A DNA stretch of 64,000 nt from Savitreella phatthalungensis (taxonomy: Eukaryota). The position numbers were made by a program, and so were the translations under genes. Below the pieces are notes generated by a model. It was not told the origin of the DNA, ran no database searches, and worked only from the letters and a program-made list of their open reading frames with translations. Shown here piece by piece: positions 1-64,000 of the stretch. Numbering within the stretch: position 1 is the stretch's first letter; each line of letters begins with the position of its first letter. Where the stretch lies: assembly GCA_051599415.1 (NCBI GenBank), contig AP039692.1, forward strand, positions 620,001 through 684,000, in the 5' to 3' direction.

Positions 1-831
1 GCCGGCGGTGCTGCAGCTGGTGCACGTCTGGCAGGTTTTCACACAGTTTGGGCTCTGGATAAGTGGCCCACAGCTTGTGAAGTCTTCAAAGCGGCGTTTC
101 CCGAAAGCTCTGTGCTGTGCCAAGATGCAGACGACCCGGCGAGCCTAGCACGCGTTGACGTGCTCCATGCAAGTCCTCCTTGCCAGCCGTTCAGCAGCGC
201 AAACACGCGGGAGGATCTCGGCAAGGATTCAGCGGACCATATTTTATCATTCATGGCGCTCAAGGCTGCCATCGACAAGGCCAAACCTCGTGTCTTTACC
301 CTCGAGCAAGTGCCTGGTATTCGTGGTACAAAGGGCCAGAACTTCTTGAGTTGGCTCATCGGCGAGCTGGTCGAGGAAGGCTGGAGCGTTCGATGGCAAG
401 AAGTAGATTGTGCGGATCATGGCGTGCCGCAGTCACGCAGGAGGATCATTCTCATGGCTTCCTGTCCAGGACAGATGTTACCTCACGCACTGAAGCCTCG
501 AGCAGAGTCTCGAACGAGAATTAGAGATGCTTTGCAACCGAGCGCTACCCAGTTGAGGTCGCAAAGAGCGTTCTGGAACAGTCAGGCGTCAACCATCATG
601 GCCACAGGACCGCCGCCGATGCATTTGGCATTCGGCAGGGCATTCACATGGGAGGAGCTTGCTCGCCTGCAGACTTTTCCAGACGAGCTCGTAAGTGCAC
701 TGGCCTCACAATCTACCGGTCGTCCGCGGCTGAAGCTAATTGGCAATGCTGTTCCATCACAATTTGCAAAAGACCTTTTCGAGAGCGTACGCCGCACTCT
801 TCAACAGACCGACGAGTTGCTCATCGACTGA
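1..831 (+). CDS. C5 cytosine DNA methyltransferase, Masc1/RID-like (5' end lies upstream of the window)
   Basis: Frame is open from base 1 (AGGAAAGARLAGFHTVWALD, tail of motif I/II). Motif IV VDVLHASPPCQPFS, motif VI TLEQVPG, motif VIII HGVPQSRRRIILMASCPG, motifs IX/X RAFTWEELARLQTFP..IGNAVP. Short target-recognition region. Confidence 0.85.
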   Translation, partial: AGGAAAGARLAGFHTVWALDKWPTACEVFKAAFPESSVLCQDADDPASLARVDVLHASPPCQPFSSANTREDLGKDSADHILSFMALKAAIDKAKPRVFTLEQVPGIRGTKGQNFLSWLIGELVEEGWSVRWQEVDCADHGVPQSRRRIILMASCPGQMLPHALKPRAESRTRIRDALQPSATQLRSQRAFWNSQASTIMATGPPPMHLAFGRAFTWEELARLQTFPDELVSALASQSTGRPRLKLIGNAVPSQFAKDLFESVRRTLQQTDELLID

Positions 832-859
832 CTGACTTTCCTTAAAGAAAGCACTTTCG

Positions 860-2292
860 TTACTTGCCAGTTGCCGCTGGTTTAGGCCTGTGTGTGCTGA
901 CGGCTTTGATGCCTGAGGGAATTCGTTCTTCCTGTGTAGAGTATGGTTTAGGCGTGAATTTGATGACTTCGTGCAGCGGGATATTGATGTACGGCAGATC
1001 TTCTTGCGGGATGTTGTGGTAGTATGCATAGATGCAGCGAAGGACAGCTTGATGACAAACTATCAGGACGTTCTCTTGGCGCTCGAGCTCCATGATAACA
1101 GGCTCTAGACGGATGACGACGTCACGATAGGACTCACCACCGCGGTATCGGTAGTTGAACTTGTCTGCATCCCGTTTCATCTCCTCAGGATATCGGACTT
1201 CAATTTCCTCGTAGGTCAAGCCGTCACAAATGCCAGCGTCAAGCTCGTCCAACGCTTTCCAGGTCAGCTTCTTGAATGGCAAGTGGCGAGCTGTGGCGAT
1301 CGTCCTGCGGAGCGTCGATGTCCAAACGGTCAGATCTTTCAATCCACCGGTGGATTTATCAACTAGCTCCGGCAGCATAGCGGCGTAGCTCTCTCCACGG
1401 TCGCTCAGGAGCGCATCTCCGCCAAGCTTTCCTTCGACGTTGAATTGGGACTCGCCGTGTCGGGATAGCCAGATTGAGCGCGGCTTGATGTGCAGGTTCA
1501 TGAGGAAATAGACGATGCGGGATTCGAGGAAGTTGTCGATTGCGTGGATGATGACCTGACCTCCGACGTTGATCATCTTGACGTAGCTGTAGTGTGACTC
1601 TGATCCGTCGGCGTCGAGAGGCTCATACGCTCGCTCATAGTGTCGAATACGCTCCCGGAAGTCGAGTGCGGCCTGCTCGGCATCTTGGCCTACGTAGTCC
1701 GGTGATGAGACCTTGACGTCTGTAATGTTGTGCATGATGAGCTCTTCATCATCGCAGACGGATTCCACAAACAAGACCTTGATCTCGTTCTCGGCACATG
1801 TGTCTGCAATCCACTTGCGGCGGGCTCGAGTGGAATTCGTGGCGTCGAGAACACCAACGACGCCAGCATCACGTGCGAACCAGTCGATCATGTCGTCGAC
1901 GGCCGCCTGAGCGGCCTGCTGACGCAGCTTCTCTCCATCTGGATTTGACGGATTGAAGAAGTCAGCAGAGGGAAAAGGCTGGGTGGTCTTTCGACGGTAG
2001 TTGCCGACATTGAAGGACTTCGTGGGGATCGAGAGCCACTGGAGGTACCGCCTGACCTTTTCTGCAATGTACGTCTTGCCTCTTGCGGGTAGTCCTACCA
2101 TGCAAACGCAGATCTGGTGTTCAACATGGGACCTATGGGGATTGTGTCAGTGAAACTGTTCATCAGGTGATGTCAGACAGACAGAGTGATTTCTGTATGC
2201 TGTAGAACTGCCTGTGGAGGAAATTTGACTCACGTGGCAAAGACTCTTGACATCGATGCGCCTGCTGGATTGCTGAAAGATGGACGAGACAT
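860..2292 (-). CDS. FBP26: 6-phosphofructo-2-kinase/fructose-2,6-bisphosphatase; 2 exons (2292-2234, 2132-860)
   Basis: MVGLPARGKT P-loop, RHGES phosphatase His and YRYRGGESY. Intron 2233-2133 (GTGAGT...CTGAC...TAG) joins MSRPSFS... in frame. Confidence 0.9.
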
Positions 2293-4200
2293 GATGCTGG
2301 AAGATGGGCAGATGCTAGTGTGCGATAATGACTTGTGGTAGAGCGTGCAATATCTCCTGTGAGCTATCCTTGTGAGAGGGTCTGAGAAGGCGGTGTCGTC
2401 TGAGTTGGGAGGGCGCGTGACCAATGATGATGGACTCGATTAACAGATATGCGTGAATGGACGTGAGGGATCCACGTTTGATCTTCGGAATTTGGCGAGA
2501 GAGCTAAACGACTGACTATACTTTGATTGTGCTCCTGGTTTGTAAGATAGACTGCTGACTGGATGTTGCGGAGAGGGAATGCCGGCTACGATGAGGAGAG
2601 TTGGATCACTGTGTCACCCACCCTAGCCTGTTGCCTGTTGCACCACGGGGTTGTTGGTTTGGACTCGAAACGGCCCCACGCGTGTCTGTCACCCCAGAGA
2701 GTGAAAGAGTACGGAAGCAAGAGTGGGAGTTACTGTGTATGTGTATTGCAGTGGAAGTAAATTAGACTTTGAGAGAGAGAGACAGTTTCCCTTAACAGCT
2801 CTAGAGGAATTTCAATTGGATTGAATTCTAACGAAAAATGGGAGTGAATGCACAATCGATCACGTGAGCTAGAATTCTCATCTAATATCTTCAGTATGAC
2901 GTCCGTCTGTCGGATACAGTATACGTACGTGCATTCCAGGAGAATCCAGAGGCAATTGGCGTAATACATGTTACTCTAGCTTACTCGAGCATCCTTTCAC
3001 CACGGAATCTCCTTTTCCGACCTTTGAAAATTATAGCTGATAATCACTTGATATATGCATTTGAATTTATGATCAATTGTTCATCACTACTAATTTACAT
3101 TATGCTTTGGACAGACCTCGTTCCCCCATTGTCTCGATCACATGTAAATTGGAGTGCCATCTTTGCTTGGTCTTGAGCTCTATCAGATTCCAATGATCGA
3201 ATTGAATTTCAGCTTTTCGCTTTGCGTCAATATAATGACACAGAATCCACTCGTCACTTCCATGGATTGACTGCCATCAGACTGAAGATGTGGAGATGAC
3301 CTTGCTTGAAGGATATACACCATGGAGTCCACTTCAGCTATCAATTGTATCCACTCAACCAGACTAGGCTCAGCTTTACTGAAATGTGGACAGCGTCATT
3401 TCATCCAACTTTGGCTGCCTTTATCTGCGGAAGCGAAGAATATCGACCTCATGCAGGTAGAATCCAAGCGTCAACTCTGTGACGGGTCTAATCCAAATAC
3501 TCAATCTGACTAAAGCGACACTGCGATGATTGTCCTGAAGGCTCAGATAACTTGGCTCTCCCGCTCGCCTTCGTACTTTCCTTTCTCCACGATGGCTATA
3601 CCAAAGCGAGAAACTGGCGATCGCAGACTCTCCCTGCCTGGCTGCTGTCAATAACGCTGTAACCGATATATGATTCAGATCTGCTTTGATCTGCTCAACT
3701 CTAGCCTGCTCTAATGCTACCGACAATACCTCCTACAGGACAGGACAGGACACGAAGGAGACTACATACACACACAAACGTCCGTTCGCTTACTCATTCT
3801 CACGTTGCGGAATTCACATTCGAAAACGCAATCTCAAGGTCGCTTCATTGGACGTTGTAGCTTGGAAGTGACAACGCGTCGGTAACGACCAACTCATTTG
3901 TCCATCTCTCGTACCATTGACGCCATCTTTCCCGTTCTCCTGGAACAAACATTCATTCGGAAACACCTGTCCAGGGAGCTTTCCAATTTCAGCCGTTCAT
4001 CCGCTGTCTGGCACGAGTATTGCTCAGCAAGGCTTCAGATTTCCATTATCTGCCTTTCACACCATCGCGGATTGAATTCTCCAGAGCGATCAATCTAGCG
4101 GGCTATTGTCACTCGCTTTGTTAGAGATTAGGTGCTTCGTCCGAACATCTTCAGCTGATTCCTCCTGACTGTTATTATACCTACAAGGCGACGTCCTTTC

Positions 4201-4250
4201 TGATCAGCTCTGACCAGCTCTGACCAGCTCTGACCAGCTCTGATCAGCTC
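4201..4250 (+). repeat. 5 x 10-bp tandem repeat TGA(T/C)CAGCTC immediately before the lipase ATG
   Basis: tgatcagctc tgaccagctc tgaccagctc tgaccagctc tgatcagctc, followed by gc-ATG at 4253. Confidence 0.95.
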
Positions 4251-4252
4251 GC

Positions 4253-6577
4253 ATGCTCGATCATATCCTCGGCAGGCCATCGACCAGCTGGCGAAAGACC
4301 CAGGTCATCGCGACCGCACTTTTCTGGATCGTCTACGCGCGCAAGACAGACCCGGATGGACCACCTCTGATTCGGAAATACAGCAAACGCTTAGCAAAAT
4401 GGCTCACGCCTTGGCAGCTCATCATCATTGTCCTTAATTTGACGTACATTGTTCGCCATTTCGATGCCGTCATCGGTCTCGCAGCACCGGAACCGCTTGC
4501 ACACATGTATTCCGCCAATTTTTACAGAGCCACTTGGTTTGCCACAGCACTGGATGCTGGCTACTGGACTGCAATGTCCGTTCGCCCCGTATGGCTTCGT
4601 GAGGTCCTTAGTCTCCTCTTCACTGGCTACTACCTTGTCTTCGCCAATCAGGCGGACGAGAAGGTGCGCAAAATCAGAGCCACTGTTACGGCAGAGCAGC
4701 TTCGAAACAGCTGGGAAAAGACAACAACCCCTACCCTCCGTTTCATCACCGGCTTGTTGAGGCCAAAGCTGAACATCTTACAAAAGCTCAAGATCGACCG
4801 TGGCGATGGCCTCGAGCCGGTTGATGCGTGGCTTTACTTTGATGGCACACGCGAAGAACTGGCTCGCCAAGAAAAGATCGTGATTGCATTCCCTGGAGGT
4901 GGTTTTGTATCCATGTCGCCGCGCAACCACGACGATAGCTATTGTGCGTGGGCGAAGAAGCTTGGAGCGCCACTTGTCGCCATCGACTACAAGAAGGCGC
5001 CTGAACGCCACTACCCATACGCACTGTACGAGTGCTATGATGCTTACCGCGAGATCATGCTCACCAAAGGTGCCTGCCTGCAAGTTGGCATGTCTCGCGT
5101 GCGCAAGTGCGCGCTGGTCGGAGACTCAGCAGGAGGCAACTATGTCTCTGCCGTGACAATCATGCTGCTCGAAAACCAGTCCTCAACTCAAGTCCCAATG
5201 CCTTCAGGACTCGTCCTCATCTATCCTTTCCTCGACTTCAACATCTCCTCTTGGATGACTGCAGACCATCTGCGTCTGCTTCGTCAGGAGTCGACCGCGG
5301 ATATGCTTGACAGCAAGAAGCATCACGAGCGACGACGTTCAGTCCTCCAAGTTTACCCTGACGAACGAGGAAGAGAGCGAGGACCAAGAGCCATGAAGCT
5401 CACTGACCTCAAGAAGGCTGTTAACGGGCTATCGATGACCAGGAGCCGACCCACTACGCCGCACGACTCTCGTCCAGGCTCACCAGCGCCTGATACACCA
5501 AACATGAGAACTACCACATCAGCAGGGAGCGGCGCAACGACGCCAGTCGCACGTAAGAAGCCGGAAATGCCGCGTCGGCAGTCGTCTATCGGCGCACGCG
5601 CTGCAGACCGTCCACTTGGCACAAGGCTTGCAATGACGTCCCGGGTATCGTTCTTTGCAGACAGGATTATCACGCCGGACATGATGCGCGCTATGGCGTT
5701 GCTCTACGTCGGTCCACACGGCAAGCCGGACTTCCACACCGACTACCTGCTGTCGCCTATTCTTGCACCTCAGGACATCCTCGCCAAGTTCCCCAAGACC
5801 TTCTTCCTATGCGGCGAAGTGGATCCGTTTGTCGATGATACGGTCATTCTCGCAGGACGCATCAAGGAAGCCAAGCATGCAGCAGCCCTACGAAGGCGAG
5901 AGTTGAATATGGAACGACCCAAGTCCGCTGGACAAGAGTCGGATGACGATTATGTCGAGATGACACTCATTCGAGGCACTTCACACGGATTCCTGCAGAT
6001 GCGTGCGTTCCTTCCTGAGGCTCGCAACTCGATAGCTCGTTGCCGCACCTGGCTCAATCGCATCCTTGAAGATGCTCCAGCTCGAGGCTCTCCTGTCCAA
6101 CAGAAAGTTCACCAGCCTTCCCCTGTCAAAGGTGCTAACGGGAGAGTGGACAGCCCAGTTCCTCGACGAGGTTCTGATGTTGACGCTCGGATCGGTCGAC
6201 CGCCGCGCGCTGCGACTCCTGCCAGGAAAGGCTTCTCGATTGCCGATTCGGATGAGGATGACGACGAGGACGAAGTGGTTGGTGGCAACTTTGCTGACGA
6301 TGAAGCTGGTGATCTCAACAGTAGTGGCCAGCTTGAATCCGTTGACTTAAACTTGAGTGGCGTCAAGGCTGCCAGTCACGCCCTGACAGCCTCGCTTGCG
6401 GACGTCAGCCCGAAAGAGCCGTCAAATGACACATTTGTCACTGTATCGACTGCTCCAGTTGTTGATGACAAGGACAAGCACAAACCATGGGAGTCAAAGC
6501 ATTTGCTCGATGCGAGTGAGCTCATGAACAACCGAAAACAGGCCCTTGTGAGGCCACTTCAGACTGGAGCTAAGTAG
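4253..6577 (+). CDS. Hormone-sensitive-lipase family alpha/beta hydrolase with N-terminal hydrophobic segments
   Basis: FPGGGF oxyanion motif, GDSAGG nucleophile, CGEVDPFVDD acid and SHGFLQM His; 774 aa uninterrupted. Confidence 0.85.
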   Translation: MLDHILGRPSTSWRKTQVIATALFWIVYARKTDPDGPPLIRKYSKRLAKWLTPWQLIIIVLNLTYIVRHFDAVIGLAAPEPLAHMYSANFYRATWFATALDAGYWTAMSVRPVWLREVLSLLFTGYYLVFANQADEKVRKIRATVTAEQLRNSWEKTTTPTLRFITGLLRPKLNILQKLKIDRGDGLEPVDAWLYFDGTREELARQEKIVIAFPGGGFVSMSPRNHDDSYCAWAKKLGAPLVAIDYKKAPERHYPYALYECYDAYREIMLTKGACLQVGMSRVRKCALVGDSAGGNYVSAVTIMLLENQSSTQVPMPSGLVLIYPFLDFNISSWMTADHLRLLRQESTADMLDSKKHHERRRSVLQVYPDERGRERGPRAMKLTDLKKAVNGLSMTRSRPTTPHDSRPGSPAPDTPNMRTTTSAGSGATTPVARKKPEMPRRQSSIGARAADRPLGTRLAMTSRVSFFADRIITPDMMRAMALLYVGPHGKPDFHTDYLLSPILAPQDILAKFPKTFFLCGEVDPFVDDTVILAGRIKEAKHAAALRRRELNMERPKSAGQESDDDYVEMTLIRGTSHGFLQMRAFLPEARNSIARCRTWLNRILEDAPARGSPVQQKVHQPSPVKGANGRVDSPVPRRGSDVDARIGRPPRAATPARKGFSIADSDEDDDEDEVVGGNFADDEAGDLNSSGQLESVDLNLSGVKAASHALTASLADVSPKEPSNDTFVTVSTAPVVDDKDKHKPWESKHLLDASELMNNRKQALVRPLQTGAK

Positions 6578-7036
6578 GAGCAGCAGCGCTAGATACTTTC
6601 ATGTCGATGAGATGCGATTATTCCTAATGATCAAGGTCTTGCTGAAGACTCTTAGTGACCCCATCATGACATACATGGGGATCCAGGCCCAGGCAGTCTC
6701 CATTGCTCTCGGACACACCTTCACGTGCATTGATAATGGATCTCCCCGTTACCCTTTCTCTTTTTTGTTCTCTCTTCGATATAATTTGAGAAATCCTCCG
6801 GGGTTTTCTGCATACTGTGCTCCGTACGTACTGTAGTTGGCTGGATATGGCAAAGAATGGCGCAGTAGCTGACGTCGAACCAGAACCCTGAGCAGCCTTG
6901 GGATCTTCAACATCACCGCCCTAAGCGGCCAGATGAACGCACTGACCAGCAAAAGGGAGGCATCATCAATCTTGAACCAGCATCCTTGAAAGTCATATAG
7001 AAGATTTGCTGGGCACTTGCCTCACGCTCACTCCAC

Positions 7037-8653
7037 ATGACGACCAACCCAGGTCAGTCGCAGCCGCGGTTCTCCCACCAGGCGGGCAAACTTCGTGATG
7101 ATTTCAGACCGACCCTTGGCGCTCGTCTACTGCTTTGGCTGATTCACACGTTCTACTGGGTCAAGCTGGTATATCGGCGAGCGATTGGCCGGGCAGTCGA
7201 TCTGATAGCCCGTCTGACGATGCCGCAAGGCACCTCTCGTGATCTCATCAAGCGCGACATCTCATCTTTTGCCAAGATCCCGTCCCACGTGGCCATCATC
7301 CTTCAGACCTCGCCATCGCCAGCCACAGGCAAAGCTACCCTGCCAGACATCGAGAGAATGGTAGACGAGGTGGCAGACCTAGCTGCCTGGTCGCTGTGCT
7401 GCAGTATCCCGATCCTGACGGTCTACGAAAGCAGCGGAGAGCTCAAAGGCCTTGACACGAGTCTCCTGGTGGCCATCAAGCGCAAAGTCCGGAGATACTT
7501 TCGAGACACGAAGCGTATACGTATTGCTACACCTGGCTGGGACCATGTCAGTGGAAACTTTGACGAGCATCGACAGCTCCCTGATTTGGAGATCAACTTG
7601 CTGTCGAAGGAGGATGGAAAAGAGGCCCTGTTGGAGCTGACGAGGTCGTTGTGCGCCATTGCTGCTTCCGGCAGAGAGCTAAAGGAGCGTGCAGATCAAT
7701 CACGAAGGGCCTCGACCGCGGCAGGAGGTGCCGTTGGCTTCCCTGCAGCGACGCCTACAAAGCTCGACACAAGTGCTGCCACCATCAACCGTCATCAGCA
7801 CGTAAGTGGTAGTGTGAAGGAACAACCACGAATGTCACCTCGGTCTCCGGTCACCTCACCCTTATTGAGCGGCAACGGATTTGAGGGCAACGATGTTGCT
7901 CGTCGCGGCTCAGCTGTCACATCTCGCGAATTGCGTCGGAGCATCCAGCTCCGTCGTGCTCAATCACCAACACTCGAACAGACGGGTGACAGATCACACG
8001 ACTTGCGGCAACGCCGTGCAGGGACAATCAAGCAAAATGGCAATCTGGACCCGAGCCCTCGTTCATCTCCACTGATCAATGGCCATTCGGCCGATGACGA
8101 TGACGATCATGCGAGTGACGAGGACGACGATGAAAAGGCTTTCAGCCACGAGATTCGAACCGAGTCTGTGAACGGGCTTGGCCTTGTACCCACCAACGGT
8201 AACACGATCGCTGGCGACAGCACGAGTGGGAAAAGTAGCTCAAGACGAGCATCACGGCTCAGCACAACGAGCATCGGCACAGAATCATCTGTCGTGCTCA
8301 CATCTGCCGATATCACAGTCGCATTTGTGGACGAACACCTGTCCCACATGACGATTGGTGAACCTGACCTGTTGATCGTGTTCAAGCGGGATGCTCCGAG
8401 CTCGTCGTTACGTGGTCCTGCAGCCGCGGCAGCTGAGGTCGCCGGTGGATTCCATCTCGATGACTTCCCACCCTGGGCTGCACGACTATGTGAGATCACT
8501 TGGCGCGGTGGTCCAGGCACCTCCTCTTCCATCTTCACCAACGCATCCGCAGCCAACCCAACACCACCCACGCCACCAGGAAACGTTACCTACCGAGGCT
8601 TCCTCGCAGGTCTGCGCAAGTACGGCACTGCAGAGATGCGCTGGGGTAAATGA
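7037..8653 (+). CDS. NUS1: Dehydrodolichyl diphosphate synthase complex subunit NUS1/NgBR, with a large low-complexity insertion
   Basis: N-terminal TM, KIPSHVAIIL, LSKEDGKEALLELTRSL, EPDLLIVF, FPPW and C-terminal RWGK (RxG motif). Confidence 0.85.
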   Translation: MTTNPGQSQPRFSHQAGKLRDDFRPTLGARLLLWLIHTFYWVKLVYRRAIGRAVDLIARLTMPQGTSRDLIKRDISSFAKIPSHVAIILQTSPSPATGKATLPDIERMVDEVADLAAWSLCCSIPILTVYESSGELKGLDTSLLVAIKRKVRRYFRDTKRIRIATPGWDHVSGNFDEHRQLPDLEINLLSKEDGKEALLELTRSLCAIAASGRELKERADQSRRASTAAGGAVGFPAATPTKLDTSAATINRHQHVSGSVKEQPRMSPRSPVTSPLLSGNGFEGNDVARRGSAVTSRELRRSIQLRRAQSPTLEQTGDRSHDLRQRRAGTIKQNGNLDPSPRSSPLINGHSADDDDDHASDEDDDEKAFSHEIRTESVNGLGLVPTNGNTIAGDSTSGKSSSRRASRLSTTSIGTESSVVLTSADITVAFVDEHLSHMTIGEPDLLIVFKRDAPSSSLRGPAAAAAEVAGGFHLDDFPPWAARLCEITWRGGPGTSSSIFTNASAANPTPPTPPGNVTYRGFLAGLRKYGTAEMRWGK

Positions 8654-8897
8654 GTCTACCTTCCCGCACTATCAACCACATAGCTCTAGCTTGTACCTAT
8701 CGATAACTGTAATAGCAAGCAATCTACTAAATGACAGTCTCCCTCCAACCTGTGCATTCCGTGCATCTTGTCACCCGTAAATCCACCCTCCTGCACGCCA
8801 AGACCCTTCAATGCACAACATCCACCTAAAAAGTTGCCCCTTAGGCTCACCATCGGAAAGCAAAGTCTCATGACCTCGTGACGTTGAGCGGTGTCTC

Positions 8898-10016
8898 ATG
8901 AAGACGACGTTGCTGGCAGAAGCCTCGACGCCGCATCCTGCGGATGTCGTCTTGTTCCTGCCGACCACGGATGGCACATGGCTTGTGGTTGGGACGTACC
9001 TGCTGGACGAGCGGTCACGCTCACGGACCGGCGGTCTGTGTGTGTTCCTCTACGCCGCTCCCTCGCTGACGGTACAGAGGCAGGTGTCGTGTGACGCTGT
9101 CCTGGATGTCAAAATCGTGCAAAACACCCACACCCATACAACGCTGGCGGTCGCTCACGCCACGGGAGTCATCACGGTATGGCACCTATCGATACCGAAG
9201 GTCGGTAGCGAGAGCCAGGTAGGCCTTGTGAAGGTCGGAGAGTGGCAAGTAGCGGACCAAGGGGATACAGAAAATCTGGTGCTAAGTGTACAAGTACTCT
9301 CACGCGATCGAGATTTCTATGTACTCAGTACACACTCCAAGGGTGATGCCGCGGTCTCTCGGCTGCGACTCGACGGGGATGTGCAGATCGCAGTGAAGGT
9401 GGTGGCCAGGCTGCGTGCGGCGGAGCTGGAGTGCTGGATAGGCGCGATGGCGAGTGTCGAGGGTGGTGGCGTGGCTGTGTGGGCTGGATCGGACGATGCG
9501 TCGTTGTGCCGCTGGACACTGCCGGAGGTAGATGTCGTGGAGACGATTGACGGAGATGGATTTGCGATTCCGGAGTGGCGGAATAGTAAGCTACATGGCG
9601 CTGGAGTAGTTGCAATTCGTCCTTTCTGGGAAGGCTTCTCGCCGACAACAGCATCCGGCACACAGCGAACGGATCCTGTCTGGCTCATGACGGGAAGCTA
9701 CGATGACCATCTCCGACTCGTCTCAGCCGCATCGCCTGGTAGAGCTGTCGCGTCGATCAAGCTGCCCGGAGGCGTTTGGCGGATTGTTCCTCTTCCGACT
9801 TCCGTTGAAGGATCGACAGATGTTCTTGTATGCTGCATGTATGGCGGCGCGGCGATTGTGCGATTGCTTCATGATGCACTTTCATTCGAGCTCCTCACAA
9901 CATTTGACCGCCACGATTCAATCGTCTACGGCGGTGACGTGACGAATGATGGCATGCTGATGGCGACTTGCAGTTTCTATGACCGCAAGCTTTGCATCTG
10001 GTCGATTGTTTCATGA
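8898..10016 (+). CDS. DPH7: Diphthine methylesterase (WD40), DPH7/RRT2
   Basis: LVVGTYLL, ELECW, HGAGVVAI, MTGSYDDHLR, GGVWR, CMYGG, HDSIVYG and ATCSFYDRKLCIW. Confidence 0.85.
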   Translation: MKTTLLAEASTPHPADVVLFLPTTDGTWLVVGTYLLDERSRSRTGGLCVFLYAAPSLTVQRQVSCDAVLDVKIVQNTHTHTTLAVAHATGVITVWHLSIPKVGSESQVGLVKVGEWQVADQGDTENLVLSVQVLSRDRDFYVLSTHSKGDAAVSRLRLDGDVQIAVKVVARLRAAELECWIGAMASVEGGGVAVWAGSDDASLCRWTLPEVDVVETIDGDGFAIPEWRNSKLHGAGVVAIRPFWEGFSPTTASGTQRTDPVWLMTGSYDDHLRLVSAASPGRAVASIKLPGGVWRIVPLPTSVEGSTDVLVCCMYGGAAIVRLLHDALSFELLTTFDRHDSIVYGGDVTNDGMLMATCSFYDRKLCIWSIVS

Positions 10017-11075
10017 GGCGCTTGCTATCTTTTTTCTTCGTGTCTGACGCGATGATTGTCGCCGGATCTCGGCGGCTCGCAGCGCAGCGATCAGGTGGTC
10101 TGGCAGCCTTGATAGATCAAATTGGCGCATCTGAATGACTGTTGACGCTTTGGCCGACGAGGTGAGGATGTTCTCAATCAGTATTTCACAAAGACTGTTG
10201 GACGGATAAGCTACTGGCTGAGGATGACGTGTACTGATGGCGGACTTCAGCAGTAAAAGGTCAAGCTGTCGATGGAATATCCGGATAACAGGACCAACGT
10301 CTGCGTCTATTTCTGCTCCTTCGACCAAGCCCTTGGCATAATCAAGGACGGCTGTTGGGAAGTACCTCAATCCGTAGGCCTTCAGCTGTGGTATCAGGTC
10401 TTCCAGAAGCAAATCGCGCATTGCTGCCTTCAGCCAATCGCTAGGCTGCCCGCGATAATGCTGCACCAGTACGAGCTGCAGTAGAAATGCGGCATCCGAA
10501 TATTGCCCGGCTGTCGAAAACATTGTCGAGGCTCGAGTCGACGGAGGCAATTTAGCACGAGTATCAATCACGATACTTTGTCTTTCTTGCTGAAGGAGGA
10601 TGCACGCCTTCGCATCGCTCTTAGACATCTCTCGACGCAGCTGTCGGATTTGTACGGCATCCTGTGAGATGAATTCGTCGAGAAGGGTTAGAGCGTCCGT
10701 AATGAAGCTCGCTGCTCCAGCGCGGAGAAAATTTCCTTCAGCTTTCGAGCACGCGTCGACACTGACCTGTCGAGCGAGGGAACGAGCGCTATCAAGGACC
10801 TCTATTGGATCGGCGGATGCCATGGCTGCGTGTAGTCTTATCCAGCTGAACCATAGCGTTGCAGCCGCTCTGCCCAGAGGCTGTGGAGAACATTTGTTAT
10901 GGAACGCTTGGCAAAGAGTCTGTCTGAGTCGCTGTGTGAACTCTTCTGGGTCGTCGTGCCCTTCAGCCTGGGAGGACAAGGTAAAATCGTCGTGATGACT
11001 TGAAGAGTCCGAGTCACTATCGCTATCAGTCTCGCGCCAGAATCTACTCCGCCATTTGCCGTCTTTTGTGCTCAT
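10011..11075 (-). CDS. Hypothetical protein; possible truncated, divergent eIF3c/NIP1-like
   Basis: 354-aa ORF. SRFW..DSDSDS start, LARQV, FITDALTLLDEFI..MSKSDAKA and IFHRQL resemble eIF3c segments (judged by eye). Confidence 0.5.
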   Translation of the reverse strand: MSTKDGKWRSRFWRETDSDSDSDSSSHHDDFTLSSQAEGHDDPEEFTQRLRQTLCQAFHNKCSPQPLGRAAATLWFSWIRLHAAMASADPIEVLDSARSLARQVSVDACSKAEGNFLRAGAASFITDALTLLDEFISQDAVQIRQLRREMSKSDAKACILLQQERQSIVIDTRAKLPPSTRASTMFSTAGQYSDAAFLLQLVLVQHYRGQPSDWLKAAMRDLLLEDLIPQLKAYGLRYFPTAVLDYAKGLVEGAEIDADVGPVIRIFHRQLDLLLLKSAISTRHPQPVAYPSNSLCEILIENILTSSAKASTVIQMRQFDLSRLPDHLIAALRAAEIRRQSSRQTRRKKIASAS

Positions 11076-11348
11076 TCACAGCTTCGGCTGAGAAGTCGTA
11101 GGCGTTATCGGACAACGATGACCGAAGTTGAGCGCGATTGTGTCTGCTCGCGTGTCTCGATGACGTCGGGCTTCTGAGGTGTTTATATTTGCGGAGCCGT
11201 TTGCACAATCTAACCCGTTGGAACCTGTTACCTATCCCGGAGATTGCTCCGGGCCTGATGTGTGATGACAGCATCATTCTCAGGTTGACTATAGAGGCAC
11301 ACGTCTTGAGCACATCGTCCTTCGCCGCTGTCGGCTCAAGATCGGGTC

Positions 11349-12875
11349 ATGCAACCTGTGAGTGCCCCATGGACAGGATTACCGGGTCACCAGAACATTC
11401 TTGTCCAAGTACTCTTCACAGAGCACGATTACAAAGTGCGCGTAAGCGATCTGCGCTCGATCTGGGGAGAGGACGTCAGTCAGTCAACGATAAAGCAGCG
11501 AAGTCAAGATCTGAAGTCGCCAATAGATGCAGAGCTCGACATGCATGACCTGCTGGCTCATCTCCAAGACGCTTTGACGGTGCGGTCGGCAACGACGGAT
11601 GTCAAAGTTACAGCGCACAATGAGCGACTGACAATTGAAACATCAGAACGTCTGGAGGATGATGCCATAGAAGAAACATTGTCGCTCAACTGGAAGTTCG
11701 AGCTGGCAAAAATGCCCGCAGACACTCTGGCCGCAAGCACGATGCTCTCCGCTATATCGTATATCACATTCCTACAGGATACGCTTGCTGGCGTGCAAGA
11801 CGTCGTTCGTCTGAAGGATGCCACGATCAGACAGCTACTTGAGCATCTAGACGCCTCTGGTGCGCCTCATATCAGAAGCGCTAGTCATCGAGCACTTGGA
11901 TTTGTCAAATGGGACGGCGAAGCGTTCTTCAAGAAGCGCCGGGAGCGAGCAGAGGAGGAATCTCGAGGATCGACAGCCAGCGACGTGCTTGATGCGTTGA
12001 CGCAAGCGGGAAAGGATTCGAACTTCAGAAAGAACTGGAAGGCATGTACAACAGGCGTTGCCAGCTGGCGTCCAAATTTCCTCGACCGCGATGTCAGTGG
12101 CAATGTCGCGCAGGCTGAAGCGGAGGATGACGATGTCCACGAATGGAGTCCTCCAAGTCTCGAGCATGGAGCAAGCACACAGTCGCAGATGGACGTGTTC
12201 AAATCACCAACAAAGCGAGCGCGCACGCATGTCGATGATATCATCCACACTAAATGGTCATCTCCTGTCAGCAGCTCGCAGGTTCATCCGCCGCACCAGA
12301 CACTGCCGAGTGAGGTGAGCCTTGGACGATCACCACGAAAGCGAGCAATAAGCCCACCAGGCACGCCATCGAAGGAAGTTAGGAGCACTGGCGCCGATAG
12401 CCTGCTGAAGATCGAACACGGAGATGAAGATGAGCTGGAGAATGACAGCACGGATGATGAAGATCTCGATGCTCCGCCTCGTCGCATTCCCCTGCATCGA
12501 TCGCTTGATTCTCGTGGGGACGGTCCACGCCCGCAAACACCGCCGCCGCCGGATTCAATCGTGTCCGACAGCCCTGCACACGGCAATATCCCAGAAAGCC
12601 CATTGGCCACGCCATCGAAGCGGACCAGGACAGAAGCTCGGGGTGGTCTCGTCCACAGTATCATTTCTCCGCGGAAAGTGAAGGCAGAAATGGCCGAGAG
12701 TTTAGCTGGCGTGCGAGAGCCGCTGCCGACGGTTTCGGGGTCTGTAGGTAGGGACAGCATGCCGGAGGAGGAGATAGATCCAGAAGAAGCTAAGCGCAGA
12801 GCGATTTCCAATCGTCGGCGAGAGGCAGCGAAAGTGCTCAGGCAGGCACCCGCACGAAAGCGCCGACTGCTCTAG
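11349..12875 (+). CDS. XLF/Cernunnos-family non-homologous end-joining factor
   Basis: N-terminal YKVRVSDLRSIWGE..IKQRS..SPID and LNWKFEL head domain, a coiled coil, a disordered tail and a basic C-terminus (RKRRLL). Confidence 0.75.
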   Translation: MQPVSAPWTGLPGHQNILVQVLFTEHDYKVRVSDLRSIWGEDVSQSTIKQRSQDLKSPIDAELDMHDLLAHLQDALTVRSATTDVKVTAHNERLTIETSERLEDDAIEETLSLNWKFELAKMPADTLAASTMLSAISYITFLQDTLAGVQDVVRLKDATIRQLLEHLDASGAPHIRSASHRALGFVKWDGEAFFKKRRERAEEESRGSTASDVLDALTQAGKDSNFRKNWKACTTGVASWRPNFLDRDVSGNVAQAEAEDDDVHEWSPPSLEHGASTQSQMDVFKSPTKRARTHVDDIIHTKWSSPVSSSQVHPPHQTLPSEVSLGRSPRKRAISPPGTPSKEVRSTGADSLLKIEHGDEDELENDSTDDEDLDAPPRRIPLHRSLDSRGDGPRPQTPPPPDSIVSDSPAHGNIPESPLATPSKRTRTEARGGLVHSIISPRKVKAEMAESLAGVREPLPTVSGSVGRDSMPEEEIDPEEAKRRAISNRRREAAKVLRQAPARKRRLL

Positions 12876-13001
12876 CTACAGAAGCCTTCATGTCTGAGAC
12901 AGGGAGGGTCATCAGCATCAGAATAAGGGTCTGGTGTCATGTACAGGGGAAATAGTCTACAATGTACAAATGAGTTTCGTATGGTTGTGAGGAGGCTCGA
13001 A

Positions 13002-13883
13002 TCACTTGACACGGACCTTGGCACAGTCAGAACAGTACCACTTTCCGATTGGTGGCTCTTTCAGGCCGACACAACCGTAGTGGAACCACTCTCGGTGGCA
13101 GTGATCATTGTCGCAAGCGACCATCTCGCCGTAGGAGACCTGCTCGCAGAAGCAGTAGGTCTCTGTGTCATCGTTGTCCTCGGCAGAGAGATTTGCTGGT
13201 GGAGCAGGGTAGCCATTCGGGAGAAGCGGGGGGTTGACTGCGAGCGCACTCGAGACGGCTGGTTTAGAGCCGTCAGCGGCGGCACCAGCTCCGCCACCGC
13301 GACCACCAGAGGGAGATCCAGCGCCAGCACCAGGAGCCAGGGATGATCGAGCTCGCTTGTGCAACGGTCGAGGTGTGCCGGAAGGCGTCGTGGTACCTGA
13401 AGCTGAGCCACCCGCACCGTAGCCCCCGCCGTTTGCACCAGACAAGGCAGAAGCGAACGCTGCTGCTTGAGACTTCTCACTCACAGGCGTACCCAGGCCA
13501 GACAGAAGACCGGACGCCCCGCCAGAACTGCCTTCCAGGATGGAGATCTTTCGTGACTCATCGTCAATCTTACGAAGCGTGCGATCCAGAAGCTCCAATA
13601 CCTTCTCAGCCATGCGCTCCTTGTCATAGGACTTGTCGAGGATTTTCTGGAAGTCCGAGCGGATTTTAGGGTAGTATTCCTGCTCTTTTGGACTGACATC
13701 TAAGCTACCACGCTCACTCTGACGAATGTGTTTCTGGAGTGTGGTGTCGCGCGTCTTGATCTTGCGCGAGATGTCAGCTGTGCGTGTGTCTGCAGCTTTG
13801 AGCTCATTCATGAATGAACTGACCTCGCTCGGCAAGTTATCGAGCGAGTCGAAGAGGAGAAACGCCGCGTCATCGGCGTTCAT
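13002..13883 (-). CDS. ING-family PHD-finger chromatin protein (YNG2/Png1-like)
   Basis: N-terminal ING domain ([10 protein letters not shown]) and PHD finger [33 protein letters not shown]. Confidence 0.9.
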
Positions 13884-15354
13884 TCCAGGACTGTAATTCG
13901 AGCGATTATAGAGATATCGTAAACAGCGCCACTTGCGACCTTCAACCTGCGTGCGTAAGGCCTATCGACGTGACTTGACACGTACCGTCGTGCAAGATGA
14001 ACTTGTTCTAAAGGCAGACCGGAGACTTTCTTGAGAATGGAGATGTGCATCTTGAGGTTGACTATAGAACTTTTTATCATTGCAATGCATAGATCGAATC
14101 AAACGTTCGAATCTGTTCACATTTAAATCGATTCACTCCAGCGGTTGATCGGCAGAGAAAGCTCGAGCTCAATCACGTGCTTATATTCATATTGGTCTCC
14201 CCGCGCATGGTACACAGCTAGCTGTAGCGTAGGCTGTGCTGCAGATATCCAGCTGCAGCTGCACCTTCCATTATAGCGCTCGATTCCAAACCCTTTTCCA
14301 TTTATGAAGAGCTTCACAGGGTGGTCATCCACCGCACAGGCGTCTCAAGCATCGTAGCGGACAGCATAGAATGTCCACAATCGTCTTTAGACAGCAGAAG
14401 ATCGACATGACTATGCAAGGGACAAAGTTAGCCAAGCACATGTGGGACCATGAATAATTCTCCGTGCTTACACAGTAATCCGCCAAAGACGATCAGAATG
14501 ATGGCAGGAACGCGGCAGATGTTGTCCTGGAAACATGCATGTGGCGAGCTGTAGGCGTGATGGACGCGCTCGCCAAATGTCCTTGTAGCGTTGACTGGAT
14601 GAATCATCTGTTGGTTATATTCAGACTATAGAGAAGCGCTTCTCATGAGCGTTGTTGCCGACACGGACAATCACCGAGCATGACTCTTTCCAGTGGTCGA
14701 CGTTGTGCGGTTAGGAGTTTCACCTTGATACAACGTTTCAAATCTTACAGTGTGGCTTCAATATCGAACAAACGCATACACGGGTACTCATACTGAGAAG
14801 GATGAGCGAGACTGATCCGAGTGTCATCACCCAGGCAGCGTCTCGACGTGATATGACTTCTGTGATATGACTTCTGGGAACGCGCTCATGGCTGTTGATG
14901 GTCGGTATTCAGATTGTCTTGTGCATTGTCCTCTTTACCTGCAAGTCAATTCGGGCTTGTCCAATCAGACAAGAGAACATCTCGCCTATCCGCGCCCCTC
15001 CACCTATCCATTACCCGTGAAGCTAAGGCTCGAGCTAAGCACAGTACCTAGAGCCCTGGAACTCTACTTGAAATGCCTTCAAGGTACCGACATATTCAAT
15101 GATGACCAACTAATGTAGGCTGCCTTACAGTTGCTCCACACATCCCACCTCGACAGGAGTATGCCGACCCCAATGCAAGGTGGGAGTACATCTCTCGACC
15201 CACACAAATTGTCCATCACAGGTAAGGTCATCTAGCCGACCGTCAGGACAACGCTCAACGAAGAAATAGCAAGCAAGACTTTTCATCCATCGTAACTCTT
15301 TGACTCGATCCTTCTGACGACGAACACTCGCCGTAACTGTATTGCTAAATATAA

Positions 15355-16452
15355 ATGACGGGGAACCACCTCGTATGCACCTTCCCACTGCAGCAGGAGA
15401 GTCGAGACAGACTTGCCGAGAGCGGCTTGTTTGAGTCGATAGAATACTGGCCATCGACCTACTCTCAGGGCACCAAGCACCCGAAGGCTCAATGGAGTCA
15501 TATCCCTGCAGATATCCCAGAAGAAGTCTGGCAGAGAACCACACATCTATACACCTTCTTTGCAACGCCCGACACATTTGACCTGACGCCGAACCTACGA
15601 CTCATGCAGAGCGGCACTGCTGGATTCGAGCATCTTCTTGTACAGCCGTTTTTCCGCACGATCCCACAGAATGTCAAGGATGAGAAGAAGCTGAATGTGG
15701 CGGGAGCTGCGGGAGTCCATGCAACGACGATCGCAGAGTACGTGCTCATGAACGTCATCAACTTCTACCACAAGGCCAGGCTGCTGGAGAAGATGCAGCA
15801 GACTGCGCACTGGAATAGAGAGCCCTATGTACCACCAGGCACGATCAACGGTACGCGAGAGCTCCGTGGAAAGACGATGGGCATCGTCGGGTATGGCAGC
15901 ATCGGGAGGGAATGTGCACGACTCGCAAGCGCCTTCGGAATGAAGATCGTTGCTGCCAACTCGCGCGGCGTCAAGACACCTCACCACGGATTCCGAGTCG
16001 AAGGCACTGGCGACGTCGACGGCAACCTGCCAGAAGCATGGTACAGCACGGCGAACGACGACAGTCTGAGGGAGATGTTCGGCCGATCTGATATCCTCGT
16101 TCTCGCGTGTCCGCTGACGGATGCGACAAGGCACATCATCAATGTCAAGACGCTCGGGTGGCTGAAAGACGGAGCGTTCATGGTGAACGTGTCGAGAGGT
16201 GGAACTGTGGATCAGGAAGCGTTGCTGGCAGCATTAGACGGAGAACGGTTGGCGGGAGCGGCGTTGGATGTATCTGACCCTGAACCGTTGCCTGACAATC
16301 ATCCGTTCTGGAGGCATCCAAAGGTCAACTTCACGCCGCACATCTCAGGATCCGGGGAGTACTACGAAGCTCGGTGCATGGATCTGCTGATGGAGAACAC
16401 GCGGCGACTGCAGGAGGGCAAGTCGATTTTGAACCGGGTAGAGTTGTCATAG
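15355..16452 (+). CDS. D-isomer-specific 2-hydroxyacid dehydrogenase
   Basis: GIVGYGSIG Rossmann motif, CPLT, VNVSRG, LDVSDPEPLP and TPHISG. Confidence 0.9.
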   Translation: MTGNHLVCTFPLQQESRDRLAESGLFESIEYWPSTYSQGTKHPKAQWSHIPADIPEEVWQRTTHLYTFFATPDTFDLTPNLRLMQSGTAGFEHLLVQPFFRTIPQNVKDEKKLNVAGAAGVHATTIAEYVLMNVINFYHKARLLEKMQQTAHWNREPYVPPGTINGTRELRGKTMGIVGYGSIGRECARLASAFGMKIVAANSRGVKTPHHGFRVEGTGDVDGNLPEAWYSTANDDSLREMFGRSDILVLACPLTDATRHIINVKTLGWLKDGAFMVNVSRGGTVDQEALLAALDGERLAGAALDVSDPEPLPDNHPFWRHPKVNFTPHISGSGEYYEARCMDLLMENTRRLQEGKSILNRVELS

Positions 16453-16570
16453 CTCCACGATGTAACGATAGAGAACTGACTGGCCTTGTGCGACTGCCCT
16501 GTGACATGTTCAAGCCTTTGATACGTCACAGAACCCCGTGCAGATCATGTGTTAATGGGGGGAAACTGAA

Positions 16571-16620
16571 CTGAGACTCGACTGAGACTGGACTGAGAGG
16601 ACTGAGTGGACTGAGTGGAC
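16571..16620 (+). repeat. Degenerate tandem repeat of GGACTGAG(A/T)-type units (about 5 copies)
   Basis: ctgagactcg actgagactg gactgagagg actgagtgga ctgagtggac. Confidence 0.8.
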
Positions 16621-16685
16621 GTGCACAAATCTCAACATCCACCAATGGTTCATATCCTTTGCCGTGTTCCAACCCAGCACTGTCA

Positions 16686-16935
16686 GACGCCGTCGGATAG
16701 TGGTTATTCCGTCACCTTGCTACGATTTCAGCCAATGAAATGGAAATAGGGTACGGAATTCAAGATCTTTAATGGCGGGGATTAAACGTTCCTCGTCGAC
16801 ACACTAAAAACATCTTCGGATTCCTGAGTCTACTTCAACTCGTTGCACTAATCCTGAATTTGAAAAATAATTCAGGGTATGCTTGCAGCTAGGTGGTGCT
16901 CATTGAGCGCGTGAGTTCGAATCTCACCGGCGTCG
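16686..16935 (+). tRNA. tRNA-Ser (anticodon GCT) with a 168-nt intron at the canonical 37/38 position (exons 16686-16722 and 16891-16935)
   Basis: Acceptor stem GACGCCG/CGGCGTC with G discriminator; D arm GGA-TAGTGGTTAT-TCC; anticodon stem TCACC/GGTGG with loop TT-GCT-A|A; long variable arm GCTC-ATT-GAGC; T arm GTGAG-TTCGAAT-CTCAC; T5 runs immediately downstream. Confidence 0.9.
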
Positions 16936-16942
16936 ACCAGCC

Positions 16943-16954
16943 TTTTTACTTTTT
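16943..16954 (+). terminator. RNA polymerase III terminator (two T5 runs)
   Basis: tttttacttttt starting 8 nt after the tRNA 3' end. Confidence 0.75.
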
Positions 16955-17507
16955 CCATCATTTATTCGAAGACTTCCAAGTGCTTTCTTTGACTTGAACT
17001 TTTTCGATTCGGGATGGAGCGAGTGAGTGTACACATGTGCATTCAATTAATTCTAATAGCTTGCTCAATTGCTTCTTGAGCGTCAGTGAATCACATGCAT
17101 GTACATGCACACAGCCTACCTCTGCCAGCTCGATCGGAGACGAACAAGGGATATCCGATCAACATGTGGGTCTACCAAGAGTGCGTTAGGTGTCTCCCGA
17201 TCTCTCATCTCCATCATCCAGAGTGATAAGTCACAAAGTGATACGGCAGTACAATCATAGAGAAGAGCCTGTCTCCAATTCGGTACAGGTCTAGCATTCT
17301 ACTAGTCACCTCGCTAATTCACCAGTCCACCTCACCCTCAAGACACTTTCCGTGCACGAGACCTAGAGACATCTGCACACTACAGCTCGCCGGCTTGGAC
17401 GGGTAACGGACACGAAACTCACAGTCACGCGCCAACTCAAAACTCGCCAAATCTGATTCACCCTTCTTGTGTACATCTCTCACCTCCGTCTGGCAGGCCA
17501 CATCTTT

Positions 17508-17536
17508 ATCAGCATCAGCATCAGCATCAGCATCAG
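17508..17536 (+). repeat. (ATCAGC)n hexamer microsatellite upstream of the Zn2Cys6 gene
   Basis: atcagc x4 plus atcag. Confidence 0.85.
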
Positions 17537-17599
17537 GATCTCACTATCTAAAGAGTCTCCCTTTGTTTCCACACTGGCTATGTCCATTATCGCTTCACC

Positions 17600-19546
17600 A
17601 TGACTGCAGAGTCTCCATTGAATCGGGCCATAACAGCCTGTGCGAGATGTCGTGGACGCAAGACCAAATGTGACCGCAACTTCCCTTCATGCGGCAGTTG
17701 CTCAAAGGCAGGCGTCATCTGTGAAGCGTTAGATCCAGCTACGGGTCGCAACATCCCACGCAGCTATGTTGCGCATCTGGAGGAACAAATCGCAGAGCTG
17801 CAGCAGCGGAATCAGGAGCTCAGAGAGGCAGCAGCAACTGCCTCCCCTAGACAGCCCAGGGGAGATGGTAGTGATGCAGGCTCAGCCACAGACTCATCCA
17901 ACCAGCAGCTCAGCTTTGCAAAGATGATGTTCACGGCCGTCTCGACAACAGGCCAAGTCAATTCGCTGGAAACGCCATTGCGTCAGACTGTCGTTCCTGC
18001 TCAGCTCCCATCATACGATGAGATGATGCGGCTTCGTCACATATATTTCAACCACTCGAATCCGCAGGTGCCTATTCTCACTTATGACGGATTTGATCAG
18101 TACATGCGCGTCGTCTACCAGGGTGCCGGAGGCGGTGTCAGCGGCATGAGCCTTGGCAATCACAGCGGCCACGACAGCAGCGCAGCAATGGCTGATAGTG
18201 CCGAACAGGCACGAGCAACGCGGTACTTCATACACATTGTCGCTGCCATCGCGCTTGGCAAAGATCCGAGCAACGAGTACGCATCTCAGCATCATGCTGC
18301 AGCACTCAACTACCTGCCGCTCGTCTTCGCCGGACCACGACTCTCGTCCCTCACAGCTGTGCTCCTTCTCAGCTTGTACGCTATGCAGAGGCAATCGTCC
18401 CCAGGTGTGTGGTACACGCTAGGGATTGCCTCACGGCTCATCACAGACTTGGAACTCCAAAGCTTTGTACCGACCCCAGAAGACGATGGCGCTGAGATTC
18501 GCAGACTTTTCTGGTCATGGTACGTGCTCGATAGGCAGGTCTGCACGTATCTCTCGCGTCCGACGAGCATCGCAGACAACGTCATCCATTGTCCGATGCC
18601 TGCAGACCTTGAGCCGACTCAACTGGCGTTCTGTCAGCTGCGCGTCTTGCAATCGGAGATCCAGAGAATCCTGCACCATGCAGACACGCTGCCGCGCGTG
18701 TGGCCGACTTTAGAAGCCTGGCGCGGTGACATGCAGATCCGACTGGATGCTTGGGAGGCATCTCGTCCTCGCACATCAGAGCAAGGAGGCTCAGAATTTG
18801 ACCCGCTCTTCATTACGCTCAACTATCACCAGACCGTGCTGCTCCTTCAAGGATTCTCTGCAAACCTGCCGCCGAATCCGCTGGTCATGCTGCCTGCAGC
18901 CAGAGCCTGCCTCCACATCTACCGCGATCTTTGGCAGGCAGATGCAGTCAACTTTATCTGGCTCGCCGTCCACAACACCTTTGTCGCGGGCTCGTCCTTT
19001 TGCTATGGCTTGCTGTACATGCCCGGTCACCAGCTGTTGGGCGAAGTGCTCGCACAATTAGACGAGGTGACTGAGGTCACGAGAACGATGCTCGAAGGCA
19101 TGTGTGTGAGGTGTCCCGCGACGGCGGACGTCCTCGCCCAATTTGACGGCATTGCAGCAGAAGTCCGGCGCAAGGCCATCTCACGAGACGAGCACCACCA
19201 ACAGCAGCAGCAACGACGCGCTGCATCCGCTGCGACCATCGATCTCTCCCCGCGATTCGCGAACTCCATGCTACTCCGTACGCCCTCTGCAGGCACGTCT
19301 CCGCGAAGGATGCTCGTCAACGATACCAGCGCGAATCCCTACCACCAGCAGAACAACAGCACCGGCCCACCGTCCAGAGATTCATTGGACATCGACTTCA
19401 ACGACCTCATTAACGGACACGGTACCAAAGCACTGTGGGCCGACTTCTTCGCCGGCAGCAACGATCTAATGTGGGGACAAGCTCCTGGCCAAAGCACGTC
19501 TGCAGCACCAACACCTGCACCTCATCATACTCAGCAGGGCTCCTAA
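17600..19546 (+). CDS. Zn(II)2Cys6 transcription factor, PPR1/UaY-like
   Basis: CARCRGRKTKCD..CGSC..C cluster, followed by the DPATGRNIPRSYVAHLE linker typical of Ppr1/UaY; fungal TF domain RRLFWSWYVLDR. Confidence 0.85.
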   Translation: MTAESPLNRAITACARCRGRKTKCDRNFPSCGSCSKAGVICEALDPATGRNIPRSYVAHLEEQIAELQQRNQELREAAATASPRQPRGDGSDAGSATDSSNQQLSFAKMMFTAVSTTGQVNSLETPLRQTVVPAQLPSYDEMMRLRHIYFNHSNPQVPILTYDGFDQYMRVVYQGAGGGVSGMSLGNHSGHDSSAAMADSAEQARATRYFIHIVAAIALGKDPSNEYASQHHAAALNYLPLVFAGPRLSSLTAVLLLSLYAMQRQSSPGVWYTLGIASRLITDLELQSFVPTPEDDGAEIRRLFWSWYVLDRQVCTYLSRPTSIADNVIHCPMPADLEPTQLAFCQLRVLQSEIQRILHHADTLPRVWPTLEAWRGDMQIRLDAWEASRPRTSEQGGSEFDPLFITLNYHQTVLLLQGFSANLPPNPLVMLPAARACLHIYRDLWQADAVNFIWLAVHNTFVAGSSFCYGLLYMPGHQLLGEVLAQLDEVTEVTRTMLEGMCVRCPATADVLAQFDGIAAEVRRKAISRDEHHQQQQQRRAASAATIDLSPRFANSMLLRTPSAGTSPRRMLVNDTSANPYHQQNNSTGPPSRDSLDIDFNDLINGHGTKALWADFFAGSNDLMWGQAPGQSTSAAPTPAPHHTQQGS

Positions 19547-19640
19547 TTTGGTCACTAGATAGTACATATGTATGTTATAAATGCTCTGTATATATACGGC
19601 TGTGGTGAAATCACCATGATGTCCTGTACAGCTTCCGGAA

Positions 19641-21104
19641 TCAGATGAACCAGGCGAGTGTTGTGATGACAGCGGCGTAAGCTATCAAGATGCCAAGTCC
19701 CGTGTATGTGGGAGTGGTTGGCATGCGGTCGCCCATGAGCAAGTTAATACCACCGGTGGCCAGATTAGCAGCGAGAAAGATCGTGAGTCCGCTCTGATTG
19801 AATTTCTCGAGGAGCACAGCGATCTGTGGCTCCCCGGAACCAGAATCCGAAGGCGTCTTCCGCGTGCGCGTCAACGTCTTGCGCGACGTGTTCTTGTTCG
19901 GTGACACGACCGCAGACGAGTGGCCCTGGCCACTAGCTGATCTGCCAGCGACGAATTTCTGAACGAGTGCGAGGGCGGCTAGCAGGCCGGCGTTGTGTGC
20001 TGCGGAGAGTGCGATGTATGGGAGATTGGCCATGCGCCTGGACACCTGCAGGTGCAGAGGTCCGCGGGCGAACGAGTACGCCGCCCAGTGACATACCGTC
20101 GTGATGGTGAGCAGCGAGATAACAGGTCGTTTCCAACGCGTGCTCAGCACAATGTCTCCTGCATCCAGACCGAGCAAGAAGATACACAGGTACCCGACAA
20201 AGCTACAGAGTCCCTCCCTGTTCTGTCTCACCAAGTCGCCGTCGGGCCGCGGAGCGTCAATAATGAAGTGTTCGAGGCCGTATCGGGTCAGGGCGAGTTG
20301 GTAGATGGAGGCGAAGGCGATCGCCTGGAAGATGAACGGCAGACGAGTGGCGCGTTTGATAGCGACAGCGGCTGGAAGAGCAGGCGCGAGCAGGGCGAGG
20401 GTGACGAAGAAATTCCAGTGGACGCCATACTCAGAGACGTGCTCATGGTAACCAGTACCCCAAACGAGCGCGCTCCGCACGAGCCCCAGCGCGAGCAGTG
20501 TGCCCTGATCTCGAATGGCCGAGGTCCATACCCCCATAGGCAGCGCGCCTCGCGCAGCTACCAGTCGTTGCGCTTTCGGGCTCGCTACAACCCCAGAACT
20601 GAAAACAAATGAGCCAACGCCGAGGTCCATAAGCGACTGCCCGAATGACTCCGTCTTGGCATATCGTCGTGGAAAGATTGGTAGGTCGACCGCGAGGATG
20701 CAAATGATTGTCGAGATCATCATGATGCTCCGGTATGCGGTGACGTATGGTACGCGATCGTTGGGTATTGACGCCTGCGTAGCAGCCACTGGATGTAAAG
20801 CAGCCCGGGGTCTGAACAGGTAGCCGATGGTAAGCCATCCGACGAGCAGCCCTGCAAGCCAGAGAATAGCATCGCCCGAGTACACCGTGAACGCCAGCAG
20901 GGGTACAAGCACATATGCCGCAGCCGATGGCAGGATCTCTTGCACGGAAAAAACGCGCCAACGCGTTAGCGCCGTGTAGACAGCATGAGCAAGCACAATG
21001 ATACCCGTCAGGCGAGCAATCTCGCCTACAGACGAACCGGTCAGGTTGGTATAGAACAGTAGTTTCGAGAGAGCCTCCTGCTCTTTCAGCTGCATCTGTG
21101 ACAT
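19641..21104 (-). CDS. GWT1: GPI inositol acyltransferase GWT1/PIG-W
   Basis: ILAVDLPIFPRRYAKTESFGQSLMDLGVGSF, EYGVHWNFF, NREG, SRRMANLPY and FLAANLATG; multi-TM. Confidence 0.93.
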   Translation of the reverse strand: MSQMQLKEQEALSKLLFYTNLTGSSVGEIARLTGIIVLAHAVYTALTRWRVFSVQEILPSAAAYVLVPLLAFTVYSGDAILWLAGLLVGWLTIGYLFRPRAALHPVAATQASIPNDRVPYVTAYRSIMMISTIICILAVDLPIFPRRYAKTESFGQSLMDLGVGSFVFSSGVVASPKAQRLVAARGALPMGVWTSAIRDQGTLLALGLVRSALVWGTGYHEHVSEYGVHWNFFVTLALLAPALPAAVAIKRATRLPFIFQAIAFASIYQLALTRYGLEHFIIDAPRPDGDLVRQNREGLCSFVGYLCIFLLGLDAGDIVLSTRWKRPVISLLTITTVCHWAAYSFARGPLHLQVSRRMANLPYIALSAAHNAGLLAALALVQKFVAGRSASGQGHSSAVVSPNKNTSRKTLTRTRKTPSDSGSGEPQIAVLLEKFNQSGLTIFLAANLATGGINLLMGDRMPTTPTYTGLGILIAYAAVITTLAWFI

Positions 21105-21351
21105 TGCTGTCACCCGTGATCGCAGCTCTCTACTTGTTCTAATTTACCGACGATGACAACCACCGTGGAAGAACACTCCCACCTTCTGACGTGTTCAGCT
21201 CGGCTGTTTGCTCACGTCAATCTTTCGGTTTCTAAAAATACATTGACGCGACTTCGAATTCACACACAAGTTGCCGGTCGGCCAAAACATTAGACACAAC
21301 CTGATACGGTGCCATGACATTATTACCAGTGTCGCGGCAGATTGAATGTTA

Positions 21352-22965
21352 CTACTCGGTCTCAAATTGAAGCTCTCTGAGTGCTTCCTCGTAGCGCTGT
21401 CGTAGCTCCGGCATTTCTTCGGATGCATCGCGTGGGAACAGTGTCTTGCGATCGATCTCTGTAGAGCGGCCAATTTTCTTCCCAACCTGATTCCACCAGT
21501 ACTTGTCCTCTGACCTGGCCACGATACTGACGGCAAGGCCAGACTTGCCAGCTCGAGCAGTACGGCCGACACGATGGACGTACTGGCGAGGCGGTACAGA
21601 CGCATCGTAATTGATGACCGCCGGAGTTGTAGTGTCGACGCCACGAGCCATGAGATCAGAGCAGACCAGATGACAGACCTCGCCTGCAGCGAAAGCTTGC
21701 AAACGGCGCTTGCGCTCGCCATTAGTCATATTCGATGTGAATGGCAAGACGCCGCCAATATCAAACATGTCTGCGAGTCTCGACAGTCGATGAGCAGCCT
21801 CGTTGGAGTTGGTGAAGATGAGAGACTGATTGACCTCGAGACGTTTGATCACATGCAGTAGAGCGAGAGGTTTCGGGACTTCGTCTGGGACGTGCACGAA
21901 TATCTCAGACAGCGTTGCCGGTACAGAGAAGCGGAGTGAATCATCTTCTGACACCATCAAGAAGTAAGGATCAACGAGATGCAGCTCAGAAAGCAGAGCT
22001 GGATCATCAGTCATTGTTGCTGAGAAGATCAGCTTACGACATCTTTGCTGCGATTCGAGATAGAAGGGGTGACCATTGGTGGACACCGTCGTAATTGGAC
22101 GCAAGGCTAACTCAAGCTCTCTTGCCCAGCTCTGGAAGGATTGATTGAGAAGACGATCGCCTTCGTCGATGACCAGATACTGCAGATGATCCAGAGTAAA
22201 CCCTGGAGTACTTTTCAGATGATCGACCAGTCGACCGGGTGTCGCAATCAGGATATCGATTTTAGACGCCGGCAAGTCGTCCAACCCGCCGACTAGTAGG
22301 TCTTGTTCGGTCGCCAGGCCGCGATTTGCTGAGGTGAACTGGATCTGGAGCCCGAGCTTGCGAGAGCATGCCTCGAATGTCGAGTAGACCTGTGAAACCA
22401 GTTCTCGGGTAGGAACAAGCACGACAGCACGTAGTCTCGTGACTCTCCTCGTCCTCAGTTGCTCTAGGATAGGCAAAACGTAGGCCAAGGTCTTTCCAGA
22501 GCCGGTGGGTGCAGATACCAGGAGATCGCGCTGCTGTTCTGGTAATAGTCCTTTCTGTAACAGTGCAGGCAGTACTACAGACTGAACTGCGAAGGCCTCT
22601 GTCATCTCTTGTCTCTCCAAATTCTCTAGAATGTGCGAACAGAGCGACAAGCTCTTGAAAGGCACTCGCACATCAGGTTTGACTAGCTTCGCCTTGCTGA
22701 GGTATTGAGGGACGGCGATCGGAACAGTACCTACACCCCTTGATCGAGTCGGCGGACGTGGCAGTGGACCTAGCGGGAACGACACTTCTTCAGCCTGTGC
22801 CTGAGCGTCATTCTTGACCTCAATGTCTTTGCTTGGCTGTTGACGCTGCTGTCGTTTGTGAAAGTCATCTAGAATGTGTGCTACCCTCGCCTGACCATCA
22901 TTATCATCTCCTTCTGTACTTGCACGCCGACGCTTTGTGCTTGGCTTCGCTGCTGGCTCTTTCAT
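21352..22965 (-). CDS. DBP6: DEAD-box RNA helicase DBP6
   Basis: EAFAVQ Q-motif, APTGSGKTLAY, PTRELV, TPGRLVDHL, LVIDEGDRLLNQSFQ, SAT and YVHRVGRTARAG. Confidence 0.88.
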   Translation of the reverse strand: MKEPAAKPSTKRRRASTEGDDNDGQARVAHILDDFHKRQQRQQPSKDIEVKNDAQAQAEEVSFPLGPLPRPPTRSRGVGTVPIAVPQYLSKAKLVKPDVRVPFKSLSLCSHILENLERQEMTEAFAVQSVVLPALLQKGLLPEQQRDLLVSAPTGSGKTLAYVLPILEQLRTRRVTRLRAVVLVPTRELVSQVYSTFEACSRKLGLQIQFTSANRGLATEQDLLVGGLDDLPASKIDILIATPGRLVDHLKSTPGFTLDHLQYLVIDEGDRLLNQSFQSWARELELALRPITTVSTNGHPFYLESQQRCRKLIFSATMTDDPALLSELHLVDPYFLMVSEDDSLRFSVPATLSEIFVHVPDEVPKPLALLHVIKRLEVNQSLIFTNSNEAAHRLSRLADMFDIGGVLPFTSNMTNGERKRRLQAFAAGEVCHLVCSDLMARGVDTTTPAVINYDASVPPRQYVHRVGRTARAGKSGLAVSIVARSEDKYWWNQVGKKIGRSTEIDRKTLFPRDASEEMPELRQRYEEALRELQFETE

Positions 22966-23161
22966 TCAGATCAGCCTTGTAGCCCCTCGGCAAGTATTCT
23001 ATCTTCGTAGCCCAGGCACATGCCGAAGTATTTAGCAATCGCTCGCTTGAATTGCACCGTAAGCTTACCAACAGCTTCCCCACAATTTCTTCCGTAGAAA
23101 AGCACCATACAGCACATACTCTCATTCTCATCGACTACTGTCTCCTTTTATATCCTGTACT

Positions 23162-24031
23162 ATGGCACCGCAGCTCGACTATGACTACGACGGTATCAAG
23201 ACGTCTGACCTTTTCACCGTGAAGGGCAAAGTCGCTCTTGTGACAGGAGGCTCTTCCGGACTCGGTCTGAACATTGCTCATGGCCTGGCGGCGAACGGCG
23301 CAAAGGTGTACATCTCATCTCGCAAGCAGGCACAATGCGACGCTGCTGTGGCAGAGATCAAGCGATCTTACCCGGGCGCCGAGGCGGTGGCAGTCGCATG
23401 TGACGCCTCGTCCGCAGCCAACCTCGTCAAGCTCGCTGCCTTCATTGGCGAGAAGGAGCCCGGGGGTGTCGACTTTTGTGTTGCAAACGCGGGAGCTACC
23501 TGGGGCTCGCCGATCGACAAGCACCCTGAATCGGCCTTCAGCAAGGTCATGGACTTGAACGTGAAAGGTGTTTTCTACACAATCCAGGCGATGCTGCCTC
23601 TGCTGCAGAAGGCCGGCAAGCGTGGTGACCCTGCACGAGTGATCGTCACCGGTTCTGTGGCCGGTCTCAAGACCAATCCCACCGAGGTGATCTCGTACTC
23701 GGCATCGAAAGTTGCCGTCCACGCGCTCGTCCACAACCTCGCGCCTGATCTCGGCCGACGCAACATCACCATCAATGCCATCGCTCCTGGACTTTTCCCT
23801 TCCAAGATGACGGCCTACAGGTTCTCTGACGGCGGCAAGGAGTCGAAGAACGACTCTGCTCGCGCAAACCCACTTGGAAGACACGGCGAGGCCAAGGACA
23901 TCATTGCCCTGTCTCTGTACATCCTTAGCAAGGGTGCCAACTTCCTGAATGGCAGTGTGATCAACCTTGATGGAGGAAACTACCTTGACCCATCAAAGGG
24001 AGATGCCGTCTTCGACAAGCCAAAGTTGTAG
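23162..24031 (+). CDS. Short-chain dehydrogenase/reductase (possible PTS1-like C-terminal PKL)
   Basis: TGGSSGLG, ANAG, catalytic YSASK, IAPG and LDGG. Confidence 0.9.
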   Translation: MAPQLDYDYDGIKTSDLFTVKGKVALVTGGSSGLGLNIAHGLAANGAKVYISSRKQAQCDAAVAEIKRSYPGAEAVAVACDASSAANLVKLAAFIGEKEPGGVDFCVANAGATWGSPIDKHPESAFSKVMDLNVKGVFYTIQAMLPLLQKAGKRGDPARVIVTGSVAGLKTNPTEVISYSASKVAVHALVHNLAPDLGRRNITINAIAPGLFPSKMTAYRFSDGGKESKNDSARANPLGRHGEAKDIIALSLYILSKGANFLNGSVINLDGGNYLDPSKGDAVFDKPKL

Positions 24032-24134
24032 ACTTTCGCAAAGAAGTCCTTATATTTTTTGATCCCAATCCATTCGTGATACAACCACTAGCTAGCCATC
24101 ATGTGTCTCTCCAATCTTCCGCTCCTGCTACAGC

Positions 24135-25406
24135 CTAGATACCGTGATCGAACAGCATTGATACGCTCTCACCATTATGGATGCGACGGATGGCTTCGGC
24201 AAAAACGGGGGCGACATCGATCACGACGATCCTGCCCTTACGTGATGTGGCAGATGAGTGGCGTTTGGACGGGGAGGCGTCCCGCGATTGTGCCTGTCTG
24301 TATGCCGATAGGGAGTTCAATGCGGGGTTCTGGACACCTCGGAATTCTGCTTGACCAAGCAAGTCAACGTGTTCCTGCTGAGGCGATGTGTTGGTGACAA
24401 CGAGGACGTCTATCTGAGACTCCTTGATGCGCTGTAATGCATCTCCCGAAAGCAGAGCGTGTGTGACTAGCGCATAGATCTCTGTGGCGCCAGACTCGTG
24501 AAGCAGCTTTGCTGCGCGCGTTAGTGTGGCTCCTGTGTCGACTAGGTCATCAATTAGGATGGCCGTCTTGTCCTCAACGTCTCCGACCAGCATCATCGAG
24601 CTCTCGTCGTGTTGATTGTGCTTATTACGGCGCTCCTTATGGATGAGAGCGAATTCCATCTGCAAGGAATCTGCGATGGCGGTCGCACGTTTTGCGCCAC
24701 CTGCGTCCGGCGACACGATCACAGCATCCTGGTAGTTGGGGATATTGAGAGTAATGAATCGTTGAAGAAGTGGCCGGCCAAAGAGGTTGTCGACCGGAAT
24801 ATCGAAGAAACCCTGGAATTGCGGGTCATGTAGATCCATCGTGATGATATGATCTGCTCCCGCCGTGGTCAGGAGTGCTGCAACGAGCGTACCAGCCTGG
24901 GCAACCCACTTGCGATAGCCACTTGCATTAGGTGCTGTTTTGTCCGGAATGAACGATGCTGACGAATCCTCCTTCTGCAATGCAGATGATCCCGCTTGAA
25001 CGCGATCACGCACAGGAGTGCCTGGACGGGACTCCAGGCTCTGCAGCAGTGCATTGTTGGCCAAAGCAAGAGGTTTTGCGCTCGGCGCCCCAGTCTTGCT
25101 GTAAGGCACATCTGGCTGACGAGAGTATGGAAAGACAGGAAGAACGGCTGTGACCTTGTTTGCGCTTGCTGTTTTGCATGCAGATATCATGATCAGCATC
25201 TCCATCAGGTTGTCGTTGACCTGTCCGCTTCCGGGCGAGACAATATATACGTCCTGACCTCTGACGGAGTTGTGAATGGTGACGCTGGTCTCTCCGTTAC
25301 TGAATTTCTTGATGTCTACCTCTCCTACCGTCATGCCGAGACGGCTGCAGATGGACTTTGTCAGGTCAGGATGACCATTTGTGCCAAGCACCACGCAGCC
25401 GCGCAT
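24135..25406 (-). CDS. Ribose-phosphate pyrophosphokinase (PRS5-like, with non-homologous insertions)
   Basis: FSNGETSV, PYSRQ, MDLHDPQFQGFF, VSPDAGGAKRA and ILIDDLVDTG; two insertions. Likely ATG at 25406 (MRGCVVLG). Confidence 0.9.
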   Translation of the reverse strand: MRGCVVLGTNGHPDLTKSICSRLGMTVGEVDIKKFSNGETSVTIHNSVRGQDVYIVSPGSGQVNDNLMEMLIMISACKTASANKVTAVLPVFPYSRQPDVPYSKTGAPSAKPLALANNALLQSLESRPGTPVRDRVQAGSSALQKEDSSASFIPDKTAPNASGYRKWVAQAGTLVAALLTTAGADHIITMDLHDPQFQGFFDIPVDNLFGRPLLQRFITLNIPNYQDAVIVSPDAGGAKRATAIADSLQMEFALIHKERRNKHNQHDESSMMLVGDVEDKTAILIDDLVDTGATLTRAAKLLHESGATEIYALVTHALLSGDALQRIKESQIDVLVVTNTSPQQEHVDLLGQAEFRGVQNPALNSLSAYRQAQSRDASPSKRHSSATSRKGRIVVIDVAPVFAEAIRRIHNGESVSMLFDHGI

Positions 25407-25755
25407 GACTCTGAATATACACGGTGTATTCTCGTGTCCCTTGACGTCGTACACTTTTGACGTACTTACCAGAGGCTATCGATATCAGTATAAATTTAAT
25501 GCATATGAAGATCAATCAGTCGTGCAAATTCTGCTGCTTCAGAAGATAAGCCAAAGATTTCATTTGCCCCGATACATATGAGTTTGTATATACACCATCA
25601 GTCTATAGACGGCGACTTCAGTTCTACGCGCAGATGCTGAGGCAGCTGCAGTCATGTGACCATCAGTGCTGAGACTGATGAAGCGCGCAATCACTGTAGA
25701 TAGGTGCGAACGCCATGATTTACATCCTTCTATTCGATTATGATGAAGTGCTATG

Positions 25756-26592
25756 TTATTTTGCCTTCTTCGCTTTCTGGTCTGCGGCAGGGAAGCGCTT
25801 CTTGAAAGCCTTGATCATCTGGCTGAACCAGAAGATGTTCAGCAGATTCAGTGAGGTATTGCTTGCGAAATAGAGCAGACTGAGACGATTGTCCACTGTC
25901 GCTCGGTTCTTCCAGAGGCTGTGGAAGACAGAGAAGGCGGCGTACCATCCCCAGACGCCACGCACGAGGAAGAAGGTCGAGATGAGCAATCCTCCGTTGA
26001 TGAGCTGCAGCCAACCACCGGTCATCTCAAGCTTGTCCAACCACCAGTGAATGTTGAGAAATATTGTCGAAGCCTCGAAGGCTAGGAATGCAGGACCCCA
26101 CCACATGAGGAATGGTCTGAAGCTGAATGCGAATACCTGAAGTGATGCAACGCCGTGGAAAACAAAGCCCCATCCAAACCAACGAACCCAATAGAGGGAG
26201 ATAATGACATCCCACAGGAAATAGCCGCAAGCTGCAGCGTAAACGTCGCCACCGAACGGGCTGTAACCGTGCAGCTTGTCGGCCGCGAGCACGTGATCTT
26301 CGTTCATGACTTTGTAGGAAAGCCAGAGGATGATGGCCGATTGGACTTGCGAGACCGTGTGAATATCCCAATTCGTCTTTGTCCGCTTGTCGAGCTTGCG
26401 GTAGCATCGGGAGATGCGCGGTGAGATGATTGTGGAAATGATGTAGACAGTATGGTAAAAGATTGCTGCGCCGAGCACAGTGTGGAGATGCCGAGAAAGC
26501 ATGGGCAGATTGACTGCATCACATGTTGGCTGCACGAGTTTCTGCCACCACAGAGGGGGCTCAGGGAACAGCGGTCCGAGCGTTTGAGTCAT
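25756..26592 (-). CDS. TLC (TRAM/LAG1/CLN8) domain ER membrane protein
   Basis: NWDIHTVS, GYFLWD, FHG, EASTIFLNIHW, FFLVR and LNIFWF; lysine-rich ER-retrieval tail KKAK. Confidence 0.85.
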   Translation of the reverse strand: MTQTLGPLFPEPPLWWQKLVQPTCDAVNLPMLSRHLHTVLGAAIFYHTVYIISTIISPRISRCYRKLDKRTKTNWDIHTVSQVQSAIILWLSYKVMNEDHVLAADKLHGYSPFGGDVYAAACGYFLWDVIISLYWVRWFGWGFVFHGVASLQVFAFSFRPFLMWWGPAFLAFEASTIFLNIHWWLDKLEMTGGWLQLINGGLLISTFFLVRGVWGWYAAFSVFHSLWKNRATVDNRLSLLYFASNTSLNLLNIFWFSQMIKAFKKRFPAADQKAKKAK

Positions 26593-27724
26593 CCTTCAAA
26601 CAGCGCTCGACCTGACGTCTGTTCGTAGGCTATCCAGTCAGACGATCGAGTGACTGACTGAATGACTGGCTGACTGGCTGGAGACAAGTATCGAGGCACT
26701 CAGATATATCACTTGTGAAGGACTAAAGCGGATGAACGTGATTGCCTTTGCTGGGTATGTCTTGTGCTGATGATGGTTGTAAATGTGCGGCGCTGGAGGG
26801 TTCATATTCGTGTTCGTGTGTGAATGGACATTGGATTCATTGTGGAGTGTGGAGATTCATTCTGCGCGAACGCCCGATGTGGATGCTAGAGGACGTGTCT
26901 AGATCTGGCTGGACAAACACTGCATCTGAGCGAGTGAATGAGCGAGCATTAATATTCATGCAGTGATCAATTCAAATGATCACATGCGCTTCTATTAAGA
27001 CCAGTCTGATCACAGTGGATCGGCATCCTGTGAAGGCAATCTGGAGTTGAACAATTTCCAGTGCTCTTTCTTCATTCTTGGTCAAGTTCTGTCGCCCATG
27101 CACTGCTCCCATTGACTTGGTCTACTGAATCGTGATGAGACATTGCATGCGCAAGAAGTCTTTGTCGCTGCTTGGGTACGAGCTCACTTCGAACGTGCAA
27201 CCTGCTGCATTTCTGCAACATACCTCAATATTTCTCCGAAACCTAGAGTTTCAGATCGAATTCACTGACTATAGGATACCTACCATTCAGCCCATTTTGG
27301 AGAGCATCTTAATCTGATTAAATTCAAATTCTTCGAGTGTATCTAAACTTGACACTAATGAACTTTTAGACTTCCAGCACTGTGCTGCATTAGTGGGCAA
27401 TCCACACCCAAGCACTGTTAAAACCTCGGCCGGCTGACAAGGTAATCTGGGAGATTGAGCACGGGATCGCGCCTTCCTGAATATTCATATGCACATGTTG
27501 AATGGATTTCAGTCGCACGTCATAACAACGCCGAATTCTCAGAGTTACTCACCAGCTTGTAGACTATAGCACTACAGCAGTCACTCAGTCACGCCGTTGA
27601 AGCCACGCGTCAAAGTCAAGCAAATCCGCAGCACCGCTTTCACGAAGGTTGCTTGACACATAAGCACCAGCATCGGCATCTATAACGTCTTGAGTCTCCA
27701 AAAGCATCGAAGATCTAATCCTCC

Positions 27725-28777
27725 ATGTCGCTCGCAGATCTGACACAAGAGAAGAAGACAATTTTGGCGGAAGCATGGTCATTGATGCAGGAGCAGATTG
27801 CAGGGCAGGATCTGCAGAAACGTTTCTCTGAAGTCGCTCCAGACACATCTGACGCACTTGAAGGTCTCCGATATGAACTATTCGATCTCGCATCCTTTGA
27901 CGACATGGACCAGACAATGCTGCGATTCCTCAGAGCCCGCAAGTTCAACAAGGTCGAGGCATGTAAGATGCTCGGTAATGCTCTCATTTGGCGAAGAAAG
28001 ATTGGAATTCGTCAGATGATGGCTGAGGGTGAAGAGGCACTCGACAAACGGCTCGTCGATGCAGGGATGTATTTTATCTGGGGCCACGACAAGGAAGACC
28101 GGCCAATCGTTTACCTGAATGTCGGCAATTTTCTTCCCTCAAACTCGCAAGAGGAAACAGTGGCGTTTACCCGTTTCTTGGCGTATGAGATGGAGACGGC
28201 TCGATTCTTCATTGGCTCAAAAGGTGTTCTTGCACTGGGCGATCTTACAGGTTTCGGTCGCAAGAACATCGATATGGACTTATCGAAAGTCTTTGCCGAC
28301 ATGTTTCAGAACTATTACCCGGAAATCCTGGGCAAGGCGGTCGTCATTGGCTCTGGCCTCAAGATGGCCCTGTTCGAGGGTGTGTACAATATTGCCAAGT
28401 TCTGGCTCGACCCTGTGGTACGCAACAAGATCTCATTCTCAAAGCCGAAGGAGCTCTCGAAGATCATTGATACAAAATTCATCCCAAAGTCTCTCGACGG
28501 TACTTTTGACGAGCATGCCCTCAGGGCTCAGGCTCCAGCTGCGACCGCTCCTGCGTCAGTCGATTCGGCTGACTTGCAACGGCGACAGCTCGCTAAACTT
28601 GCAGAGTTCGAGCAGGTCGCTGCAACGCTCGAGGCGCCGCAGCGCGACCAGATCAAACGCGAGCTGCGCAGTCTTTGGCTCGAGACAGCAAACAGTCGAC
28701 CCCGCAACCTGTATCAGCGTCTTGGCTTGATTTCTGAAGATGGCAAGGTCGACTGGACCAGGGCCCAGAGCGTATAA
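27725..28777 (+). CDS. CRAL-TRIO/Sec14-family lipid transfer protein (CSR1-like)
   Basis: LRFLRARKF..A..ML..WR, GHDKEDRPI, FQNYYPEILG, WLDPVVRNKI and IPKSLDG. Confidence 0.88.
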   Translation: MSLADLTQEKKTILAEAWSLMQEQIAGQDLQKRFSEVAPDTSDALEGLRYELFDLASFDDMDQTMLRFLRARKFNKVEACKMLGNALIWRRKIGIRQMMAEGEEALDKRLVDAGMYFIWGHDKEDRPIVYLNVGNFLPSNSQEETVAFTRFLAYEMETARFFIGSKGVLALGDLTGFGRKNIDMDLSKVFADMFQNYYPEILGKAVVIGSGLKMALFEGVYNIAKFWLDPVVRNKISFSKPKELSKIIDTKFIPKSLDGTFDEHALRAQAPAATAPASVDSADLQRRQLAKLAEFEQVAATLEAPQRDQIKRELRSLWLETANSRPRNLYQRLGLISEDGKVDWTRAQSV

Positions 28778-28818
28778 AGCCGGGGATCGTGTACATTTGC
28801 TGGCGAGGCATTCAAATC

Positions 28819-29244
28819 ATGCAGAACATCCTCCTCCTCGCTTCTGTCACTATGGCTGCTCCAGTCGCTCAGCTGCAGCAGCTTGTCGGACTTCTGGGAG
28901 GCGCACTCCCTGGTGGTTTGCCTGGAGGTCTGTCCGGTGCTCAACAAGGAGGAGCCGCTCCGGCAAATCCGCTCGGTCAGCTTACTGGTCTCGCTCCTGG
29001 TCTTAACGAGCTCGCTGCGAAGTTGCCGGTCGACCTAAGCTTTCTCATGGGTGGCGGCTCACCTGCTGGAGCACCTCCGGCACAAGCTGCGTCATCGAAG
29101 ACGTCCCAGCAGCGTCAAGCAGCCACACAGCCTGCGCAGACGTCGAGCCAAACGTCTACGCCTGCCGAGACGGCAGGAATTCTCCGACGTCGAGCGTATT
29201 CACCGGATCCAGACTCGGACGTCGACGACCCTAGAGATGACTAG
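28819..29244 (+). CDS. Small secreted Gly/Leu/Ala-rich protein (paralog A)
   Basis: Signal-peptide-like MQNILLLASVTMAAP; TATAAA about 45 nt upstream; shares AAPVA and NPLxxLTGL with the next gene. Confidence 0.65.
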   Translation: MQNILLLASVTMAAPVAQLQQLVGLLGGALPGGLPGGLSGAQQGGAAPANPLGQLTGLAPGLNELAAKLPVDLSFLMGGGSPAGAPPAQAASSKTSQQRQAATQPAQTSSQTSTPAETAGILRRRAYSPDPDSDVDDPRDD

Positions 29245-29363
29245 GTAGGACTTGAAACAAATGCGGACGAGTGAAGCGTCCTCAGTCCCGCTCTCCCTCG
29301 TATTTAAGTGTGTCGTCGTCGATGTCCTTGCTCATCATAAATCGTCTTGCTCCAGGGACAACG

Positions 29364-29597
29364 ATGCAACCTCTCAAGCTTGTTCTATTCACCTCCGTAG
29401 CCATGGCGGCACCAGTGGCAGAACCGCAGAGCCTGAGCCAATTACTGGCCCCAATTCTTGGTGGCGCAGGAGGTGGTGCCGGAGCTGGTGCAGGCGCGGG
29501 TCCCGGAGGCAACCCTCTTCAACTGCTCACGGGACTACTCGGAGGAAAGACGGCAGCGCCTACAGCAGCTGCGACCGACAGCGCTGACCACGAGTAG
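29364..29597 (+). CDS. Small secreted Gly-rich protein (paralog B)
   Basis: MQPLKLVLFTSVAMAAPVAEP signal-like start, GA repeats and GNPLQLLTGLLGG. Confidence 0.65.
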   Translation: MQPLKLVLFTSVAMAAPVAEPQSLSQLLAPILGGAGGGAGAGAGAGPGGNPLQLLTGLLGGKTAAPTAAATDSADHE

Positions 29598-29987
29598 GCA
29601 GAACGCGATCTAGATTGTATCACATCAAGGCAATCTCATCTCTTGACGGTATAAACCTCATGAAATATGTGCATTCAGCTCTCCTCGAGGGCTGGCACCA
29701 ACCTGTATCCAGAAAGGGGCGTCCTCGATTGTGCATTCATGTCGTGTGACGTGTGTTAAAGTGTTCAATGAAGGAATCCAGACGAGTTTGTGATCGATTT
29801 CCAATTGTCTCTGATGCACCCTGGTCAAGTGCTCCAGATCTGATTGCCTATTGATTGATCAGTGTTGATCAAAGTGTGTGACGTCAATTGTCGATTCACG
29901 AGTCAATGGCCATATAAGTTGCAGCGTTCTATACGAGACGTTCCTGTAGACACCACTCATCCACTGTGCAATCTCTTCATCCCTATA

Positions 29988-30263
29988 ATGTCTGACACGA
30001 AACTCGCAAACGAGGTAGAGGCCTCCAAGAAGATCGGCACAAATGTCGACACCTCTGGTCTCGAAAAGCCCGACCTGAGCGGCATTACCGGCGAGTCGAC
30101 TAACCCAGACGTCGTTGGCGAGGCAGGAGTCAAGATCGACAGACCCAACTACGAGCAATCACCTGTTACGCACGAGGGTATTGAGCGCTCTGCAGGCAGA
30201 AGCGTCGCAACGGGATCAGCCAAGCAGACCACTGGTGAAACAAACAGGTCGAGCAAGTCCTAG
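29988..30263 (+). CDS. Small hydrophilic protein (hydrophilin/stress-protein-like), function unknown
   Basis: 91-aa ORF from ATG 29988, rich in G/S/T/E/K with no Cys, Trp or Phe; coding-like codon usage. Confidence 0.55.
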   Translation: MSDTKLANEVEASKKIGTNVDTSGLEKPDLSGITGESTNPDVVGEAGVKIDRPNYEQSPVTHEGIERSAGRSVATGSAKQTTGETNRSSKS

Positions 30264-30992
30264 ACTACTGGAGCCATTTCAAGCCATTTGTAGCGACCGG
30301 GGAATCAATAGCATCATTCGCATGGCCATTCTCTGCTCTCAGCTCCATCGTGTATGGCATCAGGTAGATTCTTCAACCATTGTACACATGTCTCCCGCAC
30401 ATCCACTGATGTTGCAGCTTGACATGTGGAGACATGCAAGGGACGCAGGGAGATTGTTGCCGCGCGTGTCCAAGTGTTTATGGATTCTGCTACTTCTCAA
30501 TTTCACGGCAGCACCCTGAAACCCGGCGCGTATTCGAGGAAATGGTTACGTCTCCTTGCTGGTTTCACGAGCCACATGCCTTGATCGTCTTTCCACATAG
30601 CTCCATCGTCACATTGATCGCAACGTGGTACGGCAGGCGAAGTCGGTGCTCATGTCACATAACTTATGATGCCCCTGTATGCTACTTGTGGAGCTGAAAA
30701 TTAAACTTCGTCTCACATAGTGTCCACATGCTGTCTCAGACCGAGCCATCTTTGATACTCCGTGCATTTGCCATTCACAGTGACTGACGTCAACGCCAAC
30801 GAGAGTGTCCAACGAGAGGCTCCACGCTCGAAAGGCTGATCATCGAGCTCAATGGGATCTATTCACTCCCTTGAAAGGGATATCTACTGAAAATTGGCGG
30901 AGGCGTACATAAGCAGATGTGAGAGGCGTCCGTATAAATCGATCTTTTGTGTAGTTCAGCTTCGATCGACGTCGCAGCTTATCATCTTAGAC

Positions 30993-31766
30993 ATGCTCTG
31001 TCTTCTGTTCACAGCTCTACTGAGCTCGTTCCACCTGCCTTGCTCCCTAGCTGGCGGTCTCAATGGCCCTGATGCCATCAAGCCTTCTGCCGCGGACGAT
31101 CCGTTTGCCAATGTCAGTGACGTTGAGTCGTTGGAGCGCCGTCAGGCAGCTTGTCCCTCGTACCAGATCTTCACTGCTCGTGGAACTGGTGAGGCACAGG
31201 TGCCGAGCTCGATCGCCGGATCAGGTGCTTTCTCATCAGCCGTTCTTCGTGCCTCGCCTGGCGGACAGAATGAAGGAATCGTTTACTCGGCAAGCGCCTC
31301 CTTCCTGACGAGTGTCGCTGAAGGCGTGGCAGCCTTCAATCGACAGCTTTCAGCTTTCACTGCGCGCTGCCCATCCACACCGATCGTCCTATTTGGCTAC
31401 AGTCAAGGTGCTTGGGTCATCCAGCGTGCACTGGGTTCTACCTCGAGCAATGCTAACATTGTCGCCGTTGTGTTTTGGGGCAATCCGGCTCATCAAGCAG
31501 GTCAATCTCAAAACCAATGCGGTGGCACAGGCTTCGGTACGGTCTCTGCACCGCTGCCTGCCCGCTACGTGCCCATCACCTACGATTGCTGGTAAGCTCC
31601 GTTGTTCGGGACACATCTGACAACAACAGTCACTGACTCCATTCGCAGTGCGCCCGGCGACTCCATTTGTAACACGGTCGGCACGCTTGTTGCCCACCTA
31701 AGCTACCCGATGTCTTCGTCTGGCACGGCTTCTGAGCAATTCGCTATTGCCAAGCTTCGTGGCTGA
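30993..31766 (+). CDS. Secreted cutinase / CE5 esterase 1; exons 30993-31591 and 31649-31766
   Basis: Signal peptide, LERR propeptide, C..ARGTGE and GYSQG nucleophile. Intron GTAAGC..CTGAC..CAG restores CAPGDSIC (Asp) and AHLSY (His). Confidence 0.88.
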
Positions 31767-32862
31767 GCCAGCGCTTGCGCATCTAGGTCTATAGTCTGAT
31801 CACTGTCGCTATCATCATTCACTCATTCAATTCAACGATATCTCTCAACCCCTTTGCCGTCGGGTCAAAAATACGCACAGCACGTGTATGAAAAATCTCC
31901 CATGCTCTTGCGCATCGCAGTGTAAAGCTTCTTTGATCACTGCCATATCTGCAGTCCGGCTAGCGTGAGGCGGGGAAAAGTAGGCGCCTCACGATACAAG
32001 GGGATTTGTCAGGACACGAGTGTCATGGAAGTCATGCTTTATGTGAGACCTGATCACTCTCGAAGTTCAGGATAATGAACACGAGAGAGAGAGACTAAGC
32101 TTGACTGAACTCTACCGTATGTCCATGCGACGATCACAGCGCCAAGACTGATACACGCGGTATTGACCATATGGAAAGGTGGAGAAGTGTCAGTGGAGAA
32201 GTATCGGTGTACGTAAGATATGAGACACGCGCTTTGGCCAATGACATGCCATGTATCATTGACAGGACGATTTGACAGAGTCTACATTCAATCCGTTGCG
32301 TGGGCTCATTGCTCTGAGGTTCTGGGCAGGATGAGCTTTCGGCATCCCTCTGAAGGACTCCGGGCGGGACTCGCGCAAGATATCCTTTTACTCCCTTACC
32401 ATGCAAATTTGTGGATGTCAATCTGCATCGAGCCAAAAACCAGGAACCCGAGAATTTGACAGGAGTAGCAGGAGACGGGCAGTTCATACACCCCGTGGGG
32501 AAAATCAGCGGATTGAACAGTCTCTCGGAGTCAATACACAGAACCAATAATTGACCTGAGCGGCTGCAGCATACACACAAAAGTATGAGAGAGCATGCAC
32601 GTGGAGCACCACCACCGTATAGAGCGTTGCCTCATTTGGGTCCTCATACCGAAGGACACTACCCTGGGCGAGACAAACAGAGCCAGAGCGCCAGACCCGC
32701 GGCTTTATCCTGTTTGTACCGCCTTGCCCAGCAGTACGATCGAGTCGCGGGGATTCAGCAGCCTTTTGAGTCAAAAGGGAAGCACTCAGTAGTGATGCGC
32801 TCAGGCAGACCTTATAAGAGAGCTGCCTGTCCCAAAGACCAACTGATATCTGCTACTTCGAC

Positions 32863-33696
32863 ATGAAATTTGCACTCATCTTCGCAGCATTTACAGCAGC
32901 AGCGCCAACATGTCCGTCTTATCTTGTCTTGATGGCCAGAGGTGTAAGGAAACACAAGCATATTCTTAGCACGACAATAAAGCAGTAACTGACTCACTTG
33001 CTAGACGGGCGAGGTTCAGCAGAATCCTCCTGCGACCGGCAGCTTCGGTGAAGCTGTCATGTCACTTGTACCAGGAGGCATGGGCGTCCAAGCTGAATAC
33101 GACTCCAGCCCAAACTACCTTGTGAACGTCGACGTCGGCGCAAAGGATGTCATCAAGAAGGTCGGCGATTTTGTCGCGCTGTGCGGCATGTCGACACCAA
33201 TCGTGCTTTTCGGGTAAGTCGCTTCCTGCATCTCATTGTCAGCCCTTGTCTCGCAAACGATGTCTAACCATTTCCTAACAGATACTCACTCGGCGCTTGG
33301 GTCGTCACACGCGCTCTAGAGCAGGGCATGCCGCAAGCAAACATCTCGAGCATCCACTTCTGGGGCAATCCGACGCGTCAGTCTATGAGCGCTCCTTACC
33401 ACGCACAGAACCGGTGTGGCTGTCAAGGAAGTGGTCAGGAATCGCTGCTTGAGAAGTCGTTTGACCCCTCATGGTGGCCACTCATTACCGACTGCGGAGC
33501 GCCGCTCGACATTGTCGCTTGCACTGTCGGCACGATCGCCCAGCACACATCGGCCTACACGACCGGCGGATTCGGCCTCGCGACCGCTCAAGACGCCGCA
33601 CAGAAGCTCGTCCAAACGCTTGGTCTCAATTTGACCATTCCAGGCGGACTACCTGCGGGTAACACACCTGTCAACGACTACTTTGCCGCGCTCTAG
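32863..33696 (+). CDS. Secreted cutinase / CE5 esterase 2; introns 32944-33004 and 33214-33281
   Basis: MKFALIFAAFTAAAPTCPSYLVLMARG|TGE; spliced GYSLG nucleophile; WGNP, CGAPLDIVAC and QHTSAY. Both introns are GTAAG..AG with branch sites. Confidence 0.85.
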
Positions 33697-33754
33697 TATC
33701 ATCAATTGTATCAAGACTTGATTAGAAAATTAGTCACTAAGGTGGCGTGCGACC

Positions 33755-35431
33755 TCACTGGTACGCCTCGCTCGATTTCCTATACGCCGCCAAAGCTCTT
33801 TGTTTTGACTCTTCCCAGTTCACGCATGGTTCGGGGTAGCCGAGCTTGGCAAATTCGTCTTTTGACAGCCGTTCGAACGGCATGTAGATTGCGGGCGTAG
33901 GCACATCCTTCAGCTCCGGAACCCACTTACGAATGTAGTCGCCGGTTGAGTCATTCCGTTCCGCCTGGGACACGGGGTGGAAGAGCGTGTAGGAAGGCTG
34001 CCAGGAGATCGTGTTGACGACGGGCGAGTGGTCAATCAGCATCACCGTAAAGTGCCAACAACCGCGTCGCCAATCAATCAGCTGATTTGCTCTCAGAAAG
34101 CTTGCCGTGTTCATCCTCACTCGATTGTGCATCCACGCCTCTGCCTTGAGTTGTCGCATCCCTGCATCTACCAGCGGATAGCCAGTTTTGCCATCCACCC
34201 ATTTTTGCCACTGATCCTCATCCTCCAGCCATTCGATATCAGCCATTCGCAAGGACTGAGGTAAATTCATGAGCATATGAGGCTGAATCGTGATGAGCTG
34301 TTGATAGAATTCGCGGAAGACGATCTCACGAATCCAGCCATTGATACCTGGGTTGCCCTTCGAACTCGCAAAATCAGTCGAGCCGTTGTTGTGTTCTTTG
34401 CACAAGGCGACACATTCACGAGGTGATATGGCGCCTGTGTTGAGGTATAACGACATTCGCGAGGTGGAATCGGATGATGGATCGGACCGTGTATCGGCAT
34501 ATTTGTCAACCATGTCGCTAAGAAATGCTTCCAGTCGCTTTCGCGCTGCTTTGTATCCAGCCGGCCACAGCTTTCGAATCTCCTTTGCATTCTCGTAGTC
34601 CGGCTCAGACGGTACTTTGGAGGAAAATAAGCCCGAGTCTTCAAGCTTGGCTGCTTGCTCGTCCGTGTTGCCACTGGGTGATGGTACTTGTTCCAGCTTC
34701 GCATGTTTCATCTCAGATATCCATTCCCGCCAGTACGGCGTGTATACTTTATGCAAGCCACCCGAGCCAGTATGTAACGTTCCAGGGTCGATGACGCACT
34801 GGTCGTGCAGAAGCTCGAAGTGCACGTCATCCAAATCCGTTGCCAGTGCAATATCTCTGCGCAATTCGTCCACCTCGTACTCGTAGTTCGCGTAGACATG
34901 AGAGATTTCGTGCTTGCGAATGAATGAGATTAAGTCAGGAACGACTGCTTTTCTCGTAGACGCCTCGTGGAAGTACAGTGGGATGTTTTCCTTTCGTAGT
35001 TCGGCCTGGAGATCTGCAACGCTCTTGAGTAAGAAGTCGCGCCGTGCTGGAGCACATCCATGCCATTCGAGATCTTTTGGCGAATGGACAAACAGTGTGA
35101 TCAGCGGCTTGCCAGAGGAATCGGCCTGTTCACTTGCCTTGTGGAGAGCGCGATTGTCCTTCAGCCTGAGGTCCTTGGAGCGGAACCAGTGCAAGATGTT
35201 ACCAACGCTTTTAGGCGATGATCGCTTATTGAGCAAGTCCTCGAGCTGATTGAACGGAGGATCCTCGTCAATTTCCTTCGCCCGCTCGATAGACGGACAC
35301 TTCTGCCATGGTTCAACAGACTGCCGAGCCTTTTTAGCCGGTCTCGAGGCCTCTTTGGCTGAAGCGCGCTTTCCCATTGTGTGGAAAAGTCGTTGTCGCC
35401 ATGTCGTCATCGATTTCAGTCGACCGAACAT
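33755..35431 (-). CDS. Class I CPD photolyase-like cryptochrome/photolyase family protein (divergent C-terminus)
   Basis: HWFRSKDLRLKDNRAL, TSRMS, REFY, GKTGYPLVDAGMRQL, WMHNRVRM and GDYIRKWVPEL. Start codon uncertain. Confidence 0.88.
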   Translation of the reverse strand: MFGRLKSMTTWRQRLFHTMGKRASAKEASRPAKKARQSVEPWQKCPSIERAKEIDEDPPFNQLEDLLNKRSSPKSVGNILHWFRSKDLRLKDNRALHKASEQADSSGKPLITLFVHSPKDLEWHGCAPARRDFLLKSVADLQAELRKENIPLYFHEASTRKAVVPDLISFIRKHEISHVYANYEYEVDELRRDIALATDLDDVHFELLHDQCVIDPGTLHTGSGGLHKVYTPYWREWISEMKHAKLEQVPSPSGNTDEQAAKLEDSGLFSSKVPSEPDYENAKEIRKLWPAGYKAARKRLEAFLSDMVDKYADTRSDPSSDSTSRMSLYLNTGAISPRECVALCKEHNNGSTDFASSKGNPGINGWIREIVFREFYQQLITIQPHMLMNLPQSLRMADIEWLEDEDQWQKWVDGKTGYPLVDAGMRQLKAEAWMHNRVRMNTASFLRANQLIDWRRGCWHFTVMLIDHSPVVNTISWQPSYTLFHPVSQAERNDSTGDYIRKWVPELKDVPTPAIYMPFERLSKDEFAKLGYPEPCVNWEESKQRALAAYRKSSEAYQ

Positions 35432-35567
35432 GGGAATCAAGGTTTCGAGTGAGCTACATTTATCGAGATCAATTGTGCATATTTTGTACAACAGCTGCTT
35501 AGAGACAAGGTCAATGTATTTTATGTACGGTGGTATGGCAGGACGCTAAAGCGCCGTTTGAATATGT

Positions 35568-37409
35568 TTACATGCCGCCAAAGATCGAGCCGATGATAGG
35601 CGGCATGCCAGTCTGATCGACGACTGGCGCAGAGGAGGTGGAAGCGGATGGAACGGCGCTGGCCAAATCAACTGTCGAAGTCGGCGCCACAACCGAGGCC
35701 GCGTCAGTAGACAGGCTGGTCGGAACAACGGACGAGACGACCAAAGTGGTCGAAGCAGCGTCGGTCGACAGGCTTGTTACAACGGCTGATGAGACAGCTG
35801 GTGCGGTCGGCACAGAGGAAACGATCACAGTGCTCGAGAGGGCATCTGTCGGTAGACTTGTTGCCACAGTGGGGGAGGTAGCCAAAGTGGTCGAAGGGAT
35901 AACACTTGTCGCTGCTACCACGCTCGACACAAGGTCCGTAGCCACGGATGCGACGCTTGAAACAGCGGTGGAGACCACTGCTGCGCTCGACGCAATATCG
36001 CTGGGCAGAGCGGCTGTGCTCGATGGTGCAATAGGCGCAAGGGTAGCGACACTGGACGAGAGGGCGCTTGCCACGGCTGCTGCACTTGACGCAACGTCGC
36101 TCGGTGCTGCTGCCACGGTCGAGACGACTGCGCTCGGAATCACCGAAGCGGTCGGTAGAGTGAGTGACGATGCGGAAGAGGAGCTGAACGAGGGTAGGGC
36201 CGGGATTGATAGGCTTGGCGGAGACAAGCTCGATGACGGAAGTGTTGGTGGTGCGGGAATGCTCAGCGAGCCTGATGGGCTAGGCAGGACCGGGATTGAA
36301 AGGCTTGGCGGAGACATGCTCGATGACGGGAGTTGTGGTGGTGCGGGAATGCTCAGCGAGCCTGATGGGCTAGGCAGGACGCTTGCTGGCACGCTTGGGG
36401 CAACAGAGATCACTGGGGCCGATGATGCACTGACCGGCACACTCGGGATCGCAGAGATGACCGGCGATGACGGCGCGCTTGCCGGCACACTGGGGAGAGC
36501 AGAAATGACCGGAGGTGATGGTGCGCTTGCTGGAGCACTCGGGATAGCAGAGATGACCGGTCGCGACGGCGCAATTGCTGGCACGCTCGAGATGGCAGAG
36601 ATTACAGGTGGCGATGGCTTGGGAATGGCCTTGGTAGTGAAGCGGCCTGGCACGATGCCGGGCGGCTTTGCCATGCTGGCGGCTGCAGCGCTGGCACGGG
36701 ACTTGATGGAGGACAAGCGCGAGGATGCCTGGCTGAAGCGGGACTTTGCCGAGGATGCTTGGGCGGATAGGGCTGCCTCGACGGACTTGACGCTTGCGAT
36801 GGCAGAAAAAGCGACTGGAACCATCGCAGCAGCGGAACCGGTCTTGATCGCTTGTACCTGAGCGTCGATTGAGCTCAATTGGTTGGAAACGACGCCGACT
36901 TGCAAGTTGACCAGGTTGGTCATGTCATTGATCCCGACAAGCTGGGACTGTTGAATGGATTTAGCGGCGTCGAGCGATGAGATCTGCGAGTTGATTGTGG
37001 AGAGCTCGACTGTGATTGTGACAAGCTCGACGCCCACTTGAGAAAGCGAACGTCCAAGAGAGACGGCCGATGATGCAATCGCTCTGCCCTGAGCAGTGAG
37101 GATGCTTGCAGCAGCAGCGGCGGCAGCCTGTGAACGTGCGGCCGCGGCCGCAGCAGCAGCTTGCGACCGTGCAGCGGCAGCGGCAGCAGCAGCTTGTGAT
37201 TTAGCAGCGGCAGCGGCGGCAGCAGCTTGTGATCGTGCAGCTGCAAGCCCGGAATCAACTGAATTAGGGATTGTTCTGCCAGCAGGCACTCCCGGAATGC
37301 CTCCCAGAGGCAGACCCGCTAGAGGGTTGCCTCCACCTGCATTTGGGATGAGGTGACCGAGATCGATGGCGACCACGGCGGGGACAAGGTAGAGGATGGA
37401 GAACTTCAT
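35568..37409 (-). CDS. Secreted Ser/Ala/Pro-rich mucin-like protein with coiled coil and internal repeats
   Basis: Signal peptide MKFSILYLVPAVVA, (A)nRSQ repeats, a heptad region, PVISAIPS repeats and an S/T-rich tail. Confidence 0.75.
   Translation of the reverse strand: MKFSILYLVPAVVAIDLGHLIPNAGGGNPLAGLPLGGIPGVPAGRTIPNSVDSGLAAARSQAAAAAAAAKSQAAAAAAAARSQAAAAAAAARSQAAAAAAASILTAQGRAIASSAVSLGRSLSQVGVELVTITVELSTINSQISSLDAAKSIQQSQLVGINDMTNLVNLQVGVVSNQLSSIDAQVQAIKTGSAAAMVPVAFSAIASVKSVEAALSAQASSAKSRFSQASSRLSSIKSRASAAAASMAKPPGIVPGRFTTKAIPKPSPPVISAISSVPAIAPSRPVISAIPSAPASAPSPPVISALPSVPASAPSSPVISAIPSVPVSASSAPVISVAPSVPASVLPSPSGSLSIPAPPQLPSSSMSPPSLSIPVLPSPSGSLSIPAPPTLPSSSLSPPSLSIPALPSFSSSSASSLTLPTASVIPSAVVSTVAAAPSDVASSAAAVASALSSSVATLAPIAPSSTAALPSDIASSAAVVSTAVSSVASVATDLVSSVVAATSVIPSTTLATSPTVATSLPTDALSSTVIVSSVPTAPAVSSAVVTSLSTDAASTTLVVSSVVPTSLSTDAASVVAPTSTVDLASAVPSASTSSAPVVDQTGMPPIIGSIFGGM
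36201..36380. repeat. 2 x 90-bp tandem duplication within the mucin-like CDS
   Basis: 36201-36290 and 36291-36380 differ at 5 of 90 positions; each copy encodes a 30-aa unit VLPSPSGSLSIPAPP... Confidence 0.95.
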
Positions 37410-39789
37410 CTTGGATCCTCAAGGATACTGATGGATGTTCTTCGGAGGTCATCAGCATCATCTTATATTCCTGTAGTGAGAGGGTCGGAGCATTGTGCGC
37501 AGGATCCGGGGCATCAGTCCGCTGGAACTGCAGGAGTTCAACCACAATTTTCGGCATCTTCTCGAGACAGTCATCATCAGCATCATTCTCAATGTTGCCA
37601 ATGGTTGTTGTCGCTGTCCCTGTCGTGATTGTTGCTCATACACAGTCAATCAAAATAAGCATTGATGCTGTGGCTTGTAAATCCGAGGGAGCCGGATAGA
37701 GGTTCACCTGTCAAACACTTCCCCGGAATCCTACATCCGTATGGTGTCAATTGAAGAAGAAGTGCAAATGTGAAATACAGCCAATCATTGAGCTAGGAGA
37801 TTTCCGCGAACGGAACGGTTTGGCGAATCCAGCCGACGGCACTTTCTGAATGCGGACTCCTTGACTCTCAGATTATGTCAAAAATTGTTAGAACGTTCGG
37901 AACCTGCGCAGGTGAGGGAAGCTCTACGGACGTTCGATTGGATGTACCCGAGCTTAAAGATTCCTGCCTCTTGAAGAGCATATCCAGAATCGACTTGCTC
38001 GGGCCTGTGAAATTGAAGTCGAACTGGTCATAATCTCTTGAGCTGTAGAGCATAAGTGAGTTGAAGTCTTCAGATGGCAAGTTTCACACCAGGAAGGCCA
38101 ACCCAACAAACTCGTCTGTTTCTTCCCTATCCAGCGAATTACTCATCCGCGGATTGCCTGAGGCAGGGAGACTATTGGTCAAGCTCATTCCAATCCCGGG
38201 TTACGTGCAGCGATATGCATGTAGCGGATGTTGGTGTCGACGCTTGCAGTTGTCAAAACTATTCTTGGTGCGAGGGCAGTGGCTAGTCCATAACCAGTTT
38301 CCAGCACCGGACGCCAGCGGGGGACGGATTGGTCTCACCCTTTGAGGAGAGGCCCAATCGAGGTATGTCATCGGGGACGTCCAAGCAACAACTCATGTCT
38401 TCAAGTGGCACTAACCACTGCGGATAGCTCCGTCTGGTTATTTCGACTGTCTTCTCTTTAGCACACTTCAAGCGCATCTTCGACGCGACGATGCGAAACA
38501 CAGTGAAGTTTGGCCCTGGCATAGTTGCGCTTCCTTTCATAACGATGTCGTGCATGATTTGCCGGATTGCTTGACAAATGTGCTTTCGATTAGGCAAGGG
38601 AGCGTCACGACAAGGTTTTATTCAAGACAGGAACAAGTGATCAACATACAAATTCATGGGCAATGCGATATCTCTGTGGTTCAGTCCGGCGCGCGTGCCA
38701 CGGCCTGTGATCAACGTCGTGGCAGTTTGAACCTCATCGAAAGCACAGAAGAGCCAGGGCATGCGACAAGAGATTGCTGCCGGCAGCTGTCGTGAAGTCA
38801 CTAGGTGGGAGACTACACGTGCACAAGCATAAGTGCTTCATGATCACGTGTATAGCTGAGCAGCACGATATCAAGTGCTCACACCGCTACAGATATCAAG
38901 ATGTACAATGCTGTCTTGACCGAATTCAGTTCCAGATTTCAAGCTCGATCGCGTGCGCTCTCTGCCTGAGGTAAATCCATTTCATATAAATTAAATCAGT
39001 TCTAAGCAGGTCAAAGAGAGCTCAATTCTATTTATAGTATACTGACTGATTGATTTATGGTAAAACCATCTTGGTTGTTGTTCCCTTGACCAAGGTATCA
39101 TCGCCCTAATCAGACCAGCGCATTTTCAAGACGGGAATTTCTACAATACAGATATACACACAGGTTTGGATACGGCAAGCTGGTTCGATCTTGAGGATTC
39201 CCTTAATTAGAAACAACATATATGTACACGTGTCCATAGTCCAAAGAATTTGATATCGTGCACACGGGTACTGAAAATTATAGAATGATCAGCCAAATAT
39301 CTAGCCGCGTATGTGCATAGGTAAATCAATTTACTACGTTATACCGATTAATGCTAAGGGCTAGCTGTGTGCATCTGTGGACGTGTTTTTGTCAGTTGTT
39401 TTGATGCTCAAAAAGTGCAGTCAATTAGACAGCGCGCGCATATACAATACCCAAAAGATTGTAGCTCAAAAGCGGGAGAGGGGCGCGCGCGTGACCCATA
39501 AAGCTTGAGCCGCGTGCCTGTATCCTTTTCTACTCGTTGCAAGCGCCCTTGAGGAATCCCCGGAGCAATCGCCTCGTCTGCTCAGACGCGCTACCACGGT
39601 CATCCGCTGGTACTCTCATCCCGTGTACATCACAGCATTACTCAATCATCGTTGCACACAAATCAGTACGGTTTCCTGAGGGTGCATTGAGCTCCTAAGA
39701 CAGTAAGACAGTCCTACGCCGAAGCTCGAGTCGCGATCGATACTTATCCACTCGCCAGCCTGATCAAGGATCTCTCACACCCAGAAAAG

Positions 39790-41376
39790 ATGTCAGATAC
39801 ACTGCCTGGCACTGTGCCGCTCGTTGCCGATGACAAGATCATTCTCGAGCCTCAACCTTCGCAGGACCCCGAAGATCCCCTGAACTGGCCACTGAGCGAG
39901 AAACTCACAACCTTTGGCATTCTATGTGTCGGGGCCATCCTCTCCGCTGTTCTCAATCCAATCCTGGCCACAAATTCCCTCCACCTGCTCTTCGAATTCA
40001 AGAAGCCTTTGAACGACATTGCAATGCTGACAGGCTACCAGCTTGTTGGTGTTGCTTGTGCCGGGCCTTTCTTTAACGCATCTTGCAGACTCTTTGGTCG
40101 TCGTCACACCTACATTGCTGGCATGATGCTCATGCTTGCAGGCTCTTGGTGGGCGGCAGCAACAGATTCCTACAATGCGTTGCTGGGCGCACGCATTGTC
40201 CAGGGCCTCGGCGTCATGCCGTATGAGGCACTTCTCTCACTTACCGTGGCAGACCTCTTCTTTGTCCATCAGCGCGGACTTTACTACGCTGTGTATGCCA
40301 TCGCCTACATTGCAGGAGCGTTCCTCGGACCAATCATCGTGACGCAGATTATCGTTCGCCACAATCAGCAGTGGGCGTTCGGCGTGCTTGGCGGCTTCTG
40401 CGCCGTAGAACTTGTGCTTGTCTGGCTCTTCGTCAAAGAGACGGCCTATATCAGAAAGAACGATGCTACATCTGCACAGATTCAGGCCCGACATTCCGAC
40501 TCTGAGGAAAAGTCTGCGACGACCGTTGACACCACTCTAGTCTATCAGACCTCTGATCGAGCTGTCCTTCGCAAAGCTAAATTTCCCTCGACTTATTATG
40601 CGGGTCTGAATCCATTCTCTCAGCGCTATTCGAGAGCCAACCCTATCAACCTCCTCCTCAGGCCATTGTACCTCTTCTTTGTTCACCCAGCAGTCTTCCT
40701 GGGCGCGGCGTTACAGGCCATGCCCGTCGGCACGACAATCCTGCCCGCCACGATCATCGCAGCTCTGTTTGCCGTTCCGCCTTACAGCCTGACGATCCAG
40801 AAGATCTCATACCTCTACGCTGGGCCAACAGTGGCAGCCATCATCGCCTTTCCACTTGCCGGACTGTCGTCAGACTGGTTCTCTAAATTCATCGCCAAAC
40901 GCTTCCGCTCGGGTATTCACGAGGCCGAGACCCGTCTCTTTGTCGTCCTTGGCATGGCGATCTGCACGGCGATCGGGCTCTTTGGATTCGGCCGACAGAT
41001 TCGCCATGACACGGCAGAGTATCGTCATACACTCCACCTCCAATCGGCCGTTCCCTCGGCCATCCTGTTCGGCTTCATCGTCTGCGCAGTCGTCTTTGCC
41101 AACGTCGCCACAGGCGCATATTTCGCAGACGCTTACCCTGCAATCGCTCTTGACGCGTACGTGTCTGGACTTATCGTGAAGAATCTGGTGGGCTACGCGC
41201 TCACCAGGCAGGGATTCCCTTGGATTCTACGTGACGGCATTGTGAAAACGCTCGACGTGCTCGGCGGCATTCAACTTGGGTTATGTGCACTCGCTATCCC
41301 ACTATGGATCTTCGGCAAGCAGATCAGACGTGCTACTTACAGATCGCCCTTCATCGTCCGTGCACTCGACCTCTGA
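39790..41376 (+). CDS. MFS transporter (HOL1-like/DHA1-related)
   Basis: PQPSQDPEDPLNWP, FGRR, ARIVQGLG, DLFFVHQRG, KET and EAETRL; about 12 TM. Confidence 0.88.
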   Translation: MSDTLPGTVPLVADDKIILEPQPSQDPEDPLNWPLSEKLTTFGILCVGAILSAVLNPILATNSLHLLFEFKKPLNDIAMLTGYQLVGVACAGPFFNASCRLFGRRHTYIAGMMLMLAGSWWAAATDSYNALLGARIVQGLGVMPYEALLSLTVADLFFVHQRGLYYAVYAIAYIAGAFLGPIIVTQIIVRHNQQWAFGVLGGFCAVELVLVWLFVKETAYIRKNDATSAQIQARHSDSEEKSATTVDTTLVYQTSDRAVLRKAKFPSTYYAGLNPFSQRYSRANPINLLLRPLYLFFVHPAVFLGAALQAMPVGTTILPATIIAALFAVPPYSLTIQKISYLYAGPTVAAIIAFPLAGLSSDWFSKFIAKRFRSGIHEAETRLFVVLGMAICTAIGLFGFGRQIRHDTAEYRHTLHLQSAVPSAILFGFIVCAVVFANVATGAYFADAYPAIALDAYVSGLIVKNLVGYALTRQGFPWILRDGIVKTLDVLGGIQLGLCALAIPLWIFGKQIRRATYRSPFIVRALDL

Positions 41377-41428
41377 TCGCGAACCCTGCATGCTAGACGT
41401 AGGTTCGACCTCAATTTTAATGACATTA

Positions 41429-43573
41429 CTATCCACCGAGCGTCAACGCCATGAATTTCTCGAGCTTTTCAAGCGCGTCCGTGCCACTGCCATCAAAAAT
41501 GGCTTGGAGTCGTTGGTGTGCGACTGGCTTTGTCATGTCTGCAGGCACTTCCTTGGACTCGATAGGGACTGCGGCTCTGTAGTGGACCGAGAGCCCATCA
41601 TCTTCGGCTGGCAGAAGCGCAGGTGCGCCTTTGGCGTCCGCAAGTGCAGGTACACGTGCGCCGCCGTACCGGCAGACTCTCAGATCTGCTGTGATCTGAA
41701 TGATTTCGGAACCCGCACAAACGAGCGCTAGAGTCTTGGACACCTTTTCCCGATAGGTCGGCTTCGGTGTGTGGGCGTCCCAGATGAACAGCTTGCCCGT
41801 GGTAGGAGTGCTATCGATGGCGACAGCGAATCTGTTACCCTTTGAGCTGACTGCCAAGTGCATCCTCTGTGAGTCCTGGGGCATGAGGAGTCCCCATAAG
41901 TTCTCTCGACGGAGCAGATCATAACAAACGAGCTTCCTCGCACCCAGCAGCACCAGCAGGCGATCGCCAACAAAGCCCAGGTTGACCAGCTTTTTTCCGA
42001 GACCGAGCTGGCAGATGACGTGTTTGACAACACCAGTGGCCATGTCCACGAGGTGGGTCTGTTCGCGTGCGTGGACGGCCAAGAGAGATCGGTCTCGGGA
42101 GAGTGCAGCTTTGACCTTGTGTGCACCCATGAAGAGCGAAAGCTGCCGCGTGCATACCCAAGTCCCTTTCCGCAGGTGCCAAAATTTCATCGAACCGTCC
42201 TGCGCGACACTGAGAACCGAGTTGGAGCTCAGAGGTAGAAGCTGTGAGACGACCGAGTGACCATGGGGGAAGTCGACCCGCGTAACAATCGTGTAAGCTG
42301 CGTCGGCCGACTGAGCTTGCCGCCTGGAGAAGAACTTCATTTGGCAATCGTGTGAGGGCCGAGCAAGACCGTAGCTGGGAAGATCCTCGTTCGGCGGTTG
42401 CCAGACATCACTGGTCACTATCCAGGCATCGTCACCGTCGCCGACAGCGCAGTGAGCCACGACGTACGGCTCATTCGCACGATAGCCGCCAGGCCGTTTA
42501 CCCGCGTACGTGCGTGGTGCTATTGGCGTCCTTGAAGACGATCGCCCAAGAATAAGGTCCCAGGTTTGTATCTCAGAGCCGTTGCCGAGAAGAAGGACGG
42601 GTGCGGTTTCGCTTCCAGCCGCGCACGCGATGAGCTTGTTCCCCTCATAGCGAACGCCTGCAATCTCTGCATGCTGCGCGAGGTCGGCTGCGTTGATGAA
42701 TTTGAAAGTGTTGTCATCGAGCTTGACGGCATACGAGCGGGAGTCTGGCGAGACACAGAGCAAATCGATGCCACGCGGAGAGACGCGTGGCAAAAACTGC
42801 TTTTCTGTCGTGGCCAGCTGCCAGAGGACCAGGACACCTTCTGCGCCTGCCGACAACAAGTACTCGCCATCGAGAGCAAAATCCAGAGCGGTGACTGCGG
42901 AGGCATGCCAGTGTAGACGTCGCGCTATCGACTGATCCGTCTCTGCAACGTGAATCACGCCTGTATTGTCGGCCCAAGCCCAATGCCGCTGAGAAGCTGC
43001 AAATTGAAATGCGGTACCTGAAAATGTTGTGGTAGAGCTAGCTGTCGCCTTTGTGCCTTCGAGAGAAAGGGTGATGAAACCGCCCGCGCGCCAAACGTTG
43101 ACCCTTTCGCCGACAATCACAATGCCGAGCGCATCGGCGAATTCTGCAACCTCTGTATCTTCTGTCTCTGATGAAGCGTGGATGCTCAAGCCGTCTGACC
43201 AGATGATCGTTCCGGCTGTGTTCACGGCGGCGAAGTGGACTCTGTCACCCTGCAGGGTTCTCGTCTCAAGCAAAGCTCCATCTGTCCAGTCAAACACTGT
43301 CAGACCGCCGTCGAGGGTAATGACGACGAGTCTGTAAAGATTTGCTGGATCTAGAAAGAAGGCAGTGACTGGTTGATCAAGATGCAATTGCCGAACAACT
43401 GCTGAGGCCGCGAGATTGCAGACATGCACAGAAGTTCGTGTTGCGATGAAACAGTATTTGGAGTCCGTTGAGAAGACAGGACGAAGATTGGAATATCTGC
43501 CACCTGCTTGACCAGTCGTCTGAGTTGCAGCAGCAGCAGTCTCGCGTGAGCCTTTAGCCTTTGCCCTTGCCAT
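41429..43573 (-). CDS. UTP17: U3 snoRNP WD40 protein UTP17/NAN1
   Basis: PVFSTDSKY and LHWHASAVTAL..DGEYLLSAGAEGVLVLWQL.T.KQFLPR. Confidence 0.82.
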   Translation of the reverse strand: MARAKAKGSRETAAAATQTTGQAGGRYSNLRPVFSTDSKYCFIATRTSVHVCNLAASAVVRQLHLDQPVTAFFLDPANLYRLVVITLDGGLTVFDWTDGALLETRTLQGDRVHFAAVNTAGTIIWSDGLSIHASSETEDTEVAEFADALGIVIVGERVNVWRAGGFITLSLEGTKATASSTTTFSGTAFQFAASQRHWAWADNTGVIHVAETDQSIARRLHWHASAVTALDFALDGEYLLSAGAEGVLVLWQLATTEKQFLPRVSPRGIDLLCVSPDSRSYAVKLDDNTFKFINAADLAQHAEIAGVRYEGNKLIACAAGSETAPVLLLGNGSEIQTWDLILGRSSSRTPIAPRTYAGKRPGGYRANEPYVVAHCAVGDGDDAWIVTSDVWQPPNEDLPSYGLARPSHDCQMKFFSRRQAQSADAAYTIVTRVDFPHGHSVVSQLLPLSSNSVLSVAQDGSMKFWHLRKGTWVCTRQLSLFMGAHKVKAALSRDRSLLAVHAREQTHLVDMATGVVKHVICQLGLGKKLVNLGFVGDRLLVLLGARKLVCYDLLRRENLWGLLMPQDSQRMHLAVSSKGNRFAVAIDSTPTTGKLFIWDAHTPKPTYREKVSKTLALVCAGSEIIQITADLRVCRYGGARVPALADAKGAPALLPAEDDGLSVHYRAAVPIESKEVPADMTKPVAHQRLQAIFDGSGTDALEKLEKFMALTLGG

Positions 43574-44423
43574 CACGGCAAACCCCTTCAGTTGACCACT
43601 GGAAAACGAAAGACGATAGGGAACGCTGGTAATCGATGGAAAGGACTAACACGACCGTCTGAAGATGATTAATCAGTTAGGATCTGTCGTGAAAGAAGAA
43701 GCGGATGAGTATCTATTCTTATGTCAAGGTTGATGGTACCTGATTGATCAGATCAATATCGGTGTTTTGCCCACGTCTGAACATGGATGCATAGACGTGT
43801 ACGTAGGTATACTGTACGTACGTACGTGTATGCATAATCTGAGCCAATATCGTACGGATAGATACACGTGCAAATTCGAAACGGTGCAAGCACACTCATG
43901 CATACATACACACAGACACATACATACAGTATCGCTCGCTCACATTACCGCATCTGACTATTCATCAAAGTCATTGAGATAATCGATTCACGGGTATCTG
44001 TACATTGAGTAGATCGATTGTTGCTCAAAGTCCTTCTCAGAAAGTGTCATCTACCTTACAGAGTAAGATCTGTGGAGTGAATAGCTAGCTCATAGTTTCA
44101 GAGAACAAGCAATCAATCTTCAGACCCGACCATTTTGCATTTGCACTCTGATCGACTGCACAGGCTCCACCAATTTCTGCATAGTCTGTTCCAGCTATCC
44201 GCTTGACTCATTTTACATAGCAGCAGAATCTGATCTCAGTCTGGAAATATCCATACTGCACACTGAGCCAGGAATTGTCAAAATTGAGCAATCCATGCGA
44301 CCTGAGCTGAATTCTATAATGATCAATAGCTAGCTACGTGCTCGATTCTTTTCTTTAAATACGGAACGGGACGCGGATCCAGCCAACCCGCGGCCCGCCC
44401 ATCCGCTCGATCATCTACTCGAC

Positions 44424-44470
44424 CACTCACTCACTCACTCACTCACTCACTCACTCACTCAATCACTCAC
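44424..44470 (+). repeat. (CACT)n microsatellite
   Basis: About 9 perfect CACT units plus a degenerate tail. Confidence 0.95.
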
Positions 44471-44714
44471 CCGGTCACTTCTCCTGCAAGTGAGGCTCTA
44501 TCGTGCATATGTGAACTGACAACGACCAAAAAAACTCCCGAGCGAGCGAGCGTTCAGAGAACAGAGCACAGACCGTAGAGCAGAGAAGAACAAAGCACAT
44601 GCAGAGCACAGACCGAATATCCCGAATGAATTGTGTTAGGTGGGCTAACCCTATACACACATGAGTGGCCGATACACATATGAGTGGGTAGTCACTCACT
44701 CAATTTCCCATTGA

Positions 44715-44790
44715 CACATCCACATCCACATATCCACATCCACATATCCACATATTCACATCCACATCCAGATTCGCACCCACATTCACA
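44715..44790 (+). repeat. Degenerate (CACATC/CACATAT)n simple repeat
   Basis: cacatccacatccacatatccacatccacatatccacatattcacatccacatcc... Confidence 0.85.
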
Positions 44791-45073
44791 TGCATAAAAT
44801 TATGTATTCCATATGTTGACTGATACGACCGACCTTCTGCGTCATCAGGTCAAAGCACCTACCTACCTACATACTACTAACTCAACCAACGATAACATCT
44901 CAGAGAAAAGGACACTGGTGCCACAAACAGCTCGATCTCAAAAGCTCATGCATCCTACACCATCCACTGTACTATAACACGCATCCTCATCAACATCTAC
45001 AGCACGTAAACGATCGTCTGATCCTCACAATCGTTTTCCAGCGTGGTTCAAGCCAGGAACTCCACGCTGGAGC

Positions 45074-46048
45074 ATGCTTAAAGATGAAGTGGTGAATCTA
45101 CTAAGTCAACCCACATGGGCTCAACCGGACGAAGATGCAGTCCTCATACCATACACATATCTCCTCACCAATCCAGGCAAGGACATTCGCACTCTCCTCA
45201 TCGCAGCTCTAAATAGATGGGTCGGTCTAGATGACCAACGCCTGCTCGAGCTTCAACAAATCGTCGAGATGCTTCATACTGCCTCACTCCTGGTCGATGA
45301 TGTTGAGGATGCTTCCGTCTTGAGGCGAGGCAAGCCTGCCGCACATCTCAAATTCGGCGTCGGTCAGACGATCAACGCTGCCAATTACGTCTATTTCCTC
45401 GCCTTTGAGAGGATTGGCAGACTCGGCAACAACGCCGTTCAAGCGGCTGCTCTCCCAGAACTTCTCAACCTTCATCGGGGCCAGGGGCTCGAGCTGTATT
45501 GGCGCGACAATGGGATCTGCCCAACAGAGCGGGAATACATCGCCATGGTGAACGACAAAACAGGTGGTCTCTTGCGCCTCGCAATTCGCGTCATGCTCGC
45601 TCTCGTTCCGAATGATCGTGCGCACGACATCATCGTCCTCGCCAATCTAGTGGGCACGCTTTTCCAGATTCGCGATGACTATATGAATCTAGCATCTCTC
45701 CAGTATGCTCGTGCAAAGGGCTTCGCTGAGGATGTGACAGAGGGCAAGTTCTCGTTCCCTATGGTGCACGCATGTCAACAGGCAGGCAACGACAAGGCCA
45801 CTGATCGTCTACGGGAGATTCTGCGCATGAGGACTGGCGATGTTGCCATCAAGCGCGAGGCAGTCTGCATTCTACGAACAAGTGGCAGTCTCGATTACTG
45901 CCGAGACCAGTGCGACATGCTTCAGAAGGTCTGCACAGAAGAGATTCGACGCCTCGGCGGTAACGACGCACTTGAGCGAATCCTTCGCAAACTCGCCGTC
46001 CTAGACCCCGTTGACGAGGTGTTGCAACACTACGATGTCCTTGTCTAG
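45074..46048 (+). CDS. Geranylgeranyl pyrophosphate synthase (BTS1/al-3 type)
   Basis: PGKDIR, LHTASLLVDDVEDAS.LRRG, LHRGQG, KTGGL, FQIRDDYMNL and EDVTEGKFSFP. Confidence 0.93.
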   Translation: MLKDEVVNLLSQPTWAQPDEDAVLIPYTYLLTNPGKDIRTLLIAALNRWVGLDDQRLLELQQIVEMLHTASLLVDDVEDASVLRRGKPAAHLKFGVGQTINAANYVYFLAFERIGRLGNNAVQAAALPELLNLHRGQGLELYWRDNGICPTEREYIAMVNDKTGGLLRLAIRVMLALVPNDRAHDIIVLANLVGTLFQIRDDYMNLASLQYARAKGFAEDVTEGKFSFPMVHACQQAGNDKATDRLREILRMRTGDVAIKREAVCILRTSGSLDYCRDQCDMLQKVCTEEIRRLGGNDALERILRKLAVLDPVDEVLQHYDVLV

Positions 46049-46249
46049 GCTGTATAGCATATGCCTGGCTGCAGGTATGCATCAATGACTGCGGTCGGCC
46101 GAAAGCCATGAACGTCCGACGACCTTTGCATGTGGGTATGAATCAAAAGTACTGTATACGATATTACATATTTGCCTCTCAGGATGACAAGGACGACCGC
46201 CGATGCGAAATTTGCAATCTCGGCTGCTTGTCTGAACAGATCACCTTCT

Positions 46250-48046
46250 TCAGTGGCCGGAGATGATTGAATCGGCAATCTTTTCTGCAAGAGCGTAGAC
46301 AACCGACTGCGGGTGGCCAGGTGGGAGGACGGCAAAGGAGGATGCATCAACGACACGGAGCTTCGAAACGCCGTAGACACGGGCGGAAGAGTCGACGACC
46401 GCAGTCAGATCATCCGCCTTGCCCATCCGATTAGTACACGAGGCGTGGTAGACGGTGTGGACGTCCTTCCTGATTTGCGCCAGGATCTGCTCGTCCGTCG
46501 CCACCGATGGACCAGGATGATATTCTGTCGAATCAGCCAGGACAGCGGACATGGCCTTCGAGGCGAAAGCTTGGCGGAGGCGCTTGTAGGATGCGACGGC
46601 GACAGCCGCGTCAACAGGGTCCGTCAGCCATCTTGGATCAATGATGGGCAAGTCCGCGGTGGAGGCCGAAGCGAGCGTGACCGTTCCCCTGGAGGCAGGA
46701 GCTACAACAGCCGCAAGGATCGATGCGTACTGGTATCCATCATGCGGCTGGTCAAGCAGCAGATTGCCAAAGTCGCCGACGTATCCAGGAGCAGAGAGAT
46801 ATTCAATCTCGGGCCAACCACCCGGAGCAAGCTGGTCGAGCTTTGCCGCCGTTGCTGCATCAATCACTGACCTGTTGACCTTCTCCCATGCAAGTACGTC
46901 CAAAACCGGATTTGTGAAGACTCCGCGACCTTCACCATACCTCGCGATCTGCTCCGCGGCATAGACCGGGTCGTTCGCAAGCCGGGTCAGGGTATCGACC
47001 TTGACGCGGTACGTTGTCGACCAGAAGCAGTGGTCTTGCATACCCTGACCAACGCCGGGCCTATCAGCGATGACAGGGATGTTGAACTTGTTCAGGGTGT
47101 CCTTTGGCCCGACGCCTGACACCATGAGAAGCTGTGGGCTCTGGAAAGCGCCGGCCGAGACGATCACTTCTTTTCTGGCCGACAGGGTGAAGCCCTTGTC
47201 AGTCAAGACGCCGGTCGCTCTTTTCTGGCCGTCAAACAGAATCTTGCGAGCGGTGGTCAGCTCGTAAACGTTGAGGTTTGGGCGGTTTGACGCAGCATTG
47301 AGGAAACTCGTCTGAGAAGACTCCCGCGACTCAGAGGCAGGATTGATAGTCGATGAGCAGTATCCGACACCGCTGAGCTGCCCGTTGTTGAAGGACGGTG
47401 AAGTCGGAAGGCCAATTTCGTTCAGTGATGCTTCAATGTATGATGAAAAAGGGCTAGCATAGTTCGCATAACTGATCTGGAGAGGTCCACCACTAGTGTC
47501 GAAGTCTGCGCTGTTGAATCGCACGGATGCATTTGCGGCCCTCTTGCTGGTGTCCGGTTCGTGGAACTGGACAGATCTTCGGAAGTACTTATCAAAGTTG
47601 TCAAATCGATAAGAGTCGTCACCCGTCAGGTCAGCCCAGCGGTCCAGCGACGACCGTTCAGCCTTATGGTAGGCCATGAAGTTGAGAGCGCTCGAGCCTC
47701 CTAAGGTCTTCCAACGCGGGTAGCGGATACGCCGATCAGCCGCACCCTGCTGAGGTACGGTGACGAACGACCAGTCGACCAGGGGGTTCGTGTCACTTGG
47801 GTCGGATCCTGCGAATAGAACATCCCCGGCCGGCGTGGAAGCAATGAATGGATCAGTCAGCTCGTAGTAAGTGCCGGCCTCCACGACCGCTACACTTGTC
47901 TTCCCATCTGCGCTGAGCCTATTGGCAATGGCGAGGCCGCCAGTGCCCCCGCCTACCACAACATAATCATAAGCAGCATCGAGAGTCAGAGAAACGCCAG
48001 CCAATGGCACAGCCACGGCTGACGAGACAAGCAGTAACGATAGCAT
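46250..48046 (-). CDS. Secreted GMC oxidoreductase (AA3 family)
   Basis: Signal peptide, YDYVVVGGGTGG, TLGGSSALN, EVIVSAGAFQSPQLLMVSGVGP, catalytic YH and GHP, LRVVDAS. Confidence 0.92.
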   Translation of the reverse strand: MLSLLLVSSAVAVPLAGVSLTLDAAYDYVVVGGGTGGLAIANRLSADGKTSVAVVEAGTYYELTDPFIASTPAGDVLFAGSDPSDTNPLVDWSFVTVPQQGAADRRIRYPRWKTLGGSSALNFMAYHKAERSSLDRWADLTGDDSYRFDNFDKYFRRSVQFHEPDTSKRAANASVRFNSADFDTSGGPLQISYANYASPFSSYIEASLNEIGLPTSPSFNNGQLSGVGYCSSTINPASESRESSQTSFLNAASNRPNLNVYELTTARKILFDGQKRATGVLTDKGFTLSARKEVIVSAGAFQSPQLLMVSGVGPKDTLNKFNIPVIADRPGVGQGMQDHCFWSTTYRVKVDTLTRLANDPVYAAEQIARYGEGRGVFTNPVLDVLAWEKVNRSVIDAATAAKLDQLAPGGWPEIEYLSAPGYVGDFGNLLLDQPHDGYQYASILAAVVAPASRGTVTLASASTADLPIIDPRWLTDPVDAAVAVASYKRLRQAFASKAMSAVLADSTEYHPGPSVATDEQILAQIRKDVHTVYHASCTNRMGKADDLTAVVDSSARVYGVSKLRVVDASSFAVLPPGHPQSVVYALAEKIADSIISGH

Positions 48047-48563
48047 ATATCGACGTGCATGGCAGATTGGGTTCTCTCATCTTCTCATAGCAAGTCTGAA
48101 GGCAACAGAATTGCACTTCCCCGGCCTCGAATCCCACTAAACCGCTGAGAGGAGATCTGATCCATGCACTTCCCCAGAATGGTCAAGAAGTACTCATATG
48201 CAACAATTTCGCGATCGCTTCCGTGCCGCCCGAGTCAAGAATGTCCTTACCCAGAGACGCGACGCGACCAACCGTTCCTTGAGATTGAGACATTTCGACT
48301 GTGTCGATCGCGGAACGTCCGCTTGTGGGATTTGTGGAGAAGGCGGCTCCTAGACCAATCGGAATACTCAATTGTGAGTATATCCGAATGGCCAAATACA
48401 GGTTTGACAGGCTTCGGCTTGGAATGAATAAGGCGATCCGCATCAGCTAAGAACTACGGGGTTGGAGCATACCTTTGATTTAATGGAAGAGACTGCGGTT
48501 CGCTCTGCAGGAGCAAATAGGATAACCAATCAAGGGTCCCAGTCGGACCGGCCTGAAAACCTG

Positions 48564-51320
48564 TCAAATGTAGAAGGTGGAATTTGCGATGCGGCTGTGT
48601 ATCTTGCCGTTCCACTTCGGTTCTTCTTGCTGTCCGCGGACCTCGTAGAATTGGTCAACTTGATAGAGGCGAGCGCGTTCGCATAGCAAATCAGCGTAGT
48701 ACGCCGGCGGGCAGATTGAGACTGCCTTCGTCGCGCGAACGTATACGTGCGAGAGTTCGAAAACACCTTGTTGTAGATCGTTTGCGGAGAGGCCAATCTC
48801 GTCGTGCACAAGAATATAGCGGCCGGGGCGACTGGAACCCTGCAAGCCGGCCTGCGCCGTCAGGAAAAAATCATTTAGCCCGCTGTCCGTGACGCCCCGA
48901 TCCACAACGGTACCTGGCGCACAGTTGACGTTCTTTCCCTGGGCATCAGCAGCGCTCGTGGGATAGAAGCGAGTGTGGTGACGCTTAGAGACCACGATCA
49001 TAGCCATCTTAGGCCAATTAGCTTGAGCGCCGTAGAGGCGCGAGAATGCCTGGCGGAAACTCGGTATCTCTTGATTGACAACGATCCTGAGCTGACCCTC
49101 AGACACACCATCACGATAGACGATGACCCGTTTCGGTAACTTGCCTGAGTTTGCGCTTCTGAAGGCCGTCAGACGTTCGACAATCATGTCTGCAAGGTCC
49201 GTTACCATTTCCTTTCGGGACTCCTGGCATCTGATGCTCGCAGGCCATTGTCCGAGCAGCTTGCTTGTGTTTGCAACCACCCCAGCAACCGATGGTGCGC
49301 TCTCGGCACTACCAGGAGCGGGATGCGTCACATCGATCCCGACCAACATCGTTGACTCGTCGATATACTTGAGTGCATCGCGCGTCGTGTGATTGATCCC
49401 ACCACCCTTGGTATTGAACTTCATCGCGATATTCGCGAAGTATTGAGCCTGACCTTGAACTTTTTGCAGCTTTGCCGAAACGCAGCAGACTGTTTGGACG
49501 CCATGTACGACATCTCCGAGATACTTGATCCGCGAATACAGCCAGCGGTCAGCTTCACGCAAGACTACAAGACAAATCTCCACGCCTTTAGCAGCCATTG
49601 CAGCGATTTGCCGTTGGAGCACAGTGAAGTTCGCCTCTCGATTTGTTTGAGTCAACTGCTGTAGAGTAGTTTCGTGGCGATCGGGAAACTTATCGAACAA
49701 TACACCTGATGCTTTGAAGGCCGTCATCAGTGCGGTCACAGTCTCTCTAGGCGTGTCGAGTGACTTTCGTGGTCCGAAATTGATGTCCATCACCGCCCAG
49801 TGCTTGAAACGTGTGCCACGGAAGAAGTGCTTGCCAATGAGGTTCCAGCTTCCTTCCTTTGGAACCATCGTGGCACCACCGTAAGCGATAGTCGGAGCCT
49901 GCAGGATCCTGCCTTGCACGGCAATCATACGTTTGTCAATTTTGATGCCGAAGGTGGCCAATCTCTGCACGTCGTACATGTCTAGTCCTTCGCTCTGAAT
50001 AAAATGCGCGTTGAGATTCGGCGCGCGAGCTGCGGTGAGGATCATCTCCTTTGTTTGATTGGCGTTCAGAATACGCCTAACAGCCTGCCCACGCATCACT
50101 GTGCAAAGCTCGCTTGGGATGTAAATCGGTTTGTCTGGTCGACCAACATTGACGCAAGGAAGGTCGAGCTTGAGCTGAATGCCATGCTGCTTTGCGAAGT
50201 AGTCGTGGACGTTTGTTTTGACACCTTCCACTTCGAAGATTTGATCGCGTGGCGATTTGCCTAGCCCAATGATGGTCTTGACCTTTTTCACTGTAATGCG
50301 TGGGTCGACCGTGCCATCTGCGCGTTTGCCCTTCAAGTACTGCGTCTCGACTTTGAGCAAGCGAATTAAAGCCGGCAGGTCTTGCGGTCGCACCTCTCGC
50401 ATCAAGTCCACGAGAGGCTGCGGCTTGAAAAAGGCTGCATTACAGACGTTGATGTTAAGCAACAGCCTACTTGTGCCACATCTGACAGAGGCGTAGAAGC
50501 CACGCAGGGCACGTAAACCTCCAGAGAGATCGCCCTCTCCAGGAGGGGATTGGTCAGTGAAAAACTTGTTGTCCTGACCAAGGCGGTACACGTTGGATTG
50601 ACGGTTCGCCAGGGATCCTACGACAATGTTCAGAAGCTGTGTCATTTCATCTTTGACCGCGAGCAATTCGCTCGGAGACCTTTGCTTAAGTGCTTCCACC
50701 AATTGAGTTAGCGAAAAGCGACCCGTCTCTTGAATCTTGTAGCTGCCTTTCTCCGAGCTGATTACAGTGGACAAATCCGCTTCCCAAACGGCGATGTCTC
50801 CAGTGGTGACGAGGATGCCGGCGTAGTCACACGCAGTCATCACTTTGCTCAGACGAGGATCAGCCAAAATGTACTCGGCAAGTCTACGCCTCTTTGGACG
50901 ACTGAGGCCTTCTGGTGCGCTGATAGCATAACGATAAAGGTCTCCGCCTTCAGGCTTGAGAAGGAAGTAGTTCGCTAGGAGCGTGATAGGACGGCCGAGG
51001 GTACCGTAGCCAGATCGAGGGGGAAAACTGGCGGTCTTGGTCTTTGGTGCACTCACCCGTAGATTTTCCTCACCAGTCACAACTTTATCGACCGTTGATG
51101 TGCCGATGGCGACAGGACCAGGACGCATAGTGACAGCAAGGGACGACATGCCAGAGGTGACTTGACCGAGTGCAGGACCTCTTGTCTGGGAATTCCCACG
51201 TTCGCTACTCGAATGACCTCCGCGTCCGCCATAAGCACCGCGTCCGCTGCCGCGACCACCACGCTCCGCAGTCCCGCCACGACCGGCACCACGACCACGA
51301 TGCCCACCGCGCTGCGACAT
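48564..51320 (-). CDS. Argonaute protein (QDE-2-like), intronless
   Basis: RGG-rich N-terminus, ANYF, PAZ (YF..HGIQL..PCVNVG..YIPSELC) and PIWI motifs VGIDVTHP, KEMV, YRDGVSEGQ, KRHHTRF, PAYYADLLCER, terminal FYI. Confidence 0.95.
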   Translation of the reverse strand: MSQRGGHRGRGAGRGGTAERGGRGSGRGAYGGRGGHSSSERGNSQTRGPALGQVTSGMSSLAVTMRPGPVAIGTSTVDKVVTGEENLRVSAPKTKTASFPPRSGYGTLGRPITLLANYFLLKPEGGDLYRYAISAPEGLSRPKRRRLAEYILADPRLSKVMTACDYAGILVTTGDIAVWEADLSTVISSEKGSYKIQETGRFSLTQLVEALKQRSPSELLAVKDEMTQLLNIVVGSLANRQSNVYRLGQDNKFFTDQSPPGEGDLSGGLRALRGFYASVRCGTSRLLLNINVCNAAFFKPQPLVDLMREVRPQDLPALIRLLKVETQYLKGKRADGTVDPRITVKKVKTIIGLGKSPRDQIFEVEGVKTNVHDYFAKQHGIQLKLDLPCVNVGRPDKPIYIPSELCTVMRGQAVRRILNANQTKEMILTAARAPNLNAHFIQSEGLDMYDVQRLATFGIKIDKRMIAVQGRILQAPTIAYGGATMVPKEGSWNLIGKHFFRGTRFKHWAVMDINFGPRKSLDTPRETVTALMTAFKASGVLFDKFPDRHETTLQQLTQTNREANFTVLQRQIAAMAAKGVEICLVVLREADRWLYSRIKYLGDVVHGVQTVCCVSAKLQKVQGQAQYFANIAMKFNTKGGGINHTTRDALKYIDESTMLVGIDVTHPAPGSAESAPSVAGVVANTSKLLGQWPASIRCQESRKEMVTDLADMIVERLTAFRSANSGKLPKRVIVYRDGVSEGQLRIVVNQEIPSFRQAFSRLYGAQANWPKMAMIVVSKRHHTRFYPTSAADAQGKNVNCAPGTVVDRGVTDSGLNDFFLTAQAGLQGSSRPGRYILVHDEIGLSANDLQQGVFELSHVYVRATKAVSICPPAYYADLLCERARLYQVDQFYEVRGQQEEPKWNGKIHSRIANSTFYI

Positions 51321-52023
51321 GACGACTGAATACCAAAGATCTTTGAATATGTGTGTCTTTCTGTGTTCACAGGCGTTCCTGTGTCGTTTGTCTATGCTGA
51401 AACCCATTCTCACATAAACCTACTATCAATTGGGAACAGGTTTCACCCAACGTGTGGCGAGAATCAGTATAGCGAGCACTCCCTCAGTGAAGCCACGAAG
51501 AGTGATTGATATGGATTGGAATTAATAAAATGCTCTAGGCGGGATTGATTGACTGAAATCGATTGTATTGATGATCATACACATCATCAGCATATTTGTC
51601 TGGCTTTACAAGATATTGCGGTAAAATGAACGTATACATTCGTAGCCATGCAGCACGCGGCTATAGATACATGAGGAGACGTTATTGCGAATCTCAAACG
51701 ATCTCAAGCAAGATTTAGTCATACAAGAAATCTCGTAAGCACTGAAGGTCTGTCTCTGACTCTGCCACTCTGATTCCGCAGACTCGTAAAGCTTATCGGT
51801 CATCGTTGATACAGCCAGTGATCTATGGTCAGCAGCGATCTGAGACATTCCAACCCTAGCATGTAGTGGTGCAAAAACAGTCGTCATGCGCATGTGCGTG
51901 GGCATGCAGCGAAGGAGACAGTAAATAAGTGATCAATTCTAAGAGATTCATATTTTTGAGAATCGGCAAGAGCGTGATGATCGGCCTCTAGTCTAGGCAG
52001 ATTCGCCCGACCGGTGAAAGGTC

Positions 52024-53370
52024 TCACGCGAGGTAGCCATTCACAGTGCTGCGGCCAGCACGTTCAAGCTTTGTAAATGCTCTGCTCATAACAACGTCTT
52101 GTACCGAGTCGAGGAAGACGAACGAGCCAATCTCGCCCGAGACCACTGGCAGCCGTAGCCGACCACCTCGCGATTTCGTGATATCGACCTTACTTGATTC
52201 GATCATGTCAAGCGTGAAGCTGTCGTGCCAAATCGGCAGGCCAAGTGACTTGACGACCCGCATGACGCGTTCGACGTCTTCTGACGATATCAGAGCGAGC
52301 TCTTCAGATATATACATGCAGAGCATCATGTCGATATTCACAGCCTCTCCGTGTAGCAGCGGGTATTTCGATTCGAGGGAGGCCATCTCGAGCATCGGAC
52401 TGAAGGTATGACCAAAATCAACGATTCGGTAGAGGGTCGTCTCCATAAAGTTTGGCTCGAGTTCTTCAAGCATACCCTGGATCGAGCGACGCAAAACGCG
52501 CTTTGTGCATCGTGAGCCGTCCTCTTCGAGGTGTTCGAAGAGTGCGAGATCCTTGATGAGAGCCATCTTCAGAATCTCACCCATACCATTTGCAACATGT
52601 CTAGGCGGCAGCGTAGATAAGAAGGTGTCCGAGTCGATATAGACTGCGAGTGGTGCGCAGTATGTCCCAATCTTATTTTTCTCGCAGCAAAAGTTGACTG
52701 CAGTCTTCACGCCCACAGCAGCATCGACGTTGGCAAGCAAGGTTGTAGGAATCTTGATGATAGGAGTGTTCCGACGCCACAAGTTAGCTGCAAGGGCGGA
52801 GACATCGAGGACGACTCCACCGCCGAATGACAGAATGGGATCACGACGGCGGTCGATGCCAAATTTCTTTAGCGCCTCACATACGCCCATGACTTGCTCA
52901 GCGCATTTGCCTTCCTCGCTGCTTTCCAGAACGTGAAAAAGAGCATCGACCTTGTGGTAAGCAAAGTAGGACCGCATCCTGGCACCGTAGATCTTGTCAA
53001 CATTGACATCTACAATGATGAAGCGCCGGAGATTGCCTTCTCCAGGACTTTCTTCACCAAGATGCGGCTTCAATGCCGGAGGATAGACATCTGGATCGAT
53101 GGATGAAAGAAGTGAATAATTGCGCGGATTCAAAATGTCATCAGTCTCCTCGATGTGATACTTCATCTCGACCACTGCAGAGGCTGTGAATCGACCGGTG
53201 TCTAGGCCAGAGGTACCTCCAATCCGCAGACCATTGAGACCCACATGGTTGATCTTGTTCAAGGGGCCGTGTAGAATCTGACCAGTCGGGCCATCGATGT
53301 CAGAGTCGATACCAGAGTCGGTCGACAGAGACCGCAGAGAAGCCCTACTGGAGTTGACGGTGCTCGACAT
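52024..53370 (-). CDS. Sedoheptulose 7-phosphate cyclase, EEVS (2-epi-5-epi-valiolone synthase)-type
   Basis: DHQS-fold motifs GGGVVLD, PTTLLANVDAAVGVK, KNKIGTY, GEILKMAL, MLEELEPNFME, RIVDFGHTFSP and LLHGEAVNIDM. Confidence 0.85.
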   Translation of the reverse strand: MSSTVNSSRASLRSLSTDSGIDSDIDGPTGQILHGPLNKINHVGLNGLRIGGTSGLDTGRFTASAVVEMKYHIEETDDILNPRNYSLLSSIDPDVYPPALKPHLGEESPGEGNLRRFIIVDVNVDKIYGARMRSYFAYHKVDALFHVLESSEEGKCAEQVMGVCEALKKFGIDRRRDPILSFGGGVVLDVSALAANLWRRNTPIIKIPTTLLANVDAAVGVKTAVNFCCEKNKIGTYCAPLAVYIDSDTFLSTLPPRHVANGMGEILKMALIKDLALFEHLEEDGSRCTKRVLRRSIQGMLEELEPNFMETTLYRIVDFGHTFSPMLEMASLESKYPLLHGEAVNIDMMLCMYISEELALISSEDVERVMRVVKSLGLPIWHDSFTLDMIESSKVDITKSRGGRLRLPVVSGEIGSFVFLDSVQDVVMSRAFTKLERAGRSTVNGYLA

Positions 53371-53997
53371 GTTTGATGGACGGTTGAATAGTCCTTCTGT
53401 GAGCCTTTGTCAAGGTTCAAGCCGTTGAAGCGAAGAGAACAGTACAATAGATGTAAACGACCGTTGGACCGTGTAAAGGAGTGTCGACTTGGTGTGAGGG
53501 AGTGAACGAACCTGTGTATGGACAGGAAGGCTATTAAGGAGGTACCAAGGTGTCGCGGTCTTTAGGTAAGACTACAAATTCAAACGGTCATCATGACCTC
53601 GTTCGAAACGTGCACGTGTAAGAGGAGAAGGACGCTCAGCAGATTCTCTGCTGCCAAGGCATGGAGGAGCCGAACACAGACCAACTACATGGGATGGACA
53701 TCTCCTTCTGGCGTTCAGGAAGCGAAAATGCTTCTACATACAGTCAAAATCGGACAAAGCATTAGGTCGGGGCTCTGGCTGATGGGACATTCGAGTTCGG
53801 TAGCTGATGATGTGCAATGGCACAAGATTGACCAACAAAGTTTCTGTCCAATCCAATTAAGAGACGGGGTTTCATTCAATCCGCCCTGTGCTGCGCTTTC
53901 AATGGACGGCATTGTCGACGTCATGACTACGAAGGTGTGGCTTATGGTGTATTGATTGGTCGAGATACGAGATTGAGATCTGAATTCCGATCTGTAG

Positions 53998-54047
53998 ATC
54001 TGGCCGTTACGAGATCCTCATCATCTGGCCGTCACGAGTTCCTCATC
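53998..54047. repeat. 2 x 25-bp tandem duplication upstream of the cyclase gene
   Basis: atctggccgttacgagatcctcatc / atctggccgtcacgagttcctcatc (2 mismatches). Confidence 0.85.
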
Positions 54048-54600
54048 GCGGTCCGCAACATGAGGTGTAGATTATAGCAGAGTTGGAATACGGACTATGA
54101 GAATTGACAAATCATCCAATCAGGGCGCACTAGGCTCATTTTTCATTTTTCAGACTGAGATTATGGTCTCAGCCATGAAATCCTAGAACTAAAACTGTTT
54201 GACCCCACGAATCGGAAGACAAGCAGGAAAAATGCTGTAACTTCAGGCATCTATCTGCATCGACCAACTCTGCTAGACTTGGTTTCTAAATTTATAGCTG
54301 GAACCATAACGCTACCTCTTCCGCGCGAACCGAAAGTATAATCATCTGTATAAACGAGGTGGCAATCGTATGCATCGAGAATGTGAATCCAGCTGTCGTT
54401 TCAACTCAATGCTATGGGACCGAGTTATTGCTGCCCTGGTTCCGGATCTGCATGGTCGGAATCCGATATGTGGTCACATGGATCCCGTGGAAGATCCCCA
54501 GCAAACGTCGACACCATCAGGCACAGCGGCTGCCAGGCACAGGGGCTGCAACAAATCAGATGTGCACCCGGTTTCGCACATCAGCACGCAACGGCCTGAT

Positions 54601-55804
54601 TCAAGAGACGCTTTGCGGCAAGCTAGCCAGAAATGCACGGATGGTTCTGATCGTTTCGGTCGGACGTTCTTGCTGGCACCAGTGGCCCGCGCCATCGATC
54701 AGATGTGTACCACGCCACAGATCGTGTTGTGCCACCATAGTCTCCATCGAAGCCATGCTACCGGGACTTTGGTAATTGCCCCAATCGGCAGCTCCGGAAA
54801 TGAAAGTCATAGGTACCTTGATTTTCATTCCCACCATCCATGCCATAGACGCTGTGTCTGCTCCCGAAGTCCTGGCCAAATACTGGTTCAAGCCGCCTTG
54901 GAACCCCTTGTCCTTGAAATGCTCGAGATAGATCTCAATTTCGTCGTCGTCCATCCAAGCACCCATGTCTTTCAACATCACATCGTAGGATGGTGTATTC
55001 GCTGCGACCGCCTCCGGCATGGTGCTTTGTTGGGGCATGACATAGTACTCGGGTAGAGCTGCCATTGCTGTTGCTGACCATCGGCTCGACAGGACATGCG
55101 GCGTGTTCTGTGGACAGTGAGCAGACTTGAACCAGTAGTAGCCGCGATAGAAATGGCGGAGATCGATTGGGCGTGCGTCTAGTAGCTCTCGAGCTGTCGT
55201 GGTCTCGCTGAAATACCACTGGTAGTGCTTTCGCGGCGGGATGAGCGCAGCAAAGTTCGAAAGGGCATCTTTCTTCGCGGCATTCTCCACTTCATTCAGT
55301 GGATCTGTGGCGCCAGTAAAGGGATGAGACATGACGACAAGCGATTCAAATATGTCTGGTCGTAGTTGCGCAAGCATGCCGGCAATATTTCCCCCCATAT
55401 CATGCCCAATTACACATCGAACCTTAGATTTACGCGCCTCTTGCAGCAGAATCCTTGTCAAGCTGAAGAATTCGGACATGGTATCCTGTGAAGTATAGCC
55501 AAGCGCCCCGTATTCTGCGTCAGGAGCCGAAATAGAGTACGTCGCACCGTAACCCTTCATGTCTGGCGCAATGACCCAGTAGTGCTTGGCAAGATCAGGC
55601 ATGATCTTACGCCATGAAAAGGCGATCTCCGGAAATCCTGTACCAGGTTAGTCATCGTCGATCTTCGCTCATTCCACGGATATCCGTACCGTGAATCAAA
55701 AGAATCAACGGATTTGCCTTGTCACCTGCTTCCAGGATACGAAAGGACGTGTCCCCAGCGCGGATGCGACGCAGGCTGATACAAGCATCGAGGAGGCGTT
55801 CCAT
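54601..55804 (-). CDS. Epoxide hydrolase (alpha/beta hydrolase); intron 55689-55638
   Basis: Spliced LLIHG|FPEIAFSWRK; GHDMGG nucleophile; RKHYQWY, GLNQY and GAGHWCQQE. 52-nt intron GTACGG..CTAAC..CAG. Confidence 0.88.
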
Positions 55805-55928
55805 CGCCTGTGGCGCCTTGTGCTTCTCTGAAGGGCTGCCGAATTTCAACGTAAGGCCTGCTTACTCCACATGTGGGATGCCGCGGGATATGCATCTTCT
55901 TTTTTGCTGGTGCAAAAAAGCTGGGAAG

Positions 55929-57293
55929 ATGTGGGCGTTGACCTCTATGGTCGCCCTTGGCGGCATCATCTGGTCGGCTGTTCGAGCGCTGTTGAAGTTT
56001 GTGTTGACGGCGGCCATCGGATGGCTTCTAGCCCGCAAAGGGCTTCTGGACTCCCAGGGCACACGAACGCTCTCGCAATGCGTCATCAATGTCTTCATTC
56101 CCGCACTCATGTTCTCAAAGGTTGTTGAAGGAGTGGATCAGGACAAGCTCGTTCAAGTTGGAATCCTAGCGCTCACCTCCGTCCTGTATATGCTGATGGG
56201 CCTACTCTTTGGGTTAATCGTGCGGTTGTGCACGCGTGTGCCACGTTGCTGGCAAAATGGTGTGCTGGCGACTGGCGCTTTTTCCAATTGGGGAGACCTG
56301 CCTCTTGTACTAATCGGAACCATCGCGGCTGTACCACCGTTTGACGGGACCTCCGATCAGGCACTTGGTCTCGCCTATGTCTCCATTTTCATCTTCTTGC
56401 AAAGCACCGTCGTCTTCGTGTTCGGCGGCACGTGGCTTGTATCGTCAGACTTTGATCGTTCCCAAGCAGATCTCGACAAGCCCGTTCGAGGTCTTGTAGA
56501 TCGCGTAAGGGATTTTACCTCTAGCAAGGATGAGACCAGCGTGCGGGTGGGCGAGTCACTGGGTCGAGTGCGCAGTAACAGCATGAGCAGTGTACAGCTC
56601 GAGCCGGTGGTTTCCGGCGTCATCAATCCTGCGGATCAATTCTCCTCGCTACAACGGGCAGATGTTTTGCCTAGCAGACCTCCTCTATCTTCTGACCGCT
56701 CGCTGAGCCTTCGACTTCGGGCCGCGATCAGACCGGCTGTGGAACGCCTTATCGCACCTCCATCAGCTGCCATCATTGTCGGCTTCGTTGTCGCGATTGT
56801 CCCCCAAATCAAGGCTTTGTTTGTGAGTGTGCCTTCGCAGCATCTTCCGAACGGCCCAGATGGAAAACCGCCGCTCGATTTCTTGCTCGACATCGCAAAC
56901 TTCATCGGTGGCGCTTCAGTGCCGACTTCTTTGCTAATCCTCGGCTATTCACTATCACGTCTCTCTCTCAGGCATCCACCCGCGATCACCAGCGCAGCTC
57001 TCATGTGTCTGCTCAAGATGTTTGTGGGACCTGTGGTCGCTGTGGCATGGATGCAATTCGTCGCTTTACACACAGGCTGGATTGCTGAATCAGACAGGAT
57101 ACTCAGGCTGTCTTTGGTGCTGCCAGCGGCGTGCCCGACGGCAACGACAATGCTTTACCTCACCCAGGTATTCTCGACTGACGAAAGAGAGCTTGAACTA
57201 CAGTGCGTCTCTTTCTTCCTCGTGCTGCAATACGCGGTCATCGGGCTCACGATGACCATCACGGTATCATACACGCTGCACCTTATAGCTTAA
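55929..57293 (+). CDS. Auxin efflux carrier family (PILS/ECM3-like) membrane transporter
   Basis: PALMFSKV, FSNWGDLP, LAYVSIF, GGASVPTSLLILG and PTAT; two blocks of TM helices around a hydrophilic loop. Confidence 0.85.
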   Translation: MWALTSMVALGGIIWSAVRALLKFVLTAAIGWLLARKGLLDSQGTRTLSQCVINVFIPALMFSKVVEGVDQDKLVQVGILALTSVLYMLMGLLFGLIVRLCTRVPRCWQNGVLATGAFSNWGDLPLVLIGTIAAVPPFDGTSDQALGLAYVSIFIFLQSTVVFVFGGTWLVSSDFDRSQADLDKPVRGLVDRVRDFTSSKDETSVRVGESLGRVRSNSMSSVQLEPVVSGVINPADQFSSLQRADVLPSRPPLSSDRSLSLRLRAAIRPAVERLIAPPSAAIIVGFVVAIVPQIKALFVSVPSQHLPNGPDGKPPLDFLLDIANFIGGASVPTSLLILGYSLSRLSLRHPPAITSAALMCLLKMFVGPVVAVAWMQFVALHTGWIAESDRILRLSLVLPAACPTATTMLYLTQVFSTDERELELQCVSFFLVLQYAVIGLTMTITVSYTLHLIA

Positions 57294-57301
57294 ACTGGTG
57301 C

Positions 57302-58093
57302 TTATAGCATAACTTCTTCTTCTTGATTTTCCTCCGCATAGACATCATGCCCGAGCACGCGCTTGATAAGACGGACAGTGACATTCAGAGGCAAGCCCAC
57401 GACATTGTCGTAGCCTCCGTCGATACCGGTGACGAACGCCGCTGCTTGACCTTGAATAGCATAGCCTCCAGCCTTGTCTGTGCCCTCACCCGTTCGCACG
57501 TAGTTTGCCAGAGTCTCATCAGTGATCTGAGCGTCGAAATGAACCAAAGTGTCCGCGACTGCAGTCTTGAGAATGTAGCCGGGAGCTACAGGCATATCAT
57601 CATCGGGCCGGAGTACGGCCACGGCAGTGATGACACGATGACCCTGTCCAGTCAAAAGCGTGTTGCCGCCGAGAACGCCTGGCGCTGCGGAAGAGGAACG
57701 CGCCCCGGCAGGCGCTATGCTGCTTCGCGATGCCTCCCGCAGGCGCTTCAACATCTCTAGATGATCTGACGGCGATGCTGGCTTTTCCAATATTGTGTTA
57801 CCACAGAAGACCACTGTGTCAGCAGCAATGAGCAGATCAGGTCCATTGTCGCTCTCGCAAAGCCTCTTGTAGACGGCGAGGACCTTCGCGGTGGCTGTCT
57901 GAAGTGCGTATTCCCAGGGCGTCAGTCCATCTTTTGCGAGATCTTCTTTAAAGTCCGAAACAATGACGTCTGCCCGGATTCCTGCCTGTGACAGCAGAGC
58001 TTTGCGTCGCGGCGAGCCAGAGCATAGCACGACACGCTTGTTGCGCAGCTCTGGCAGGAGTTCTATGAACGGATAAGCCGGCGGCGCAGTCAT
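57302..58093 (-). CDS. Maf-family nucleoside triphosphate pyrophosphatase
   Basis: LCSGSPRR, AADTVV, ILEKP, DKAGGYAIQG and NVVGLP. Confidence 0.9.
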   Translation of the reverse strand: MTAPPAYPFIELLPELRNKRVVLCSGSPRRKALLSQAGIRADVIVSDFKEDLAKDGLTPWEYALQTATAKVLAVYKRLCESDNGPDLLIAADTVVFCGNTILEKPASPSDHLEMLKRLREASRSSIAPAGARSSSAAPGVLGGNTLLTGQGHRVITAVAVLRPDDDMPVAPGYILKTAVADTLVHFDAQITDETLANYVRTGEGTDKAGGYAIQGQAAAFVTGIDGGYDNVVGLPLNVTVRLIKRVLGHDVYAEENQEEEVML

Positions 58094-58149
58094 GTCTTTC
58101 GCGAGAATGTCACAAATATTGGAGGTGTTTTTGGCATCATTATCACGGT

Positions 58150-59304
58150 TTATTGTTTCCGCCTCTTGCTGAGAGGCTCTTCTATTTCCTCAAGTTCTTC
58201 CCATACATCCGACCCAGAAGCAGAATCTTCCTCTTCCTTGGATTCTGGTACCTCTAGCACGTCGAGCTTTGAGCTGGCGGCTATGTGCGTCAATTTCTTT
58301 CCAGTATATGCTGAAGCCACCTGCTTATGCGTTTCCGCATCGTATATACGCAGGAAGCCATCTACGCCAGCAACAGCGAGGACATCCTTGTCTATGGCAA
58401 TGCCAGATACGGCGCCACTGAAGCCCTTAAAAGTACCCTTGAGCTTGCGCTCCTCCACATCATATGCGTAGACCGTGCCATGCGTGTCAGTGACAATAGC
58501 CTCATGCTCTTTCAGTACCATATGTGTGAGGGGATATTGACCGAGCTCGATCGATGCAAACGGTCTTCGACCTCGAGCAGTGTCATACAGCCGCACTTGG
58601 CTGAATCGCGTGCAGGTGACTATCCGGTAACCTTCGGATGCGGGCAAGAAGCTGATGCCGGAAATCCATATAGGCACACGCAGGCCAAGCTCGTCGTCCT
58701 TTACATTGCGCGCTTTCCAATAATCATCGAGCGCAAACCAAGCTAGATCATCGCCACTTGACTTACTGCGTAATATTTCGAGATCTGTCTCTTTTCCACC
58801 AAAAGCTAGACAAGGAAATCCGTCATTACCCGTTGCGAGGCGAATGACATCAACAGCACTACCGGCCGCGGTGTTGAACATACTCGTCTTGAGTTCGCCA
58901 TTTGTTTTCACTAGGACAAGCTGTACTCGACCTGCATTGGATGCCACAGCCACGACGAGTGTGCCGCTCTCTCCCGGACCTGATTGCCAAGTATCAATGC
59001 TAACGACCATCTCTGCCTCACGCATGTCCTGTTTATCCCCAACGCAAGCGCAATCCAAGCGGAATCGTTCCTTACCGTCGATAATGTCAAGCATACGCAT
59101 ACGACCGTCGCGGCGAACATAAATAAGCAACAGCGAATCTCTCCATTCCACGAGACGCATCACACTGATAGGTACTGCATCTTTATCGTCGGCCACCACA
59201 AATCTCGGCACAGGTTTCGAGCGCGTTTTGTCCATTGCATCATCCTGCCGACTTAAGGGCCAGCGGCGGATGCGACCTCGGTCATCAGCCGTGATGAGGT
59301 GCAT
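58150..59304 (-). CDS. NSA1: Ribosome biogenesis WD40 protein NSA1/WDR74
   Basis: GGKE, WKARNVKDDELGLRVPIWISGI, VRLYDT..GRRP and GVDGFLRIYD. Confidence 0.85.
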   Translation of the reverse strand: MHLITADDRGRIRRWPLSRQDDAMDKTRSKPVPRFVVADDKDAVPISVMRLVEWRDSLLLIYVRRDGRMRMLDIIDGKERFRLDCACVGDKQDMREAEMVVSIDTWQSGPGESGTLVVAVASNAGRVQLVLVKTNGELKTSMFNTAAGSAVDVIRLATGNDGFPCLAFGGKETDLEILRSKSSGDDLAWFALDDYWKARNVKDDELGLRVPIWISGISFLPASEGYRIVTCTRFSQVRLYDTARGRRPFASIELGQYPLTHMVLKEHEAIVTDTHGTVYAYDVEERKLKGTFKGFSGAVSGIAIDKDVLAVAGVDGFLRIYDAETHKQVASAYTGKKLTHIAASSKLDVLEVPESKEEEDSASGSDVWEELEEIEEPLSKRRKQ

Positions 59305-59588
59305 GGTTGCGATGAAAGGCTTGGCTGTGCCTGCGTTTGATAATGTGCATGTATCAGGTAGACTTGTTTATAGCTCAACATATATTCGAGGATCTGCGTA
59401 CATGCAACCATGCAGTGCGGAGAGGAATTTCATGCAACATAGTCAAGATCAAGGCTCATCATGCACACATAGCTGAGCGTGATCATCGCGATATCGATCC
59501 AATATTATGATCGTTTGGCTCTACCGATCTTGATCACGCACACTTGCCTTCAGAAGACGAGGAGGAAAACGACGAGACGGTCGGAAGG

Positions 59589-60911
59589 ATGCCTCAAACA
59601 TACTTCCTACCAAGCTACTTGCGCAACTCTGCGTATGCGGCAGATTGTGAGGCTGCGCTGATTCGCAGCGGTCAAATTTCGTCTCCGCTGCCGGCGCTAC
59701 TCTCGAAGAACAAAGATGTACCGCAAGTGCTCAAGATCACCGGAGACCAGCACGAAGTTGTTTTCGTCGGACCAGCCAAGAATTCCGACTCCGATGCCGC
59801 CAGTGTGCGTGCCGACCATCCAATACCTGCATCTTGCGGCCTCTACTACTTCGAGTGTACAATTCTCTCCAAAGGTCGCGACGGCTTTATCGGTATAGGC
59901 TTCTGCAGAGCAAATGTCCTACTGAGCAGATTGCCCGGTTGGGAAGCAGACTCATGGGGGTATCACGGCGATGATGGTCACTCTTTCTGCTCGCAGGGTA
60001 CTGGGAAAGATTACGGCCCAAAGTTCACAACTGGCGACATAGTCGGTTGTGCGATAAATTTTGCCACTGGCGAATGCTTCTACACCAAGAACGGTGTCCA
60101 CCTAGGCGTGGCATTTACCGGAATCGGGGGCAGTCTCTACCCATCTATCGGACTGCGCACGCTGAATGAGCACGTCCGGGTCAACTTCGGACAGGAACCT
60201 TTCGTTTTCGATATCGATTTTTATTACCGGCAAGAGAAGACACGAATGTACGCACGTGTGGGAGAAGCTGTCGACGATGTCTCGCACAAGGTCAGGGAGC
60301 TGGTATCCGGATATCTCGCTCACAACGGCTTCACGGAAAGTGCAAGGGCACTAGCTGTTGATGTTGCGACACAGACAGACACGGCTGTTGACTATCCCGC
60401 TGTCGATACGGATGCCGGCACGAGGCAACAGGTACGCAGTCTGATAGGCTGCGGCGATGTAGATGCAGCTCTAGAGCTGCTGGAAGGTCGCTGGAGTGGT
60501 ATGCTACATCAACCGGAGTCGGAGCTCCTTTTTCAGCTCAGATGTCAGAAATTCCTCGAGATGGTGAAACGCGCAGCCGCAGTATCCGGACAGCTCGATC
60601 AAGCCATTGAGTACGGGCAGAGTCTACAAAACATTTACTCAGACCCGTCTCATAAAGTTGCTTTACAAGAGACTTTCTCAGTCCTCGCATACGATGATCC
60701 TCTCGAATCGCCTCTTGGACACCTGTTGAGCGATGACGGTCGCGCCAGGCTCGCCGAGCATGTGAATGAGGCAGTTCTCGTCTACTCTGGCCGCTCCGCA
60801 CGATCTGACTTAGAAGATGTGGTCGCCGGATTGGCTCGTGGCGTGCAGGTCAACGAGCCAGGAATGGCATTCATCAACGTTCATCGCGACTTCCTCACAG
60901 AGATCTCCTGA
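59589..60911 (+). CDS. RanBP9/10-like SPRY-LisH-CTLH-CRA protein (GID/CTLH E3 complex); start uncertain
   Basis: RADHPIP..GLYYFE, LPGWEADSWGYHGDDG, NFGQEPF, YLAHNGF (LisH), FQLRCQKFLE (CTLH) and LAY.DP (CRA). Confidence 0.88.
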   Translation: MPQTYFLPSYLRNSAYAADCEAALIRSGQISSPLPALLSKNKDVPQVLKITGDQHEVVFVGPAKNSDSDAASVRADHPIPASCGLYYFECTILSKGRDGFIGIGFCRANVLLSRLPGWEADSWGYHGDDGHSFCSQGTGKDYGPKFTTGDIVGCAINFATGECFYTKNGVHLGVAFTGIGGSLYPSIGLRTLNEHVRVNFGQEPFVFDIDFYYRQEKTRMYARVGEAVDDVSHKVRELVSGYLAHNGFTESARALAVDVATQTDTAVDYPAVDTDAGTRQQVRSLIGCGDVDAALELLEGRWSGMLHQPESELLFQLRCQKFLEMVKRAAAVSGQLDQAIEYGQSLQNIYSDPSHKVALQETFSVLAYDDPLESPLGHLLSDDGRARLAEHVNEAVLVYSGRSARSDLEDVVAGLARGVQVNEPGMAFINVHRDFLTEIS

Positions 60912-61602
60912 GCTCGGTCCGAGTCATCTCGACTATTTGCTCAGTTCCGGAGTACTGCGGAAGACCATACTGCTTCAGGAATTCTTCAGAGAGGAAGCGA
61001 CCACCGAGGAAGTGTCTACCGGTGAAGCCTTCGCTGCATCGTTTTGGTGCCGAAAGCGAGATTAGTGCATCTGGTAGATAGTCGTGTCCGCAATCCGGGC
61101 TGTGCGGCCTGCCATTCTCGATATCCCAGGATGAGGGGCAATCGACTGCGAGCACAGGAGCTGTCTCCGTTGCCAACCTTCTGATGATGCTATCGAAAGG
61201 CGCCCGCACGTTGCCCTTGAACGAGAAGCCGAAGATCGCGTCTACGATGAGGTCGTGGCGAGATGGTGCTGCCCAAGACTCATGTACGGGTATTTTGAGT
61301 GCCTCGAGCTGCTTGACAAGTCCCTCGTAGAGTCCCTGCTTTCTCTTTGGATAGACAACCTCCGGTATGTGCCCGAATAATCTCAAGTGTCGCGCCGCCA
61401 CTAGACCATCGCCGCCGTTGTTCCCCGGACCAGCGATCACAAGCACGCGCGAACCCGGTCGCTTGAGCAAGCGAAACGCGCAACAGGCGACCGATAGCCC
61501 AGCAAGCTCCATCAATTGACCGAGCTGCCAGCCTCCGGTCCCGGACATGAGGTGCTCATCGAGGTCTGCTGCCTCCTGCGCAGAGAGGTATCGAACAGGC
61601 AT
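60895..61602 (-). CDS. NNR1: NAD(P)H-hydrate epimerase (YjeF_N)
   Basis: QLMELAGLSVA, GPGNNGGDGLVAARHL, VDAIFGFSF, DCPSSWD, SLSAPK and HFLGGRF. Confidence 0.92.
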   Translation of the reverse strand: MPVRYLSAQEAADLDEHLMSGTGGWQLGQLMELAGLSVACCAFRLLKRPGSRVLVIAGPGNNGGDGLVAARHLRLFGHIPEVVYPKRKQGLYEGLVKQLEALKIPVHESWAAPSRHDLIVDAIFGFSFKGNVRAPFDSIIRRLATETAPVLAVDCPSSWDIENGRPHSPDCGHDYLPDALISLSAPKRCSEGFTGRHFLGGRFLSEEFLKQYGLPQYSGTEQIVEMTRTELRRSL

Positions 61603-61712
61603 GGTGATCTGCATGTGAATATCTCACAGGGCTTTTTACATAGACGGGATAAATATCACGGCGCAGCCCTTCTTTTGCACAACACGCACCTTTTGCTTGC
61701 CGCGACAGCCCC

Positions 61713-63806
61713 ATGCCCGGCGCGATCGTCGCGGCTGCCGTCTTATGGCTTCTATACCGGATATCGCAGCTATGGATAGCGCCCCTAAATATTGTTCTCC
61801 GCTCTCTAGCCATCGAGCTGCCAGGCGCTCCCCGCGTTACGGTAGACGCACTGTCGCACGACTCGGTCAGTCTTCACTGGGCGCCACCGGATGGTCATGT
61901 GAAGAAGCACATCATCCGTATGGATAGTCAGGAGGTCGGAATTTCCGTCAGAGGCGAGACGAGCGTCACAATCTCTGGCCTCGCCCCCGATTTCTTGTAC
62001 AGCATTCAGGTTGTTGCGGTTAACACTCTTGGATTCCAGATCGCCAGCCAGGTCGTGTACGTCCGAACGCGCAGAGCTCAAGAAGCTCCCACCAGAGCGG
62101 TTCTCGTCACGTCTGCTCAAGCTCCTCAGCAACAACAAGCGATCCAGAGACCTATACGCCGTCATTTAAGCTCGGAGAACGTAATATCGAAGGAGGATGC
62201 GGCGACCATTGCAGCACTTACTATCAAAATGGACTGTCTCAGGACTGAGGCAGCTGAGGTCGATGCACAGATTGCTCAACTTGCTAAGAACCACGCACAG
62301 GAAGAGGCAGACGTACTTGCAAGACTCGAGGACATCAGAAGTCGCAAGCGCGAAGAGGATGACGCACGCTCGGCAAAGGACCACACGCACAAGCAATTGG
62401 ATCAGCAGAAGCGAGAGCTTGAGATGCGTCGTAACCAGTCCATGAAATCGCTGAAGGCTGAGCGAGACGACTACCAGCGTCAATGCACTGATCTTGCCTC
62501 GTTCGCCTCATCCATCCGAAACTCGATAGAAACCGTCGAGCATCTTGAAGAGTCTCGGTCAGAACTGAGATCTGAGGCAGCAGTGGCTCTCCGGGATGCG
62601 GAGCGCATGTCAGCCATGGCACTGGAAGAGCTGTCCGAAGTTGAGTCCGAAATCCGATATCTGCTCCAGCGCAAGGTCGAATCGGAAGCTGAGCTCACGC
62701 GCTTGCAGAGCCAGTCACGCGTGCCGTCTCCGTCTCCGCAGGAGAAGTCTGAGAATCAGCAGGCCGATGCTGCATGGAGGGAACGAGAGGAGGCTTTAGT
62801 CAGGCAATACGACGAAATTCACAAGCGGCTCATTGTCATTCAGACAGGAGCCCTGCCTGTGAGGCGATGGCGGGAACCTGAAAGGCCTCCAAGCTTCAAT
62901 CCGGACGCAGTACCCTTCCAGCCCGATCCATATGCATTGCCGCGGCCGCCAAATGACAACTATAATGAAGCATTTGCCACGGGCTCCGGCCTCGGAAATG
63001 TTTATAGCGGGGCACCAGGTTTCTTCCCATCGGGACAGTACATGGCAAGGAAACCCTCACCTTTTGGAGCGATGCGCGATTCTCCCATGTCATCGCAGTC
63101 TGGCTCGAATCCGTCCTCGCCGGCGATCCACCACAACGCAATTGCAAGCATATTCTCCAACCCTGCGATTGGCGCAAATCCCGGTCCGGAGCATCAGCGG
63201 GTCTCATCATCGTCGCTTGTCTCCAGTTTGAATGGTATACCCCTGTCGCCTGAGCCCGCAACTGGCGATCGATCGTCAAGCTCGCGCTGGTTCTGGCCGG
63301 TCGGGAAGAAGAAGGATGCGAGCTCGCCAGCAATAGGTCACGACCCGCTAGCACTCGACAGGAAGTCAACGCGCAGCCTGCCCAAGGCTGATGTGGCTCC
63401 GATCGGGACCCGGCGCGTCCGCTCAGGCAGTGTGACTGCGTCGGCCCCAATGTCTGACCCGACGAAGCCTGCACACGACGGCTCTGTCGGGTGGGATCCG
63501 GTACGCGGTGGCAACAGTGTCTGGTCCGCAGGAGGTGCTACATCATTCGATCCATTCGCGACCGATGTATATCACGACGCGCCGGAGGAGCAGCCCCAAG
63601 GCGCCCTTTACAAATCTACGTCATCTTCTTCCTCCCTGCTCAAAATACCCGCGACGATCGGCTCTTTGCCGTCAAGCATTCACTCAAACACAAGTACTTC
63701 GACCACGGGCAAATCGTCACGCAAGGATGCAAAGCGCTTCACGTCATTCGTAGGCCGTGTATTTGGCAATCACGCCGGCAATGAGTCTCCAATCGGGAGT
63801 AACTGA
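61713..63806 (+). CDS. Membrane-anchored fibronectin type III + coiled-coil protein of unknown function
   Basis: N-terminal hydrophobic helix; FN3 (P..V..SVSLHW..GLAP..Y.IQV.AVN.G); long coiled coil; S/P-rich tail. Confidence 0.75.
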   Translation: MPGAIVAAAVLWLLYRISQLWIAPLNIVLRSLAIELPGAPRVTVDALSHDSVSLHWAPPDGHVKKHIIRMDSQEVGISVRGETSVTISGLAPDFLYSIQVVAVNTLGFQIASQVVYVRTRRAQEAPTRAVLVTSAQAPQQQQAIQRPIRRHLSSENVISKEDAATIAALTIKMDCLRTEAAEVDAQIAQLAKNHAQEEADVLARLEDIRSRKREEDDARSAKDHTHKQLDQQKRELEMRRNQSMKSLKAERDDYQRQCTDLASFASSIRNSIETVEHLEESRSELRSEAAVALRDAERMSAMALEELSEVESEIRYLLQRKVESEAELTRLQSQSRVPSPSPQEKSENQQADAAWREREEALVRQYDEIHKRLIVIQTGALPVRRWREPERPPSFNPDAVPFQPDPYALPRPPNDNYNEAFATGSGLGNVYSGAPGFFPSGQYMARKPSPFGAMRDSPMSSQSGSNPSSPAIHHNAIASIFSNPAIGANPGPEHQRVSSSSLVSSLNGIPLSPEPATGDRSSSSRWFWPVGKKKDASSPAIGHDPLALDRKSTRSLPKADVAPIGTRRVRSGSVTASAPMSDPTKPAHDGSVGWDPVRGGNSVWSAGGATSFDPFATDVYHDAPEEQPQGALYKSTSSSSSLLKIPATIGSLPSSIHSNTSTSTTGKSSRKDAKRFTSFVGRVFGNHAGNESPIGSN

Positions 63807-64000
63807 GCCCGACCAGTCGAGTCACTACACACCTGCAGAGAGGATGATGACAGACCAACCAAAGAAGGTTGTCGGATTGAAGAAAGCATGCAGGTCCATC
63901 AGATCTACATTGTATACCTAAACTTGAAGTATGAGTCGTCGAAAGCGTGAACCCGAACATAACCGTCCTCGCCGCCCGATGCATATCCTGTACCGCGCGG

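Follow-up and report, generated by a model that had tools for sequence, protein, structure and literature searches.

A gene for tRNA-Ser(GCU) lies on the forward strand of the window (the whole 64,000-nt stretch of DNA analysed here, to which all positions refer), and its two exons are separated by a 168-nt insert placed exactly between tRNA positions 37 and 38 (Table 1). When window positions 16686-16722 and 16891-16935 were joined in a script, ARAGORN recognised the 82-nt product as tRNA-Ser(gct) with a score of 116.5. The joined tRNA has an acceptor stem of 7 bp, a D stem of 3 bp, an anticodon stem and a T stem of 5 bp each, an anticodon loop reading UUGCUAA, a long variable arm of 14 nt and the discriminator G73, presumably as in yeast tRNA-Ser, and all of its acceptor, D, anticodon and T stem pairs are formed (20/20). 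The long variable arm, the 3-bp D stem and the GCU anticodon place it among the class II serine tRNAs, both by ARAGORN and by alignment to fungal Ser(GCU) homologues. The original prediction had described a complete Ser(GCU) cloverleaf split by 168 nt at 37/38 and occupying 16686 to 16935; this gene model was reproduced, and its bounds are exact.

Table 1. Positions of the exons, intron and putative processing and transcription signals of the split tRNA-Ser(GCU) gene.
Feature	Position in window	Strand	Basis
5' exon, tRNA positions 1-37: acceptor 5' strand, D arm, anticodon stem 5' strand, U32-A37	16686..16722	+	sequence, ARAGORN
A-box region, tRNA positions 8-18; off consensus at 9 and 11, identical in fungal homologues	16693..16703	+	sequence; general consensus
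Anticodon GCU	16719-16721	+	within 5' exon
Intron, 168 nt, canonical 37/38 site, single copy in window, predicted to be strongly structured	16723..16890	+	ARAGORN, folding, blastn
Large imperfect intron hairpin (predicted), intron 21-114; 9-bp tip helix, intron 51-59/68-76	16743..16836	+	folding
Perfect 10-bp intron hairpin (predicted), 8-nt loop, intron 129-156	16851..16878	+	folding
Intron bases -6 to -3, GCAG, able to pair with U32-C35 (16717-16720); G16888 is the antepenultimate base	16885..16888	+	sequence, fold
Predicted 3-nt bulge C-U-A38, with the 3' splice site between 16890 and 16891	16889..16891	+	constrained fold
3' exon: A38, anticodon stem 3' strand, variable arm, T arm, acceptor 3' strand, G73	16891..16935	+	sequence, ARAGORN
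B-box region, tRNA positions 52-62, T arm	16914..16924	+	sequence, ARAGORN, Rfam T-arm fragment match; general consensus
Two T5 runs, 16943-16947 and 16950-16954, 8 nt past the discriminator; likely Pol III terminator	16943..16954	+	sequence

Neither ARAGORN in its default mode (without introns) nor Rfam at the gathering threshold returned anything from the 64-kb window (zero tRNA genes and zero matches, respectively), and the expectation that default scanners may miss the gene therefore held for both. When introns of 0-400 nt were allowed, a single tRNA gene was called by ARAGORN across the 64 kb, located at 16686-16935 (+), and its intron was misplaced (Thr(ggt), i157, score 107.2); when the intron was forced to 37/38, the call became Ala(tgc) (i159, score 105.6). 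Relaxing the intron length, as the original prediction had proposed, thus recovered the correct gene bounds but yielded a wrong intron placement and a wrong anticodon. The silence of Rfam is uninformative about the window gene, because at the same threshold Rfam also missed five of five short-intron fungal Ser(GCU) loci (L008, L011, L024, L043 and L056, described below); it found their intronless relative L062. In those fungal loci, introns of merely 10-18 nt suffice to defeat the Rfam tRNA model at the gathering threshold. Standard annotation can in this way lose a tRNA gene outright, with default ARAGORN and Rfam silent and intron-tolerant ARAGORN naming the wrong anticodon, and since the scanners miss or misread the gene, an annotation of this genome could seem to be without a decoder of AGY serine codons. 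In 21 long ORFs of the window, 288 of 1021 serine codons are of this AGY type, and the genome must therefore have one working Ser(GCU) gene or more.

Scans that tolerate introns carry a general risk of false hits, and at a 90% threshold ARAGORN listed 17 weak matches in the window. Nothing else speaks for a chance match or an assembly artefact, an explanation that we regard as extremely improbable. Forty first-order Markov surrogate windows, amounting to 2.56 Mb, produced a single intron-allowed ARAGORN hit with a score of 101, against 107 to 116.5 for the window gene; moreover, contigs of two studies cover the gene, and both exons align with homologous fungal Ser(GCU) genes.

The ORFs adjoining the tRNA gene are fungal and nuclear, and encode a Zn2Cys6 transcription factor, GWT1, a 2-hydroxyacid dehydrogenase, XLF and ING; ORFs for Argonaute, photolyase and PRPP synthetase lie farther away in the window. 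The ORF for PRPP synthetase shares 76% identity with its counterpart in Taphrina deformans, 72% with that of Protomyces lactucae-debilis and 57% with that of Saitoella, and GWT1 has no named relative above 39%. From these identities, the host is a Taphrinomycetes-related fungus without a close named relative. The Argonaute ORF (ArgoN, PAZ, Piwi) is uninterrupted at 48564-51407 (-), and judging by this ORF the Taphrina-related host appears to retain an RNAi component. The DNA photolyase ORF is likewise uninterrupted (33755-35431, -). Short tandem repeats flank the tRNA gene: units of 9-11 nt (~2.6-4.3 copies) occur 66 nt upstream, at 16570-16620, and (ATCAGC)x5.5 is found downstream, at 17508-17540, where contigs of the sequencing runs X1 and X2 end (repeat 17498-17548).

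With internal A and B boxes and a downstream oligo-T, the gene has the composition of an RNA polymerase III type 2 gene. By our own count, against the general consensus sequences, the A-box region fits seven of nine specified positions and the B-box region eight of ten. The two boxes are ~209 bp apart, in agreement with the earlier estimate of ~200 bp; the usual distance is 30-60 bp. Separations of up to ~365 bp are described as compatible with transcription in a paper citing earlier work (PMC12498455). A distance so far above the usual may lower expression of the window gene. The A box had also been called atypical on account of C9 and G11, and this departure is present; however, it is standard within the fungal Ser(GCU) homologues, whether these have short introns or none, and because the same D arm is common to them all, the odd A box is the norm for this tRNA-Ser(GCU) family. 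The claimed T5 terminator was found as two downstream runs (Table 1). Inside the intron the longest T run is 3, so the description of the intron as free of T4 is true, but as an argument for read-through by the polymerase it is worthless, because TTTT is equally absent from 44% of intron shuffles and from 951 of the 1277 168-nt pieces across the window.

The ~209-bp spacing is unusual enough to favour an explanation in which the gene is a crippled or silent copy: expansion of the intron, or an insertion, would have impaired a redundant Ser(GCU) gene, and other copies would supply the tRNA. We consider this main alternative unlikely, for reasons that include the intact terminator and an anticodon-intron helix that can form at the exact canonical place. 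The possible pairs are U32-G16888, U33-A16887, G34-C16886 and C35-G16885, and this canonical helix leaves U36-A37-C(+1) around the 5' splice site. Only two of the 165 intron 4-mers are able to pair with U32-C35, one of them exactly at -6 to -3, and the canonical -6 to -3 pairing arises in 2.6% of 20000 intron shuffles. In a recent review, the anticodon-intron pair is defined as C32 or U32 with an antepenultimate intron A or G, extended over N33-N35 (Phizicky and Hopper 2023, PMC10275265), and the window gene has a potential pair of this definition.

Folding of the precursor was less clear-cut. Left unconstrained, the precursor is predicted to reach its energy minimum (-90.8 kcal/mol) with the D arm and the 5' strand of the anticodon stem paired to the intron and with no cloverleaf, and this disruption of the D arm is a second point in favour of a crippled copy. 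When the four cloverleaf stems were enforced, the best fold reached -83.5 kcal/mol with a non-canonical register at the anticodon loop, and forcing the canonical helix together with both 3-nt bulges gave -79.5 kcal/mol, a penalty of 4 kcal/mol relative to that best fold. By these three energies the canonical splicing substrate is therefore plausible and not predicted outright. The GCAG helix with a 3-nt bulge, which the original prediction had presented as the splicing geometry, was accordingly reproduced as a feasible pairing but is not the predicted minimum-energy fold.

Homologous genes were sought in metagenome contigs. A 24-nt stretch of exon 1, searched for exactly, was absent from these contigs, and a degenerate pattern gave 65 matches at 62 loci, on 27 of which (27/65 matches) ARAGORN called tRNA-Ser(gct). 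The remaining pattern matches are non-tRNA sequence, and in L012 and L013 a tRNA is present only downstream of the match. Most of the 27 genes are intronless and bacterial-, archaeal- or phage-like in look, and the longest intron among them is 26 nt (L053). Eight loci (L008, L009, L011, L024, L029, L043, L056 and L059) have one common mature sequence, whose D arm is identical to that of the window gene, C9 and G11 included, and whose T arm is one base off; T5 runs follow each gene. Parsed at 37/38, their introns measure 13, 13, 18, 16, 16, 15, 10 and 18 nt, in the same order, and represent five distinct introns. For L008, L009 and L056, ARAGORN's own models differ from this parse and score 108.8 and 112.5, against 116.9 for the spliced form. 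The first five bases of the L056 intron are those of the window intron, which we treated as chance, with five distinct introns compared.

The eight loci and the window gene are thus alike in D arm, near-identical T arm, intron site and T5 terminators; in contrast, the introns of the eight loci are 10-18 nt long instead of 168 nt (a difference of ~10x), and their discriminator is A rather than G. An additional relative, L062 (ARAGORN score 111.0), has the same D arm and a T arm identical to that of the window gene but differs from it in having no intron. When the window tRNA is compared with the eight-locus family, 15 of the 20 stem pairs are the same, one shows a one-sided change, four show compensatory changes and none is unpaired, and the tRNA stems therefore remained under selection. 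The exons thus evolved in the manner of a functional tRNA. While the ability of the homologues to manage with introns of 0-18 nt could be taken to favour a crippled copy at the window locus, intact exons with compensatory changes and no unpaired stem position argue against it. From the shared site in these genes, the intron at 37/38 of Ser(GCU) looks ancestral, as in S. cerevisiae.

The eight loci are themselves fungal, as their flanking ORFs (~700 nt examined on each side) hit Pfam PRELI and Gpi16. Among named organisms, the PRELI piece is closest to a Tremellales sp. (65%), Zoopagomycota (49-57%) and Agaricomycotina. Pezizomycotina had been considered as hosts of the short-intron loci, and these relatives did not bear that out.

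DNA from other samples bears on whether the intron has been kept. A contig of run X1, possibly the source of the window DNA, spans the whole tRNA gene, and no sequence of run X4 was placed on the gene stretch. A 266-nt contig of run X3, from another study with another organism label (depth ~2.4), covers 16658-16919 and keeps the intron. Four differing letters were counted in this contig, of which three were located (16746 A>C, 16773 T>C and 16811 C>T), together with an extra A after 16805; all of these located differences are intronic, and the fourth letter lies near a contig end, possibly in the flank or in an exon. Over the flank at 17126-17626, X3 has 17 other letters and 7 gaps, and is therefore a diverged relative and not the same strain. 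When the four intron changes of X3 were applied in a script, the predicted fold was unchanged (-51.2 vs -49.6 kcal/mol); three of the changes fall at unpaired positions and one turns U-G into C-G. That a second sample, locally ~2-5% divergent, still has the intron, and that its changes leave the predicted fold intact, argues further against a crippled copy.

Beyond its length, the most unusual property of the intron is its tight predicted folding. The intron (20% G, 20% C) has a minimum-energy fold of three hairpins at -49.6 kcal/mol, compared with -32.9 ± 3.4 kcal/mol for 200 dinucleotide shuffles, none of which folded as well (0/200; z = -4.89). In a second control the intron had z = -4.8, whereas 150 further 168-nt pieces taken from the window averaged 0.02 (sd 1.09) and went no lower than -3.93. 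A structure of this extremity (z = -4.8) is not expected to persist in a dead gene. It also raises another explanation, compatible with a functional gene: the excised intron may be a selected stable RNA, either a regulatory free intron or a source of small RNAs. In its favour are the two z values, more extreme than those of the 150 window pieces, the natural variant in X3 that keeps the predicted fold, the Argonaute ORF in the same window, and two precedents: tRNA introns released in yeast are reported to act as regulators of mRNAs (PMC13079951), and the large Drosophila tRNA-Tyr intron, whose structure is conserved, gives a stable circular RNA (PMC4536317). Even so, we consider selection for the intron RNA itself rather doubtful, given that the comparison is with one close variant alone and hence holds no real covariation, that compactness may simply be what permits splicing of so long an intron, and that the searches described next offered no family for it.

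In the region 16500-17100, Rfam at E up to 10 gave the intron no family identity. Its sole hit in the intron, a mir-83 hairpin (15.8 bits, E = 6.8, against a gathering score of 44), was rejected, as was an 18-nt tmRNA fragment from the same search, which is the T arm of the tRNA. Inspection of the intron by eye revealed no C/D or H/ACA boxes. Comparison with blastn against the 64-kb window found no repeat longer than 14 nt for the intron or for the gene with 300-nt flanks, the best other intron match being 13 nt, and neither terminal inverted repeats nor a target-site duplication were seen by eye at the intron ends. Short direct repeats noticed by eye at the intron ends were rejected as a target-site duplication because removing one copy leaves an anticodon loop of 6 nt or 9 nt, so that the duplication is not clean. 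The lack of an intron repeat within 64 kb and of insertion marks visible by eye at its ends is a further point against a crippled copy.

The same Rfam search bears on whether the intron could be of a self-splicing group I type, or the gene organellar or prokaryotic, given that group I introns are known from the anticodon loop of some bacterial and plastid tRNA genes. That the 16500-17100 region has no group I match at E up to 10, that 168 nt is below the usual size of group I introns, that the neighbours are nuclear fungal genes (Zn2Cys6 transcription factor, GWT1, Argonaute) and that the 37/38 position comes with a eukaryote-type anticodon-intron pair together make this explanation scarcely credible.

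The length of the intron can be set against published ranges. Canonical tRNA introns span 6-133 nt in eukaryotes and 11-129 nt in archaea according to one review (Yoshihisa 2014, PMC4090602), and 14-60 nt in budding yeast and up to 133 nt elsewhere according to another (Phizicky and Hopper 2023, PMC10275265), while introns of ~40-250 nt were predicted for several metazoan genomes with tRNAscan-SE -L 500 (Lu et al. 2015, PMC4536317). At 168 nt, the window intron is nearly three times the S. cerevisiae maximum and lies above the 6-133 nt of the reviews and inside the range predicted for some metazoans. It is therefore very long for a fungus and not unprecedented; the label "exceptionally long" that the original prediction had given it holds against the yeast and review ranges but not against the metazoan one. 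The literature searched yielded no fungal nuclear tRNA intron of 168-nt size.

Several known systems share features with the gene. tRNA-Ser(GCU) is one of ten intron-bearing tRNA families in S. cerevisiae (PMC6582322). The yeast genes tS(GCU)F and tS(GCU)O resemble the window gene in isoacceptor, in 37/38 intron site and presumably in the Sen, Trl1 and Tpt1 pathway, but yeast tRNA introns are 14-60 nt long, and the host is a budding yeast instead of a Taphrinomycetes-related fungus. The Drosophila tRNA-Tyr gene CR31905 (tric31905) offers another parallel, in that its canonical intron is structured and of outlier length and was missed by an older default scanner: tRNAscan-SE 1.3 overlooked a Drosophila Tyr gene owing to a 113-nt intron, as stated in the tRNAscan-SE 2.0 paper (PMC8450103). 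The 113-nt CR31905 intron has a structure supported by covariation and forms a stable circular RNA, whereas yeast introns are linear (PMC4536317). The window intron is 55 nt longer than the CR31905 intron, which is circularised by a metazoan ligase. In Archaea, a tRNA-Trp intron nests a box C/D small RNA (PMC4090602), and like the window intron it is longer than its peers and has a possible second function; the window intron differs in having no C/D boxes or Rfam snoRNA match, in belonging to a eukaryote and in a predicted bulge-helix-loop instead of a strict bulge-helix-bulge. With the longest catalogued nuclear tRNA introns it shares the canonical position and presumably the protein-spliced kind. 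The window gene is thus an extreme case of a known kind of intron, and points to no new mechanism.

Taken together, the locus is probably a functional nuclear tRNA-Ser(GCU) gene in which an ancestral canonical 37/38 intron has expanded to 168 nt and become, by its predicted fold, highly structured. This reading is supported by the gene's anatomy and homologues, the compensatory changes, the intron retained by a second sample and the predicted structure of that intron, from which we infer transcription, splicing and function. In such a gene, RNA polymerase III would start from the internal A and B boxes ~209 bp apart, pass through an intron that has no T run above 3 and stop at the T5 runs. The mature domain would then form the cloverleaf as the intron collapses into three hairpins, and this collapse could draw both splice sites into a bulge-helix-loop based on the anticodon-intron pair U32-G(-3). 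With the mature domain as its ruler, the fungal splicing endonuclease (Sen2/34/54/15) would cut at 37/38, after which Trl1 and Tpt1 would reunite the halves as an 82-nt tRNA decoding AGY serine codons. If spliced, the gene stretches the known capacity of the fungal Pol III and Sen machinery, with a 168-nt intron and ~209 bp between the boxes.

The exceptional predicted structure also makes the intron a candidate for asking whether long fungal tRNA introns have functions of their own. Extending the possibility of a selected intron RNA, the tRNA gene might double as a Pol III cassette, in which a three-hairpin intron freed by splicing would be kept as a regulatory RNA or an RNAi substrate. We hold this to be quite unlikely; were it true, this fungus would have an equivalent of the metazoan tricRNAs and of the free-intron regulators of budding yeast.

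The metagenome search also touched several loci with features of their own. In L053, from an AT-rich metagenome contig of 329,667 bp, a second copy of the last ~20 bases of the tRNA lies ~90 nt downstream (~700-930), and looks like the scar of an element that integrated at the tRNA 3' end. In L012 (~690-1230), an exon-1-like Ser(GCU) half is followed ~380 nt later by a complete, different and intronless tRNA-Ser(GCU), and this locus, at 35% GC from an AT-rich organism, may be a disrupted or duplicated tRNA locus. L001, L037 and L005 carry tandem units of ~56 nt with a tRNA-half-like stretch (D-loop motif and UUGCUA loop) in which ARAGORN calls no tRNA; the units may be tRNA-derived repeats. 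Tight tRNA arrays (Ser-Leu-Asn-Gly or Asp, and Arg) occur in L014, L017, L026, L033, L047 and L049, and some of these arrays include a tRNA-Asn with a predicted 38-nt intron.

Follow-up and report, generated by a model that had tools for sequence, protein, structure and literature searches.

The gene described here lies on the plus strand at positions 16686-16935 of the 64-kb window (the whole stretch of DNA that was analysed, 64,000 nucleotides) from a fungal host, in a region that also holds genes for a D-2-hydroxyacid dehydrogenase, a Zn2Cys6/Fungal_trans transcription factor, GWT1, an XLF-domain protein and a DEAD-box helicase; its neighbours on either side are the dehydrogenase and the Zn2Cys6 genes. 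ARAGORN with introns allowed, together with hand reading, identifies it as a nuclear-type tRNA-Ser(GCU) gene. In silico removal of positions 16723-16890 leaves a class II cloverleaf of 82 nt, which ARAGORN calls as tRNA-Ser(gct). This program calls a tRNA for almost any trial splice junction, so that a scan of junctions is uninformative. Hand reading places A37 at 16722 and A38 at 16891, and the limits that the initial annotation gave to the intron (16723-16890) are therefore right. The acceptor, D, anticodon, variable and T stems each passed a complementarity check. The gene is made up as follows:

16686..16722, plus strand: 5' exon, tRNA positions 1-37
16686-92/16928-34, plus strand: acceptor stem, 7 bp
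16695-97/16708-10, plus strand: D stem
16712-16/16892-96, plus strand: anticodon stem
16719-21, plus strand: anticodon GCT, followed by A37 (16722); A38 is 16891 (hand reading)
16723..16890, plus strand: intron of 168 nt between tRNA positions 37 and 38 (the canonical site), with 40.5% G+C and no T run longer than 3
16885..16888, plus strand: intron strand of a 4-bp anticodon-intron helix, the partner being tRNA positions 32-35 (16717-16720)
16891..16935, plus strand: 3' exon, starting at A38
16898-901/16905-08, plus strand: long variable arm, 4 bp
16911-15/16923-27, plus strand: T arm, perfectly paired, with a canonical T loop
16935, plus strand: discriminator G, with no encoded CCA
16943-47 and 16950-54 (16943..16954), plus strand: two T5 runs, the first 8 nt past the discriminator

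The host tRNA is complete, and Pol III signals accompany it: TCGGATAGTGGT at 16693-16704 is A-box-like and AGTTCGAATCT at 16914-24 is B-box-like, the two being about 209 bp apart. T runs terminate transcription by Pol III, and the two T5 runs downstream are a probable terminator. With a Pol III promoter inside the gene and a run of T as terminator, it resembles the tRNA-Ser(GCU) genes of budding yeast. A short tandem array at 16570-16620, composed of units ACTGAGACTCG (x2.6) and GACTGAGAG (x4.3), precedes the tRNA gene by 66-116 nt and occupies the zone where upstream elements for Pol III would sit.

The gene falls into an annotation blind spot. Default-mode ARAGORN reported no tRNA in the 64-kb window, and Rfam 15 at gathering score gave no match in the window, the tRNA gene included. 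With introns allowed, ARAGORN reported one tRNA at 16686-16935, mis-called as Thr(ggt) and given a 157-nt intron at a non-canonical place. Older tRNAscan-SE defaults limit the intron and variable region to near 116 nt. Models of this kind are also thrown out by at least one published fungal pipeline, whose authors state that fungal tRNA introns are never longer than 100 nt and discarded such ARAGORN models as false (PMC6108506). Given that a published pipeline and program defaults drop models with long introns, genes such as this one may be under-reported rather than truly absent. For the survey in PMC4536317, tRNAscan-SE was run at a raised intron limit (-L 500).

The insert lies at the canonical 37/38 location of protein-spliced tRNA introns, and its ends are built accordingly. 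Pairing of the anticodon loop with the intron end, which passed a complementarity check, comprises U32.G(-3), U33-A(-4), G34-C(-5) and C35-G(-6), and this 4-bp helix is flanked by the two splice sites, each within a 3-nt bulge (U16721 A16722/C16723 and C16889 U16890/A16891, the slash marking the site). The resulting order of anticodon stem, 3-nt bulge, 4-bp helix and 3-nt bulge is bulge-helix-bulge-like, with the 3' splice site bulged beside the anticodon stem as A-I pairing demands, at a cost of 3.5 kcal/mol relative to another register. The eukaryotic endonuclease requires this end geometry, including the A-I pair, under the ruler mechanism as presented in PMC10485636. Four such pairs would arise by chance in about 2% of cases ((6/16)^4, a rough estimate for random sequence), which favours a true intron over a chance interruption of the gene. 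The arrangement is that of the budding-yeast tRNA-Ser(GCU) introns, where the same tRNA has an intron one base 3' of the anticodon, the intron end pairs with the anticodon loop and both splice sites are bulged (PMC13079951; PMC4090602; PMC10485636); tRNA-Ser(GCU) is among the families listed as intron-bearing in budding yeast (PMC13079951).

Three hairpins had been described within the intron, and every helix named at that time is present in the sequence and in the minimum free energy (MFE) fold of 16723-16890:

16725-30/16736-41 (16725..16741), plus strand: hairpin 1, ATTTCA/TGAAAT, 6 bp with a 5-nt loop
16743..16836, plus strand: hairpin 2, whose long stem (16755-66/16812-24) is interrupted and encloses a hairpin of 9 bp (16773-81/16790-98)
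16755-61/16818-24, plus strand: helix GGAATTC/GGATTCC of hairpin 2, in the MFE fold
16762-66/16812-16, plus strand: helix AAGAT/ATCTT of hairpin 2, in the MFE fold
16773-81/16790-98, plus strand: inner helix (T)GGCGGGGA/TCCTCGTC(G) of hairpin 2, in the MFE fold
16851-60/16869-78 (16851..16878), plus strand: hairpin 3, ATCCTGAATT/AATTCAGGGT, 10 bp with an 8-nt loop (inverted repeat I8)

The comparison with shuffled controls that the initial annotation had called for came out clearly in favour of the fold, the MFE of -49.6 kcal/mol standing against -32.9 +/- 3.4 for shuffles (z -4.89, none of 200 as good). Separate dinucleotide shuffles of the whole intron gave z -3.98 (2 of 300 as good), and the centroid is almost the same as the MFE structure. 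The signal sits in hairpins 2 and 3: hairpin 3 reaches z -5.2 (none of 300 shuffles as good) and hairpin 2 z -3.3 over 16743-16836 or z -4.2 for its core at 16754-16825 (1 of 300 each), with hairpin 1 alone being marginal (z -2.2, 12 of 300). All three hairpins survive when the cloverleaf is enforced in the fold. When the window was cut into 160 tiles of 168 nt, 15 had a G+C content below 0.46 and none matched the energy of the intron, the best (-43.2 kcal/mol) overlapping it. The opposite strand folds much more weakly (-38.6 kcal/mol, z -2.0, matched by 6 of 200 shuffles). The several G-U pairs that had been taken to favour this strand are borne out, as 7 of the 54 pairs are G.U against one symmetric A.C mismatch; this count is biased by structure prediction, and the balance mildly suggests that the plus-strand RNA structure has been selected for, or has at any rate been tolerated.

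Between hairpins 2 and 3 an unpaired linker had been proposed. This description holds for part of the segment, while positions 16842-47 pair with 16883-88 in the MFE fold, and those pairs are in competition with the anticodon-intron helix that splicing requires. Within the hairpins, positions 16757-16766 (5' arm of hairpin 2) are 90% complementary to 16851-16860 (5' arm of hairpin 3; inverted repeat I5), so that pairing between the two hairpins is conceivable as well; they may go back to a single palindromic unit.

A second structure involves the exon:

16706..16759, plus strand: competing exon-intron hairpin, exon 16706-16718 with intron 16747-16759 (inverted repeats I1 and I2)

The exon strand of this hairpin takes in the 3' side of the D stem and the 5' side of the anticodon stem. 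The exon end together with the first 40 intron bases forms an imperfect palindrome centred on hairpin 1, which is its tip. For the 59 nt of 16704-16762 the fold energy is -20.6 kcal/mol (z -4.44, none of 200 shuffles as good), and the hairpin shuts out both the D and anticodon stems as well as the base of hairpin 2. An unconstrained fold of the pre-tRNA selects it, at -90.2 kcal/mol versus -83.5 when the cloverleaf is enforced and -80.0 when the splice-site helix is imposed in its canonical form. Since nearest-neighbour energies ignore the tertiary contacts of the tRNA as well as bound proteins, these values do not show that the precursor misfolds in vivo; by the same model energies, the three-hairpin fold is one of two competing states. 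The I1 and I2 arms are 71% and 83% complementary, and an ungapped comparison of the reverse complement of the exon end with the 5' part of the intron has 16 of 30 columns invariant and a mean column identity of 77%. The 5' third of the intron thus resembles an inverted copy of the adjoining exon end, which hints that the intron may have grown by fold-back duplication.

This intron departs from canonical pre-tRNA introns in its length of 168 nt against roughly 10-100 nt, in its three autonomous hairpins, in a box spacing of about 209 bp and in the competing hairpin, its splicing being predicted. Yeast TFIIIC copes with much wider artificial spacings of the A and B boxes at reduced efficiency. 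In yeast tRNA genes the boxes are given as 31-93 bp apart (PMC11724288). The length of tRNA introns is put at roughly 10 to 100 nt (PMC13079951); for metazoan tRNA introns a range of about 40-250 nt is stated and a 113-nt Drosophila intron is termed unusually large (PMC4536317). Our literature search returned neither a stated longest tRNA intron nor a survey of intron-containing tRNA in filamentous fungi, an outcome that does not prove their absence.

One near-identical relative was available for comparison, a 266-nt contig (run X3) that is about 98% identical over 16658-16919 and retains the intron. Four differences could be placed, namely an A inserted after 16805 and the substitutions A>C at 16746, T>C at 16773 and C>T at 16811. 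As four other letters and one gap are listed in the contig table, a further difference may lack a position. Three of the placed changes fall on unpaired positions, and T>C at 16773 turns a U.G into a C-G pair, such that none breaks a pair. The relative's intron has the same MFE structure at -51.2 versus -49.6 kcal/mol, a stability matched by 10% of 600 random mutants, while 9.2% break no pair. The changes that spare the structure are therefore suggestive at best of a conserved fold. Divergence within the intron (4 of 168 nt) is no lower than in the downstream flank (one other letter and one gap in 75 nt), so that constraint is not shown. The exons have no located difference, which carries little weight at 2% divergence.

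Searches for known families and for copies gave little. The intron, already described as lacking convincing C/D or H/ACA boxes, contains no TGATGA even with one mismatch, and its ACA nearest the 3' end is at 16810, 80 nt off, so that it has the marks of neither snoRNA class. A search of Rfam 15 matched no RNA family at gathering score or at E up to 10, the leftovers at E up to 10 being a mir-83 fragment on the minus strand (15.8 bits, E 6.8) and a match of the T arm to tmRNA. No obvious Dicer-type substrate helix was found in the intron, the longest uninterrupted helices having 9-10 bp and hairpin 2 spanning about 24 interrupted pairs. The best complementary match between the intron and the remainder of the 64-kb window is 13 nt long (E 0.12), and the window holds no second copy of it. 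In a source-like run (X1, about 13 million letters of contigs) a single contig lay on the intron region at a likeness of at least 80%, and a further run (X4) gave no match. The copies, terminal inverted repeats and target-site duplication of a dispersed repeat or MITE were all missing from the 64-kb window and the X1 contigs. Prokaryote genomes gave no match to a piece of the 3' exon or of hairpin 2, and viral contigs none to hairpin 3; both collections are non-fungal and say little. The one metagenome locus (L001) that matched a 21-nt exon pattern was rejected as a chance hit, being a G+C-rich stretch with no tRNA. Depletion of T runs in the intron, tried as a sign of selection for Pol III read-through, was likewise rejected, as 44% of 20,000 shuffles also have no T4.

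We suggest that the insert is probably a genuine and spliceable, if outsized, intron of a Pol III-transcribed tRNA-Ser(GCU), ordinary among protein-spliced introns in its position and ends, with the hairpins forming a compact insert that likely stems from inverted duplication. TFIIIC would span the approximately 209 bp from A to B box, and Pol III would transcribe through the intron as far as the T5 runs. The tRNA body would then fold and the intron end pair with positions 32-35, leaving both splice sites in 3-nt bulges, while the remaining 155 nt or so would fold on themselves into the three hairpins, a compact domain that could keep the splice sites close and the insert off the tRNA body. 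Cleavage by the Sen endonuclease is predicted at 16722/16723 and 16890/16891, after which Trl1 and Tpt1 would join the exons and the linear intron would be turned over. The hairpins would most simply be by-products of fold-back duplication that were afterwards retained or tolerated as RNA structures, with a separate gene not being needed. Against this explanation count the size, the A/B spacing of about 209 bp and the model energies, which favour a misfold; moreover, a strand-specific fold and pair-sparing changes in the relative are also expected of a functional RNA.

The last point leads to the scenario of the initial annotation, in which the tRNA serves as promoter and processing cassette for a nested functional RNA: the excised intron, linear or circular, would be stable and act as a precursor of small RNAs, a fitRNA-like regulator or an RNP scaffold. 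We regard this as unlikely, yet as the foremost of the alternatives. Precedents of a second RNA on a tRNA transcript include the C/D-box guide in the archaeal tRNA-Trp intron and the Pol III-dependent milRNAs of Neurospora. The parallel with both lies in that idea; the present intron differs in having neither C/D nor H/ACA boxes nor an Rfam match, and its Dicer-type processing is hypothetical. The fold far beyond shuffles, its strand specificity and the excess of G.U over A.C (7 to 1) all fit a nested RNA, as do the placed changes in the relative, since four of four are neutral or convert U.G to C-G and the MFE structure is the same. Against it stand the lack of an Rfam match, of a C box and of a 3'-terminal ACA, the short and interrupted helices, the pattern of changes in the relative, which is not significant (about 0.09-0.10) at a divergence equal to that of the flank, and the limit of 13 nt (E 0.12) on complementarity elsewhere in the 64-kb window. 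That the tRNA acts as promoter is trivially true of any tRNA intron. Nested function may be entertained as a hypothesis that passed the folding test against shuffles, yet nothing positive marks a separate RNA gene.

The nearest parallel is the 113-nt intron of the Drosophila tRNA-Tyr gene CR31905, which gives rise to tric31905, has a conserved structure and is cut to small RNAs (PMC4536317). Both are unusually long, strongly folded introns within an ordinary tRNA gene (PMC4536317). For tric31905, in contrast to the present case of one near-identical relative, many pairs covary across Drosophila, circularisation by RtcB is described and the RNA has been detected experimentally (PMC4536317). The hosts also differ, as the one here is fungal and expected to use Trl1. 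Because fungi ligate with Trl1 and are described as lacking RtcB (PMC4090602), and yeast introns are reported as mostly linear (PMC4536317), the metazoan tricRNA route is not expected here. A parallel in a fungal setting is provided by the fitRNAs of yeast, which are linear excised introns that may act through complementarity, and by one circular yeast intron (PMC13079951). As described, fitRNAs are short and have long complementarity to ORFs (PMC13079951), of which the 168-nt intron has none in the 64-kb window.

Next in rank, and improbable in our view, is an inactive or decaying tRNA copy, crippled by the insert, the wide promoter spacing and the misfold, with other tRNA-Ser(GCU) genes serving the cell. 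The spacing of about 209 bp against the 31-93 bp given for yeast (PMC11724288), the misfold favoured by 6.7 kcal/mol over the cloverleaf, and the dismissal as false, in PMC6108506, of ARAGORN models whose intron exceeds 100 nt all fit such a copy; the missing T4 runs, seen likewise in 44% of shuffles, are no evidence of selection for read-through. Against a decaying copy stand the flawless exons, with every stem paired, a canonical T loop, G as discriminator and an unbroken variable arm, as well as an insert placed exactly at 37/38 with full bulge-helix-bulge-like geometry and an intact terminator. The exons of the relative have no located difference, though its divergence of 2% says little.

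The intron might also persist in self-folded form with a function of its own, as a fungal counterpart of tric31905 or an outsized fitRNA, and/or the segment 16747-16759 might act as a switch that gates maturation of this AGY-decoding tRNA-Ser by way of a non-cloverleaf pre-tRNA; we consider this doubtful and place it below the decaying copy.

Least probable of all is a MITE-like mobile or palindromic element inserted into a short ancestral intron, with the hairpins as its inverted repeats: the arms have AATTCA/TGAATT in common and the 5' arms of hairpins 2 and 3 are 90% complementary (I5), but the 64-kb window holds just the one copy, there is a single X1 contig on the region and no exact copy of the searched pieces in the metagenome, prokaryote-genome or viral collections, the repeats are internal and not terminal with no evident target-site duplication, and the minus strand folds much more weakly, unlike a young DNA palindrome.

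If the gene is expressed and spliced, as the outsized-intron explanation predicts, the size range of fungal tRNA introns stretches well beyond the printed figures, and TFIIIC and the Sen endonuclease of this lineage handle a box spacing of about 209 bp and an insert of 168 nt. A long folded intron in a Trl1-type organism would also be a good test case for long tRNA introns as RNAs outside animals. Should it prove merely a bloated intron or a dying copy, it would be a curiosity.

Two further observations concern the surroundings of the gene. The GWT1 homologue at 19641-21113 (minus strand) is 54% identical to its best unnamed match and 39% identical to its best named one, from Protomyces lactucae-debilis; having no close named relative, it indicates a poorly sampled fungal lineage. 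Three adjacent periodic arrays at 36193-36619 and 37108-37239 are built of 90-nt (x2, 92% identity), 48-nt (x4, 70-75% identity) and 33-nt units (x4, rich in GCN triplets), and probably lie within a repeat-containing coding region.

Follow-up and report, generated by a model that had tools for sequence, protein, structure and literature searches.

An EEVS-type sedoheptulose-7-phosphate cyclase gene in the fungus Savitreella phatthalungensis

The cyclase gene and its product

The window, by which we mean the whole 64-kb stretch of DNA analysed, carries on its minus strand a stand-alone, stop-bounded open reading frame for an EEVS-type cyclase of 448 amino acids. The features on which the argument draws are listed here, with residue numbers of the cyclase.

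52024..53370, minus strand: ORF of the EEVS-type sedoheptulose-7-phosphate cyclase, complete and intronless from ATG to stop, 448 aa
53263..53370, minus strand: N-terminal residues 1-36, Ser-rich and predicted to be disordered (pLDDT <50), outside the catalytic fold
52816..52824, minus strand: GGG, residues 183-185, glycine-rich nucleotide-binding turn, invariant in a 40-sequence alignment
52705..52707, minus strand: Lys222 in GVKTAVN, the catalytic-site lysine of DHQS-like cyclases, Lys in 80 of 80 sequences from 10 groups
52576..52578, minus strand: Glu265, probable first metal ligand by homology with DHQS and ValA, conserved in all tabulated groups
52441..52473, minus strand: MLEELEPNFME, residues 300-310; Leu304 corresponds to ValA Leu267, and where Leu-Trp is usual the clade has its own Phe308 and Met309
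52396..52428, minus strand: RIVDFGHTFSP, residues 315-325; Asp318 corresponds to ValA Asp281, and His321 is the second metal ligand
52351..52353, minus strand: His340 in LLHGEAV, third metal ligand (column table)
52171..52173, minus strand: Ser400, aligned to ValA His360 and DDGS Thr347 and differing from the canonical EEVS residue
46250-48076, minus strand: GMC oxidoreductase, 608 aa (Pfam), 4 kb from the cyclase with an Argonaute gene between them
54601-55804, minus strand: epoxide-hydrolase-like alpha/beta hydrolase, 1.2 kb upstream of the cyclase and on the same strand

In a phmmer search against the PDB, residues 91-432 of the cyclase align with ValA from end to end with zero frame breaks, which implies that the gene, one uninterrupted ORF, is intact and, as had been proposed, intronless. 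Pfam places a DHQ_synthase domain at residues 147-260 (9.7e-30) and a DHQS_C domain at residues 262-388 (3.2e-24). The AlphaFold2 model has a pLDDT of 87.8, and Foldseek returns ValA (4P53) as its top match with a target-normalised TM-score of 0.93, compared with 0.83 for the DDGS structure 5TPR; identity to ValA over the structural alignment is 38%. Taken together, Pfam, the model and the alignments find the two-domain DHQS-like fold, the NAD-binding glycine turn and the Glu/His/His metal site all present. Unlike ValA, the cyclase has an N-terminal extension of 90 residues, the first 36 of them disordered, and it lacks some 11 residues that ValA has near query residue 291. Alignments with eukaryotic relatives begin at about residue 33-39 and the one with ValA at residue 91.

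The metal and catalytic residues that were checked are all in place: Lys222, Asn232, Glu265, His321 and His340 are conserved in the column table, the metal ligands and the catalytic Lys and Asn being those of ValA, and the cyclase agrees with the 40-sequence alignment at each of its 50 invariant columns. We take Lys222 to be catalytic, as in DHQS, and the glycine turn at 183-185 presumably binds NAD+, as is known for the family.

Assignment to the EEVS class

The best sequence match of the cyclase in the PDB is 4P53 (ValA; 4.1e-75, 256.7 bits), as against 1e-47 and 166.2 bits for the DDGS 5TPR, at most 124 bits for DHQS and 79-88 bits for AROM chains (phmmer). According to passages in PMC10666671, citing Osborn 2017, Leu267 and Asp281 of EEVS and the corresponding Glu254 and Ala268 of DDGS are discriminators confirmed by mutagenesis, and His360 of EEVS against Thr347 of DDGS is a third documented difference, not among the sites so confirmed. 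The cyclase has the EEVS residue at both confirmed sites (Leu304, Asp318) and Ser400 in place of His360; this last pairing comes from pairwise alignments in which, with Asp281 as calibration, the PDB chain index runs 6 above the native numbering. Read against DDGS, the three markers Glu254, Ala268 and Thr347 (Anabaena numbering) are Leu, Asp and Ser, and the pattern MLELE..PNLHE..IA.GHTWSP does not occur, whereas the Nostoc DDGS and one further protein (P0222) carry E, A and T at these sites. DDGS/MysA (Anabaena 5TPR) shares with the cyclase the superfamily, the substrate, 33% identity and a small hydroxyl residue at position 400 (Ser in the cyclase, Thr in DDGS), but it differs at both confirmed sites and falls into a separate clade; forcing the fungal clade together with four rows of the DDGS clade makes the tree 41.7 log-likelihood units worse, with p-AU 0.0043 in the approximately unbiased (AU) test. 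A DDGS identity was rejected on these grounds.

We give next to no weight to the idea that the protein is a divergent dehydroquinate synthase of the shikimate pathway. Its two Pfam domains and the database name '3-dehydroquinate synthase' borne by some of its relatives would suit that idea, but the aroB equivalog model, whose cut-off is 305 bits, scores only 190.8, where DHQS has the motif R..LN.GHT.GH the cyclase has R.VD.GHT.SP (Asp318 for Asn, Pro325 for His), and DHQS sequences form the outgroup of the tree on a branch with support 100/100 and a length of 1.76; a DHQS identity was rejected accordingly. The original prediction, of an EEVS-type enzyme that is neither DDGS nor the DHQS domain of pentafunctional AROM, agrees with the phmmer scores, the motif table, the trees and the AU test, and a stand-alone ORF of this length with such low scores to AROM chains argues against the AROM domain in its own right. 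We are thus highly confident that the cyclase belongs to the EEVS clade.

Within that clade its active site is unusual. The 14-residue active-site fingerprint of Kean et al. 2014 is referred to in a passage of PMC4426668. The motifs MLEELEPNFME and RIVDFGHTFSP, from which the EEVS assignment had been made, are present far beyond chance, but Ser400 for His360 and PNFME for PNLWE depart from EEVS, so that the match to the EEVS pattern is incomplete. In the residue-400 column, 11 Taphrina-like and Protomyces sequences have Ser (7), Thr (3) or Ala (1), and the green algae of the sister clade have Ala (8) or Gln (3) and no His; His stands in 32 of 32 named bacterial and in 8 of 8 vertebrate sequences. 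To judge from the alignment, His360 is lost across the whole fungal-algal clade. More widely, the Taphrina-like clade differs in 14 of the 107 columns that are at least 90% conserved in bacterial and vertebrate EEVS, among them 308 (Leu to Phe) and 309 (Trp to Met) on the helix that bears Leu304.

Phylogeny and origin of the gene

The careful tree (IQ-TREE, 52 rows, 368 columns, supports given as ultrafast bootstrap/SH-aLRT) was rooted on three plasmid aroB proteins; none of its rows is itself a characterised protein, ValA entering through the PDB searches only and the vertebrates as orthologues named 'EEVS-like'. The cyclase groups with Protomyces, Saitoella and three chytrid genera, and these fungi form a clade of 10 rows supported at 100/99. 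Green-algal EEVS-like proteins are the sister group, fungi and algae together making 19 rows (100/99), and the vertebrate EEVS group joins them to give 29 rows at 94/95, below the starred level. The mutual order of the bacterial EEVS, DDGS and eukaryotic clades is without resolution in this tree, as is that of Saitoella, the chytrids and the Taphrina-like group. A quick tree of 88 rows gave the same branching order as the 52-row tree. The phylogeny that the original prediction proposed as a check thus places the cyclase outside DDGS and DHQS, in trees that hold no labelled 2-epi-valiolone synthase and so cannot tell EEV from EV.

Nine relatives (P0002-P0010) are 63-82% identical to the cyclase and Protomyces is 61% identical, which implies that function has been maintained. 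Identity falls to 44-50% for green algae and 38-42% for vertebrates, and bacterial proteins reach at most about 46% among the matches listed. The named fungi among the 120 best matches listed are only Protomyces, Saitoella and the three chytrid genera (6 proteins); none of these matches comes from Pezizomycotina, Saccharomycotina or Basidiomycota, and Taphrina deformans is absent from them, though its proteome is in the database. The nearest named relatives among the matches listed are Taphrinomycotina, which, with a Zn2Cys6 and Fungal_trans regulator encoded in the window, bears out the placing of this cyclase in a fungus; with Protomyces and Saitoella as those relatives, the fungus itself would be Taphrinomycotina-like. 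No study on fungal members of this EEVS clade was found in the literature; the abstract of Osborn et al. from 2017 reportedly mentions fungi. The algal EEVS-like enzymes are stated to be unassayed in a passage of PMC7826186.

Horizontal acquisition, which had been raised as a possibility, did not gain ground. When 27 window ORFs are ranked by how near their codon usage comes to the pooled usage, the cyclase is sixth; its GC3 of 0.585 lies within the range of the window ORFs (0.501-0.671); usage so typical of the window gives no support to recent horizontal transfer. Lack of introns is the rule nearby, most neighbouring genes also being single ORFs (Argonaute, 947 aa; GMC oxidase, 608 aa; photolyase, 596 aa). 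Recent import from bacteria was rejected on codon usage, GC3 and the position of the fungal clade outside the bacteria, and we regard it as very improbable. There is more to be said for an ancient event, with a green alga and an early fungus, or else chytrids and Taphrinomycotina, as the two parties, yet transfer as a whole still strikes us as fairly unlikely: the very patchy distribution among named fungi in the 120 best matches listed, a sister group of green algae (many of them lichen photobionts) and the lack of resolution among Saitoella, chytrids and the Taphrina-like group would all suit it, but the fungal clade is monophyletic and stands outside both the algal and the bacterial clades, the gene has native composition and its want of introns is shared with its neighbours, and bacterial proteins come no closer than the identity given above. 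The gene seems to have resided for long in a few fungal lineages and not to have arrived recently. It would then be native to this fungus and part of an old fungal line that chytrids share and that has the green-algal enzymes as its sister group, which implies patchy retention and not recent acquisition.

Genomic neighbourhood

Gadusol-type genes have MT-Ox beside EEVS and DDGS-type genes have O-methyltransferase and ATP-grasp neighbours; neither linkage occurs within the window. Among 205 stop-to-stop ORFs of at least 90 aa (14 + 115 + 75 + the EEVS ORF), Pfam finds no small-molecule methyltransferase, Gfo/Idh/MocA or ATP-grasp domain, and the sole methyltransferase-type match is a fragment of a C-5 cytosine DNA methylase at 1-828. 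In tblastn searches of the window a bacterial Gfo/Idh/MocA fragment reached a best E-value of 0.086 and an O-methyltransferase one of 0.51. The window accordingly holds no MT-Ox, O-methyltransferase or ATP-grasp gene, as had been noted before, the statement on MT-Ox being based on Pfam domains and on Gfo/Idh/MocA and O-methyltransferase queries. No linked tailoring enzyme lies in the 11 kb to the window end or in the 52 kb on the other side, and the 64 kb contain no cyclitol kinase and no cluster of the validamycin type (kinase, aminotransferase and similar genes).

The hydrolase upstream of the cyclase has HGxP and GHDMGG motifs, its best PDB matches are epoxide hydrolases (4e-22), and a divergent spacer of about 125 bp separates it from a gene for a Mem_trans membrane transporter. 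One could imagine a local cluster in which one or more of the hydrolase, the transporter and the GMC oxidoreductase modify an epoxy- or keto-cyclitol derived from the cyclase and carry it out of the cell. The hydrolase's closeness on the same strand, its shared spacer with the transporter and the GMC gene within 4 kb lend this some appeal, but it seems to us a distant prospect. None of 119 listed non-self relatives of the hydrolase lies on a contig size-matched to those of close EEVS relatives, even though four of those contigs are 13.8-38.9 kb long; this check is an indirect one, of contig-size matching between hydrolase and EEVS relatives only. Relatives above 50% identity among the matches listed number two for the hydrolase and ten for the cyclase (P0002-P0011), the hydrolase family is frequent among Leotiomycetes, Dothideomycetes and bacteria missing from the listed EEVS matches, and the Argonaute gene intervenes before the GMC oxidase. 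The two genes that had been put forward as tentative partners, GMC oxidase and epoxide hydrolase, are thus there, but the distribution of the hydrolase family and the intervening Argonaute gene provide no evidence of partnership.

A search with the Argonaute neighbour gave 26 matches, dominated by plant AGO1 through a Gly/Arg-rich N-terminus and none of them fungal, and tRNA and Rfam scans of the window found nothing. Among 18 longer relatives of the cyclase, fusions occur to a ROK kinase, an AMP-binding domain, a nucleotidyl transferase, an aldo-keto reductase, a Nudix domain (Myrmecia) and an O-methyltransferase (P0146); the 18 scanned include no fusion to MT-Ox, and no fused relative belongs to the fungal clade.

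Proposed function and product

EEVS-type C7-cyclitol synthases have been studied in bacteria, in vertebrates and, by inference, in algae, and fungi are known for the DDGS/mycosporine route. In fish and algae this family supplies the ring from which the sunscreen gadusol is built. A fungal cluster of DDGS, O-methyltransferase and ATP-grasp genes is described for Phaffia in a passage of PMC10057719. DDGS genes adjoin O-methyltransferase and ATP-grasp genes, for instance in the mys cluster on the plasmid of Nostoc sp. HK-01 (L001), and the present cyclase does not. Its relations lie with two eukaryotic groups. The vertebrate EEVS (zebrafish LOC100003999 family; PMC4426668) shares with it the eukaryotic super-clade and the character of a stand-alone eukaryotic gene, but the fungal cyclase has no linked MT-Ox in the window and has lost His360; according to parts of PMC4426668 and PMC7826186, the vertebrate family makes EEV, adjacent EEVS/MT-Ox pairs occur in vertebrates, Aureococcus and Coccomyxa, and algal EEVS relatives adjoin MT-Ox in species that make gadusol-core compounds. 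The green-algal sister proteins (Chromochloris Cz11g05100, Klebsormidium, Coccomyxa; PMC7826186) share with the fungal cyclase the loss of His360, a Lys at 206 and an Ala at 224, but they retain PNLWE/NLYE where the fungal cyclase clade has PNFME, and in three algae the EEVS-like gene is reported in that source to be clustered with MT-Ox, ATP-grasp and O-methyltransferase genes, none of which is in the fungal window.

The whole is in our analysis best explained by a native, functional sedoheptulose-7-phosphate cyclase that probably makes 2-epi-5-epi-valiolone, and we consider this product, taken by itself, a reasonably likely prediction. We place the enzyme in the eukaryotic EEVS lineage, as a cyclase of sedoheptulose 7-phosphate that would depend on NAD+ and a metal. 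If it works as ValA and zebrafish EEVS do, it would transiently oxidise the sugar phosphate by means of its bound NAD+; as suggested by the family, loss of phosphate and a renewed reduction would follow, and an intramolecular aldol condensation would then form the ring, yielding the C7-cyclitol 2-epi-5-epi-valiolone. Among the conceivable fates of the cyclitol, conversion by unlinked enzymes into a UV-absorbing or antioxidant compound of the gadusol type would be the likeliest, gadusol itself being a tentative choice of end product.

The same substrate might instead be cyclised to something else (2-epi-valiolone, an enone like desmethyl-4-deoxygadusol or a new stereoisomer) as a result of active-site remodelling, His360 having become Ser and PNLWE PNFME. 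This we hold to be unlikely, though there is substance in it: of the three documented discriminating sites, one holds Ser400, which is similar to the Thr of DDGS, two of the 14 differing columns lie next to Leu304, the stem of the Taphrina-like subclade is long (0.72 changes per column), and no linked MT-Ox is present in the window to consume EEV. Against it, both sites confirmed by mutagenesis are of the EEVS type, grouping with DDGS is rejected by the AU test, and the sister green algae also lack the His, some of these His-less algae pairing the gene with MT-Ox and making gadusol-core compounds (PMC7826186), from which we argue that His360 may be dispensable for EEV formation. Bolder still, the fungal-algal branch could be a distinct C7-cyclitol synthase whose product is a new carbasugar and not a gadusol precursor, for example a glucose-mimicking, plant-active cyclitol of a leaf-dwelling plant pathogen; this reading, which builds on the lost His360, the substrate-facing helix rebuilt from PNLWE to PNFME in the Taphrina/Protomyces-like lineage and the missing MT-Ox linkage, is a long shot. 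A cyclase forming 2-epi-5-epi-valiolone remains our preferred reading.

What we have at present is a sound annotation and no new mechanism. If a functional EEVS is conserved in Taphrinomycotina and chytrids, these fungi may have the 'animal/algal' route to gadusol-type sunscreens, or a carbasugar of another kind. The eukaryotic clade appears to be wider, and to reach further back, than the alga-to-vertebrate transfer proposed at first, and thus touches the question of where the vertebrate gadusol genes came from. The fungal clade is also a natural test of the weight that His360 carries in the choice of product.

The cyclase gene and its family

The cyclase finding is real and its assignment to the EEVS family is right. 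The gene and the two motifs on which the assignment first rested, located by ORF calling and translation, are:

52024..53370, minus strand: cyclase ORF, 448 codons from ATG to stop in a single frame
52441..52473, minus strand: MLEELEPNFME, cyclase residues 300-310
52396..52428, minus strand: RIVDFGHTFSP, cyclase residues 315-325

Because the ORF is uninterrupted and residues 91 to 432 align with the bacterial EEVS ValA without a frame break in a search of PDB sequences, the gene is intact and has no intron, as the original prediction had said; both motifs quoted there were also recovered. The protein carries both Pfam domains of the dehydroquinate-synthase superfamily (9.7e-30 and 3.2e-24). 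In a motif table of 275 sequences the query stretch, MLEELEPNFMETTLYRIVDFGHTFSP, was compared with the bacterial and vertebrate EEVS-type motif MLEEL.PNLWE....R.VD[FY]GH.[FI]SP, with the dehydroquinate synthase (DHQS) motif K..VV..D..E...R..LN.GHT.GH and with a Nostoc DDGS row, and the motif rule proposed earlier for telling EEVS from DDGS is upheld by the table.

The best PDB sequence match is ValA (4P53; 4.1e-75, 256.7 bits), followed by Anabaena DDGS/MysA (5TPR; 1.2e-47, 166.2 bits); dehydroquinate synthases in the PDB do not exceed 124 bits, and pentafunctional AROM proteins score 79-88 bits with their DHQS domains. The NCBI aroB equivalog model scores 190.8 bits, below its cut-off of 305. 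An AlphaFold2 model built from a 40-sequence alignment has a mean pLDDT of 87.8, with residues 1-36 alone disordered. Compared with known structures, this model also fits ValA best (TM 0.93, target-normalised), with DDGS second (0.83). Match order, structure, motifs and the trees described below all bear out the EEVS-type assignment.

Phylogenetic position

Relatives were collected by a word-indexed search, in which 392 of the 8000 scored candidates reached E <=1e-10 (the best 120 listed), and by an exhaustive search of representatives, which gave 971 proteins at E <=1e-30 (the best 150 listed); further rows were drawn from named plasmid records. The latter comprise a Nostoc DDGS whose mys cluster is canonical, with an O-methyltransferase, a 464-aa ORF at the MysC place and a D-Ala-D-Ala-ligase-like gene as neighbours; four sedoheptulose-7-phosphate cyclases of actinobacterial, rhizobial or Bacillus origin, of which three adjoin ROK kinases; and four aroB genes adjoining shikimate-pathway genes. 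A quick maximum-likelihood tree (88 rows, 364 columns) and a careful one (52 rows, 368 columns), for which 36 rows had been dropped, most of them long-branch or representative-search sequences and the remainder an aroB and a few named rows that were redundant, give an identical branching picture.

The query, its close relatives and Protomyces form a tight group (support 100/100), which joins Saitoella and the chytrids Fimicolochytrium, Thoreauomyces and Rhizophlyctis in a fungal clade (100/99). The sister of this clade is a set of green-algal proteins from Klebsormidium, Chromochloris, Coccomyxa, Trebouxia and others (100/99), and vertebrate EEVS-like proteins with further relatives join next (94/95); these EEVS-like proteins are the vertebrate rows of the trees, which contain neither ValA nor zebrafish EEVS. 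The DDGS clade and the bacterial cyclases branch lower, as a polytomy. Clustering with DDGS or DHQS, named beforehand as the outcome that would speak against an EEVS, was looked for in the trees, and for DDGS also by an AU test, and was not found. When the fungal clade was forced to unite with the four DDGS-clade rows, the best tree was 41.7 log-likelihood units worse (p-AU 0.0043), and that grouping was rejected.

Active-site residues and the predicted product

ValA and Anabaena MysA are described as differing at His360/Thr347, Asp281/Ala268 and Leu267/Glu254, of which the last two were confirmed by mutagenesis (PMC10666671, a 2023 review citing Osborn et al. 2017). With the PDB chain index taken as native numbering plus 6, calibrated on Asp281 in the ValA alignment, the query has Leu304, Asp318 and Ser400 at the Leu267, Asp281 and His360 sites. 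By alignment, Leu304 and Asp318 are EEVS-type at both mutagenesis-validated sites, and Ser400 (codon at 52171..52173, minus strand) is not.

Residues at the ValA His360 position
Taphrina-like group (the query and its closest relatives) and Protomyces, 11 sequences: 7 Ser, 3 Thr, 1 Ala
Saitoella, 1 sequence: Ala
Chytrids, 5 sequences: 3 Gly, 2 Cys
Green algae, 11 sequences: 8 Ala, 3 Gln
Named bacterial cyclases, 32 sequences: 32 His
Vertebrates, 8 sequences: 8 His
DDGS, 2 sequences: 2 Thr

The departure at position 400 is a property of the whole fungal and green-algal clade (proteins P0001-P0038 of the comparison set). The metal ligands Glu265, His321 and His340, together with Lys222 and Asn232, are kept in all tabulated groups. 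Of 107 columns with at least 90% conservation across the bacterial and vertebrate sequences, the Taphrina-like group departs from 14, in addition to its change at position 400; the substitutions Leu308Phe and Trp309Met, which account for two of the 14, lie on the Leu304-bearing helix, and PNLWE has become PNFME or PNFEE in the Taphrina-like subclade.

We read the cyclase, from its sequence, as a native and predicted functional sedoheptulose-7-phosphate cyclase of the fungal branch of the eukaryotic EEVS lineage, whose predicted product is most probably 2-epi-5-epi-valiolone (abbreviated EEV). The tree holds no labelled 2-epi-valiolone synthase row and so does not separate EEV from 2-epi-valiolone. 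Only two features of the cyclase seem unexpected, namely that the fungal-algal clade as a whole has lost the canonical His360 and that the PNFME helix has been rebuilt in the cyclase's own lineage, and both keep alive the idea that the enzyme makes a different product. The algal EEVS-like gene is clustered with the methyltransferase-oxidoreductase MT-Ox in three species and gadusol-core compounds are known from Klebsormidium, the algal enzymes themselves being untested according to the authors (PMC7826186). This algal clade, the sister of the fungal one, is His-less all the same, and we infer that His at ValA position 360 may not be required for EEV formation. EEV, if it is the product, could be carried to gadusol by an unlinked MT-Ox or could have another fate.

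Origin and distribution in fungi

The original prediction hinted at horizontal acquisition. Ranked among 27 window ORFs by closeness to their pooled codon usage, the cyclase comes sixth, its GC3 of 0.585 lies within the window range (0.501-0.671), and the neighbours are mostly single long ORFs too, so that missing introns are no sign of foreign origin. As, in addition, bacterial proteins among the matches listed are at most ~46% identical and the fungal clade is nested neither in bacteria nor in algae in the 52-row tree, a recent transfer is unsupported.

The distribution in fungi is strikingly patchy. The only named fungi among the best 120 of 392 matches are Protomyces, Saitoella, Fimicolochytrium, Thoreauomyces and Rhizophlyctis (two proteins). 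Taphrina deformans (PYCC 5710), whose proteins are in the database and whose epoxide hydrolase was matched, has no entry among these 120, and even such close relatives may lack the gene or an annotation of it. As the tree does not settle in which order Saitoella, the chytrids and the Taphrina-like group branched, either numerous losses or an ancient transfer between eukaryotes could account for this. A full-text literature search returned, within the collection searched, no report of an EEVS-type gene or function in Taphrinomycotina, chytrids or other fungi. Osborn et al. 2017 reportedly mention in their abstract that EEVS or DDGS genes occur in fungi, among other organisms, and the paper may already list these genes.

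Partner genes and genomic neighbourhood

The fungal mycosporine route is a DDGS-OMT-ATP-grasp cluster, as described in Phaffia (PMC10057719), and the vertebrate gadusol pathway consists of EEVS plus MT-Ox, the only adjacent pairs named there outside vertebrates being those of Aureococcus and Coccomyxa (Osborn et al. 2015, PMC4426668). Every stop-to-stop ORF in the window with 90 aa or more, 205 in total, was scanned against Pfam; no Gfo/Idh/MocA or ATP-grasp domain turned up, and there was only one methyltransferase-type domain:

1..828, plus strand: C-5 cytosine DNA methyltransferase fragment, ORF running off the window start (Pfam 7.3e-36)

Six-frame tblastn of the window, which alone covers ORFs below 90 aa, gave no match better than E 0.086 with Nostoc MysB, the MysC-position ORF, the MysD-like ligase, a Bacillus Gfo/Idh/MocA fragment (not an MT-Ox), a Streptomyces alcohol dehydrogenase or a ROK kinase; the control, Nostoc DDGS, finds the cyclase at 3.4e-54. 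The earlier statement that mycosporine and gadusol partners are lacking is thus correct within the 64-kb window. Among relatives, EEVS-type cyclase domains are fused to an O-methyltransferase (P0146, in a group sister to vertebrates), a Nudix domain (P0037, from the alga Myrmecia) or an AMP-binding enzyme (P0123), and ROK kinase fusions occur in many bacterial relatives.

The nearest genes are:

46250..48076, minus strand: GMC oxidoreductase, farther from the cyclase
48564..51419, minus strand: Argonaute, single 947-aa ORF with a Gly/Arg-rich N-terminus, downstream of the cyclase
54601..55804, minus strand: epoxide-hydrolase-like alpha/beta hydrolase, upstream of the cyclase on the same strand
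55688..55804, minus strand: hydrolase first exon, ending in LLIHG
55929..57293, plus strand: Mem_trans-family membrane protein gene, divergent from the hydrolase

The hydrolase has an intron of ~50 nt (signals GTACGG...ACTAAC), after which the second exon resumes with FPEIAFSW and completes the HGxP motif; its nucleophile motif is GHDMGG and its best PDB matches are epoxide hydrolases (4e-22). Its start lies only ~125 bp from the divergent start of the Mem_trans gene, which suggests a shared bidirectional promoter. A homologue search gave 1311 proteins with E <=1e-20; among the best 120, the top non-self matches are 61% and 58% identical and the others at most 45%, among them a 'putative epoxide hydrolase' from Taphrina deformans (42%), and the matches listed are spread over Leotiomycetes, Dothideomycetes and alphaproteobacteria. 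In an indirect and weak comparison of linkage, none of the 119 listed non-self matches equals any close cyclase relative in longest-contig size (2806, 38904, 4908, 4941, 21483, 18922, 13782, 1705, 7880, 565986 and 308388). Conserved linkage of the hydrolase, tentatively put forward as a partner, is therefore unsupported, and the neighbour genes proposed as cyclase partners are not supported in that role.

RNAi machinery seems to be retained in Savitreella phatthalungensis, judging from the Argonaute ORF; in a homologue search with this Gly/Arg-rich query, plant AGO1 proteins crowded the matches and none was fungal. Farther out the Pfam scan found Maf, WD40, SPRY-CTLH, YjeF_N, polyprenyl synthase, WDR75 and MFS transporter genes and, within the window, a Zn2Cys6 plus Fungal_trans regulator gene, as well as:

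30891..31592, plus strand: cutinase-domain ORF
33758..35545, minus strand: DNA photolyase (DNA_photolyase plus FAD_binding_7 domains), ~17 kb from the cyclase
7001..8650, plus strand: 550-aa ORF, no Pfam match at E <=1e-4
8874..10013, plus strand: 380-aa ORF, no Pfam match at E <=1e-4
10014..11075, minus strand: 354-aa ORF, no Pfam match at E <=1e-4
35571..37418, minus strand: 616-aa ORF, no Pfam match at E <=1e-4

The regulator gene marks the source as fungal, and the relatives of the cyclase make it look Taphrinomycotina-like. The photolyase would be a curious neighbour if the cyclase serves UV protection, and the cutinase-domain ORF is in keeping with a plant-surface lifestyle. The 616-aa ORF lies in the window's highest GC-skew stretch (0.175 at 36001-38000).
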